This document shows positions 1-64,000 of a stretch of 64,000 nt of DNA, in pieces. Position numbers and translations under genes: made by a program. Where the stretch lies: NCBI GenBank assembly GCA_043228905.1, contig JBHGNT010000009.1, positions 6,510,001 to 6,574,000 of the forward strand, read 5' to 3'. Each line of letters begins with the position of its first letter. The first letter of the stretch is position 1. The DNA is from Azolla caroliniana. Lineage: Eukaryota; Plantae; Polypodiophyta. A model generated the notes under the pieces. That model saw nothing but the letters and a program-made list of their open reading frames with translations. It searched no databases and was not told the DNA's origin.

Positions 1-2104
1 GTCATATTGGTACGGCCAATGCGTAGAGAACGTCGTAATCCATTGTGCTGCTCACGTATCGTAATACTTGCTTAGCGCAATCGAAATGGATATCTCGCAG
101 AGTTTGCATGAATTGGCTAAGGAGTCCGACTAGATAGCTAAGGTCAGGTCGAGTGATCGTGAGATAGATTAGGCTCCCGATCAGTTGACGATATTGGGTC
201 AGCTCGCACTCGTCTATGCCGGAGTCAGCATCTAGTTTGAGGTTTTGCTCGGGAGGTGTAGCCACCGATTTGTACTCAGCCATCCCGAACTTGTATACAA
301 GTTGAGGATGTCTAGTGTCGTTGAGAGATCATAATGCCAGTCGGAATCCGAATTACTTCGATGCCAAGGAAGTAATGGAGCTCCTTCATGTCCGTCATCT
401 CGAATTTTCCGGAGAGGAGGGACTTGACCTTGTTGATGTCGACTAGACTTTCACCTCCAATAACCCGATCATCCACGTATAGGATGATGACAGTTAGGCT
501 TCTAGAGTCGTGTCCTACGTAGAGGGAGTTGTCGGATTTCGACATTCGAAAGCCGATTTGATGAAGATATTGTGTAAGCTTTGAATGCCAAGCACACGGT
601 GCTTGCTTGAGGCTGTAGAGTGGCTTCTTGAGTCGGCACACGACTTTCGGATGAATGCTCGATTCAAATCCGGAAGGTTGTACCATGTACACTTCCTCTT
701 CTAATTCGCCTTGGAGGAAAGCGTTCTTGATGTCCATCTGGTGGAGGTGCCACCCTTTCGTTGTTGCGAGTGCAATTACGGTCCGCACCGTCGTCATCTT
801 TGCCATCGGGGCAAAGGTCTCTTCATAGTCGACTCCATGTGTTTGTGTGTATCCTTTCGCTACAAGTCGAGCTTTGTAGTGGTTGACGGAACCGTCGGCA
901 TTATACTTCACCTTGTAGATCCATCTGTAGCCAATTGCCCTCTTGTGTGGTGAGTGGGGAATGAGATCCCATGTCTCGTTCTTGCGTAGTGCACACATCT
1001 CCTCGTTCATTGCTTCAATCCATTGCGGGTCCTTCGCGGCTTCGGAAGAGGTTTCCGGATTCTGTATTGTTGCCACCTTCATCATAAATGCGTAATGATA
1101 CGCCATTTACTCGTCGTAGCCGAATCGGCTTACGGGGTTCTTTTGATGGGTGGATCTTCGAAACTTCTCGTTTGCGGATTCTAAGGCTTTCTTCACTCCA
1201 TTTGTCTGGATGTCAAGGCCTTCGAACTCACTATCAAGGGAGTGAGTCGATTCAATGCCGTCGAAATGATCATCTTCATACTCTGGCATTTTGGCCTTCC
1301 CTTTGTCTAGCTTCGAACTCGGTCAAGATGTGCTTTGATCGCTCGGACGCTCTTGTGGTCCGCTCAGTCGGGTCGTGATCGGACTTTCTTCGAACATGTG
1401 CGTAAGGCTATCTTCATCCTCTATCTCTTGTTTGGCGGATTCTAGGTCGAGCGGAATCGGAGTCGAAGTTGTCTCTAGTGCATACCAAGAGGCGGACTTG
1501 TCAAAGACGACGTCTTGACTTACGCGAACTTTTCGAGTCGAGGGGTTATAACACAATGTACCCCTTTTGCTCCAGTGAGTATCCGATGAGGATACATTTC
1601 TTCGACTTCGGGTCGAGCTTTTGTCTTTTTTCATCGGGGATGTGCACATACGCAATGGAGCCGAATATCCGGACGTGTGATAGATCTGGCTTCTTTCCGA
1701 AAACTTTTTGTGCGGAATGAGGTCATGCACGCCGGATGTCGTACACTGATTCATGAGGTATACGGCCGTGTTAGCCGCTTCTGCCCAGTACGACTTCGGC
1801 ACATGCTTTTTGTTCATCATGGCCCATGCTACTTCGAAGATGTGCCAATTCTTTCGTTCGGCCAGTCCGTTTTGTTGTGGCGTATGTCGACACGAAAACT
1901 CTCACCGAATTCCTTCTTTCCGTAGATACGCTGTAAACTCATCCGAGAAATATTCCTTGCCTCCATCCGATTGAAGACACCGTATGTGTCGACTCGTAGC
2001 TTTTTCGACTCCACTCTTGAATTTTAGGAAGTGTCCAAACACTTCGCTCTTTTGCCGCATCGGGTAGAGCCAAGTGTGCCTAGAGAAGTCGTCGATAAAG
2101 GTTA
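1..2104 (-). mobile_element. Ty1/Copia element A, degenerate internal part (integrase-RT), running off the window start
   Basis: Minus-strand ORF pieces: ITFIDDFSRHTW / SDGGKEY (integrase), YKARLVAKGY, HQMDIKNAFLQG, LYVDD (RT), LIYLTITRPDLSY. Several frameshifts and stops. Interrupted at 2105 by the LTR of Copia-B. Confidence 0.93.
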
Positions 2105-2538
2105 TGTCAAAGATTGCTTGCGGAAGCGTTAGAAAGAACAATACAGAGAGAGAGAGAGAGAGAGTACGCGGGAGAGACACACACAGAGAGAGAGAGTGAG
2201 CAGGACACACTATTTTTCAAAATTATATGAATACTCTGTGCTTTGTATCTACAACGCACTCATTAGCGCTATTTATACAAGTCCACACGGGACTGTTAGA
2301 AGTACAGTGTACTTCAATGCTCACACGAGCATCTGACACTAACTACGAGACTATAACTGCCTAGTAGTCTAACCTATACTAGGCTTCCGGTTACAGATTG
2401 GATCCGGCATACCGGCTCCCCAGCTCACCGGTCCTTACTACTTACCAGTTCGGTTCCTCACCGGCATACCGATTCATCTCGCTTACTAGCTCAGGCTTAT
2501 TCAGCCGATCCGGCTCCGGTTGAGCTTGCCGCTCAACA
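2105..2538 (-). repeat. 3' LTR of Copia-B (434 bp)
   Basis: Starts tgtcaaag, ends ctcaaca, abuts the PPT, and contains a (GA)n tract and a TATAAATAG-like box on the minus strand (~2270). Only one copy is in the window. Confidence 0.85.
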
Positions 2539-2820
2539 CTCCCCCTCAAGCTCAACCTGAGGTAGGGTCGTAGTGTCAACCTCTGTGGCAGTCGGTTCTT
2601 CCAACCGACTTCTCCTGGCGTCGCTTCGCCTTGCTCGCGCTCCTTGTCCGGTCCGGTCCCGTTTGCTGCGACCCCTTTGGTTCTGCGCGCCTCAACCTTT
2701 GGCATGTCTGCTCAATAGGCCCATCTCAGCTCCTTCGCTGCTATGACTCCGGCGCTTGCCGATCCGTCGGTTCCTCTCCGATGGCATCGACTTCCGCTGC
2801 ATCCGTGTCTCCTTGGCCTC

Positions 2821-5800
2821 TCATTGATCCGACTCATCCGGATCCGTCTGTTCATCCGAATCAGTAGTCTCCGACTCGTTCCAGCTCTTGTCCGAATCAG
2901 TATCCTCTGATTCGATTTTCGGCTTCAGGCCTCTCACCACATTGGACCACGTCCGGGTCTTGGCCTTCTCCGTGCTTCCCTTGGCTTCTTCAACCGGGTC
3001 ACCGAAGTCGAATTCTTCATTCGACTCCGTATCATGGCTAGTACGATCGTGATGACCTCCGCATAGCATGCACTTCTCTTCCTGAGTGTACACTTCTTCT
3101 TCACAGCCGCTCACTCCGACCTGTTCGGATGTGCCGACTTCCTTCGTCGACTCGGCTTCATTTTTCTTCTTGTCTCCACCTCTACCAGTTCTTCTCTTAC
3201 CTACGGGTTCAACAGTTTTTTTGCCTTTGCATCTCCCCCTCAAGTGCGGCACGTCGAGATGTTGAACACCAAGCATTTCGGTAAAGTGTTGCAACTTGTC
3301 CGACCTGAGCGGCTTGGTGAAGATGTCGGCAACTTGCCGATCCGTGTGAACATATCGTAGTTCAACTTCACCGCTCAGGACCCGCTCACGCACGAAGTGA
3401 TAATGCACTTCTATGTGCTTTGTGCGAGCATGGAACACAAAGTTCTTGGCGAGTTGCATGCTGCTAAGTTATCGCAGTAGATCAGGATCGGGGTCAGTAC
3501 CTCGATCCGCAGGTCTTGCAGTAGTCGCCGAAGCCAAATGGCTTCGCAGGTGGCAACGATCACGCCCCGGTATTCAGCCTCAGTGTTGGATAGAGCCACT
3601 GTTGGCTGCTTTTTGCTGCTCCACGCAATAGCCGCGCTCCCAAGAGAAAACATAAAGTCAGAAGTTGAGCGACGATCCGTTGCATCGCTAGTCCAGTCGG
3701 CATCCGTGTAGCCGACAAGCTCTTCAGTTATACCTTGCCGGTATAAGAGCCCCCGGTCCTTAGTGCCACTTACATACCTCAGTATTCGTTGCACGCACTG
3801 AAGGTGCTCCACGGTCGGCTTCTGCATGAATTGGCTTACCACTCCGACTGGATAGCTAATGTTGGGTCGGGTGATGGTCAAGTAGATCAGGCTTCCGACT
3901 ATTTGTCGGAACCTTTTCTCATCGCAAGCTGGTCCGGAGTTGGGACGGATCTTTTGGTTCTGGTCTTGGGGTGTGGAGACAGGTCGGCGTTCCGTCATGC
4001 CGAACTTGTACAGTAAATTCAACACATAATGGCGTTGAGAAAGCAATATGTTGTCGGGGGTGCGGATCACCTCAATCCCCAAAAAATAATGGAGGTCCCC
4101 CAAGTCCTTCATATCGAATGCGTCCGACAACTGGGACTTGACGCGGTTGATTTCCGGAAGACCTGGGCCGGTGATGATTAAATCATCAACATAGAGTAAG
4201 ATACATATCGGACCGTTTGAGCCTTGACGGATGAACAGGGAAGAGTCCAACTTAGAGGCACCAAACCCCATCTTTCGCAACCGGTGCGTGATCTTAGCAT
4301 TTCGAGCACGGGGGGCTTGCTTCAAGCCGTACAACGACTTCCTCAGCTGGCATACCGCCAACTTGTTCACCTTCGACTGAAATCCGAGGGGCCGAGTCAT
4401 AAAGACTTCTTCTTCAAGATCTCCTCGAAGGAATGCATTCTTCACATCCATCTGATGATGATGCCACCCCCTTGCCGCAGCAACCGCCAGTACCACACGA
4501 ACCGTCGTCATCTTCGCTCCAGGAGCGAAGGTCTCATCGTAGTCGATTCCGTGGGTCTGCGCATATCCCTTCGCCACTAACCGGGCCTTGTACCGGTTAA
4601 CTGTACCGTCAGCATTGTACTTTACCTTGTACACCCACTTGCATCCCATTTACAGTGACGGGGAGGGTCAACCAGGTCCCAAGTTCCGTTGGCATCCAGT
4701 GCCCGCATTTCTTCCCCCATAGCGGCACGTCAATTTGCGTCCTTTGCCGCTTCTGCGTAGCTCTCCGGCTCACGCACTTCCGCGACCTTGGTCATGTATG
4801 CATAATGATGCGCCATGTACTCGTTATACCCGTACCATTTAACGGGATCCTTCTGGCGGGTGGACCGGCGTAACTCACCATTACCCGGTATGAGACCCTT
4901 CTTGGCCGGTTCGGTCTTCGTTCCCAAAGATCTGCCTATGTCCTTGCCGAAGTCAGATACGCACCAATCCGACTCATCATTGCCGATCTCGAATTCCGGC
5001 ATCTTCTACTTCCCTTTCTCTTTGCGTGTGAACCGTCTCCTCGGTTCCTTGCGCGGGGAGAGCACGACAGAGTCTCTCATTCAGTCCGCTTAACCGAAAC
5101 GATTCCGGACTCTCATCTTGAATCCCGGCTTCATCTTTCTCTACCTGGGCCGGTTCAAGCTCACTAGCCCCATCCTCCAACATCAGGTCGGGATCGGAAG
5201 TCGGAGTTGGTAAGGAATACCACGATGCCGATTCATCAAACTTGACATCTCGGCTGACTCGGACCTGCTTCGTCCGAGGGTTATAACACTTATACCCCTT
5301 TTGTTCTTGAGCATAGCCGACTAGGATGCATTTTTCCGATTTTGCATCCAGCTTTCTCCGCTTCTCATCCGGCACATGTACATAGGCTATGCTGCCGAAT
5401 AACCAGAGGTATCTCAAATTCGGCTTGTGCCCGAAATACAACTCATCAGCTGACACCTTGTCCCCGATCCGGTTTTGGATGTAAACAGCCGTTTGGACCG
5501 CCTCCGCCCAGTAGAACTTGGGCATGCTCTTTTCCTCCATCATTGCCCTAGCCGCGTCAATCAGCGACCGATTCTTCCTTTCGGCCACACCGTTCTGTTG
5601 CGGTGTGTATCTGCAGCTGAATTCTCGCCAAATTCCTTTTTGTTGCAGATAGCTGTTGAATTGGCTGGAAAAGTACTCTTTTCCGCCATCCGACCGTAGG
5701 CATTTGATCTTCCTCTCCGATTCCCGTTCCACCATCTTCTGGAGGCTCCGGAAACACTCGAAGGCTTCGCTCTTCCGCTCAATGAGGTAGATCCACGTAT

Positions 5801-7104
5801 GCCGCGTGTAGTCGTCGATGAAGGAGACGAAATATCGACTCCCGCCAATACTAACATTTTGTGCCGGTCCCCACACATCCGAATGGATAAGATCGAGCTT
5901 GTTATGGCTTTGATTTCTTTCGGTGGGGAATGGAAGTCGGTGTTGCTTCTCGAGTTGGCAAGCTTCACAAATCTAGGCTCTCCGGCCGCTAAATTTCGGC
6001 AAACCGAAAACGACTTGTTCCGTTTGCAAGTCTTGAAGCCTCCGGTAGTTGACGTGGTCAATCCGCTTCTGCCACAGGTCGATATCCGACTCGACCTTCT
6101 GTCCTTTGGCGAACAGTGTGGTGCCAACGTCATTGGTGTTGAGGATAAACATCCTCCCATCTCTGCGCCCTTGCGCAATAACTTCGCCCTCATCCTCAAT
6201 GAAGCACCCGAGGTGCGTAAACCGCTCCTGCATCCCCTGGTCGACGATCTGTCCGACCGACACCAGGTTCTTCGTGATCATCGGAACATGTAATACATTC
6301 ATCAGCTTCCCCCTCTGTCCGACGTGGCTCAAGGGGACTTCTCCGACGTGCACGATCGGAGTGTCGTCTCCGGTTTCGACAACTCCCGGTTGGTTCGGCT
6401 TCTCCAAAAAGGAGAACCACTCCTCGTGGCTCGTCATGTGGTTCAATGCGCCGGAGTCAACGTACCACACTTCCTCCAATTTGGAAGTGGTCTTCTTCAT
6501 TGAGTTTGCCTTGTGCTTCATCACCAAGGCTGGCCCCTTACCGTTCTTGGATCCTCCCGATCCGTTTGCGTAGTGAGAGCTTTGTCGGCCTTCCTTACTG
6601 GTCTTACCAGATCCGGATTTATCCGAATCGGCATGCTTTCTCCAGCACTCATTTTCCCTGTGGCCCTTTTTGCCACAATACCAGCATTCCATAGCGGATT
6701 TGTCTTGCCGGCCTCCGGCACCACCTTGACTCCCTCTACTTGTGGAAGTCCCAGAACTGCTATCGGCACGCTCATTGTGCCTTCGTTCCTGCTCTTGCCA
6801 GCCGTCTCCTTTGCGTGCCGACCTGCCTCGTCCACCACGCCCACGGGACCAATCCGCTCTCGTGTACAACATCCGGCTGTCTGGGGATGCACTGGTAGAT
6901 GCACCGGCGTGGTTCTCCTCTACAAGGAGCATCGACTATAAGTCGAAAAATGAGGGCGTATTCTCCCTTGTACAAACCGCAGTCCGGAAAGCTCCGATCT
7001 TGGATGCCAGGCCTCCAAGACAGACCTGCACTATCTCGTCTTCCTCTACGGTGACGTTAATAGAGGCAAGCGAGTCACAAATCCCTTTGATCCGGGTTGT
7101 GTAA
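2821..7104 (-). pseudogene. Copia-B gag-pol, frameshifted
   Basis: CWYCGKKGHRENEC zinc knuckle, WYVDSGA protease, FIDDYTRHTW and QNGVAERKNR integrase, YVDD RT, YTDADW and HARTKHIEVHYHF RNase H, split over at least 5 ORFs. Confidence 0.92.
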
Positions 7105-7110
7105 TCTACC

Positions 7111-8053
7111 ACCCAGTGCGGGTGGCAGTGTTGGAAGGTAAGGAGTGGTAGTGTTGGATAACAATTCTAAACTATGGCTATTTGACAACAAGCCCCTATG
7201 CGATTTGGAGTGGGATCCATTAGAGGTATGGGGGCAGAAACCGGGAACGAACAAACTGGAGGGTTTTTTTTAATATAGTACTAAGTTAGGAAGGCAAATC
7301 ATTGGCTCCAAATCAGTGGGCGTTGCTCAGACTCGCAATAGTTTGAGGGATAAAGGCATATCAGATGACTTGTTGAAGTTGTTTTGGAGGAGACTATGGG
7401 CGTTGGATATGCCAGTAAAAATAAAGGTTTGGTTCTGGCTTCTTGGCCATAAGGTGATACCTGTGGGGGAGTGGATGAGGTGTCGTGGTGGGAAGGCTAG
7501 TTGTAAGTTATGTGAACACTCTTTGGAATCGATACCTCACTATTTTTGGAATTGTGTAGAGGCGATTATCATTTGGGGCAGAAGTCTCAGGATAGTGGCA
7601 GCATGTGGTATGAATGGGAGAGTTGTGTGGGGGTCCTTACAAGGTTTGAAGCTAACCGGGGAAGGTTGAGCAAAACAGTTAAAACCACATGGTCATGGAT
7701 TTATAGTGCAGGATCGCAGCGTGTTCCAATGTGTTGGAGTGAAACCTAGCACAAAGTATGGTTTTTTTTAGGAGATATGGATGTTGGTGGCGTGCTTATC
7801 AATCTGGCACATTTGGACCAGGCGATGTATGTTTTTTTTTCAACAATGAAAGCTCCTAAGCGGTGAGGTGTTGCTCAACATTTGGCTACGTGGACAATAC
7901 GACTCGATTGATGGGAACTCGGATGAAGCAGAAAGGGATCGGTCAAATTTTCTGTTGAAATGGGGTGGTTCTTCTATGATGGTAAAATCATCCTCAAGGC
8001 TTGAATGGAACTACCAAGCACCGAAATGGGTTTCCGCCAATGGATTCCATTAG
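7111..8053 (+). mobile_element. LINE (L1-type) ORF2 3' fragment with zf-RVT region, degenerate
   Basis: FWRRLWALDMPVKIKVWFW...CKLCEHSLESIPHYFWNC; similar to the ORF2 C-terminus at 26.5-27.4 kb. Confidence 0.85.
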
Positions 8054-8533
8054 TGGACATGAGGTGTAAATATGTATACTAGCGGTACAACTAAGTTACC
8101 ATGTAAAAAGAGTCGGTGGGATACTTTTGTTGTAAATGTCGGGGTGGGGATTATGATTAGTTTTGTGTGGAGAAGTATGAGTTTTGCTGAATATGGTTGA
8201 ACTTTGATGTACTTCGTTTGCTAACTAATGTGAGATAGTGTTTTTTTTTTTTGGGGGGGGGGGGGGGAGAGGGGGGAACTGTTCTAAAAATTTCTCCATA
8301 TTCATTATGAATCAATCATTGATTATATACTTAGAGATGTCACATCATTAGAGTTTGGTCAATTGGATATTTGTATAACCTTTTATATTAATTTCAACCA
8401 AGAAACTAACATGTCGTAGAGTTTCAGTAAGAATAGAGGTTGTTTGCATTAACATCTACTCCCCATCTACTTTTATTCAACAAGGTTGATTGTTCGTGAT
8501 TTAATGAATATCTGTTATAATTTCACATAATAT

Positions 8534-8776
8534 TGTGAAATGCTCTCAAGAATAGCCTTCCTTTCATTATGTCTCAAGTTACATTTTATAGACTCTCTCT
8601 TAGTGTGGAGGGTGTTCTCCCGCTCCAATTAGCTCTACTAATTATGGGGCTTGGTGGGGGCCTAGTTTGGGTGTGGTGCATGAGGCTTGGTAGGGGCCTA
8701 ATTTGGGTGTGGTCTATGTGTGGTGCATGGGGCTTGGTAGGGGCCTAATCTAGGTGTGGTCCATGTGACCACCACA
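8534..8776 (-). repeat. 3' LTR of Gypsy-B
   Basis: TG...CA direct repeat of 13112-13354, next to PPT (minus strand acaagggggaat). Confidence 0.96.
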
Positions 8777-8798
8777 ATTCCCCCTTGTAAAAAAAAAA

Positions 8799-11700
8799 TT
8801 AATGTGCAGTCGAAGCGCGACGAGGCGTGGACGACGGTTCCAGACGGGGGGATGACACGGGCGTGGGCGTAGGCATGAGTGTGGGCGGGGGCGGTGGTAG
8901 TTGATGGAAGGGCTTCATGCGAGACTGGTGAGCAAAGGTAGAGCGGTTGTTGGAGGCGCGGAGGAGCAGGTATGTAGTGTCGCGTATCTGCTTTTGAACT
9001 TCGAAGGGACCGATCCATCGGTGCATGAGCGATTCGCTGAGACCGCGACGACGGATGGGGAAGTAGACGAGGACTTTGTCACCGACGTGGTATTGATGGT
9101 CGACACGGCCTATATATCGTGTTGTCGTTTTTGGCGTAGTTGTGCCTGGTGCAGGTTGCTCGTGATGGCTTTGCGGAGGAGGGGCTGGAGTTGTTGTAGG
9201 TGGGACCACCAAGACACTGCGTCAACGTGGAGTCGTGTGGTTGGTTGCAGGACTGCCACTTCTGGGGGTAAGCGCGGGTCCCTTCCGTAAAGGGCCCGAA
9301 ATGGGCTAATGCGGGTAGAGGCTTGCACAGTTGTGTTGTAGGCATGCGTAACGAAGGGCAAGATTCGGTCCCAGGTTGAGTGCAGCGTATCGATGTAGGC
9401 TGAGATTTGTTGTTTTAAGGTTCGATTGAGGCGCTCCATCAACCCATTCGTTTGCGGATGGTAGGGTGACGTGAATAACTGTTGGATTCCTAGTTGTGTT
9501 GAAACGAGGCGTAGGAGCTCACCGTTGAACTGGGGTCCTCGATCGGACAAGATTTGGAGTGGGCAACCGTGGGGGAAGATGATTTTCTCCAATAGTTTGG
9601 AGACGATGGTCATAGCCTTTGCATCTGGGATAGCGGCCGTCTCAGCCCAACGCGTCAAGTACTCGGTGATGACGAGGATGAATTTGTTCCCTCCTTGTGA
9701 CTCGGGAAAGGGGCCCATAATGTCCCATCTGACGATTTCAAATGGAGCTTGAACTTGTATCGGATGTAAGAGGCCTTGACCCACTTGAGGTGATTTGATG
9801 GCCTGACATAAGTTGCATGCTTTGATGTAGGAGGCGACCTCGTGGCGTAGCCCAGGCCAATAGAATTTGCGACGAATTTTGTCGAGCACCTTATGAAAAC
9901 CCAAGTGGCCGGACAACGGGTGATCGTGGAAGAAACGAAGGTAAGACTGGTGTAGTTGCTCAGGCACGTAGACTCGGGGTTCTTTGCCTACTTGACAAAA
10001 AAGTAGGACATTATCCTGGATCATGAATTGCTTGGTGAGGGATGATGTCGGTTCAGCTCGTAGGCGGTGGCAGATATCTTGGATTTGTTTGTCGTGTTGT
10101 TGCATGTTGGCCATTTGGGACGAGGATATGGGGAAATCGATTGTGTTGGAGGTGATCTGGTTCGCCTGAAAGGATATGCGGGATAATCCATCGGCGACGA
10201 TGTTTTGTGGACCATGGCGATAGCGCAGAGTGAATGTGTAATCCTGTAGCGCCAAAACCCAACGAAGTAAGCGGCCGGGTGGATGAGCCTTCTTTATGAG
10301 GGAGAGCAATGGCTGATGGTCTGTTTCGACTGATGTATTTGATCCGTGAAGGTATGGGTGGAAACGATGGAATGCCCAGACGATGGCGAGGAACTCTTTT
10401 TCAGTTGTCGAGTAATTTTGTTCGGCTTTGGTAAGTGACCGACTGATGTAGGCAATCGGGCGGAGTTGGTCGTTGTCGTCGGATTGGAGCAGGACCGCAC
10501 CAAGGCCGACATTGGAGGCATCCGTCTGCAGATGGAAAGGCTTCGTGAAATCAGGGTGGGCCAGGAGGTCAGAGGCTTGGAGTGTTCTCTTGAGCTGCAG
10601 GAAGCTGGATTCGCAGACTTCGGTCCACAGGAAGGGTGCGTCTTTTTGTAGGAGCGTGCGTAGTGGGGCTGACAGGTCGGCTAGCCGTGGGATGAAACGA
10701 AGAGAGAACGTGAGGAGGCCGAGGAAGCGTTGAAGCTGCTTGACTGTGGTGGGGCGTGGGAATTTTTGGACTGCTTCTGTCTTCTCCGGGTCCATTTGTA
10801 TTACGTCGGAGGAGATGACGTACCCAACGAAGCGGAGGCACGTACTACCCCATCGGCACTTCTTCCATTGCAGCTGCAATCGATAGCGTTGAACACAAGT
10901 TAGGACCTCCCGAAGGACTTGAAGGTGTTCTGCCCAAGTGCTTGTATGTACCAGAATATCGTCTAGATAGACGATGACGACACGGCGGGTGATGAGATCA
11001 TCGAAGATGGCATTAGCCATTCGCTGGAATGTGCTCCCCGCATCAGACAGACCAAAGGGCATCCGTGTGAACTGAAAAATGCCTTTCCTAGTGCGGAATG
11101 CAGTTTTGTGGGCATCGTGAGGATTCATCGGGATCTGCCAATATCCCGAGGCTAGATCGAGGGAGGTGAAGTACTTTGATTTGCCAAGCTGGTCGAGGAG
11201 GTCATCGATACGAGGGAGAGGGTATCGGTCATGGGTGGTGACATGGTTCAGTTGTCGGAAGTCGACACAAAAGCGGTAAGAACCATCCCCTTTCTTTACC
11301 ATGTGTGGCTCCGAGATCCACTCGCTCTTGGAAGGTGTGATAATCCCTTGTTGGAGCATAGTTTTGATGGCGTTGTCGATGCGCTCGTGGTCGAGAGGCG
11401 AGCGACGTCGGGGAGCTGCGTTGATGGGGCGGGCGTTGCCTGTAGGAATCGTGTGGTGAATCGGAAAACGGACCGAGGGAGGTTTTACAGGTGGTGTAGA
11501 CAACGAGGGAAAGGTGGCGAGGAGCCGTCTGATGTCGTTGATGCGCTCCGCCGGTGATATCAGGTACTGTGTGTTGCTGATGTGGGTGGTATCCCGCGGA
11601 GTAGTGAAGAGCGCGATCGGAATGTGATTTGGGAGGATGAGCTGTTGTGCGGAGAAATCGAGACAGACTCGACTATGGAGGAACCAATCACATCCCAAGG

Positions 11701-12085
11701 TGATTGGGAACAACTGGCGCGGGAGGACGTAGAAACGATGGTGGATCTGGGCGGAACTAATGGTGAGCATGCACCTGACTTGCGTATGTGAGTGGTACAC
11801 CCGTTGTTGGTCGCCGAAGAGGATTTTAATGGGCGGTGCGTGGCTCGTGGGAAGTTGTAATTGGGTGACTAAATTTGCGCTGATGGAAGAGATGTTGCTG
11901 CCGGAGTCGAGGAGAACTTCTTGGGTCGTGTGCTGGAGGCGGGCGATTGTGGTACAAACGGGCGAAGTTGATGAAGTGGAGGCGTGGACGTGCGAGGGCG
12001 GCTCGATCGTGGGAGAAACGGGAGAAGTTGAGGACGTGGAGACGTGGACGTGCGGGGGCGGCTCTCCCTGCGGCACCCCGCGCAT
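8799..12085 (-). CDS. pol: Gypsy-B pol (protease, RT, RNase H, integrase with GPF tail); one frameshift at ~9112
   Basis: LLDSGS, LDLASGYWQI, YLDD, LQTDAS, HHCC (HDHPLSGH...CNLC), YHPQTNG in the 991-aa ORF 9110-12085. The tail GDKVLV...RWIGPF continues in another frame (8799-9112). Confidence 0.93.
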
Positions 12086-13035
12086 TAGTTTTCCGGGAGC
12101 TCAGAGAGGGAGGCAGCGTCCGCTAATTGGACGTTCTGCTTCTGTTGGTGATTCTGCCACTTTCGGCAGTGACGCCGAATGTGGCCATAGTTGTTGCAGT
12201 AGAAACATTTGGGGCGTCCCTGGCTGTCTCGTTCGGGCAATGCACGCTTGGCACGTAATTGCGCGTTCTGGATGTCGATGTCCATGGGAGTGACGGCTGG
12301 TATAGTGTTTGTATGATCATGACTGAGATTACCTGGTGTGTGCATGTCGTGCGCGTCTGCAGCTTCGATGCGTTGGGCAGTGAGGATGGCTTCGTGTAGT
12401 GTCGTCGGGCCTTGATCGCGTACACGGCGGCGGAGGTCATGTCGTATACGCGGCCAAAAGAAAAACAACTTCATGTCCTCCGACATGTTGGCGTCAGCCC
12501 GGCGTAGGATCTGCACAAAACGAACCGCGAACTGGGTGATGGGTTCGCGTGGTTGTTGGGTAATTGACTCAAGTTGTTGTAGGGCCGTCTGGCGGGAGTC
12601 TTGATGAGCAAAATTCCGAATCATGGCTGCCCGTAACAGATCCCAGTCGTTGCGTGTCTCTTCGGGTTGTTGTACAAGCCATGTTGCCGCGATATTCTCG
12701 AGGAGTGTCTTCATCTCCATTGCCTTCCGAGGGTGTGGCCACTGGTGGTAATTGGCCACCATTTCGAAATGATCCAGCCAAGAGAGGACGTCTTCCGATG
12801 GTAGGCCGGAGAACGGTTTTGGGCGAACTCGAGAGTCCGGGAGATTTTGTTGTGGCTCGGATCGTGCTGAAAGAAAGGACAACATGGCTTGGTTAGTATG
12901 GTTAACTTGTAAAATGATGTTGGACAGATCTTGAACCAGTTGGTCGATTGGCGATGTGGGCTGGTGTCCTTGATTGTGTTGTAGGAATTCCGGATTCATC
13001 GAGTTTGCGTTGTCGTCGTTGTTGTCGTGTTGCAT
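12085..13035 (-). CDS. gag: Gypsy-B gag
   Basis: Open frame with PKPFSG..WLDHFE retrotransposon gag motif and CFYCNNYGHIRRHC knuckle. First ATG after the PBS is at 13035. Confidence 0.9.
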   Translation of the reverse strand: MQHDNNDDNANSMNPEFLQHNQGHQPTSPIDQLVQDLSNIILQVNHTNQAMLSFLSARSEPQQNLPDSRVRPKPFSGLPSEDVLSWLDHFEMVANYHQWPHPRKAMEMKTLLENIAATWLVQQPEETRNDWDLLRAAMIRNFAHQDSRQTALQQLESITQQPREPITQFAVRFVQILRRADANMSEDMKLFFFWPRIRHDLRRRVRDQGPTTLHEAILTAQRIEAADAHDMHTPGNLSHDHTNTIPAVTPMDIDIQNAQLRAKRALPERDSQGRPKCFYCNNYGHIRRHCRKWQNHQQKQNVQLADAASLSELPEN

Positions 13036-13075
13036 CGTGGCGGGCGTTGTTGGGGTCGTGAGTTGGGGTGGCTTG

Positions 13076-13092
13076 GCCCGTCTTCTCCACCA
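13076..13092 (-). promoter_or_regulatory. Primer-binding site of Gypsy-B, tRNA-Ala-like
   Basis: Minus strand TGGTGGAGAAGACGGGC, complementary to the TCTCCACCA 3' end of tRNA-Ala; the match is imperfect beyond 9-10 nt. Confidence 0.7.
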
Positions 13093-13111
13093 AGATGTGA
13101 AATGCTCAAGA

Positions 13112-13354
13112 TGTGAAATGCTCTCAAGAATAGCCTTCCTTTCATTATGTCTCAAGTTACATTTTATAGACTCTCTCTTAGCGTGGAGGGTGTTCTCCCG
13201 CTCCAATTAGCTCTACTAATTATGGGGCTTGGTGGGGGCCTAGTTTGGGTGTGGTGCATGAGGCTTGGTAGGGGCCTAATTTGGGTGTGGTCTATGTGTG
13301 GTGCATGGGGCTTGGTAGGGGCCTAATCTAGGTGTGGTCCATGTGACCACCACA
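13112..13354 (-). repeat. 5' LTR of Gypsy-B
   Basis: Direct repeat of 8534-8776. Confidence 0.96.
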
Positions 13355-13424
13355 ATATTTGATGTTTAATGTTTATTTTCTAATATTTAATGTAGTGAGA
13401 TAACCACAATGGTCACCTTAGACT

Positions 13425-15496
13425 CAGTGTTGCCTTTTGATGATCGTTTTGACCGTTTTTGGCAAATTTAACGGTATATGAAGGTTAATTTTAAAATGAA
13501 ACCGTCAATCTTGACAGGCATATATTTTATAAAAACGTAAAAATGAAGGTTTAAATTTTGTTAATACCATCGAATTTTGCTAAGTCCAAAATAATTGTAC
13601 ATGTATTAGTAGTTACAAATTACAATTCATAGGCTATCACTACATACCAAGAATTATGTGATTTAGGTGTGCTATTAGAGGTGCCTAATATGCCTAAGTA
13701 ACATGATTATATATCTTATACTAGTAGATATGGAGGATATGAATTTTTGGTTGCCTTTGGGAAATATCTTCTAGAAATTCAAAGCTCAAACCTAATAAAT
13801 TCCCCATCTACTCTTTGATGCTAGATGAAAGTATTGACAATGGATTAGAGTTGCACCTCATTGTGTATATTACATACTTGCAATGTGGTGGTTGTGGGCC
13901 TAAGGAAATTGAATATATGGGTTTGTTGAAAATTCCCAATGGTAAAGGTAGAACTATATATGAACATATATTAAACATATTAGGTGATCGATGCCTCAAC
14001 ATGAACAAGTTGATTAGATTAGCCATTGATGGTCCATCATCAATGATTGGTAGTGAAATTGGAACAGTAACATTAATGAAAAATGATGTCCCAAAATTGG
14101 TTTGTGTACATTGTATTGCTCATAGAGAAGCATTGGTTATTTTAGATGTATCTAGAGATATCTGTGAGCTCATTCTTGTAGAAAAAATTGCAAATAAGGT
14201 ATATGCATGGGCTAACAATAGTACCAAACACATGAAATTTTAGAGCTCTTGGAGCAAATGCAATTGGTTGCTCATAGAACCTTACAAATTCATAATATTT
14301 GTTGGTTGTCATGTGGTTAAGTCATGGAAAGTCTAGTAAGTATAATGCTTGCAATATTACTATTTGGAAGAAAAGAGAACTTAAAAGGGTGGTATAATAA
14401 AGCTTGTATCTATAGTGTACAATTTTGCTTTTGTATGATGGCTGATGTGTTTGCATTTGATGAATATTTTGAGCTTAAAACTTCAAAAAGAGAATTTGAA
14501 TGTAACTTCAATTGGTGCAGAAATTGATATTACTATTTCTAATTTGCGGAGGTCTTTCTTGAGAAATGACACATTTGCAGATGGAGCAATGTATTTATCC
14601 AAATTCTTAAGATGTTCTAAAGTTGGGTTTTTGGAAATAGAGGATAAAGATGGCATTACATATAGACATGAACTATACTTCAAACAAACTCCCATGGATA
14701 AAGCAAGTCACAATGATAAGAATCTCAATATTGAAAAATCTAAGGGAATGACGCCATTTATAGATGGATCACTTGAAAGTTGTATTAAACTATCTCAAAA
14801 TTATGTGCAAAAGATTATTGATGGACCAAATGCAAGGTTCTCTGATTTAAGCTTAAGCCTCTTCAATGTAGCAAAATTATTCAGCCCATGCCATTATGCA
14901 GAGGATAAAGTGATTAGGGATAGTAAAGCAAAGACATGGTTGGGAATTTTGATTTCTCACTTACAACCAAATGTTGATGTCAATGCATGTCTTCAAATTT
15001 TACATGATGCAAAGGCTTGTGGAATGGAACTCTATAGGTTTGTTGACACTTTACATTTAAATTGTGAAGGCTATATACTATGCGTGAAGCTTGGCGTATG
15101 TTTTGCAAAATGAAGGATTGGCAAGATAGTTTCCCTCATTTGATGAAATTATGGCACGCTACTTTGGTCATTCCATCTAGCACGGCTTCGTGTGAGAGAG
15201 GGTTCTCTAAGCAAAATATCATCAAAGAGATGAAAAGAAATTGAATATAGAACATTTAGATGATTTAATGTGAGTCTTATTGAATGGGCCACACATTGAA
15301 GAAATACAATGGGATCGTGTATATGAAAATTGGAAAGATGCAAAGGATAGAAGGGTATAATATATTGTTTAGTACGAATAATCGATGTATTTACTTTTTG
15401 AAGGGCAACTTTTTTGACAAACCATCATTTGACGGGCAAAAATTTTGGAATACCGTTCTCATGACAGGCAATGTTAGCCGTCAAAAGGCAACACTG
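13425..15496 (+). mobile_element. Decayed, internally deleted hAT DNA transposon (ZNF862-like transposase)
   Basis: 16-bp TIR CAGTGTTGCCTTTTGA (13425-13440) / TCAAAAGGCAACACTG (15481-15496). Near-TSD ccttagac(t) / ccttagag. Confidence 0.88.
13815..15280 (+). pseudogene. hAT transposase remnant
   Basis: LDESID...IDGPSSMIG...VHCIAHREAL, and C-terminal IPSSTASCERGFS at ~15170-15210. Multiple stops and frameshifts. Confidence 0.85.
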
Positions 15497-17900
15497 CCTT
15501 AGAGCTCATGTCTACTACACATTATTCAATCGATATTTATTGGATATACTTTTTGTGAATATCTAGTGCTCAAGATTATAAGTTTAATATTTGCATGCAC
15601 ATGTTTATTATTATTATTTTGTTCTCATACCTAGTATAGTGCATGACTATTTCCTAGATTGATGGCTACTTTAATTTTAACATACTTTGAACCATTAGAC
15701 ATTCAAAGCTAGATATGATACTTCAAAAGTTCTAAAAGTCCAATAGTGCACTTATGGTTCACATACCCTTCAAATAGGCTACGTCTTATCATAAAGCTAG
15801 ATGTGCTCAACATTGAATCTCACTCAAGTCCATTTCTAGAATATTATGCATATTCATTTGTTGGTTGAATAAATTCTTAGTGGTTTGATGTAGATCTAAA
15901 AGCACAAGTATATCTTCGTTGAAAGTCAAGTAAAACATTTCGCTAGAATCAACAAATGTGCATACGGATAATACATGCAAAAAGATAGCTAATATATACT
16001 TTGCATAGTTGCATAATGCATTCATTCATCTTGATCATAATGTTTAATTGTAATAAGATCAACAAGGCTTGTCATTTTGTCCTGTTGTTTTGAGGTATAT
16101 GCTAATTTTACAAGAAAGAGAAGGGAGATTACAACACTTTGAAATGGGATGATCTTGGCTTATTAGGAAAAGGTTAACCATTACAAAATGTGTGCTCTAT
16201 CATTCAAGTGGTGTGAAGAGTGGAATGTCTAAGGATAAAATCATGGTTTATCCTTGATCCTCGCATGTCCTTTCAAAGAAAAGATTCAAGGATAAAATCA
16301 TTATTGAAGAAGAGGACATTCCAAATTACTCTTATTTTTGTGTTGTCACATGATTGTGTTGTATAAAATCTCATAGTAGATAAGTATGCATAAAGGTGTG
16401 AGCATTCATATTTAGGATTTTAGATCGCTAATAACAAGTCCCTTTTTTGGAGTTTTATTAGTAACAATGTTTCATCAATTAAGATCACAATTCACTCCTT
16501 AGGCATGGCTCATGGGTCAATCTTTTGTTCAAGAGTATTGGTGAGAGAGAGAGGGGGGGGCTTAAGGTTATTTCCTTTAGCCTAGCTAGTTACGTCTAAG
16601 AAGCGGTTGTTGCCCAAACCAAATTATCAAGAGCCACATGTACTTTCATAGAGGCATTTAATTCATCAATATTATTATTTGGTTCTAATCAATAGATGTT
16701 GGCAATGCTTGGTGTGGGTGGTGTGCTTGTCAATTTGGATAACCCAAATCCTTTCGCCCACACAACTAAAGCCTTTAAATGGCATATAAGACGCATTTGC
16801 ACCAAAATTTTAGACTATATACAAGTCAGCCTCCTAAGTCTAAGGGCTCGACCTCTTTATCACAAAACATCAAAGTAAAATGAGCACATTGCATTTTAAA
16901 GAAAAATTGCAAATTAGGTCTAACAAATCAAGGGTTTTCCATACTAAGTATATTATGTTTAAGCTTTTCAACCACAATATTTTGGGTTAAAATCTCCCAC
17001 TACTAGCTCAATCTAGAGTTCATTGTAGAACATATCCGCATTCTTAGTTTGTGAACGTGCACGCTAGTCGTTTTCTCCTAAAAATGGGGCATTACAAACG
17101 GCTCTACAAAACCCAACGGTGGAAACAATACCATTACCTTGAGACAATGCTAATAAAATATAAAGAGATGTGGAGTTTAAGTTATACTTTATTGCACTTA
17201 TGAAGCTTCGTGTCTCACTATTGTGCTCCATGATTTCTAGCATGAAATCATAGAAGAACCCATCCATAAATTGTTTAACATGGGAAAGAGAATTGTTCTC
17301 AACATAATATTGAAAAAAAGAAATGTGAGCATACTATAATATTTTTAAATTCCAAGAAATTAGAAATGATCAAGAAGTGATTGGAAAGTGATATTGGTCC
17401 CTATGATAAGAAACATGTAAGCTTGCAAGGTCAAGACTCGCGGTGAATATTTTCAGCAGTTACTAGTTGGCATTGATGCAAGCTCGAAGATAAAAGGCTA
17501 AAGTAGGGCCATTTAAAAAACAATTGAAATGAAGGTAAAAATAAGTAAAAAGAGACGTTGAATAGTTGTGCACTGAATACGATAGCCATAAAAAGAGAAA
17601 AGTTCTTTCTAAAGAGGCTTCACTTTATGTACGCGTACACTGCGTGTGTGTATGTGTGTGTATGGAGAGAAACACATAGAGATAATCTAACGAAAGTTTT
17701 TGACATCGGGCCTTGTTTTTTGACTTAATGGGTATATGAAAGAGAGATCTCATCTATTGAAATAAAAAAGAAAGCCACACTTACAATTTTCAAAACAAGT
17801 ACATTAGAAACTCACACACACGCACATACACCAAATTTGGTTTTAGAAGACGTTAATATTTCTTCCTTTATCTCTCTCTCTCTCTCTCCATTAGCTGTAG

Positions 17901-18632
17901 AACTTTCAAAAGGATGAGGTAGACATAGAGGTCCCACACTATCCTCCCTGTCTCTTTATGTGCATGAATAAGAATACAATAAGAGGGGAGGAAGACTCTA
18001 CAAGGTCTTCCCAAGAAATCGGGGATCAAAGGAGGCGGATTTCCAAATGTCTCATTAAGGCCAAATTTCATTGTGTTATCAAGTGCAGAGCAAAAACTTA
18101 AGGTGTGTAGCAAATATACTTGAGAAGATTTGGCAATTCTTATAGATTGAGAGGAAATAGTTAAAGCTCTTGTTCTTGTACACCCCTTGCAAAGCACCAA
18201 TAGACTATGTTGAACAAAGTCCAATCATCTACTGCCAAATTGGCACATGTAGTTAAGCCCATCACGATTGGGAATCAATCACCAGTAGATCTCCTTGAGA
18301 GAACTTGGCACTATGATTGCATCGTGAGTCCATTACATGAATCATCAACTCCATCTATGCGACAATTGCAACAACCACCACAAACATCATCAATGGGTGT
18401 GGACATGGGGAAGTGGGGAGATGTATCTAAACAAAAGGCGAACATCGAGGTGACATTGGCCACTCGGCTAGTGGAGGAGGACGCATTAACTACCAAGAAC
18501 AAAACCAACAATGACATGAAGAGGTTGCCAATCGAGTTGGAAACCGAAGAAGATGATGAAGACAATAGCGTGAAACCACTAAGGCAAGTGAGGGTGATGT
18601 TGCCTGATAAATTATCAGAAATCAATGGCTAT
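17901..18632 (+). pseudogene. Orphan exon-like segment of unknown gene
   Basis: Preceded by a (CT)n tract and AG, followed by GTGAGT at 18633. One reading frame joins ORF 18207.. with only four TAA/TAG stops. No family recognised. Confidence 0.35.
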
Positions 18633-18721
18633 GTGAGTCTATCTCCTTTTATTAATTTCACACCAACTGCAAGTCCTCAAGCATTTGAAAATCCTTCTTT
18701 AATTAGGCCTCCTATAAGTAT

Positions 18722-18730
18722 TACTACTAG

Positions 18731-18765
<35 letters not shown>

Positions 18766-18772
18766 GTACTAC
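18722..18772 (+). repeat. (ACT)n microsatellite
   Basis: tactactagtactactactact... Confidence 0.9.
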
Positions 18773-19105
18773 TTGTAGAGAGGAAGGGACTCAGCCTTAT
18801 AATAAAACACCCAAGAATTTCTCTCGTCGTTTTTTTAATCCTTCTCGTATTAGTTCCTTTTGGCTTGCCATTCACAATTAATTTTCTTATACATCATCTT
18901 AGAAACTAAGTTTTTCAATTGATGGATCTAGTCGTCCTTCTTCTATATCTCCTTGAAAAGCTAGACTCGCATTTGTCTTTGTTTGGCAATTGTTTCTCCC
19001 ATAACGTGACACATACCTTCACATTGTGTGTGTGAGAGAGAGATAGCTATTCCGCCTAAATTATAATCACTATAAGCACATAAGTAGAGATAGTGAGAGA
19101 CATAA

Positions 19106-19278
19106 GCAAATCCATACACATAGAGAAAGATAGTTCCTACACATGTGAGCCCAAACAAACACCCACATACACATTCTTTTTAGATTGACATAGATTATGC
19201 AAATCTATACACATAGAGGAAGATAGTTCCTACACATGTGAGCCCAAACAAACACCCGCATACACATTCTTTTTAGAT
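19106..19278. repeat. ~93-bp tandem duplication
   Basis: gcaaatc(c/t)atacacatagag...cattctttttagat at 19106 and 19199. Confidence 0.85.
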
Positions 19279-20429
19279 GCCTGCATGATAAAACCAAATA
19301 GATATCATGATTGACACACGACTATCTTAACATCCATCTCGTCATCTTCTCTTTTATCCTATCATGGTATCTTTTTCATTGCCACGTCTCACAATATTGA
19401 CATCAAGATATTGTATGGTGTCACGTTTCATTTTGCACAGACTTGCATAGATCCATTTACAACATCATCCTCTCCCTAACATTTATATTATTTCCATTTC
19501 ATGTCTCCCTCAAACACACCTCTATCCACATCTAGACATATGCATGTGTTTGAATGCCTTGAATGCACTTACACCACATCATACCCTCAATAATATCTCT
19601 AATGCTCACATCCATTTGAATGTGTCGTTAAGGTAGATCCCTCATATTTCTTTTGTGTCAACTAATTCTCCATTTTAATTTCATATGCAAAGAGATATCT
19701 AATCCATGTAAATGAATTGTAATTAAATGTATTAGCGCCTCTACAAATTATTTTGTGGGTTTTCCTTTATCACATCTTGGCACTTATCCGGTTATACCAA
19801 ACTCCTTATTACATGTTTTTCTGATCCACTTCAATACATCACCTGATCGGTTTGAGCCCTTTATTCTTCATGATTTCCACTCATTTATTAATCTTTCCAC
19901 AGACACCCATGTCATTACATTCCATGAGGCGTTTTACTTAAAGGATACTATTAAGGGATCTATACATGGGTTGTACAACTTTCGTAAAATCAAAGTTACC
20001 ATACAATTGAATGTTGGACTTTTCAATGCATCAACTGTTTCAATGTATTGATAGCGAGTTATGCTTCTTGATAAAAAAGCATTTTTGTATATATTTGCGT
20101 GCTTTATTAATACTTTCACTTGTTACTATTTGTTATTGTAAAAATAAGAATTTTTCTGTTATTGTTTTATTGTTTGAGTAATGGGAAAGTCAAGCAAGTT
20201 TTGGAAACGTTTAAGTTTCATAATATTTTCAATTAATATAAACTAATACCACAGTGGACATGTTCTAAGCAACACACTTAAATTTTTTAATGAAAAGAGT
20301 TTTGAGAAAGGACATGATTTGCAAGCTTTTTTTCCAAACAAGATACTACATCAGTATTAAGAAACACCCTAATGCTATCTATACATAAAGGATGTACCTT
20401 TTGGTAATGAGCCCCTTTTTAAATTCTAC

Positions 20430-21000
20430 TTGTCTGCTTAAATAAATACTTCGGTGTAGAGTAGAACAATTGCACCTTATAAAAAATCTGACTATAAAAT
20501 AGTCCTTTGTCCTAGATGGCATGAAACTCCAATCGTTTGAGCTATGCCTATTGTGCATTACCTTTTATGTTATCCGAAGAACCATTGAGATTATGCACAA
20601 ACTTTGTCCAAATTCTAGAAATGTTTTGGGTAGGTCTTTTAGTCATATTTTGGAATACCTTCAAACGTCGAGCCTTCCAAATCTACCAAATTGTGATACT
20701 ATTTACCAATTGCCGTATTTCAGGTTTTCGGTCTCTATTTGTGGATTCCAATGTATAAATGTCTTTTGCATCAAACCATTTCTAATAACAATAGCATTTG
20801 CAACATCCTCTTGTTCATATACCGTTGGTTTATCTTTTACCACTACCCATAATACTACTCCCCATGTATACACTGCTCAAGGATATACTTGTATTAACAA
20901 TGTTATGACTCTTTTCTATATTTCCATCACAAAAGTCACAAATCCACAAACAATACTTGGGAGTCTCTACTAAATCTGCATTCCCCTTTCGTCAACCATT
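20430..21000 (-). mobile_element. LINE ORF2 3' remnant, highly decayed (approximate ends)
   Basis: Manual translation of the minus strand: ETPKYCLWIC...VYTWGVVLW...SITIW*IWKARRLKVFQ...IWTKFVHNLNG, matching SITLWVLWTSRCQRIFQ...IWLTLVHTLKG of the LINE at 27.0-27.3 kb. Confidence 0.75.
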
Positions 21001-21434
21001 CACGAGTTGCAAGTTGTAATTAACTAAAACTAATTTACCATCCAATTGAGCTTTTTAACATAGGTTTCGAGTTATATGATGAGAGTATTTCACGTAATAT
21101 GAAGCATTTTTTACATTAGAAATGATTAAGCCAATTGCCCTTGGATTTATTCATCGCTACTACAAAAAGTCTACTGTTTTTCAACAAATACCTTTTGTTA
21201 ATAAGATGTGAAATCATTTATTATTCCCAACTTGTATTGCCACTCTTTAGTCTAATGGCCCAAAATTCAAAGTTGTATTATGTATGCATATCAATGAAGA
21301 AGTTACGGATATGCATCAATTTCTAGAATCATCTTGTGAAACTTGAATCTTTGGCATTATTTTGTTAATGTTTGGACGTTGTATGCAATTTGATTACTTT
21401 TCATAGCTAGATCTCCCACAATGTCACTAGAATC

Positions 21435-21688
21435 CATAATACGTAAAATTCGTGTTCGTCTAGTATAACATTCGTTTTCTTACGTTGGAAAACGAATGCG
21501 AATGTTATCCAAACATTCTTGTGTGTTTTTTTTTGTTTGTTTATTTATTTTTAGGCTTATCTACCTCATAATAAATAGTTAATTCAAAAGTATGGTATTT
21601 ATCATTCTTTGAGGGTGTTTTTCTTTCGTGAATGATTGAACTATTCGCGAATGCGAATGCACGTATGGTACATATGGTTCATACTATG
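21435..21688. mobile_element. hAT-type MITE (254 bp)
   Basis: Ends CATAATAC... / ...ATACTATG. 8-bp TSD ctagaatc / ttagaatc. Both ends resemble the ends of the hAT at 41580-45306. Confidence 0.75.
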
Positions 21689-22139
21689 TTAGAATCAAAT
21701 TGATGCGATATATTGAGCCCCTAAAGCCATGTATTTATTTATTTTATTTTCCAAAAAACACTACTTTGCATTAGCTAGCAAAGAAAGCCATGTAAATTTA
21801 GTTACCCATGCTCCTCCTTGGCACATTGGACATATATCATGCGCCTAATGTGCGTATGTACTCCATGGTTTAATTTGTTATCCTTTGCTTTGAATCAATT
21901 GTACTACTTATCGGTGTAAAAATCGAAGTCATGAAAATCAAACAACTACAATATTAATAATGGTTGGAAATTGTATCATTATAAGTCATTCGAAGTACAT
22001 ATTCATGGTACCCATTTTTTTAATAATGTTTAGCCCATTTGTTCCATCTCAAAATTTAACATGCAATCGTTGCTCTAAGTGAATAACATGCATTCTTCTT
22101 GTTCGCATTTGAAATTGTCACTTTTCTTTCACTTCACCC

Positions 22140-22350
22140 CTTAGTATGAACCTATGTACCATAGATGCATTTGCATTCGAGTATGATAAACACCCTCGAA
22201 GTGTATTTATTATTTAGTATAAGGTAAAACTTTTTTTAAGGTAAAAAAGTGAGGAAAAAAAAATACAAACGTCAAAATAAGAAGATAAGTATGTTTTCAT
22301 GACATATGCATTCGTTTGCAAACGTATGAATGCAAATATTACTTTCTACG
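22140..22350. mobile_element. Second, inverted and eroded copy of the MITE
   Basis: cttagtatgaacctatgtaccatagatgcatttgcattcg approximates the reverse complement of the right end of the 21435-21688 MITE; gcattcgtttgcaaacgta motif at ~22310. Confidence 0.6.
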
Positions 22351-23860
22351 CGTCACCCAATGAACCCAAACTTCTTTGGTCTTACTCTTTTGAGTGTCTG
22401 TCATGTAGGACACTTCATAAATGGAAACAATTAAGCAAATAAATAATAACACAAATGGTGAACGTTTTACACGTTAGAAGACTAGTTCAATTTAAAATCC
22501 AAAATAGTAGTCATACAAGCCTACAAACGAGATTTCACAGTATTTGGGGCTCATTCAACAAGATTTAAACTACATTGATTTGCTCGTTTTTATTGACAAT
22601 TCAATGCATATGTCAATTGAACATTTAAAATCGCACCTTCGGCATGAAAGAGAATCATTTCAACTCTCCATGTGTAATGTTAATGGAATATTGATTGAAA
22701 TTGAGCAACTTGTAATATACAAAAGTACACAAACATTTTGGGTGAAAGAAGCAATACTTTCTATCACTTGTCTATGTAAATAAAGTGTAAAAATATACCA
22801 TGTCAATAGCAAATCCATTGTGTGTAAGGGCACATTTTATGTTGTTGGTTTATGAAAAGAAAATGTAAAAATGTGTAGTGCTACTTTGTAAGTGTAAGGG
22901 CACCTTTTCTATCACCAGTTCATGTAACGAAAGCATAAACATGTATACTGTCAAATTGTCAATATTGTTTCCGTTGTGGGTGGGGGACTTTTTCCTATGG
23001 TTGATCAATGCAAAAACATAGATGTAAAAGTGCAACGTACCAATACCATTTTTGTCATTGGGAAGTGGTATTCACACAAGTTGCAATAAAATGTGTCAGA
23101 AAGAGCATCCTTGTGGAATATAATCATCCAACTAGAAATAATTAAAAATGTTATGATTTTCCGGTCCCACGTTATAACTTTGATTTATCTTCACAATGCA
23201 TTATCATTTGTGTATATTATCCATTAGAATATCAAATATAGGGCCATCCATTTAATTCAAATAACATTTTCCCTTTCATAAAGCGATTGCTCATCAACAT
23301 TAATTTGAATGACAATCCATAGGGATCACATAGTCCAACGTTTATTTTGTTAAGAGGTGCCTAAAAACTCTAGATATTTAACTTCCCTCATGTTGGGCTT
23401 ATCACACTACATTCAACTTGAATATAATACAATAAACATTCTGTTAAATGCACACTTTGATCTTGAGAAAAAAGTGTGCACTTAGGGTTTCTCATGTGTG
23501 TTTTTTGTGTGAAAAGTTTCTTTCAACATCGTGAAAAGTGATCGACCTACTCAATGGGTCGATTCTAATGTTGACGAACCAATACCTCCACAATAGCTTC
23601 ATCCTCGATGTAAAGTTGTTCAAAATTCCACTATCACAATCTGCATCACCATTGTAGTATTGATGATCACAAAAATAGCAAGTTCGTAAGGATCATCTAG
23701 AGTACATTTTGTTCTTGACCTTCTGTGTATGTATTGTTGAATATTGGAGTTGATGTTGCGGAATAAATTGGGGACCTGTTCCTGAGTCTAGCAAACAATA
23801 CAACTAGCAACCGAGATAGAGATGCGCATTTTGACAAGATTCATGAGGATGAAACAGACA

Positions 23861-23863
<3 letters not shown>

Positions 23864-23914
<51 letters not shown>
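23864..23914 (+). repeat. (CA)n microsatellite, ~25 units
   Basis: Direct observation. Confidence 0.97.
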
Positions 23915-23916
<2 letters not shown>

Positions 23917-24289
23917 TGTTTAAGCTCAAAGACACTATGTTACATTAACCACTGAAATCCACTTTACAAGGTCAATCGACTACTTGTCGAGTCAACTGAT
24001 GTTTGAATTGGATAGTGGTCGATTCGGTTGTTGGCTCTCTATGCGCGTTGGTTCCCATGCTCCCCGATGGATCATCAATCGGTTTTTGGTTCCATTCGAC
24101 CCTTGATCATCTCTTGTCCTCTCGATCTCCTCACACTCAACTACGTCTACAACCTTTAGGCTGTTTGGCTCCTTTGACTTCGCCTTTTCGACTTGTCGGG
24201 TCGTGCCGTTCTTCGACTTACCTTTTGCTCCTCGTTCGAATCTTCTTTGCTAGCTCGCTTATACATCATTTAGACATGATATTTTACAG

Positions 24290-27200
24290 ATGTGGAAATT
24301 GCAAAATATATATTTTGTAAATGTCTTGCAAAGGGTCAACTCTGCTATTCAAGGTACTTCGAATTTTTTTGAATTGAAAATATGCAAGATTGTGGAGCAA
24401 TGTGAGGTAAGAATGGTTGCTAGTAGGACTCGGGCTTTGAGGTCTCTTCAACATTTTCAGGAAAAATGTCCACATGCATCTTGGGTTGAATTGGAGTTGG
24501 ATCACATAAGAAATGAATTAATATGTTTAGAAGACAAGATCTTTCAAACAAAGTTTCATGTTATTGCTGTGAAGTGGACTTGATTAGTTGATAATGTGAA
24601 TTCCAATTTTTTCGCATATTTTAAAGGTGCTCATTCAGGTAATTGTATGAGACAACTTCGAAGGGAAGATGGGTCTATTACAAAGGACACAAATGAAATG
24701 AGGGACATTGCCGTGGCCTTTTATAAAAATCTACTTACAACCCAACAATTTTCGGGTCAATAAATCCAGAAAACAAAAATTGTTTTGGATTGTTTGGAAC
24801 ATAAGGTCTCATATGAGATGGTTGAATCATTAGTAAAAGAAATCTCTTCTACAGAGGTAAGAACTGCACTGGTGGTTGTTAGGAAGAATGTATGCCTAGG
24901 AAATGATGGATTATCACCAGAATTCTTTTTAGAGTATTGGGATGATATAGCCGATGCTTTCACAACTGCTTTACAAGAGGGTTTTCATTTGGAAAGGATG
25001 CTTGTTGAGTGGAATGGAGGAATGATTTATTTGATTCCAAAGATCGAAGGTATGGTGGATGATATTAAGAAATGGAGGCCTATAACTATTTTAAATATAG
25101 TATATAAAGTTTATGCTAAATTATTAGCTTTTCGTTTGCAGCCTTTTCTTCCACATATTGTACATAAGAATCAAACAGGCTTTATACAAGAAAGGAGTAT
25201 ATTTTATAATATTTCCATGTTTTGGGAGATGATAGCATTAGCTCAAGAAACAAAACAAGACTTAGCAATATTGCTTTTGGATTTTGAGAAAGCTTATGAC
25301 AGAGTCGATTGGAATTTTTTATATGAGGTTATGGGTCATCTAGGTATTCTAGTTGATTACATTAAGGCTGTTTTTTCCTTATATACTTCAACATCTAGTC
25401 GAGTTCTTGTTGGTGGAGCACTAGTTAAAAATTTACGATTACTAGATCGGTGAGACAAGGATGTCCTTTGAGACCATATTTATTTCTATTCGTAGGAGAA
25501 GCGTTTAGTGCATTCTTGCATAAGAACAAGTCATCTATTAAGGGTATACAATGGCCAGGTGTGGTGGAGGTTGTGTTAGACTTGTGACAATCAGTGGGAT
25601 TTTGGGTTGGGGAAGGTCTTACTCCTAGTTGGTGTCCAAACGTTGGATTTCGTTGGATACCAAAAGGCTCTCCAGTAGACATTTAGGGTGTCAAGTGGGA
25701 ATTAATCTCCCCCAGAAGCTCATATTCAACGGTTACTGCTTTCTTTGAGGAAGAAATTAATCTTTTGGAGTTCTAGGAGTTTATCATTGGCGGGGAGGCT
25801 AGTTATTTCTAATCAAGTATTACTCTCCTCAATGTGGTATATTCTGTCCTCTTGGTTATTCTCCAGGTCTTTGTTGTCAAAGTTACAACGGTTGATTAGA
25901 AATTTCTTATGGGGTTCTACCGATTTTAAGAATGTTAGACCGAAGGTAGCTTGGAAAACTATTATAGTGCCGACCCTTGGTTACATCAACCCTTGGTTTG
26001 AAATCCTTTATTTCTAGGTGATGAAGGATCTATGTTGGGAAGGAGAGTGAGATTAAATTGGGCTCAAGTGGATTCATCTTTTGCCTCATCTCTTAGTAAG
26101 TGGCAACACTTTGTTCACAATCCTACTGATATTATGCAATAAGAATATAGAGGAATAAGAGGAGGAAAGATGATAGTTGATGAGTTAAGGAAATTGCAGC
26201 TACCCTTGACTACCCTTGATGGATGATATACATTCTAATTGTCATAAGTGGGTGGGATTATTTTCAAATTTTCAAATTTTGCTTGGAGTCAGTGGCCTTA
26301 GAGATAAGGATTCTTTCTTGAGTTATGATGGTTTACAAGATGGACGATTAGGGTTGATCCCCCTAGAAGATGAATGTCTCGTTGAGGCTACAGTAAAACC
26401 CATTAGAATTCTAGCCAAGGTAGATAAGATTTGGATCCTATACCCTAATCCTAATGTTGTTTATCCATGATGGGATCTATGGGTAGTGGGCAAAAAACCA
26501 TTATGTGAATTGGAATGGGATCCAGGGTAATGGAAGTGGTTACCTACAACATATTCTGGGGAGGATGTTAGGCTGATTCCATTTTTCCAATATTCGGTTT
26601 GATTGGGAAGGGATATGTTACGACGTAGGATACCTCATTGGCCGACAACAGCTACAACATGGTTGAGTTATAATGTTGATTCTACTCATATGACAACATT
26701 TTGGAAATGGCTATGGGCTATGCAAATTCCAAAGAAGATTATTTTATTTAGATGGCTGATTGTTCATTATGCGGTTCCTGTTAGGGTTTGGATGCATTGT
26801 AAGGACATGGATAAGATGTGTGGTTTTTGTGGATTAGAGATGGAGTCTCTTCATCACCTATTTTGGTCATGTATGACTGCTAAATTGGTTTGGAAAAGGA
26901 TATTACGTTTATTGCATGAAGTATATGGCTCTAAAGTATATAAATGGGGAGCAGTGATGTGGGCTGGTATAAAGGGTAAGGTACAAGATTATGAACATGA
27001 AAATGTTACATTTGCGTTACATACAAGAGGTCGAAATGTTGAAGAAGTGTGTCGTGTATGCCTAGTAATTCAGTACAAAATGGGGTGGTTTGGGAGACTA
27101 TTAGTTCCATAACATTGTGGGTTTTGTGGACTAGTAGATGTCAAAGGATATTTCAGCAAATTCAATGGAATGTTGTGGATGTAGTCAAGGAGATTTGGTT

Positions 27201-27381
27201 GACCTTGGTGCATACACTAAAAGGAGAATGTGATGCTATCAAGGGTGTTTCAGATGTAGTCTTTCGAAAGAAAGAGGTTTTTAAGAAGACATGGGAAAGC
27301 ATGAATGTATTTTACATGGTTAATTGTTGTATACGTTGGAGGTATTAGCCACCTCTCTGGGTATTTCCTCCACCGATATGA
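24290..27381 (+). mobile_element. LINE (L1-type) ORF2, 5'-truncated and degenerate
   Basis: GNDGLSPEFF, WRPITILNIVYK, NQTGFIQERSI, LDFEKAYDRV, VRQGCPL, LSLAGRLV, zf-RVT CGFC..ESLHHLFWSC. Stops and frameshifts present; the YADD segment appears deleted near 25580. Confidence 0.92.
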
Positions 27382-27459
27382 GACATATGGATGTATATGT
27401 TAACTGTTATTGGTACTGTCTTGGGAGTTATGTATGTCAATGGCAACCTATGAGTAGTT

Positions 27460-28800
27460 TAAAAGAAAGAAATAACTGAGATTTTGTGCAATCTCAAGGC
27501 TTGGGCCAAGAAGAAAGACCATTGAGACTTATTTTCTAGTTTGTTGATTATATCAAAAGAAATTATGGCAACATGGCTTATCTGGAATTTTTCCCTTTGA
27601 GCAGTAGAAAAAGGATAATAAGTGAAATATGAAAACATGGTCTGGAACATGATCTTGTAATCACTAATATGCTAAATGGTATGTATGTAGAACCCCATTT
27701 CTTCTTATGAGATGGATGGAGTCATTGGAACAGGTGGGGGGGGGGGGGGATGCTCTTATGTATGCATTCGGAAGAAGTCTATTTTTTCTTATGTGATGGA
27801 TGGTGTCATTATTCTTCAAATCTTGCATTCAAGATGTGATTTTCATGTTCAAACACATATGAGTTAAAAGAAAGGAAAAGGGTTTGGAAAATGATCTTGT
27901 AATCACTAATATGTTAAATGATATGTATGCAGAATCCCATTTCTTCTTATGAGATGGATGGAGTCATTGAAACTGGTGGGGGGATGCTCTTATGTATGCA
28001 TTCGAAAGAAGTCTATTTTTTCTTATGTGATGGATGGTGTCATTATTCTTCAAATCTTGCATTCAAGATGTGATTTTCATGTTCAAACACATATGAGTTA
28101 AAAGAAAGGAAAAGGGTTTGGAAAATGATCTTGTAATCACTAATATGTTAAATGATATGTATGCAGAATCCCATTTCTTCTTATGAGATGGATGGAGTCA
28201 TTGAAACTGGTGGGGGGATGCTCTTATGTATGCATTCGAAAGAAGTCTATTTCTTCTTATGTGATGGATGGTGTCATTGTTCTTCAAATCTTGCATTCAA
28301 GATGTGATTTTCATGTTCAAACACATCTGAGTTAAAAGAAAGGAAAAGAAATACATATTTCCATCGCTCAACTAGGTATCAACTTGAATATGCTCATTAG
28401 AAGCACTGTTGATTTGTATGCAACATGCAGAAGTTTATTAGATGCATATAAATTGTTTGATGGATTGAGATCCCTTAAGGTGGGTGTTGATCACATGACT
28501 TTCCATAAAGGCATGTTCATACATGCTGGAACCATGGATCAAGGCATACAAAATGACCTCTATACCATAATGCTTTGCTTGAGTTTTACATTGAATATGG
28601 AAAATAGAGGATGCTTGGTCATTGTAAATGTGGTGGTATATTGGATGTATGTGATGACCCAAAGGTGGTATTTGGATATGTTGAATATGAACATGATGAG
28701 GAAGATTGATTGGTTTGAACATATGCAAATTCATGGTATGTTTCAACTATTGAGGAAGTGCTCAATCAAGTCTATCAAACAAAGGATTCACGACTAGCTA
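27460..28800 (+). pseudogene. PPR (PLS-type-like) gene remnant (approximate ends)
   Basis: Fragments HGLEHDLVITNMLNGMY, STVDLYATCRSLLDAYKLFDGL and GMFIHAGTMDQGIQNDLY resemble PLS PPR motifs. Interrupted by a tandem amplification. Confidence 0.6.
27649..28348. repeat. Tandem repeat, 3 x ~235-242 bp
   Basis: Units start atgatcttgtaatcactaatatg at 27649, 27891 and 28125. Confidence 0.93.
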
Positions 28801-29106
28801 TTGTCTTACACAAGACAGGTTGGGGAAGGATAATCACTTCCTTTCCATCATTTTGTATTTTGTAGCTGATATGCTTTTTAAAACTAATGGAAGGATATGT
28901 TTTCTTAAAAGAAAAAAAGACAAACTATATATTAGCAAGAACGAGCACCACAAACAAACCAAATACAAACTTGGTTATATGCTCACTAAGCTAGGGCAAA
29001 TGCCCTTTATGCTATTTACAAAAAAATAGCCTAAACTAGTTTTGTCTAAGATCTTGGTCTCATAGTGTTGTTTCATTTCCGCATTGACGACTTTGTTCCC
29101 AACATC

Positions 29107-29118
29107 TGGTATCAGAGC
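29107..29118 (+). promoter_or_regulatory. PBS (tRNA-iMet) of Gypsy-E
   Basis: TGGTATCAGAGC, 2 nt after CA. Confidence 0.88.
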
Positions 29119-29859
29119 AGAGGTTCATTAATCTGCTATCGGTCGTCATTAGTACCATCATCAACACTTCTAGTTACATTCACTAAAGACTTCAAGATCT
29201 ATGATTCACATTGAACAATTCCTCATATTTTAGTCAAACTGAAATCTTCTATTCGACAACTCTCAAGTCTTCATGTTGTGAGAAGAGATATCTCTACGAT
29301 TCGCACTCTACTCAACCAGACGACACATCAAGTACACTAGTCGGCTTTACTCTCTCCCCTGGTTGTAGTCACTCAAAGTGGAATCTTGAGCCAGACAACA
29401 TCATCCATGCTCTATTTGGCTAAGAGACACTTGGGTAGACTAATCAGTACTATCTCTTCAATTAGTAGTATCTCTTCGAGGTACAACAAGTGACGACTTG
29501 GAGCAAAACCAAACAATTCGAGTGGAAAGTTCAGGACACAGTTCAGAAGGTGGCTAAAGAATGGGTAGGTGAAGTAAACAACAACAATGTCACCAGAATG
29601 TTGCAAGAAAATACTGAACTAATCAACACTCCAATACATTTGGGAATTTCTTTAAAAGAGGTACTAGGACAATCATCACCCGAAGATGAAACATGGAGGG
29701 TTTTGGCATATTGCTAGATTACACTACCACTACCACTAACTGGATTACTAAAATTATTGCCCTGATTTACAAAGAAAGTAGCCCACATAATCACAAAGAA
29801 CAAGACAGACCGGGTGTCGGTTAATTTTACTAATCCGATCAAGGGACCGATAATCATGG

Positions 29860-32800
29860 ATGAGTAGTCCTTCAATAAAGGTCATCATCCGGGGCCAAGA
29901 GATATCCCATAGCATTGTAAACGGCGGGTCGGGAGTGAATGTCATAAATAAGACAACCTGTGATCGACTAGGAATTACGGACTGGGAAGTATGTTCGTTT
30001 TGGCTAAGAATGGCAGATACAAGTTTAGTACTACCATTAGGGTTGATTTGGTAATTAGAGCTGTCAATTGGTGGCCATATGTTCTAGATATCAGCAGGTG
30101 TGTTAAAATTGGATGCACTAGGCGCATATCCATTGCTATTAGGTTGACCATGGTTAAGAAATGCCAATATTAAGCGAAATTCGTAGAAAAATATCATTTC
30201 ATTTCGAAGAGGAAAAGCAAAGGTACGAGTGTCGACTCAAGAAAAAGTACTAACCAAGAAGGAATTGGTACCACTATACGTAGAATCCATAAATATGATG
30301 GAGGGTTTGGAAGACAAAGAAATCGAACAATACTTAGAGGAAAATCCAAGAATTATACCATTGTTCGAAATTGATGTAGTAGAAATCATAACTCCCTACA
30401 TCAATAATGAAAATCTTGGTACAGGGGAGCTGAACCAGCAAGAAGATCCTAAATCCCTGAAAGAATTCCAGTATCAGCAAGAAGCAATGGAACGAGAAAT
30501 GCAAGTATCTCAACGGGTGAAAACTTCAGTACTGCCGGAACTTAATTTGGCAAGAGGAGACAGTGAGCAAAAGATGATGCTCATATCTAATGATATGCCG
30601 CCAAATGACAAAACCGAATTAGTAAATCTATTACAACAATATAAAGATATGTTTGCATGGTCATTTGAAGATATGAAAGGGTTGGATCCAACGTTTTGTC
30701 AACATCAAATTCACCTTAACAAGGATGCCAAACCAATGCAGCAATGATGATACCGCCTGAATCCCAACTACACAATCCAAGTCTAGGAAGAAATCGACAA
30801 ATTGTTGAAAGTCGGATTCATCAAGCCTGTAAAAAAGGCTAGTTGGCTTAGTCCAATAGTTGTAGTGCCCAAGAAAATGGAAAATTAGCGTCTATGTCGA
30901 CTACAGAAAACTAAATTTGGCAACAGTGACAAATGCATTTCCGTTACCTTTTACAAATGGAGTCCTCAATGCGGTAGCCGGACAGGAGATCTATATAGTT
31001 TCTTGGATGGGTTTAGCGGCTACAATCATATTTGAATGCATCCAGAGGATCAACAAAAGAAGGCATTCGCCACCAAATGGGGAATTTTTGTTGTAGTAGT
31101 CATGATGTTTGGACTAAAGACGGTGTCAACAATGTTTCAGAGAATTATAGTCAAAATATTTTCAGACTACATTCCAACATTTATGCAAGTATTTCTAGAT
31201 GATTTTGTTGTTTATAGTAGAAAAATGATCATATAGAACATTTATGACTTTGTTTAGAGAAATTTCGGATGGCCCGATTAAGCTTGAGTCCAGCCAAATG
31301 TGTATTTGGGGTAACCAATGGAACATTATTGGGTCACATTGTTAGTCCAGACGGTATTGTTGTCAATCTTGACAAAGTAAAAGCTATCATTGAAGCACCA
31401 CCTCCGGACACTACTAAAGCATTAAGTAGATTTCAGGGTCAAATTCGATGGGTATGCTACTTGGCTGATGTAGCTACACCATTACACACGACGGTCCATC
31501 GAACTCCATTTCAATGGACGTCTATTGAATAGGACACTTATGATTCATTAAAACAGATGTTGTCTCAAGTTCTAGTTGTGCAACCACCGGATTGGGCAAA
31601 AGACTTTCATGTCTTTGTCAATGCCTCGGATATAGCAATTGGAAGTGCACTAATGCAATTATCAGAGCCCAATTGGTATTGACCAGTATACTACGCAAAT
31701 CGTAAGTTGTCGACAGTCGAGCGGAATTATTCAACGACCGAACGAGAGGCTCTCGGCATTATTATAGTGTAAATAAGTTTCGACACTACCTTCTGGGTCG
31801 AAAATTCACATTTCATGTTGATCATTTGGCTTTACTTTACTTAGTATCAAAGAAATCCCTAATTGGGAAATTAGCAAGATGGACGCCTCTGTTATGGGAG
31901 TTTGAGTTCGACATCGTACATTGCCCTAGAGTACAAGATGCAGTGGCAGACTATTTAAGTCAACTAGAATCAGGGGAACCGGGGGACAGAGTTCAAGATG
32001 ATTTTCCAGATGTCGAACTATTAGAAACTATTTATTCGATCGAAGTGGATGAAGAATTCGCAGATTTATGGTTCACAAAGATGATTTTGTTTCTAAGTAC
32101 GGGCTTACCGCCTAAAGGAATGTCACTAGATGAAAGGAAACAGTTGGTAGTTCGAAGTCAAAATTTTTGTCTATTGGAGGACACGTTGTATCATAAAGGA
32201 GCTGATGGAATCTGGCGGTGAGGGGTTCAACAATTCGAAAAAGAAATCATATTACGCGAAGCTCATTGTGGAATTGCTGGTGGACATTATCCATGAGAAA
32301 CAACCGCTCGGAAAATATTGAATAGTGGGTTGTGGTGGCCTACGACTATGATAGATGCGGTAAGGTATTGTCGGCAACGTGATTTATGCTAACGGATTGG
32401 TTAACCAAATGAAAAAGATTGCATGCCTCATCAACCCGTGTTACCACAAGAACCATTCTAGAAATGGAGTCTAGACTTTGTCGAACCGTTTAAGACGATA
32501 GTAGGAAAAACTGGTAATTGGTATGTTATAGTCGTCATTGACTATTGTACCAAGTGGGTCAAAGCAAAGCCTTTTCAAGATAATACAGAGACATCAACGG
32601 CCAAATTTCTATATGAATATATCTGGTGCAGATTCAACTGTCCAATAGAACTAGTAAGTGATCAAGGTACTCATTTCATTAATAAAGTAATTTATGAATT
32701 GACAAATTATTATGCATTGGTGCACAAGAAGAGTACACCTTATTACCCATAGACAAATGGATTAGTAGAATCAAGCAATAAGATGATTCAGACGATTCTA

Positions 32801-33409
32801 AAAACAATTGTTAATGACAATTGCACTGACTAGGATAAAAAACTACATAGTGCATTATGGGCATATCAGACGACCTACAAAACCATGATTCGATCGACTC
32901 CATTTCGAATGGCTTTCGGAATAGAGGCACTCATGCCAATAGAATTCCAGATTCCTAGTTTATGAATGCAAGTAGTAGAGTGGCTAGATGAAGAACAGTC
33001 AGAAAGAATTCGGAAAGAGCAACTTCTTACATTAGAAGAAAGCCGACTACAATATATGTGGCATTTAGAACAAAAGCAAAGGAAAACAAAAGCCTTTGTC
33101 GATCGACGTCGAGATGGGAAAGAGAAGCTCTTTGGCATCGACAAACCAATATTAGTATTTCAAACCAAAATGGAATCCATGTCGGGAAAACTACGGTGTA
33201 GATGGATTGGTCCCTATCGGATCGTCTATAACAACAATGGCACTTACCAAATAGACACATTGGTAGGAGAAATGACGCCGAAGTGGGTGAATGGTTTTCA
33301 ACTAAAACCATATCAGGGGCCGACACCGACTAAACCATTTCTATCGGAGGCAATTCCAAATACTGCAGGTAGTCGACCGACTAGCCTAATTATGGTCAAA
33401 AGACCATAA
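29860..33409 (+). pseudogene. Gypsy-E pol remnant (PR-RT-RH-INT)
   Basis: IVNGGSGVNVI, WLSPIVVVPKK, YSFLDGFSGYNHI, VFLDDF, NYSTTERE, SDQGTHF, RWIGPY; many stops. Confidence 0.9.
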
Positions 33410-33770
33410 TCAATTAAAAGGGGCTATGTTTGTAAATATTATTATTATTAAAATAAAAATAAAAAATAAAAAAAGGAAAGAAAAGAAAGAAAAAGGGAAT
33501 AAAAAACAAATCTTGGCATAAGTGTTTCTTGGCACTATCATTTTCAAATTATTTATAGAGGTGCACGATGATTGATTGAAATCATTTTGAGGAGTGGCTC
33601 TTAAAGGACGTCATTAATAGGAGATTCTATTTGACATTGTTCCATCTCGAGTTATGGACTACTCTTTTACAAAAACTCTTTCTTTCTGTTTTCTTGACAC
33701 AGAACAACATAGAGAAGCAAGAATTCACCAAGAAGCGCAATAGAGCGAAGCAAAGAATAGAAAAGCACTG

Positions 33771-35421
33771 ATGAGTGAAACGATCAACAGGCAAGCACAC
33801 AGAGAGTTTCAGCGATCTAATTTCTGCAAAGACGACCATATCTTCTCCATCGACGAAGAATCAATAGACGACATGCCGATCCAAGTCTTTGAACATCTCA
33901 AAAAATAGTTGCAGACAAACGGTTTGAATGTTATATACACGTAGCACAACCCCATCCATAAGCGAATGAAGTAATTAAATAGATCAACATCGATAAAGTC
34001 ACCAACAAACAAGTACGCCGATTTTTAAATCTCAAGAATGAAGGCTACAATGAAATGGATGCATATTTTGGTGAGTAGTCTCCTTCGGCAAAAGCATACA
34101 GAACACAATGAGGTAAAGATATTTTCTTTCATGATGTTGCAAAATTTCTATTGGAAGTGGCTTGTGTAAGCCCAAGATCTTACTGCATGCCCAAGCAAAG
34201 GGCATGACTCATTATAGCAATGTATGAGGGATAGAAAATCGACTGGGGGTATGTTACTAGAATTGTGCTTCGAGAACAGTTGCATGGAGTAAGGAAGGGA
34301 AAACCCATGAAGCCCATTTTTGCACAATGGTTAACTATATTATACCCAACGCCAATAGACACTAAGGGACATAAGACCCCAAAAAGGGGAAAGGGGAAAT
34401 CATCACGGGCATTGCCACAACAGTTGACACGAAGAAAAATATTGACACGGCCACAAGAAGAGTGGCAATAAAGTCACGTAGCACCAGAACAACCGACAAC
34501 TGAAGAAGTAAGGGTCTAGCCCCCACCACCCATAGATGAAGAACAAGGTCTCTGTATGCAATAGGAATCCAATAGGCCACATGAAGAAACGATGGCACCC
34601 TCACCAACACATCATAAAGAAAAGAGTTGGTTAGCTTCGCAACAAGCCAACACAAAACAACAAGAGTAGGAAATAGGCCGACCAAGGAAAAAGACAAAAT
34701 TTGTAAGCAAGCGACCGGCCAACAACAACAGGGAGAAGGAACAACCACTATCGAACCAGTCGGCTATGTTCCGTGGGGCACGATGGAAAAAGGCAAGGCA
34801 TCAGAAATATGTTTGAAATTCTCTGAATGAGGTATTAGCTATACGCAACGTACCACCCGCAACTCGTGAAATAGCGGTCATATTACGTTTTGGTACATCC
34901 TACGAGCTTGTGGACAGGTTAGCTAAATGCCTACAGTTCGCTTCTGATCAATTGGTATAGGAACACAAGGATCGGGAGATGATCCAACACACACTGTTGG
35001 GAGAAATAGAGCCAGAGCAAGAGCGGGAGTTGCAAAGACTCAGCTGGCAATGAGATGTCAGGAATATAGGTATGGCGATTCAAATTCCTACTATGAATAC
35101 AACTTTGGTCGAAGTCCATCAAGAACTAGCTAAAACAACTCCACAAGCAAAAGAGATAGCCGAAGTCTGCAAATGTATGAGACATGCGTCGGAACATATG
35201 CACAAAGAGTGGTCGGCAGTCAAGCAAGCCAATGAGAAATTAATGTCCCAATTGCAACAAGCAAATTCGAAGTTGCAACTAGTGGAGGAGCATCTTCAAA
35301 TGTACGAACAAAAGATCCTGCATGTGCCTGACAAACGGCTATGGGAACAGTTACAAGAAAAAGATGTTATACTTGAACATGCTAATAAAAGAATAAAAGA
35401 AGCGGACATCAAAGTCCACAT
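33771..35421 (+). pseudogene. Gypsy-E extra ORF downstream of pol, 5' part
   Basis: Decayed frame MSETINRQ...YFGE*SPSAKAY...KIDWGYV...IFAQWLTILYP followed by a coiled-coil-like segment. Confidence 0.6.
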
Positions 35422-35509
35422 TGTTGAGAAGCAAGCTCAACATGGTATGTGATGCTTATTAGGAAATAAGCTATAGTAGCTATTTAGCTACTTGTGAACA
35501 TAAAGGAGA

Positions 35510-36097
35510 TGTTGGGTATTGACGCTTTCAAAACCTTCTTCACTCGGCCACAACCGAGGAAACACGGATCAATGCAGCAGTAAATAGAAAACACAGAGAG
35601 AGACTCGAATGCACAGGGTTTATCGTGGAAAACCCTAGACGGGAAAAACCACGGGAGTGCAAGACTCCAACTATCAGTATACGCAGTGAATGTACAATGG
35701 CGAGCTGCAAGGCGACGACCTTGAGCTCGCTGTCCTCGCCACAGGCGGCGGTATTACACAGAGGCGTCGACCTCTTCCTTTCTCTCTCTCTCACTCTAAG
35801 TGGAAAACAGAGAAATGAGCAACAACAAAACTGTTTGCCCTAAGTCATATTTATACACATATGACTTTCGGGCTATTTACAAATATAGCCTCAAGGGCCC
35901 TTGGCAAACATATTCACAAATATGTCCCCGCATCCGGATCTCTCTCCGGGGTACATTCGTCATCCGGCTCCGTAGCCGGGGTCTTCATCATCCGGATCCG
36001 TAGCCGGGTACTCTTCATCCTCCGGTTCCGTAACCGCAACCGGGCTTGCCGTCATTCATCTCCGGACATCCCATCCGGAGGGACCGAAATCCAAACA
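35510..36097 (-). repeat. 3' LTR of Copia-D (588 bp)
   Basis: Direct repeat of 40212-40774 with ~3 substitutions and a 25-bp indel. Confidence 0.95.
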
Positions 36098-36107
36098 AAC
36101 TCCCCCT

Positions 36108-39100
36108 TCACTTCGGCATGGGATGTCTCTCCAATCCGATCCTCTTCCGGCATGCTTCCAGCTTGTCGGGCGTGAGCACTTTGGTCAGCATATCTGACCC
36201 GTTCTCGTCCGTGTGGATCTTCGTCAGCACGAACTCCTGGTCTTCTATCCTTTCCCGGATCCAGTGATATCTTCGCTGGATGTGCTTCGTCCGGGAGTGA
36301 TAGGCCGCGTTCTTCGCAAGGTGGATGGCACTCTGACTGTCGCAGTAGAGTCGGTACTCCTCCTGCCGGATACCGAGCTCTCTAATGAAGTCCTTCATCC
36401 ATATTATTTCCTTGCCGGCTTCAACAGCCGCCATGTACTCCGCCTCCGTGGTTGACAATGCAACCGTCTTCTGCAACCTCGACTGCCACGAAACGGCTCC
36501 CCCTGCATATGTCATTACATACCCAGATGTAGACCGGCTGGTATCCGCATCAGCCGACATGTCCGAATCGGTAAATCCATCGAGTTCGGGCTTACCAGAG
36601 CCGAATCGGAGGCACAGGTTCGAAGTGCCCTTTAAGTATCGGAGTATCCATTTGACCGCGTTCCAGTGCTCCTTGCCGGGATTACTCATATACCGGCTCA
36701 CCACTCCGACTGCGTATCCAATGTCCGGTCTTGTACACACCATTGCGTACATCAAGCTTCCGACGGCAGAGGCATATCGTACTTTCATCATGGCCTCCTT
36801 CTCAGCCTTTGTCTTGGGGCTTTGCTTGCTGGACAACTTGCAGTTTGCCGAGAGGGTTGACCCGACCGGTCTTGCTTCCGACATGTTGAACCGGTGAAGC
36901 ACCTTTGTCACGTACTTCTCCTGTGACAGCCACAACTGCTTCTTCTTCCGATCCCGGATGATGTGCATCCCTAGTATTTGCCTCGCCGGACCCAGGTCCT
37001 TCATTGAGAAGGTTCGGTGAAGCGCTTTCTTCAGCATCCGTATCTTGACCTGGTCCCGTCCGACGATCAACATGTCGTCCACGTACAGGAGGAGTATTAG
37101 AAAGTCTCCTCCTTCGAACTTCTTCACAAACACGCAGTGATCGGTCTGCGTTTTGTGGTACCCTTCGTCGGTCATGAAAGAGTCGAACTTCCGGTACCAT
37201 TGCCGGGGAGCCTGCTTCAGTCCGTAAAGGCTCTTCTTCAACCGGCATACCAGGTGCTCCTTCCCTTTCTTCTCGAATCCTTCCGGTTGATGCATGTAGA
37301 TCTCTTCTTCGAGGTCACCGTGAAGGAATGCCGTCTTCACGTCCATCTGTTCTACCTCGAGGTCCATGCTTGCCGCTATGCTCAACACCGTCCGGATGGA
37401 GGTCATCTTCACTACCGGGGCAAATATCTCGTCGAAGTCGACGCCCTTCTTCTGCTGGAACCCCTTCACCACGATCTTGGCTTTGTATCTCGGGGGGTTT
37501 CCGGCATCTCCCGGTTTCAGCTTGAACACCCACTTGTTTCGAAGTGCCCGCTTTCCTTTCGGCAACTCCACAAGTTCATATGTGTGGTTCTCATGCAGGG
37601 AATCCATCTCCTCCTGCATGGCACTTAACCACCTGCGGCTATGGGTGTCAAGCTTTGCTTCTTCAAAACTCTCCGGCTCCCCCTCGTCGGTTAGCAGCAC
37701 GTGCTCTGGTTCCGGAAATCTCCAGGGGGCCCTTCTCTCTCTTAGAGGATATCTCCGTTCCGGAGCTTCGGTAACCGGCTCCTCCGTTTCCTCTTCATCC
37801 GAATCCATTTCGGGATCGGGGCCGGTTCCGGTATCAGTTTCATCTTCCTCGGCCGGATCTGTTTCTTCACCGTCTTCGGCCGGATCCTCGAGTGCTAACC
37901 GGTCCCTTGCCGGTCGGGACTGCTCCTTGTAGAGTTGATCCTCACCGGTCGACTTGGAGCTCTTCATCTTCTTCTCCGACTCCCAGTCGGCGAGTGTCTT
38001 GTCCTCCATGAAGATGATATCACGACTCCGGAATATCTTTTTGTCGACCGGGTCCCATACTCGGTAGCCGAACTCGTCATCGCCGTAACCGAGGAATATG
38101 CATGGCCGGGTCTTTGGATCTAGCTTTCCTCTCCGGTCCTTTGCCACATGCACATATGCGAGACACCCGAACACCTTCAGATGCCGGTAGGATACTTCCC
38201 TACCAGTCCACACTCTCTGCGGCGTGTCTCCGTCCAAAGGTACTGAGGGTGATCTGTTTATCACGTATGTCGCCGTCGACATTGCCTCAGCCCAAAACCC
38301 CTTGGGTAATTTCGCATGCGCCAGCATACTCCGGACCCTCTCCATTATGGTCCGGTTCATCCTCTCGGCCAGCCCGTTCAGTTCCGGCGTCTTCGGCACA
38401 GTAAACTCGAGCCGGATTCCCTTCGAGCGACAGTACTCCTCGAACTGCCCCCGGTATTCCCCTCCGTTATCTGCTCGTATCGCTTTCAGCTTCTTGCCGG
38501 ATTCCCTTTCCACTCTCGCGTGGAGTTCTTTGAAGACGCACAACACTTGGTTCTTTGTCTTCAACGGTGCCGTCCACAGCTTCCGGCTGTGGTCATCAAT
38601 GAATGTCACGAAGTACTGGGCTCCACCATGTGACTTCGTTTCTACTTGACACACGTCAGTGTGCACCAACTCCAATGGTGCGCTACGTCTCGTCGGTGGC
38701 CTTGAGTGGAAGGAGGTTCGGTTCTGCTTACCGGCCAGGCAATCGGTGCACTTCTCCAGGTGCACGTGCTTCACTGGAATAAGGTTGTCTTCTGCAAGCC
38801 TCTTCATCCCCTTCTCACTCATGTGGCACAGTCTCTTGTGCCACAGCTCAACCGCAGTGTCGGCTGCCACGTTCAACTCCTCCGGACACAACCAGGCACT
38901 CATAAGGTACAGTGTGTTGACTTTCCGGGCCCGAGTCACTATCAGGCTCCCCTTGCTGAACTTCATTACGCCGTTCCGGATGCTACCTGTGTAGCCTTCA
39001 TCGTCTAGCCTCCCGGCCGAAATCAGGTTCAATCGAACCTCCGGAACGTGTCGGACATCCTTCAGCAACATTTTGCATCCGGTCGAGGTTGTCAACCACA

Positions 39101-40180
39101 CATCTCCTATGCCGGCAATCCGGCACGTACCTTCATTTCCCATCCGAACACAGCCATGCTCACCGACTGTGTAGGATGAGAAGTATCTTCTTTCCGGGGT
39201 CAGGTGGAACGACGCTCCGGAATCGACCACCCAGGTAGTCTCATCGCCGGCAATGTTTAGTTCACCTTCTTCGGTGATGAGCATGATCTCCTCTTCACTT
39301 GCCGCGAGTGCCGTCGTTCCTTTCCGGTCCTGCCCTCGCCGATCCGAACCATTCCGGTCCGTGGCTCCCCGGTAAGCACCGTTCCGTTCCGAAGACTTCT
39401 TCGAATCGGTGTCGTCGGCTCCGTTGTCTTTTCGGTAATGCCGACAATTCTTTCGGAAGTGCCCGGCTTCCCACAGTGGAAGCATGTGGGCCTTCCTCTT
39501 GACTGCGACCGGGTCCCCGACTTCTCCCGTCTTTGCGGACTCCGGTTCCGTTGTCTTCCCCGATCCGATTCGGTAAGCAGCATCTTCGGATCGGAGGCCG
39601 GTTCTTTATCTCTCCGACGCGCTTCTTCGTTCAAAATGCTTGTCTTTACCGTTTGTAGGGACAAGTTATCTTCGGTGCAGGAGGAGCTGAGAGTCACCAC
39701 CAAGTTCTCCCAGCTTTCCGGCAATGTACGCATCAGGATGATGGCTTGCATTGCATCCTCCAACGGGAACTTGATCGCCGCAAGCTGGTTCACGAATCCC
39801 ATGAACGTGCTTACGTGTTCCACCATACTCTCGCCGTCCCGGTACTTGAGGTTCACTATCTTCCTCATCAGGGAGGTCCGGTTCAACACATTCTTCCTCT
39901 CGTAGAGGCCCGACAGCTTCCGCCACATCTCATATGCGTTGGTGTCGTTCGCCACATGTTGTAGAACGCTCACGTCGACGTATTGCCGAATGGTTGCAAC
40001 GGCTTTCCGGTTCAGAAGCCTCCATTCCGTCTCAAGTGCCCCCTTGGGTATTTCCGACCTGTCGATCGGTTCATACAGGTCCCGAACAATGAGCAGATCC
40101 TCCATCTTTATCTTCCAGTCGGCGTAGTTCTGCGCAATCAGCACCATCATCCCCGGCTGCCCGCTGTTGCCGCCTTCCAT
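36108..40180 (-). CDS. Copia-D gag-pol polyprotein with a single frameshift at ~39470
   Basis: Gag ORF from ATG 40180. The knuckle CFHCGKPG|HFRKNC is split between frames. A 1125-aa ORF carries WVVDSGAS, integrase, YVDD RT and RNase H. Confidence 0.93.
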
Positions 40181-40211
40181 TTTCTGCACTGCAGTCGCTC
40201 TGATACCAGAT

Positions 40212-40774
40212 TGTTGGGTATTGACGCTTTCGAAACCTTCTTCTCTCGGCCACAACCGAGGAAACACGGATCAATGCAGCAGTAAATAGAAAACACAGAG
40301 AGAGACTCGAATGCACAGGGTTTATCGTGGAAAACCCTAGACGGGAAAAACCACGGGAGTGCAAGACTCCAACTATCAGTATACGCAGTGAATGTACAAT
40401 GGCGAGCTGCAAGGCGACGACCTTGAGCTCGCTGTCCTCGCCACAGGCGGCGGTATTACACAGAGGCGTCGACCTCTTCCTTTCTCTCTCTCTCACTCTA
40501 AATGGAAAACAGAGAAATGAGCAACAACAAAACTGTTTGCCCTAAGTCATATTTATACACATATGACTTTCGGGCTATTTACAAATATAGCCTCAAGGGC
40601 CCTTGGCAAACATATTCACAAATATGTCCCCGCATCCGGATCTCTCTCCGGGGTACATTCGTCATCCGGCTCCGTAGCCGGGGTCTTCATCATCCGGATC
40701 CGTAGCCGGGTACTCTTCATCCTTGCCGTCATTCATCTCCGGACATCCCATCCGGAGGGACCGAAATCCAAACA
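40212..40774 (-). repeat. 5' LTR of Copia-D (563 bp)
   Basis: TG...CA, adjacent to the PBS. Confidence 0.95.
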
Positions 40775-41579
40775 GGAGAAACAGCTAATTAGCTATTGAC
40801 AACTAATTAGCTACTGACAGCTATTTAGCGACTGACAGCTAATTAGCTACAGGCAGCTAATTAGCTGCATACGTAAGTAACTTATTACTTAGGTAAAAAA
40901 GTAAGAGAGTAAGTAAGTAAGAAATATACAGGAAGTAGAACTCTGAGAGGGAGAGTGAGGATAGAGAGAAAGAACTCAGAGAGTGAGAGCAGAAGAGAGA
41001 AACAGACGAGAGCAAGTAGAGCTCTGTGCGTAATGAAATAGAAGAAGTTTTTGGCTGCTACAGAGGTAAGTCTCCTTCCCCCTTCCCTTCTGTATTTGAG
41101 CACCAAACGATCTAGCACACCACGATCCGCCGCACACATAAGAAGAGCCCAAGTGCCTTCTTCACGTTTTCTTAACATGGTATCAGAGCGAGGTTGCTCA
41201 TAAAGAAGAGTACAGAAGTGCATAGAACTGAGAAAGGTATTTCCCTGGTTGCTGATCTGAATCAGAAAGTTACTTGTTGAAGTAATTGTAACAGAAACCC
41301 TAGTTTGGAAGAGATAATGGCTGCAAAGAATGCGGGCCAAATAGTTACAGAGAAACTAGATAAAAACAATTTCCCGACGTGGAAATTTAGAATGACGAAT
41401 TTCCTAATGGGGAAAGGATACTGGGATTACATTGAAGGAGACCTAGAAGAGGCTCCGGAGATCCCAGAAGAAAATGCCACAGTAGCACAGATTAAAGCCT
41501 TCAAAGATTGGAATCAAGGGGCAAGGAAGGTAATGCATTGGCTCTCACTTAGCATCTCAGATTCGATGCTTGGGCACAT

Positions 41580-44500
41580 CATAGTTCTAGCCATACGTCT
41601 CAAATGTGTCATACTCATACGTGAATATTCGTATCATACTCATACGTGAAATGGCTCCAAGTATGATTGGAATCCATTCGTCTATATTTATATTTATATT
41701 TATTTTTATTACTCTAAAAAAAATTTTAAAATATGAAAAATAAAAAATAATCAAGATTTTTATAAACAAAAATCAAGACCATAATTTCATTGAAAACTAA
41801 CAAAATAGCATCCAAAATTCTAAACATGAACCAAAATTTATCCAAAGTTCAAACTTCAAACATGAACATTAACCTAGAAAGTAGCTCTAAATTCATAGTA
41901 CTAATAGTTAATCTCATCTCTCTACTCTTGAGGTGCATTGTCAATGTTAACATCTTGCCCATCATCATCTTCTTCTTCGAAATCCTCATTAACCATAGTT
42001 GCATGTTGTCTTTGCAATACCAAAAGCCTATCATCATCTTCTTCTTTATTAATCATATCCAAAGTCACTTCTATACGGCATGAATCTCTTTGTTTGACTT
42101 TCTTTAATAGACGATGGTTTGTATGCAAGTATACCAGCTTCTCTATATGATCATGACTCAACCTATTTCTCCTCTTAGTGTGTATCAATGAAAAGGTACT
42201 CCAATTTCTCTCACATGGAGATGCACAAGTACCTTGAGAAAGCACTCGTATCGCAAGTTTACTTAAATTTGGGGTTTCTTCTCCAAATAATTCCCACCAC
42301 TTAACACCTTCTTTCATTCTAGTAGGATCATTTGAAGGTGGAAGTTGAAAAATACCCTTCTCTTTAGTTTTATAAGCATGATACTCATCTAATAAATTAC
42401 CTTGCATCTTAATGTCACCATTTGCATATCGCATAATGGTGTCTATCCAACTAGCATTCACCACATTATCAAAAACTTGAGAATTTTCCCACCAAATTGG
42501 ATGTAAGAGATATCCAATTGCATGTAATGGTGAATGTAACATTTTGCATCTATCCATGCATAATCCTCTAATTTCATCAAGCAACATGTTATTGATTCCT
42601 TGCATTTTATTTATTTCTTCTACCATTCGTCGTGTACATTCATATATCAACCCCGTTGTTGCACCTTCTCTATCCGCCAATCGCAACACTTTTAAAATTG
42701 GTGAGCATATTTCCACTATCATCTTTACATTTGACCAAAAGGAAGCATTCAATATTATCGAAACTACTTCTTCTGCTTGTTGCGTTTTAGATCCCTTCCA
42801 TTGGCACCATTCTTCGCTAACTACCATTCTTCTTAAACCACTATACACTCTATCATCCAACAAATTTGATAGCAGAATGAAACTATAAGCAAACCTTGTA
42901 GTAGAAGGCTTCAACAATTCCTTTTTACTAAACTTGCGAAACATTGCAAGCACATATAGCTTTCTTGTGATGAACGTAGTAACCTTCATACCTAATCTCA
43001 AAGCATCATTAACCCAAGCACATTTTCCTATATCCTCAAACAACAAATCAAGGCAATGACATGTGCATCGAGTAAAAAATATCATGGGCCACTCTTTCTC
43101 TATCATATGTCCCGCTGCCACACAATTTGATGCATTATCCATGCATACTTGCATAACATTTGTTGGGCCAATTTCAAGAATGGTAGCTTTTAGAATATTA
43201 AAGATATACTCCCCCGTTTTACATTCTCCACTTGTATCCACAGACCTCAAAAACACTGAACCAAACATTGATGAAGCTAGAACATTAATTATTGGCCTAT
43301 TTCTAGTATATGACCAACCATCACTGACTATAGTGCATCCATATATTTTCCATTTCTCTTTGATGCATGAAAGTTTATCTTCAACAATTTTTACTTCTTC
43401 ATCTAAGTGCCTCTTTCCCAATTGGAAAGAACTTGGTGGCTTATATGACGGACCAGCCTTTGCAATTGCTTGAACCATATCATGAAAAAAGGAACTATCA
43501 ACCTTAAGATGTGGAATATCCTCTACAAAAAAGAATCTTCTCACTGATTCATCGGCATTTTTATTCAAACTTTTTTGCCAAGAGATTTGTAGGGATCCAC
43601 TAGAATTCTCAATTGTCCTCTTCTTACATGATGAAGATGACATGTCAACTACAGATGCACAAGTAGATGGCACAACATTGGCATTAGATGTACTTATATC
43701 GACATTATTCTCACTTTCTATAATAGAATTTTCATTAGCATTAATATTTTCATGAGCATCCACATCCGATACTAATTTTTGTATCTCATCTTTTATTGCT
43801 CCAGTGACTTTGCGGCATTTATCCACACCTTGTCCTTTTAGCCCCAAAAGATGGGCTTTAATTCGGTGTGGACCACCAGCAAACACGTGTTTGCAATATT
43901 TGCATTCATTTATATGCATTCCTTTATTGTTTCTCTTCACGACAGTAATGTGGTCCCATAAAAAGCTCTTTTGTTTGCCCATACTACAATCACATTAATT
44001 TATAAATCAACAATTTAGGAAGTGAGTTAACAAATCTACAATCACGTTGATATTAATATATAAAAGAACATTAGAAAACTACAATTACATTGATTTAATA
44101 AAACTACAATCCTTTTGAGGTGCTTTTCCTTCTCAGAGTTTATTAAGTTCTATTCGATTTCGGGCAACATTGCCTCAATATAATTCATTTCTATGTCACT
44201 TTCTATGTTACTTTCTATCTTATGTTTCAAATTTCAATATCAAAAATTTCTATGGCTAAAAGCCAAAAGGTTCAATGGTGATTATCTCTCTCCAAAGGCC
44301 AAATTTCAATTAGATGAAAACATGAACAACTAGTTAAATTCTCTACATTATTACGAATCCTATATGGCCAAGAGGTATTACTTTTCAGCACACTATGACC
44401 TTCTCAATCCCATGAAAGACAAATCACAAACCTAAGACAAAGATGCATCATGCAATTTGTTGTTTCTCTTCCTCTTTCAATTATTCGATTAAAAAAACCA

Positions 44501-45306
44501 AAAAAATGGGTAGTGAAGGGGCGGGGAAGGGCGACATGTCTAGTTTTCTTATCCCTTGCATCCATTATTTGAGAAAAACATGCATTTGTAGTATGTACAA
44601 CCTGAAATTAAAGCTGATTTGCACATACAAACATCCATAATTCCATAATCTCATTTAGTGTTTTATGAGTTCTTGGGTTTTTGTTAAGATTTTGAGGGTT
44701 TTTTCCCAAATTTTCGTTTTAGGGTTTGATCTCATGCTCATTGAATGATTTAACAATTGTATAGACATTAGAAATACATGAATTCAGGATAACAATTTAC
44801 CTTTACGCTTCCAAGAAGAATCAAACGAGACAAATCGGTAAGGCGGCAAGTTGTAGGCGGCACGCGGGTGAGCGGGAATCAGGATTCGGGATTCGGGATT
44901 CGGGATTTGGGAATCAGAAATTAGAAATTAGAAATCAGCCTGTTCGTTTTGTCCTTCATAGAAATCTGATTTTCACTCAAAGCTCTCGATTCTCTTCACG
45001 ATTTTCTCCTCACAGAAATCTGATTTTCACTCAAAGCTCTCGATTCTCTACGATCAACTGAGGACTCTCGATTCTCAGACTCTCAAACTCTCAAACTCTC
45101 AGAGACTCAGACTCATCACTCGTCACTGCTCAGTGCTCAGTGCTCACAACGCAACGACGCATCAGAAAAAACCCCCCAAAAAAACACCCAAAAAACCCCC
45201 CCCAAAAAAAAAAAAACCCAAACGAATATCGCGTATCATACGCGTACGTTTGCAAACGTTCGTGTACGTCCAATAAATTGGACGTACGCGAATATTAGGA
45301 ACTATG
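41580..45306 (-). mobile_element. Autonomous-looking hAT DNA transposon (3.73 kb)
   Basis: TIR CATAGTTC / GAACTATG and a perfect 8-bp TSD GGGCACAT (41572-41579 / 45307-45314) within Copia-C gag. Confidence 0.96.
41922..43982 (-). CDS. hAT transposase (BED zinc finger, DUF659-type catalytic region, hAT dimerisation domain), 686 aa, intact
   Basis: CKYC...HL...C BED finger; IVSDGWS, CMDNAS, CTCHCLDL, WWELFG, ASPCERNWSTF, RNRL. Confidence 0.95.
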   Translation of the reverse strand: MGKQKSFLWDHITVVKRNNKGMHINECKYCKHVFAGGPHRIKAHLLGLKGQGVDKCRKVTGAIKDEIQKLVSDVDAHENINANENSIIESENNVDISTSNANVVPSTCASVVDMSSSSCKKRTIENSSGSLQISWQKSLNKNADESVRRFFFVEDIPHLKVDSSFFHDMVQAIAKAGPSYKPPSSFQLGKRHLDEEVKIVEDKLSCIKEKWKIYGCTIVSDGWSYTRNRPIINVLASSMFGSVFLRSVDTSGECKTGEYIFNILKATILEIGPTNVMQVCMDNASNCVAAGHMIEKEWPMIFFTRCTCHCLDLLFEDIGKCAWVNDALRLGMKVTTFITRKLYVLAMFRKFSKKELLKPSTTRFAYSFILLSNLLDDRVYSGLRRMVVSEEWCQWKGSKTQQAEEVVSIILNASFWSNVKMIVEICSPILKVLRLADREGATTGLIYECTRRMVEEINKMQGINNMLLDEIRGLCMDRCKMLHSPLHAIGYLLHPIWWENSQVFDNVVNASWIDTIMRYANGDIKMQGNLLDEYHAYKTKEKGIFQLPPSNDPTRMKEGVKWWELFGEETPNLSKLAIRVLSQGTCASPCERNWSTFSLIHTKRRNRLSHDHIEKLVYLHTNHRLLKKVKQRDSCRIEVTLDMINKEEDDDRLLVLQRQHATMVNEDFEEEDDDGQDVNIDNAPQE

Positions 45307-48300
45307 GGGCACATACATGATGTTATGCTCCCAAAAGAAGCTTGGGACAATTTGGTAAAACTGTTTGCAGTAAACACAAAAGCTAGAAAGCTACAGTTGA
45401 AGACTGAGCTAAATACCTTAGAAAAAGGTAAGATGTCAATAAATGAGTATGCTTTGAAAATAAAGAGCATATGTGAATCACTTGCTTCAATCAATGTAAA
45501 GATAGAAGATGATGATAAGGTAGAAATATGCTTGAGAGGCTTAGGACCTCAATACAAAAGCTTTAAAACCTCTATGCTTACAAGGGATAGTATCCCAAGT
45601 TTTCCAGATCTGGTTTCAATGCTTGTAGTAGAAGAAAGGAATCAGATGGATGATGTAAATAAAGGAAATCTTGAGAATGAGGGGCAAGCCCTATATAATA
45701 GTGCTGGAAGAGGCCGAGGAAGAGGCCATGGAAGATTTGTCTCAGCAAGAACCCACAATAATGGTTATCAAGGAAGAGGACAACAAACCATTAGAGGAAG
45801 AAACAACAACAGAGGCAGGGGGAGCAACCAAGGTAAAGGTAAGCAAACATATGTAAATGATGATGGTTGTTGGTATTGTGGAAAACTAGGCCACACACAG
45901 GCTGAATGTTACAAGAAGCAAAATGATGAGCAAAGAGGAAAGAGACAGCAGAATAATTATGCCCAAACTAGTGAAGATTGTGAAAAAGATGGTGCATTTG
46001 TGGTACAACATGAGATAGCAGCAGTGGCTAAAAGCTCACAAAAATGTAATGAAGAGTTTACATGGTATGTAGACTCGGGGGCATCTAACCATATGACTGG
46101 ACATGCAAACTGGTTTGAAAGGTTAAGAGAACCAGAGATTCCTGGCTATGTACAAACGGGTGATAATAGTACTCACCAAATAGAATATGTTGGAGATATC
46201 CCATTGTGGGAAGAAAAAGGAAAGACTAAGTCTATGTTGAATGTAATGCATGTTCCAAATCTTGCTAAGAATCTGATTTCTGTTGGACAGATAGTAGAGC
46301 AAGGTATGCAAGTAAAGTTTAAGCAAAGTGGATGCTATATAGAAAAGAATGGGAAGCTCATTGCAAAAGGAAAACGACAAGGAAGAATGTTTATTTTGGA
46401 TGTTGACATGCCTAGACAGATTTCAGCTATGTTTGCAAAAGGAATGAGTGTAGTCTCAGATGTGGAAATGTGGCATAAAAGGATTGGCCACATAAGTATG
46501 CAAACCCTAAAGAATATGTTGAGAAAAGATGTAGTGGCTGGACTGCCAAAACTGAAAAATTGTGAAATGGGAAAGATATGTGAAGCATGTCAATATGGAA
46601 AGCAAAATAGGTTGCCATTCCCTCATGAAAGACATGTAAGTAAAAATCTGTTGGATTTGGTACATACGGATGTATGGGGACCAACTAAGAATGCATCTAT
46701 CTGTGGCTGCAGATTTTATGTAACTTTTATTGATGATTGCTCAAGCAAAACATGGGTGTACTTCATGAAAGAGAAAAGTGAAGTGTTTGAATGTTTTCGT
46801 TAAGTTTAAATGCATGGTAGAAAAGCAGGCAGGTACAAGAATAAAATGTTTAAGGTCTGATGGAGGAGGAGAGTATTTCTCCAATGAATTTTCTGATTTT
46901 CTATGCAATCAGGGAATAAGAAGACAGTTCACATGTAGATATACTCCACAACAAAATGGAGTTGCTGAGAGGAAAAACAGAACATTGGTGAACATTGCAA
47001 GGGCTTTGATGACAGAGAAGAATATGCCATTGTACTATTGGGCAGAAGCTGTAAATACAACAAATTATATTCTAAATAGATGTATAACATCGGGAGTACA
47101 TGAAGCAACTCCTGAAGAGTGTTTCTATGGAAGGAAACCTAGCTTAGAACACTTAAAAGTGTTTGGATGCCTTGTATATGTACATGTGCCTGTAGAAGTA
47201 AGAAGTAAGCTGGATCCAAAAGCAGAAAAATGTATTTTTGTTGGCTATTCAAAAGAACAAAAAGGGTATAGATGCTATAACCCTGTAACAAAGAAGATTG
47301 TGACAAGTAGGGATGTAATCGTTGATGAGTTAGCTAGTTGGTACAGTCCAAAACAGAATCCAGAGACTGATGAAGATAGTGAGATTGAAGACAGAGACAA
47401 ATCTGAAAATGTAGAAGACTGCCACAGAGATGGAAGCAAGGTTGGACAGCAAGGTCCAACATCAACAGAATGTTCTAGACCATCAAAAAGCTCAGATGGT
47501 AAATCTGATTCGAATTCTTGGAGTGGAAAAAGTGGAGGACACAAAAAATGTGATGATAAAAAAGGAAAACAGAAAATGCCAGAGTATGAAATGTTGGATG
47601 ACTTGTCTAAAAACATGGAAGATGAGGATTTAGATCTGTCATTGGATGATCTTCTTGGTATAAGAGGATTGAAAATCCCTGGTATGGAAAAAGCATTGAA
47701 GGATGCAAATCAGAAACTGAGAAGATCAGATAGAGAGAAAAAAACTGTTGAAAGATTTGGTTATGAAACATATATGGCTATGCATTATGCATATATGTCT
47801 AAGGTGGTACAGATCCTTGATCCAAGTAGTTTTGATGAGGCTAAAACTGAGAAGAAATGGGTGGATGCAATGCGAGAAGAGATTGATGCATTGGCTGAAA
47901 ACAGAACATGGGATTTGGTGAAGTTACCAAAAGGAAAAAATGTGGTAGGTTGCAAATGGGTCTACAAGACAAAGCATGATTCCAGTGGGAATGTAAGTAG
48001 ACATAAAGCAAGATTGGTTGCAAAGGGATATGCCCAAATGCAAGGAATTGATTATGATGAGACATTTGCACCGGTTGCAAAGATGGCAACATTGAGGACA
48101 TTACTGGCTGTAGGTGCAGCCAGAAGATGGTTTCTTCATTATATGGATGTAAACAATGCCTTCTTACATGGTAACTTGGAAGAAGAAGTGTATATGTGTC
48201 AACCACCAGGTTTTGAAGATAGGAAGCATCTAGATTATGTATGTAAGCTGAAAAAGGTTCTCTATGGATTGAAACAGGCACCAAGAACATGGCACAGAGA

Positions 48301-49420
48301 ACTTTCAGATTATCTGAAAAAACTTGACTTCAAAATGTCAAAGGCTGATTCATCATTGTATGTTAAAAGGAAAGATGATTGTATTGCTGTGATTCTGATT
48401 TATGTTGATGATCTCATCATTGGAGGTGATTTCATGGATGAAATAAGTAAGTTGAAAAGAAATTTGGAAATGAAATTTCATATGAAAGATTTGGGAGATT
48501 TGAGATATTTTTTGGGTATTGAAATCATCAGATCTGAAAGTGGTATATTTGTGTTGCAAAGACAATATGCAACAACTATGTTGAAAAAGTATGGTATGCT
48601 TGGATGCAAACCTATTGGAGTACCACTAGATAAAAACTGCAAATTGAGGGCTGATTTGGGAGCCAAAATAGAAGATGTAAACATGTACAGGTCTATGGTG
48701 GGAAACCTTATTTATTTGACCATAACAAGACCTGATTTGAGTTATGCAGTTGGATTAGTCAGCCAATTTATGCAATAGCCAACAAAGCCGCATTTGGATT
48801 GCATTAGAAGAATTCTGAGGTATGTAAAAGGTACTCAGAACTATGGATTGTTTTACAGGGCTGGTTTTGACATAAATCTGGAAGGATATACAGATGTTGA
48901 TGGGGTTGGAAGCCAAGCAGATAGAAGATCCACAAGTGGATATATATTTACATTGGGAAGTGCAGGTATTTCATGGAGTAGCAAGAAACAAGCTATTGTT
49001 GCATTGTCTAGTACTGAAGCTGAGTACAGAGGAGCTGCCATAGCCACTTGTGAAGAGGTATGGATCAGAAGATTGCTTGCTGATTTGGGAGAGTATATAG
49101 ATGGTACTGTCACAATTTGGTGTGACAACATGAGCAGCATTCAGCTTGCAAAAAACCCAGTGTTCCATGCAAGAACAAAGCACATTGAAGTGCATTATCA
49201 CTTTGTTAGAGAAAAAGTGATTGAAGGAGAAGTTGATCTGGTGTGTGTGAATACAAATCAGCAGGTTGCTAATATTCTCACAAAGGGATTGAGTGTGGAA
49301 AAGCATACACAATTTTGGAACATGATGGGAGTTGTAGACACTGATATGATGGCTGAAAAGCATCATGGAAAAGAAGTGGTAGATAACCCCAAGAAAGGAT
49401 AAGTTGAGCTTGAGGGGGAG

Positions 49421-49888
49421 TGTTGAGAAGCAAGCTCAACATGGTATGTGATGCTTATTAGGAAATAAGATATAGTAGCTATTTAGCTACTTGTGAACAT
49501 AAAGGAGAAACGGTTAATTAGCTACTGACAGCTATTTAGCGACTGACAGCTAATTAGCTACAGGCAGCTAATTAGCTGCATACGTAAGTAACTTATTACT
49601 TAGGTAAAAAAGTAAGAGAGTAAGTAAGTAAGAAATATACAGGAAGTAGAACTCTGAGAGGGAGAGTGAGGATAGAGAGAAAGAACTCAGAGAGTGAGAG
49701 CAGAAGAGAGAAACAGACGAGAGCAAGTAGAGCTCTGCGCGTAATGAAATAGAAGAAGTTTTTGGCTGCTACAGAGGTAAGTCTCCTTCCCCCTTCCCTT
49801 CTGTGTTTGAGCACCAAACGATCTAGCACACCACGATCCGCCGCGCACATAAGAAGAGCCCAAGTGCCTTCTTCACATTTTCTTAACA
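49421..49888 (+). repeat. 3' LTR of Copia-C (468 bp)
   Basis: Matches 35422-35509 plus 40780-41177 with ~6-7 substitutions and one fewer 18-bp unit. Confidence 0.95.
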
Positions 49889-49893
49889 CACAT

Positions 49894-51003
49894 TATCCAG
49901 GACTGACTCTAGAAGGCACATCATCATATGGAAGGGTTCCAGACAAAACTCCATGACATGCTTCGCTCCTGACAAGAGGAAATGGATCGACTCAATGGTC
50001 AGCTTACTCGCCTCAAAATATATTTTAATAGGAAACAAAGAATGATCAATGACCTCCAAGCAACTTTGAAAACACAAGAGGAGTTAGATAAGAAGCACAT
50101 AGCTACATTCAAAGCTGAAAAGGAGGAAATGACTCAACGTTATAAATAGCTTGCTAATAAGTATGAGCAGGTGCGAAATGCACTCGTAGTGGCAGAAGCA
50201 AAAGTGATGTTCTAGCACGACTTCGCGGCAAGTCGACAAGAAGAGCTAAAAAATGAAATCAGTGCTTTAAAGTATCAGCTTAGGATGGGAGAGGAAAAGG
50301 TGCAAGCTATCTTGAACAAACGAAAGCAAAAGATGCATCAGGCCATCACAAAGGCTCTGGACAACTATTGGAAGTAGTGGTAAGCTCAAGTAGCTGAATT
50401 ACAATTATCAAGGGTCGACCATGAGAACAGGAAAACGCAGGGTCAAGGATTTTTCAAGATGGATAAGGCGAGCATAACCACACTACGGGACGAGCTGGCC
50501 GGAGATATATATGAATTAATGGCGCACCACAAGGAAGAACTCAACAAGTTGCTGGAAGAATATGACGACCAGCGGATTACACTCACTCTAGACCTTGATG
50601 CCTATGAAAAGGAATGCCGACAACAAGAGAGGCAACAAGAAGCAATGAAGGCTAAGGATGAGGTAATGGAGCAACTAGGACAAGAGTCGGAGTTGGAGTC
50701 GGACCAAGACACAACGGAGTAGGAGTCGGGCCAAACCAAAGGAATCAACGAGGAGTCACGACAAGCACACCTGGATCAAGAGAGAGAGGCAAAGTTGACA
50801 TTGCGAACTAATAGAACACAACTAGAAGATCAGCCAGCTCCGAATGACACTAAAGATGAAGAAGATGAGGAGCCCAATCTGTTGGACGTTCTAAATGAGG
50901 ACAACGACGATGAGGAGCTCAAGGAAGAAGACCACAACAATGATAATGATGACCCGAACAATGACCAGGAGGATGAGGATGATGAAGCAAATGACCAGGA
51001 CTA
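49894..51003 (+). pseudogene. Gypsy-E extra ORF, 3' part (coiled-coil plus acidic tail)
   Basis: The frame continues across the Copia-C TSD (KVHI|IQD*L*KAHHHMEGFQTKL...) and ends in a D/E-rich tail. Confidence 0.6.
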
Positions 51004-51099
51004 AGTTTTGGGGTTCGGTTGTGCTAGGCATTGTCCCATGGGCGGGCCATGTGTTAGCCAGTCACCTAGCCGAATTACACTAGTTCGAGTTCGAGTCGG

Positions 51100-51249
51100 A
51101 GACGCATCACTATGCGTACTTGATGAAAGTGGTAGAAGTGTGTGAGCTAGAGAGCTATGCAGAAGAGGAAAAAGACACAAATTGGTGTGCCGCAATGCAG
51201 GATGAGATGTGAGCGCTCATGGAGAATGAGACTTGGACCTGGTTGATGC
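51100..51249 (+). mobile_element. Short Copia remnant (pre-RT region), same lineage as Copia-A/B/C
   Basis: HHYAYLMKVVEVCELESYAEEEKDTNWCAAMQDEM*ALMENET matches MAHHYAYMTKVAEVREPESYAEAAKDAN of Copia-B. Confidence 0.8.
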
Positions 51250-51272
51250 CATTGGCAATTCGGTCCCTCCGG

Positions 51273-52675
51273 TGTCGCGAAAATACGACAAGGATACGTG
51301 AACTTGAGGTAGGACCCCAGGGCCTCCGACCAAAGGATATCAAATTCGTATGTTTATATTAAACAATTAATGGAAATGAGAAAGATTGACAAATTTCATT
51401 AACAAAGGGAAAGAAAGATTACAATCTATCCCAAGATTGGGATTACAAAAGTTTAAGCTTACGAAGATTAATAGAATAATAGATTAGAAGAAACAGAGAT
51501 ATGGATTCGATAGGAAAAATTAGGATTTCCTTCTCTAAGATAATTAGGCTTAGCATTTTTTCCCCAAGGAATGGGAGAGAGAAGAAGAGAATGGGCCCAA
51601 AAAAACGAAAAAGAAGAAGAAACTAGAGAAAAAAAAGTGGTACATATATCGAGTTCCCTCTTGATCATCGCCTCCCATGTTCCTTTGCATGCATCCCCTT
51701 TTTGTTGCATGGCCTTTATTTTTAGTTGCATGGCCTCCTTTTTTAGTTGCTTGGCCTTTATTTTTAGTTGCTTGGCCTTTTACTTTTAGTTGCATGGTCT
51801 CTACCTTTAGTTGCATGCCTTCCACATGACCTTTCCTTTATGCATGGCCTCCCTCTTTTCTTTTCATGCCTTTCCCATGACCTTTACTTTATTTTACTTT
51901 AATTTTTCGCATGATCCTATCATCCATCCATCTCGACCGTCATCCATCCGATTCGTTCGGTCCGCGTTCGGTTTTCATTCTGGCACTGTTCGATTGTTGG
52001 TTCTGTCCTGTTGCTGATTGTCGTCTCCGTCCGATTGTCGGTTGCCGGTTCCGTCGTCATCCGGTTCTAGTTCCCAACTTCATCGCCGGCTCTGTCCGGT
52101 TTCTAGTCCGTCGTCGTCCGGTCGCTGGTTTTGTCTGGTTGCCGATTGTCGGTTTTGTTCGATTGGTTGCTTGTTGCCAGTTCCGTCGTCATCCGGTTCC
52201 AATTCCCAACTTCATCACCGGCTCTATCCAGTTTCCAATTTCCAGTTTCCGGCTCCATCCGGTTTTCGGTTCCCAGTTTTGTTGCCAGTTCTATCCAGTC
52301 ATCAGCTCCATCCGGTTTCTAGTTCCCGGTTTTGTTGCCGGTTCCTTAGCCACATTTGTCCATGTAAACAAATTGGTCCAAGTCCAACCATTCCTTTTGT
52401 GCTCTCAACACATAGATAAAAACTAATAGTTCTCAATCTGCTTATATAGATGGATCCTAAAGTTTCCTATCTATGTGGGATATTTCATAATTCTATTTTC
52501 GTTATCTTCTAAAACTTCATAGTCACATAACTTAATACTTATTTATCCGTTTTATGTGTAGTAAAATGTGTTATGAAGCTCTTGAAGACATCTATCTTTC
52601 TATATCAAGCCACCAATGTAATCTAAAATAATTATTTCATTATTTTTTACATAGTGTGTAAAGAATCACACGACA
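51273..52675 (-). repeat. 3' LTR of Gypsy-G
   Basis: Direct repeat of 60322-61745 with internal 21-bp tandem units (ttttagttgcatggcct...) and CCGGTT-rich units. Confidence 0.93.
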
Positions 52676-52739
52676 TTCGCCCCCACCAAACCTGCACATC
52701 CACCGGTATGTGCCAATTTTGGTGAGGCTCCACTTCTGA

Positions 52740-55700
52740 TTACTTTACTTTTTCATCGATGCCCAAGATAGAATCGTCGAAAGCTTCGAATCCGATTTCT
52801 ATTCTATCTCTTCTCTTGAAGATCTTGATTCTTTTCCCAGTAATTGGCAAGGTAAGTGGTGTACCATCCAGTTCTACTAAACAATATGTTGCGTTATCTT
52901 CCACTTTCTTCACCACATGGTCCAAACCATCGTTGTGAAAATTTTCGAGCCAATCTCCTTCAACGATTGTCTAGGCTATTGTCATAGACCAGCACCCAAT
53001 CTCCTTCAACGATTTTCCTCAGACGATGTCGATGTCGTTTTTCGAAGTCTTTCTTGTTCTTCAACCTTGCATTTTTGAGCCGCTCTTTAGCCTCATCTAT
53101 ATCTTCCAACTTCCGCTCTAACTGTCGAATCCTCAATGCTAGAAGATCTTCTCTACTTATCTCATCTTGCCATGGCAATGCAAACCATGAAACAATACTT
53201 TGTTCTACTGGCATTATCGGCTTTTGTCCGAATATGATCTCTGTCGGCATGTATCCTGTCACCGTACTGTGAGTAGTCCTATCAGCCCATAGTGCAAATG
53301 GCAATAGTCGCGGGCATTCTCCTATTTTCCCATTGCAAGCTTTCACTAGAGCCTTTACAATCGGTCCATGTCCACATTCCACTTTCCCATTCGGTTCCGG
53401 ATTATACGTCGTGGTAAGAGATAATTTGATTCCCATCCTCGAGAAAAATTCTCTAGCTTCATTGGCGTCTAGCTCGCCTCTATCAGCCACTATCTTGCCG
53501 ATGCATCCATATCTGCAAATAACATCTTCAAGAAGGAATCTGCATATTAATGATGTCTCCTTAGTTCTCAATGCTCGCCCTTCAACTTGATTGGTAAGAT
53601 CCTCTCTCGCAAGCACAAGATACTTCATCTACCATCGCTCCATTGGCATCATTACAATGTCCACCATCCACTTGTAATGCATAGCCAACGGGTAAGTCAG
53701 ATGAAGTTCATCTCGATGGCGAACATTCGAAAACATCTGACATTCCTTACATGTTTCCACATAAGCTGCTACCTCTTTGTAGATGCCCGACCACCAATAT
53801 TTCTCCTTAAGCTTCGCGAACATAGCCCATATTCCTCAATGGCCTGCAAAAACACTATCATGAAATTCGGACATTAGTTTTCGTCATTCCTCTAGCTTGC
53901 AGACAACTCTCATCGGAGTCCCATTCTTCTTTTTTGCATGCCTCCAAAGAGCTCCATCCTTAAAGAAATACTTGTACGCCTTCTTCCGAATTCGGTGGAA
54001 GTCTTCCATTGATCATGATTCATCTTTTTGGAGAGAACTCAAGTATTTCCCGATCTCCACGAATTCACCTTCGTAGTCCTCTTCTATGAAAGTAGTTAGC
54101 ACCCGAGCGTAGGAACTTGTAAAGAAATCCAAGCCAACATCCTCTTCATCAGAATGTCGATCTTCCTCTCCATCGTATCTTGCTCGTGATAACATGTCTA
54201 CAACGACATTACACTTCCCAGCTACATGACGGATCTCCAGGTTGAGTGATTTGATATATGCAATCCAACGCTACATGGCAATATCTGGTGTATTACAACT
54301 AGATATCATACCTAAAATTGGCAGGCTATCTATCTCAATCATGACTTCTGCGCCAATAAGGTAGTCACGATCAGACTTGATCACCGAAACGATTCTCCAT
54401 AGCTCCCTCTTCACTTGGGCACACCTTCTTTGCCTATCACTTAACACTTTCGCGCCAAACCGAATTGCATATTGGTTGCAATCTTTGTCTTCTTGGTTGA
54501 TAACCCATCTGATTCCGATTGGACTAGTATCCACAGTCACGAAAATGGGCTTCCTATCTGAATAGTCTGCCTTCCGTAATGCAGGTGCCTCCATCAATAA
54601 TTTCTTCAGCCTTCGGATGGCGATAGTATGCTCGCTCGTCCATTCGAACCGTCGCTTTTTCTTTAGTAGACCGTATAATTGCTCAACAATGTGAGCGTAG
54701 TGTGGAATCCAAATATGATAAAACGTGTATGCTCCAAGGAACCTTTGAACCTCCATTTGGGTTACACATTCTTCTTTCATGTCCTGGATCACATTCACCT
54801 GGGATGGCAAAGGCTTCTGACCATATGCTCCACACAAGTGGCCTACCACAAAGATCTCTGGTTGCCCGAATGCATATTTTTCTCCCAAAAATGTCAAATT
54901 CGCATCTTCGAGCCTTTGGAGCACCTTCTCGCAATCTTTCATATGATCCACGACGAACTTTCTTCATCCATCCTTATCTTTCGATTCACCTGAACATCCT
55001 TTTATCGGAATGTCATCCAAGAATGGCATCGTGATGCCTGGGATGCAATCCTTCAAGACCTTGTTCATGGCATTTACCATATGAGCCACCGAATTCGTTG
55101 CACCTTGAGGTAAGGTACACATCCGCACCAACCCGATCGGTGTCCGCATTGTTGTTATGTCTCTACTATCGACAACCAACTGAAACTGGTCATAGCCCGA
55201 GTAGAGATCACCAATGGAATAGATCGATCTTCCCGTGAAGGCTTCGGCAAATTCATCCACGCTTGGACCAATTCCAGAATTTCGGATTGTCACCTTGTTG
55301 ACAGGTTGGAGATCTTGGATGAATCGCAACGATCCATTCTTCTTCGGCACTGTGAACCACCTATTAGAATAGGGAGCGTTCGACGGTTCCAAAATTCCCA
55401 TATTCACCTTCTCCTTTAAGAGCTCGATCAGCTTCGGTAGGTGTGCTCTCGGAACCGGTATCGGTTTCAAATTCCAAGGCACATGCAGCACCGTGAAGAT
55501 CGCCATCGATTCTACCGTCCTTGGATTAGCACATCCGATTTCTTGTGGGACAAAATGTGAAAGCCTTCCCATGTCTTTCAAGCATTCTGCGGAACATTCT
55601 CTCCTCTTCAGGAAAGAGGAAATCCTCCCTTCCAACTTGTAGCTTTCCCTTCGTCTCTTCAGTGAAGACGTGACCAATGGTATTTGGATTCCTTAAGCTT

Positions 55701-56700
55701 GGATCTTTTGCAACTTCCTTCATCTTTTGCCAGCTCTCTTCCGGTAGCGGTACTGCAACTGGCTTGATCTTCCTATCCATGTTTTTATATTTTGTGTTGA
55801 CTTCGGTTTCCTCCATCAAGATGCCTCAATGATATTCATCGATGATAACGTACATGTTGATGGATTTAACCGAAATCACATGTTGATAGTGAGGATAGCT
55901 CAAGTCCACAACTTCCTGGATTTCGCTGATGGTGTCGTTAAATGAGGCTTCCTCCAGAATATGAGACACGAATTCTTCTTCTTCGATTATGATTTCTTCT
56001 TTCAGCACCTCCTTGAAGTCTTGTATCCAACACTTGCCCTTCTTGTTGAGTAGTCTTAGTTTGCATGCACCGCTAGGTGTGACACATGTTGCTTCTCCTT
56101 GCAATCCACGCACTCTACTTCCTTGTGGGGACTTATGATTGATCGGACTATTTGTGCCCCATGCTTCAATAGTCCGCTTTAAAAATCCAAGGATTCGCCT
56201 CCAAGGCTATCTCGGTTCCTTTCATGATTAGCTCGCACCGTTAGGAATTGAACAGATCTTTTACTATCAAGACTCTTCACGCGCGCGAAGGCTGCTCTGT
56301 TATGAAACACCTTGGTCTCCATCCGGGACGATGTTATATACGGTTGTCCTAGGATGACAGGATGCGAAGCCGAGTCTTGCACGAAGAAGTGTTGATCAAT
56401 CTCCACATCCCCGATCGTGACTTTAACATTGGGGCAATCTTCGTACAAGTCCTCCGTAGTCTTCGTCGTCGCTCAAATCTTCCATCCGTGGTTTGTATTA
56501 ATCGGCCATCTTCCTTTCTTGTAGAACTCGGTCGACATGAGGTTGATCTCCGAGCCATGGTCAATCAAGGCTACCACGGTCTCTTTCTTCTCCCTGATCT
56601 TCACCGGCGTCTCCGTTGTCGCTCTTGCCCAATGAAGTTGAGAGTAAAGGCTATCCGCCACCACTTCTTCTTCCTCCTCCTCCTCTTCTGATCTTGCCAT
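52740..56700 (-). pseudogene. Gypsy-G pol remnant
   Basis: ALIDHGSEINLM protease; YSNRWFTVPKKNGSLRFIQDL, DLYSGYDQF, LPQGATNS, FLDD RT; VTVDTSP RNase H; YNPEPNGKVE integrase; stops and frameshifts. Confidence 0.9.
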
Positions 56701-56746
56701 ATTTATGGCACTTGTTTTTACCTCGTCTTCATCATATTGTTGCTGC

Positions 56747-58656
56747 TATCACAGATACACCAAGCGCGGACTAAGACGGAGCACGGATGATGAGGCTACG
56801 ACGGAGCGATGACGGAATGACACAAGAGCATAAAGATAGATATGAAGATTAAGGAGAGAAGATGGGCGAGACGAGAACACTAGATTGATATGTCCATGAC
56901 TGGCGTTGTTCACCTTGAATTCACTCAACTATTTATACTAAGTGGCATGCATACCTGTTGCACGCATGTGATACAATAGAGCATGTAGGCAGTAGGTACG
57001 AATGCATGTGCCAAGTGTTAATAATACAAGGGAGAAATTATGCACATGATCCTAGCTAAAACCTACAATGAGGAAGTATATACATGATTATATGCTAGAT
57101 GTGTGGTTAACACATAACACTCGATTATAACATGGTCATGTCAAGAGTTCGTATCTTGACATTATCCCCCCTCCAACAATGCCTTCCCAAATCGTTTGTC
57201 GACTTAAGGGGATATTGTTGATGAAAATCTTAGATCACCTCCAAAGTATTTTGTAAATCCTAGACAAGGAGTAACCCTTCCACAAGACGAGGTATTTAAC
57301 ACCAACGGGCATGAGCGACCATGTGTGGTCCTCGCCTAGAACTGGAACACAATTATCAACGGGTGTGAGCGACCATGTGCAGTCCTCACGGGGAGCATGA
57401 ACACCAAGGGGCATGAGTAACCATGTGTGGTCCTTGCCGGGAACTAGAACGGTCCTCGCTGAGAGTTGGAACACGAACAGCAACGGGCGTGAGCAACCAT
57501 GTTGTCCTCACCGAGAAATGGAACACGAACAAGTGAGCAACCATGTGGCCCTCACCGGGAACAGGAACACGAATGGGAGTAATCAACCATGTGTGGTCCT
57601 CACCGAGATCTGGAACACGAACAATAGTCGGAGTGAGCGGCCATGTGCGGTGCTCACCGGAGACTGGAACAGGAACGAGAGTGAGCGACCATGCAGCCCT
57701 CACTGGGAACAGGAACATGAACGGGAGTGAGCGGCCATGTGCGGCTCTCACCGGGAACAAGAACACGAATAGGAGTGAGCGACCATGCGGCCCTCACCGG
57801 GAACAGGAACACGAACGTGTGTGAGCGACCATGTGGCCCTCACTGGGAACTGGAACATGAACGGGCGTGACCGACCATGCGGCCCTCACCGGGAACTGGA
57901 ACATGAACACCAACGGGAGTGAGCGGCCTTGTGCGGATCTCACCGGGAACTAGAACATGAACACCAACGAGAGTGAGCGGCCTTGTGCAACCCTCATCGG
58001 GAACTGGAACACGAACACCAACAGGAGTGAGCGGCCTTGTGCGGCCCTCATCGGGAACTAGAACATGAACACGAACGGGAAAGAAACTAAAAAATAGAGA
58101 CAATGATGAGGAGAAACTAAAAAATAGAGACAATGAAGCGATGTTGATGATGGTACGGTGACGATGGTAACTCTAGAAGCAAGGGCGATGACGGAGACGG
58201 GTGATGCTTCTAGTTGGAAGGTGAACAAACTGTCACAGACACACCAAGCACGGACTAAGACGGAGCACGGATGATGAGGCTACGACGGAGCGATGACGGA
58301 ATGACACAAGAGCATAAAGATAGAGATGAAGATTAAGGAGAGAAGATGGGCGAAACGAGAACACTAGATTGATATGTCCATGACTGGCGTTGTTCACCTT
58401 GAATTCCTTCAAGGTGAACTCAACTATTTATACTAAGTGGCATGCATACCTGTTGCACGCATGTGATACAATTGAGCATGTAGGCAGTAGGTACGCATGC
58501 ATGTGCCAAGTGTTAATAATACAAGGGAGAAATTATGCACATGATCCTAGCTAAAACCTACAATGAGGAAGTATATACATGATTATATGCTAAATGTGTG
58601 GTTAACACATAACACTCGATTATAACATGGTCATGTCAAGAGTTCGAATCTTGACA
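56747..58656 (-). mobile_element. Non-autonomous LTR retroelement (TRIM/LARD-like, chromovirus-derived), 1.91 kb
   Basis: LTRs 56747-57161 and 58231-58656 (~9 substitutions, 11-bp indel), TSD GCTGC (56742-56746 / 58657-58661), PPT 57162-57174. No gag or pol. Confidence 0.94.
57301..58080. repeat. Internal tandem array, ~15 units of ~43-60 bp
   Basis: Consensus GGGAGTGAGCGGCC(A/T)TGTGCGGCCCTCACCGGGAACTGGAACACGAAC(ACCAAC). Confidence 0.9.
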
Positions 58657-58659
58657 GCT

Positions 58660-60270
58660 GCTTCTACTTAATAAGGTCCACGATAGTGTCATGGAACTCC
58701 TTCTTCGCAATCCTCTCAAAGTAAGGTCGACATGACTGTCTAAAACCTTCTCCTCAAGGACCTTCCATAAATCAATTGTTTGTTCTACGTCCGACCTTAG
58801 CTTGTAAGTCGGTGCCGCTCATTCTTTTCCTTTCTTCATTGATTCTTTGACTTCCATTCGAGCAAGTTGGCTTGATCCATCGAGCTTCATGCTTGTTTCT
58901 CCAACCTCTTTTCATGGCATAGGTGGGACTTTCCCTTCTTTCCCTTTGTTCCTCGTGTTGGGACACTTTGATGTGCCATCGTCTTCACCAGTTCTTTTCC
59001 TCTTCTCTTCAACAAGAGCTTCATAGTTGTTGCACACTACCTCCGCAAAGCTTGTGTTATCATCGACTGGATCTAACCAACCGGTAACTCGTCGCACATT
59101 CCGATCAGAAAGTTTTAAATCCTCTGAATCGATTTTGCCTTTTCTCTCTCACTCGAAGACCATCGGCTAAAACCCAGCTTCTGGCTTGATTGTCTTTAGA
59201 TTCTCTTTTCCAACTCGTATCCCGGCCGATGCGGCATAATGCAGTGCTTCCACATGCCTTGCATCTTCCTCTTCTACAATCTTTTATAGCCCGCCTCTTC
59301 CAAAGTTCACTCGTAGTGGCTTCCGGGTCTCGCTCGAATGGATCATGTTGCCATCCAAATAGACAACATTCTTGCGAATCGCGTCTTGCAAGTCAGCACA
59401 TTCCCTTAGTGAGTGCTCGAAGTTGTCGCAACACACATCTATACGCTTCTTTTCCCTTGGGCCCGCGTCGACCTAAGTTGGCCAGCGATACTGCTTCAAA
59501 TTTCCTAGAGAGCTCTTCGATTATAGAGTCCTCCATCGCTTTCTTGTCGAAATTGTTGGTTGGCTTGTTAGGCCCAACCGTCACAGGTGCCTTCCTCCTC
59601 CATGTTTGTAGATTCTCCATATCAGTTTCCTCTTGCCATTGTCGAGGCTTATTAAGACGGCTACAAGCCTTCGTCACCGTCATCCAGTACGCTACCAAGC
59701 CATTTGGTTGCGTTTCGTCCTCCAAAAAACAACCCAATTCTCGCCGGTCTTTTGTATCCACTGCCTTCAGGAATAGCAGGACTTTATCTCCATTGAGAAC
59801 TCGTTGATCAACACTCGGAAGTCAGTTGTACTTCTGGTTGAATTCCGCATATACTCCAGATGCACACAGATTCGTTCCTTTCTTCTCGATCCAAATCATT
59901 AGCGTATGCCGGGTCATCCGTGATGCGTCTTCAAGCATGTATTCAGCAAGAAGCCCCTTCTCAAACTCCGCCCAAGTTACGTGCTCGTTTTGGATCTCTA
60001 TGACACGCTCGCGGATTCCTAGTTCCACCACACGCTTGAAACTAGAAATTTGTTTCAAACCATGGACATCCTTCTGTTGCATCTCGTTCTGATAGGTAGC
60101 AAGAAAATCCGTGATATTCTTGCCACCAAATCGTCCAAATATCTCCATCGTTCGATCAACAGCTTTGTCGATTAAAGCCTCTCGATCTCTCGCCTTCAAC
60201 ATGTATTCCACAATGGACACCATGCCTTTCGTTAATTCCTCTCCTTGAGTTCCGCTTGTTGAAGCCATCA
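58660..60270 (-). pseudogene. Gypsy-G gag remnant
   Basis: MMASTSG...FGRFGGKNITDFL...TWAEFEKGLLAEY; decayed Cys/His knuckle near 59420; located between the PBS and the protease. Confidence 0.75.
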
Positions 60271-60299
60271 TCGCACTTGATATCCTCTTGCTGCCTCGT

Positions 60300-60317
60300 T
60301 TCACGTCGGGTTCACCA
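60300..60317 (-). promoter_or_regulatory. PBS complementary to tRNA-Trp
   Basis: Plus strand TTCACGTCGGGTTCACCA matches the 3' end of plant cytosolic tRNA-Trp as I recall it; 4 nt from the LTR. Confidence 0.85.
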
Positions 60318-60321
60318 AAGA

Positions 60322-61745
60322 TGTCGCGAAAATACAACATGGATACGTGAACTTGAGGCAGGACCTCGGGGCCTCCGACCAGAGGATATCAAATTCGTAT
60401 GTTTATATTAAACAATTAATGGAAATGAGAAAGATTGACAAATTTCATTAACAAAGGGAAAGAAAGATTACAATCTATCCCAAGATTGGGATTACAAAAG
60501 TTTAAGCTTACGGAGATTAATAGAATAATAGATTAGAAGAAACAGAGATATGGATTCGATAGGAAAAATTAGGATTTCCTTCTCTAAGATAATTAGACTT
60601 AGCGTTTTTTTCCCAAGGAATGGGAGAGAGAAGAAGAGAATGCCCCCCCCCCCCCCCAAAAAAAAAAACTAGAGAAAAAAAGTGGTACATATATTGAGTT
60701 GCCTCTTGATCATCGCCTCCCATGTTCCTTTGCATGTGTCCCCTTTTTGTTGCATGGCCTCCATTTTTAGTTGTGCGGCCTTTATTTTTAGTTGCATGGC
60801 CTCCTTTTTTAGTTGCTTGGCCTTTTACTTTTAGTTGCATGGCCTCCTTTTTTAGTTGCTTCATCTTTACTTTTAGTTGCATGCTTTCTACATGATCTTT
60901 CCTTTATGCATGGCCTCCCTCTTTTCTTTTCATGCCTTTCCCATGACCTTTACTTTATTTTACTTTAATTCGTCGCATGATCCTATCATCCGTCCATCTC
61001 GACCGTCGCCCATCCGATCCATCCAGTCCGCGTCTGGTTTCCATTCCGTCACCGTTCAGTTGTCGATTCTGTCCGGTTGCCGATTACCGGCTCCGTCCGA
61101 TTACCGGTTGCCGGCTCCCTCCGATTGGTCGCCGGTTGTCGGTTCCGTCGTCATCCGGTTCCGGTTCCCAACTTCATCGCTGGCTCCGTCTGGTTTCTAG
61201 TCCGTCGTTGTTCGATCGCCGATTTTGTCTGGTTGCCGATTGCCGGTTCCGTCGTCATCTGGTTCCAATTCCCAACTTCATCACCGACTCCGTCCGGTTT
61301 CCCGTTTTCAGTTTCCGGCTCCATCCGATTTCCGGTTCCCAGTTTTGTTGTCGGTTCTATCCAGTCGCCAACTCCATCTGGTTTCCGGTTCCCGGTTTTG
61401 TTGTCAGTGCCTTAGCCACATTTGTCCATGTAGACAAATTGGTCCAAGTCCAACCATTCCTTTTGTGCTCTCAACCCATAGATAAAAACTAATAGTTCTC
61501 AATCTACTTATATAAATGGATCCTAAAGTTTCCTATCTATGTATGTGGGATATTTCATAATTCTATTTTCGTTATCTTCTAAAACTTCATATTCACATAA
61601 CTTAATACTTATTTATCCATTTTATGTGTAGTAAAATGCATTATGAAGCTCTTGAAGACATCTATCTTTCTATATCAAGCCACCAATGTAATCTAAAATA
61701 ATTATTTCATTATTTTTTACATAGTGTGTGAAGAATCACATGAGA
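60322..61745 (-). repeat. 5' LTR of Gypsy-G
   Basis: Direct repeat of 51273-52675; terminal cgaca mutated to tgaga. Confidence 0.92.
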
Positions 61746-62295
61746 CCGGATGGGATTCGGATGAGATCGGGAGGAGCCGAAGGAAGGAACCGGAATGGAT
61801 GCAACAATTAGAACGGACCGGAAGATATCCTGATGGATACGGTGTGAACCAGATCCAAGGACATATCTACAAATATGTTTCTAGTGTGCTTGTAAAGGCT
61901 ATATTTGTAAATAGTCTTAAAGTATATTAGTATAAATATGACTTAGGGCAATCACTTTGATGTGTGAGTGTTGTTGTTGTTGTTGTTGTTGTTAGTTGTA
62001 TCATAGTAGTACAGAGAGAGAGAGAAGTGAAGCCATTAGTTTTGCGAAGATACAGAGCTCGAGGTCATTGCCTCTGAGTCTCCTGTTGTACCTCCTTTCT
62101 CGTATAGTGATAGTTGGAGTCTATGGGCTCCCGTGGTTTTTCTCTATTAGGGCTTTCCACGTAAACATCTTGCGTGGTCTCTTCTGTGTAAGTGTACGAA
62201 CCTCCATTTCTATTTTGTTCTTTCATAAAGTGAATTGAGTCTCGATTGTGGTCAAGCGTTATTCCACACAAACTGGTATCAGAGCAAATAAGAAA

Positions 62296-64000
62296 ATGGA
62301 AGAGTCATTCGGAAGCATGTTCAAGCTCACTAGCTCCAACTACCCAGTATGGAAGTTGAAGATGAGGGACATGCTTGTGGTCAAAGATCTATCGTTCCCG
62401 ATATAGTTCGGGGACAAGAAACCGGACAAGATCGATGCCACAACATGGGAGGTGATGCACATGAAGACGACGACATACATCAAATGCTTCATCAACATGA
62501 GTCTATACAACAACTTCAACGAAGAAAGCAAGGCTCATGAACTCTGGGAGAAGGTAGACATCATGTTCCAAAACAAGAATGTTGTGAATCAAGTCTCGGT
62601 TTTCCAGAAGTTGGTGAGACTCATATATCAAGATGGCTCTAGTATGGTGGAGCACATGAATTCCTTCCAAGGGCTCATAAATCAAGCCACCTCGTTGGAA
62701 GTACCTCTAGTCGATGAGGTACTTGCGTTGTTATTCCTCCGTTCCCTCCCGGATAGTTGGGAGACACTAGTTGTCACTTTGGGTAACATCAGGCCAGAAT
62801 GAAACCAATTATCCCTAGCAAGTGTGAAGTCGAGCTTGCTAGATGAAGAGGCGCATCGGAAAGACAAGTGATCTCCAACCCAAAAGCCCTGATTTCCGAA
62901 TCCGACACACAACGAGGGAGAAACCGGTACCAGAGTCCCCATAACCGAGAAAAGTCGGGGACAAGGTCAAAGTCAAGGGGGAAGCCTACTTGCTTCTATC
63001 GTGGGAAGCTAGGATACTTCAAGAAGAATTGTCGGCACTTCCAGAAAGAGAAAGGGACCAACAACACCGATTCGAAGAAGAGTTCGGACCGAAATGGTTC
63101 GGACCGGATCGGAAAGGAATGTCGGCGGTCGCGACAAGTGAAGAAGAACTATTGCTCATCACTGAGGAGAATGAGTTAAACCTTATTGGCGACGAGACAA
63201 CGTGGGTTGTCGATTCCGGAGCATCGTTCCACCTAACGCCGGACCGGAAATGCTTCTCATCCTACATTGTCGGAGATCATGGTCGTGTCCGGATGGGGAG
63301 TGACGGGTCATGCTGAATTGTCGACATAGGAGATGTGTAGTTGTCGACATCAATCGGGTGTAAGGTGCTGCTGAAGGATGTTAGACGCGTTCCGGAGGTT
63401 TGGTTGAACCTGATATCAGCCGGTCGGCTAGATGATGAAGGCTACACGAGTAGCATCCGGAACGGAGTCATGAAATTCAGCAAAGGAAGCCTAATTGTGG
63501 CTCGATCCCGGAAGATCAACACATTGTACCTGATGCACGCCCGGATATGCCGGGAAGAAGTGAACGTAGCATCCGACAATGCCGGTGAGTTGTGGCACAA
63601 GAGACTATGTCATATGAGCTAGAAGGGGATGAGAAGACTTGCCGAAGATAACCTCATTCCGGAGGTGAAAGACATGCATCTTGAGAAGTGCACTGATTGC
63701 TTGGCTGGCAAGCAAAACCGAACCTCCTTCCAGTCAAGACCACCGATGAGACAAAATGCATCACTTGAGTTGGTGCATACCGATGTGTGTCAAGTGGACA
63801 TGAAGTCACATGCTAGATTGCAGTACTCCGTGACGTTCATAGATGACCACAACTGGAAGTTGTGGGTCTCACCGTTGAAGACGGAGGAGCAGGTGTTGTC
63901 AGTCTTCAAGGAGCTCCACGCAAGAGTGGAAAGGGAAACTAGCTAGAAGCTAAAGGCAGTACGAGCAGATAACGAAGGCGAATACTGGGTGCAGTTCGAG
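62296..64000 (+). pseudogene. Copia-F gag-pol remnant (gag, protease, start of integrase)
   Basis: MEESFGSMFKLTSSNY..., RSLPDSWETLVV, WVVDSGASFH, LWHKRLCHMS, VTFIDDH; frameshifts and stops. Confidence 0.9.

What the first reader, a model, noticed from the sequence alone, without database searches (positions are those of the whole stretch)
56747..58656. Non-coding mini LTR element with an apparent Tf1-style 11-nt self-priming site instead of a tRNA PBS
Seen: two nt inside the 5' LTR the minus strand reads TTGTTCACCTT (58228-58218), with no TGG tRNA complement. Its exact complement AAGGTGAACAA lies in the LTR at 58400-58390, starting 32 nt downstream of a TATAAATA box (58432-58425), where a TSS is expected. 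Established: fission-yeast Tf1 and related chromoviruses prime reverse transcription by annealing the first 11 nt of their RNA to the PBS. Inference: this is a self-priming, non-autonomous parasite of a Tcn1-like chromovirus. It has its own TSD and ~98% identical LTRs, so it probably moved in this reduced form. Plant TRIMs normally carry tRNA PBSs.
Basis: partly seen in the sequence, partly recalled or inferred. Interest (0 to 1): 0.85.

Follow-up and report, generated by a model that had tools for sequence, protein, structure and literature searches.

The report
Self-priming gene-less retrotransposon in fern
A 1.9-kb jumping element with no genes, likely from a fern, lacks the usual tRNA landing signal and instead has a primer site that pairs with 11 letters of its own end repeat, and related copies change both sides together, so it likely starts copying itself from its own RNA, a trick shown in yeast Tf1 and predicted for some gene-carrying plant elements.

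Summary
The 1,910-bp element has 97.8% identical LTRs (plus an 11-nt indel), a GCAGC target-site duplication, a PPT and no TGG after the 5' LTR. The 11-mer there is the exact complement of an LTR 11-mer 32 nt after TATA (2 of 20,000 shuffles).

Relatives from short-read assemblies add a compensatory test. A second subfamily changes 4 of 11 letters on both sides and stays paired. Of 22 scorable junctions, 17 pair fully, 1 pairs 10/11 and 4 are mismatched, in mosaic-looking contigs. A further 18-bp R/U5 duplex extends the helix. No relative shows gag or pol.

Self-priming by a non-autonomous family is therefore likely (about 0.8). The start site is unmapped and cleavage untested.

The helper is not identified. 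A Tf1/sushi-type chromovirus with a class I chromodomain is the insertion site of one relative, so that lineage is a plausible but unlinked helper; 'Tcn1' is not shown.

The mechanism is known (Tf1; predicted for plant Tcn1 and TAR). This scan has already noted self-priming gene-less elements in other genomes. New here are the likely fern host, a natural primer swap, and a U3 arm that also pairs with the primer.

The parts
58657..58661 (-). Target-site duplication, upstream copy (GCAGC)
   Evidence: one contig of run X1 joins 56744 to 58660, skipping 1,915 nt = element plus one TSD (table 5)
58231..58656 (-). 5' LTR, 426 nt, TG...CA
58425..58432 (-). TATA box (TATAAATA); promoter function inferred
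   Evidence: same motif 32 nt before the 11-mer in 22 of 22 junctions that have it
58408..58419 (-). U3 arm that can pair with 58403-58392 (12-bp hairpin covering 9 nt of the 11-mer); role inferred
   Evidence: -18.6 kcal/mol; 0 of 500 shuffles as stable; the other subfamily's version is weaker, 5-93 of 500
58390..58400 (-). Predicted self-primer, first 11 nt of the predicted transcript
   Evidence: start site not mapped
58369..58388 (-). R segment (+13 to +32) predicted to pair with the U5 end and the GT spacer (2 + 16 bp)
58229..58247 (-). U5 end plus GT spacer, partner of the R segment
   Evidence: these columns were fixed by the search pattern
58218..58228 (-). Primer-binding site complementary to the LTR 11-mer; no TGG
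58173..58213 (-). Predicted 9-bp leader hairpin just after the PBS
   Evidence: (88.9% of cells paired, no two-sided change)
57298..58080 (-). Internal tandem array, about 16 units of 46-54 nt, non-coding
   Evidence: 3 ORFs of 100 aa or more inside the element have no Pfam hit
57162..57174 (-). Polypurine tract abutting the 3' LTR
   Evidence: purine tract ending ATAA before the LTR start in relatives
56747..57161 (-). 3' LTR, 415 nt; lacks 11 nt of the U3 arm, so TATA (56937-56930) to 11-mer (56916-56906) is 21 nt; ends TA
56742..56746 (-). Target-site duplication, downstream copy (GCAGC)
51273..61743 (-). Host: decayed Ty3/gypsy element with a TGG-type PBS, into which the small element inserted (context, not the helper)

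Best explanation
This is a gene-less LTR retrotransposon of a multi-copy family, likely from a fern, that likely primes its own reverse transcription in the Tf1 manner: its transcript is predicted to start at 58400, fold its first 11 nt onto the primer-binding site, and be cut there by an RNase H borrowed from a helper that is not identified, most likely a Tf1/sushi-type chromovirus. Shown: anatomy, absence of genes, complementarity, fixed 32-nt TATA spacing, two-sided change of four pairs between subfamilies. Predicted by folding: a 29-bp duplex (11 + 2 + 16 bp) closing R-U5. Inferred from Tf1: start site, cleavage between nt 11 and 12, extension through U5 and R, PPT-primed plus strand, and copying of the primer into the progeny PBS, which would explain how four pairs changed together. 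Odds on the helper: Tf1/sushi-type (Tcn1-like) about 0.55, TAR-like copia about 0.15, other or unknown about 0.3.
For: (1) 11/11 match, 2 of 20,000 shuffles. (2) Taking the 11-mer at TATA+32 without looking at pairing, 17 of 22 junctions pair fully (14 all Watson-Crick, 3 with 1-2 G-U), although TATA-to-LTR-end distance ranges 84-279 nt; mean pairs 10.2 at offset 0 against 0.9-4.9 at offsets of 1-4. (3) Two haplotypes differ at 4 positions on both sides; alignment A1 (18 distinct rows) shows 17 cells with two-sided change against 5.4 in shuffles, 0 of 500; loose ends of run X1 show both halves of the second haplotype (39 and 14 contigs). (4) The predicted RNA from +1 folds at -52.1 kcal/mol, z -4.7, 0 of 200 shuffles; mean primer-PBS pair probability 0.92-0.97 in the 13 matched junctions folded, 0.45 in the one mismatched junction folded. 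(5) The R/U5 duplex keeps near-invariant G-U pairs (17 and 18 of 18 rows), which suits RNA pairing better than DNA-level copying. (6) TSD, empty site, PPT and gene-less interiors. (7) A chromovirus of the fungal/vertebrate clade (support 100/99) with a class I chromodomain matches the insertion site of relative L021.
Against: The start site is not mapped: poly(A) reads from a related organism run through U3 and show no pile of ends. Four of 22 junctions (L001, L008 twice, L022; 2 of 18 distinct rows in A1) join one subfamily's 11-mer to the other's PBS (7/11, -4.0 against about -14 kcal/mol); these contigs look like collapsed mosaics but real replicating hybrids are not excluded. The four-position change is one historical event, so the shuffle counts are not probabilities. 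The third duplex of the Tf1 'pretzel' is not above chance. No host tRNA set was available. No autonomous element with these LTR ends was found.
Confidence: 0.8

Rival explanations
1. The pairing is a structural RNA signal (packaging, dimerisation, 5' end protection), and priming uses something else, such as a tRNA fragment, a small RNA or the helper's RNA in trans.
For: The 11-bp helix is part of a longer 29-bp duplex; mismatched junctions exist in 4 of 22 cases; half-tRNA priming is known in plant copia lineages (PMC6317226).
Against: The helix ends 2 nt after the LTR, where a primer must end, and begins at a fixed TATA distance. Two PBS haplotypes differing at 4 of 11 letters would need two outside primers, each also copied into the LTR. 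Rfam found no tRNA or 5S match at gathering level in the element or 3 relatives (one weak 21-bit tRNA hit in L019, below the cut-off of 29).
Confidence: 0.1
2. The two-sided change is a DNA-level by-product: template switching between the arms of an inverted repeat copied one arm onto the other, with no role in priming.
For: The region is rich in inverted repeats; the window subfamily has a perfect 12-bp U3/primer palindrome, and the 3' LTR has lost 11 nt of it.
Against: The neighbouring 16-bp duplex keeps G-U pairs and a mismatch that DNA-level copying would erase. This reading leaves the element with no primer at all.
Confidence: 0.05
3. The element self-primes but its helper is a TAR-like Ty1/copia element or another fern lineage, not a Tf1/sushi or Tcn1 chromovirus.
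For: 89% of 203 TAR elements are predicted self-priming with 5-bp TSDs (PMC6317226 supplement row); Tcn1 was not amplified from 26 ferns and horsetails (PMC2864245 section 7); this scan has notes of self-priming in copia and BEL/Pao lineages (unchecked).
Against: A Tf1/sushi-type chromovirus flanks L021, so that lineage appears to be present. The extended R/U5 duplex resembles part of the Tf1/sushi 'pretzel'.
Confidence: 0.3

Closest known systems
Tf1/Tf2 (Schizosaccharomyces pombe), Tj1, Tosmo and the Tf1/sushi group of self-primed Ty3/gypsy chromoviruses
   Same: 11-nt self-primer complementary to a PBS next to the 5' LTR (PMC7175516, PMC4600332, passages); a further duplex between LTR sequence after the primer and sequence just upstream of the PBS (bioRxiv 10.1101/2022.12.06.519325, passages).
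   Different: No genes; plant host; third duplex not found; a U3 arm pairs with the primer; start site and cleavage not shown here.
Plant Tcn1 chromoviruses (mosses, Selaginella) and TAR copia elements (Neumann et al. 2019, PMC6317226)
   Same: Predicted self-priming by the same criterion (10 nt or more, starting 0-5 nt after the LTR); 83% of 1,500 Tcn1 and 89% of 203 TAR; 5-bp TSD.
   Different: Those are autonomous 5-11 kb elements. The word 'fern' does not occur in that paper's main text. This element cannot be placed in either lineage without RT.
Non-autonomous plant LTR elements: TRIMs, LARDs and the medium-sized families of sugar beet (PMC13570524; PMC4717578; PMC6934838)
   Same: LTRs, PPT, TSD, no coding capacity, mosaic and tandem forms.
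   Different: Described PBSs are tRNA-derived (six motifs in 115 beet families, though that screen required a tRNA PBS). At 1.9 kb with 0.42-kb LTRs it lies between TRIM (under 1 kb) and LARD (over 4 kb).
Helenus, Ajax and Cassandra (TRIMs with tRNA- or 5S-derived LTRs; PMC10886601)
   Same: Non-autonomous LTR elements with changing PBS types.
   Different: No tRNA- or 5S-like segment in these LTRs; that paper found no LTR/PBS complementarity in Helenus.

Membership tests
Non-autonomous LTR retrotransposon | Two LTRs, TSD, PPT | tested here: met
Non-autonomous LTR retrotransposon | No gag/pol in the family | tested here: met
   3 internal ORFs of the window and 17 ORFs of relatives have no significant Pfam hit; tblastn hits lie only in flanks
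Tf1-type self-priming (works like) | PBS complementary to about 11 nt of the LTR, conserved by compensatory change | tested here: met
Tf1-type self-priming (works like) | The 11 nt are the 5' end of the transcript | tested here: inconclusive
   32 nt after TATA in 22 of 22, but RNA reads show no start
Tf1-type self-priming (works like) | RNase H cut between nt 11 and 12 | not testable with these tools
   feature from PMC7175516 passage
Tf1/sushi 'pretzel' | Duplex between LTR and sequence upstream of the PBS | tested here: met
   18 bp; about -21 to -23 kcal/mol against -12 to -14 for the best other 20-mer in 4 rows
Tf1/sushi 'pretzel' | Duplex between LTR and sequence downstream of the PBS | tested here: not met
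   no conserved partner; 1 of 19 rows under 5% of shuffles
Tcn1 chromovirus (as helper or parent) | RT/IN in the Tcn1 clade with class I chromodomain, sharing LTR ends with this family | tested here: inconclusive
   element has no RT; a Tf1/sushi-type, class I chromodomain element flanks L021, but its LTR and PBS were not seen and no labelled Tcn1 reference was in the tree
TAR copia (as helper or parent) | RT in the TAR lineage sharing LTR ends | not testable with these tools
   no genome held
TRIM | Under 1 kb, repeats of 100-250 bp | tested here: not met
   1,910 bp, LTRs 415-426 bp; definition from PMC6934838 passage
TRIM | tRNA-complementary PBS | tested here: not met
   no TGG after the LTR; host tRNA fragments could not be screened
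LARD | Over 4 kb | tested here: not met
   definition from PMC13570524 passage

The most novel reading that the evidence does not exclude
A Tf1/sushi-type self-priming system operates in ferns and supports a large gene-less parasite family. In it, U3 plus primer is swapped as one module at first-strand transfer and the PBS is rewritten from the primer, so primer identity changes in one step. The U3 arm is a built-in catch that masks the 3' copy of the primer and read-through transcripts.
Probability: 0.2. Interest if true: 0.65.

Novelty: new variant of a known kind. Interest (0 to 1): 0.45.

Why it matters
Self-priming is proven in fission yeast and only predicted by sequence match in plants. 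This family gives comparative evidence that the pairing is real in a plant element: four pairs change on both sides at a fixed distance from TATA. Its two natural primer alleles make it possible to test whether the PBS is rewritten from the primer. It also shows a kind of non-autonomous element that screens requiring a tRNA PBS would miss, and hints that Tf1/sushi-type chromoviruses reach ferns. The mechanism itself is known, so the gain is moderate.

Tried and rejected
No whole genome is held, so copy number and helper could not be sought there.

No RNA holder listed in the run search. Two poly(A) raw-read runs of a related organism laid on the window and on L025 gave 42-124 reads each and no pile of ends; the main read group runs on into U3, so no start site can be read.

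Viral contigs held no copy of the LTR/PBS junction and no relative of a candidate chromovirus pol. The ESM Atlas did not hold P0205.

The gypsy elements with a visible PBS in the window (8534-13356 and the host 51273-61743) have TGG-type sites and lack a chromodomain hit, so they were rejected as helpers. The remnant at 30187-33409 shows no chromodomain at the end of its integrase frame (by eye).

L014 was dropped as a chance match to the search pattern. Eight of 30 junctions had no TATA in the sequence held and were not scored; two of them (L004, L017) still show the 11-nt match. Alignment A1 used 19 of the 22 scored junctions (left out: L013 with a deleted R-U5, and two duplicate L008 units).

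The third 'pretzel' duplex was not supported. The U3 hairpin as a strong block is only partly supported: adding 40 nt of U3 lowers primer-PBS pairing to 0.47-0.72 in the window subfamily but leaves 0.61-0.97 in the other. Rfam gave nothing at gathering level. The bacterial promoter scan is not relevant to a plant promoter.

Full report
Observation. The element lies on the minus strand at 58656-56747 inside a decayed gypsy element. Its LTRs are 426 and 415 nt, identical at 406 of 415 aligned letters, with one 11-nt indel. GCAGC is duplicated at both ends, and one contig of run X1 shows the empty site, skipping exactly 1,915 nt. A purine tract abuts the 3' LTR. The 1,069-nt interior is a short leader, about 16 repeats of 46-54 nt and a tail; its 3 ORFs of 100 aa or more have no Pfam hit. 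Two letters after the 5' LTR stands TTGTTCACCTT, with no TGG. Its exact complement begins 32 nt after the first T of TATAAATA. Such a match arose in 2 of 20,000 LTR shuffles. That a plant start site lies about 30 nt after TATA, on a purine after a pyrimidine (here C then A), is recalled, not from a call.

Host. No genome was held. The best named relatives of the window's hAT transposase are from the fern Ceratopteris richardii, so the host is likely a fern.

Family. A pattern for the LTR end found 28 matches in 25 metagenome contigs; L014 was a chance hit and was dropped. Ten assembled complete interiors are 1.14-1.46 kb. None of 17 ORFs tested has a significant Pfam hit, and tblastn with the window's gag and pol proteins hits only flanking DNA. 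The family therefore appears to move without genes. These are short-read contigs; several show a PPT before the '5' LTR or two different LTRs, so they are collapsed mosaics, not single insertions.

Compensatory test. I took the 11 letters at TATA+32, without regard to pairing, and the 11 letters at LTR end+2. Of 30 junctions, 22 had a TATA. Fourteen pair 11/11 by Watson-Crick pairs, 3 pair fully with one or two G-U, 1 pairs 10/11 and 4 pair 7/11. There are two alleles: the window type, and a commoner type (AAGGGATTCAA with TTGAATCCCTT) that differs at four adjacent positions on both sides. TATA-to-primer spacing is constant while TATA-to-LTR-end varies from 84 to 279 nt. On alignment A1 (19 of the 22 junctions, 18 distinct) 17 cells show two-sided change against 5.4 in shuffles, 0 of 500. 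This is one historical event inherited by several rows, so the figure is not a probability. Loose ends in an independent run show both halves of the second allele.

Results against. The four mismatched junctions (L001, L008 twice, L022) join the commoner primer and its U3 to the window type's R-U5 and PBS. Two readings fit. An assembler would collapse a four-letter PBS difference flanked by identical sequence but not a primer difference attached to a different U3. Alternatively they are real hybrids from first-strand transfer between subfamilies, as self-priming predicts, with the join between +9 and about +23. If they proved to be young, multi-copy elements they would count against the model.

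RNA structure. The predicted RNA from +1 folds into a long duplex: 11 bp primer/PBS, 2 bp, then 16 bp between R (+17 to +32) and the U5 end; z -4.7, 0 of 200 shuffles. Pair probability of the 11-bp helix is 0.92-0.97 in 13 matched junctions and 0.45 in one mismatched junction. The second duplex holds near-invariant G-U pairs and one-sided changes, which suits RNA pairing. Its U5 side was fixed by my search pattern; its R side was not. Tf1 needs three duplexes (bioRxiv 10.1101/2022.12.06.519325, passages); the third, downstream of the PBS, is not above chance here. Both subfamilies also carry a U3 arm complementary to their own primer, although their TATA-to-primer segments are only 42-50% alike. 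It is strong in the window type (12 bp, 0 of 500 shuffles) and weak in the other (5-93 of 500). It may mask the 3' copy of the primer, or be a trace of template switching; this is open. The window's 3' LTR has lost 11 nt of this arm, which shortens the TATA spacing to 21 nt, so progeny of this copy would probably be defective (inference).

Start site. Poly(A) reads of a related organism cover R-U5, in one run mostly in the sense direction, but the main group continues into U3 and no pile of ends appears. The start site remains unmapped.

Helper. None of the relatives leads into gag, and viral contigs gave nothing. The DNA into which relative L021 inserted encodes an integrase fragment 89% identical to P0078. 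A full member of that cluster, P0205, has a canonical chromodomain. Its RT-RNase H groups with fungal, protist and vertebrate elements (100/99), apart from seed-plant chromoviruses (26 rows, no labelled Tcn1 reference, window gypsy as a long-branch outgroup). Class I chromodomains mark Tcn1 and some Galahad elements in non-seed plants (PMC3350952, passages). PCR did not recover Tcn1 from 26 ferns and horsetails (PMC2864245, section 7). A Tf1/sushi-type lineage thus seems present and is the likeliest helper, but being an insertion site is no proof of partnership, and TAR copia elements are also predicted to self-prime (PMC6317226, passages and two supplement rows).

Mechanism, with basis. Shown: anatomy, gene loss, complementarity, covariation. 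Predicted: the 29-bp duplex. Inferred from Tf1 (PMC7175516, PMC4600332, PMC5341516, passages): start at 58400, RNase H cut after nt 11, extension through U5 and R, transfer to the 3' end, PPT-primed plus strand, integration with a 5-bp TSD. That the plus strand copies the primer into the new PBS is recalled from retroelement biology; the G-U variants of the PBS show such rewriting is not complete.

Comparison and novelty. Self-priming is established for Tf1 and predicted for 83% of Tcn1 and 89% of TAR elements. Searches for a self-priming non-autonomous plant element listed none; one search matched 580 papers of which 20 were listed, so this is not exhaustive, and most subscription journals are not covered. 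In sugar beet the PBS motifs of 115 non-autonomous families are tRNA-derived, but that screen required a tRNA PBS (PMC13570524, passages). Helenus shows no LTR/PBS pairing (PMC10886601, passages). PMC6934838, PMC4717578 and PMC8282616 were seen as passages. The original Levin papers were not held and were seen only as references. The per-element PBS table of PMC6317226 did not appear among the supplement hits and might show whether these 11-mers occur in Tcn1 or TAR. Earlier notes of this scan describe self-priming gene-less LTR elements in fungi, a ray and a protist (unchecked), so the kind is not unique to this window.

Verdict. Real, likely self-priming (0.8), helper unknown; a new variant of a known kind; interest 0.45.

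Noticed in passing
L021:1387-1659 (+): Integrase fragment of a Tf1/sushi-type chromovirus with a class I chromodomain (cluster of P0078/P0205), on a contig with this likely fern family; Tcn1-like elements were reported as not found in ferns by PCR.
   Followed up: partly
window 56937-56906: The 3' LTR lacks 11 nt of the U3 hairpin arm, shortening TATA-to-primer spacing from 32 to 21 nt.
   Followed up: partly
L007, L011, L021, L025 (PBS): A PBS variant with two changes that still pairs all 11 positions through two G-U pairs where the LTR 11-mer could be read (L021, L025).
   Followed up: partly
L019, L020, L021, L006 (LTR starts): The commoner subfamily's LTR begins about 22 nt earlier than the window type and has a longer terminal inverted repeat with the U5 end; the window type starts at an internal TGTCA.
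   Followed up: no
window 8534-13356 (-): Young gypsy element with 99.6% identical 245-nt LTRs, open gag and pol frames and a TGG-type PBS; no chromodomain hit.
   Followed up: partly
window 35422-49888: Nested copia elements with near-identical LTRs and an intact-looking hAT transposase (41922-43994) between them.
   Followed up: no
window 27639-28348: Three tandem copies of a 234-nt unit, 95% alike.
   Followed up: no
window 57298-58080: The 46-54 nt internal array is kept in the relatives whose interior was seen; a role as packaging or Gag-binding signal is possible but untested.
   Followed up: no
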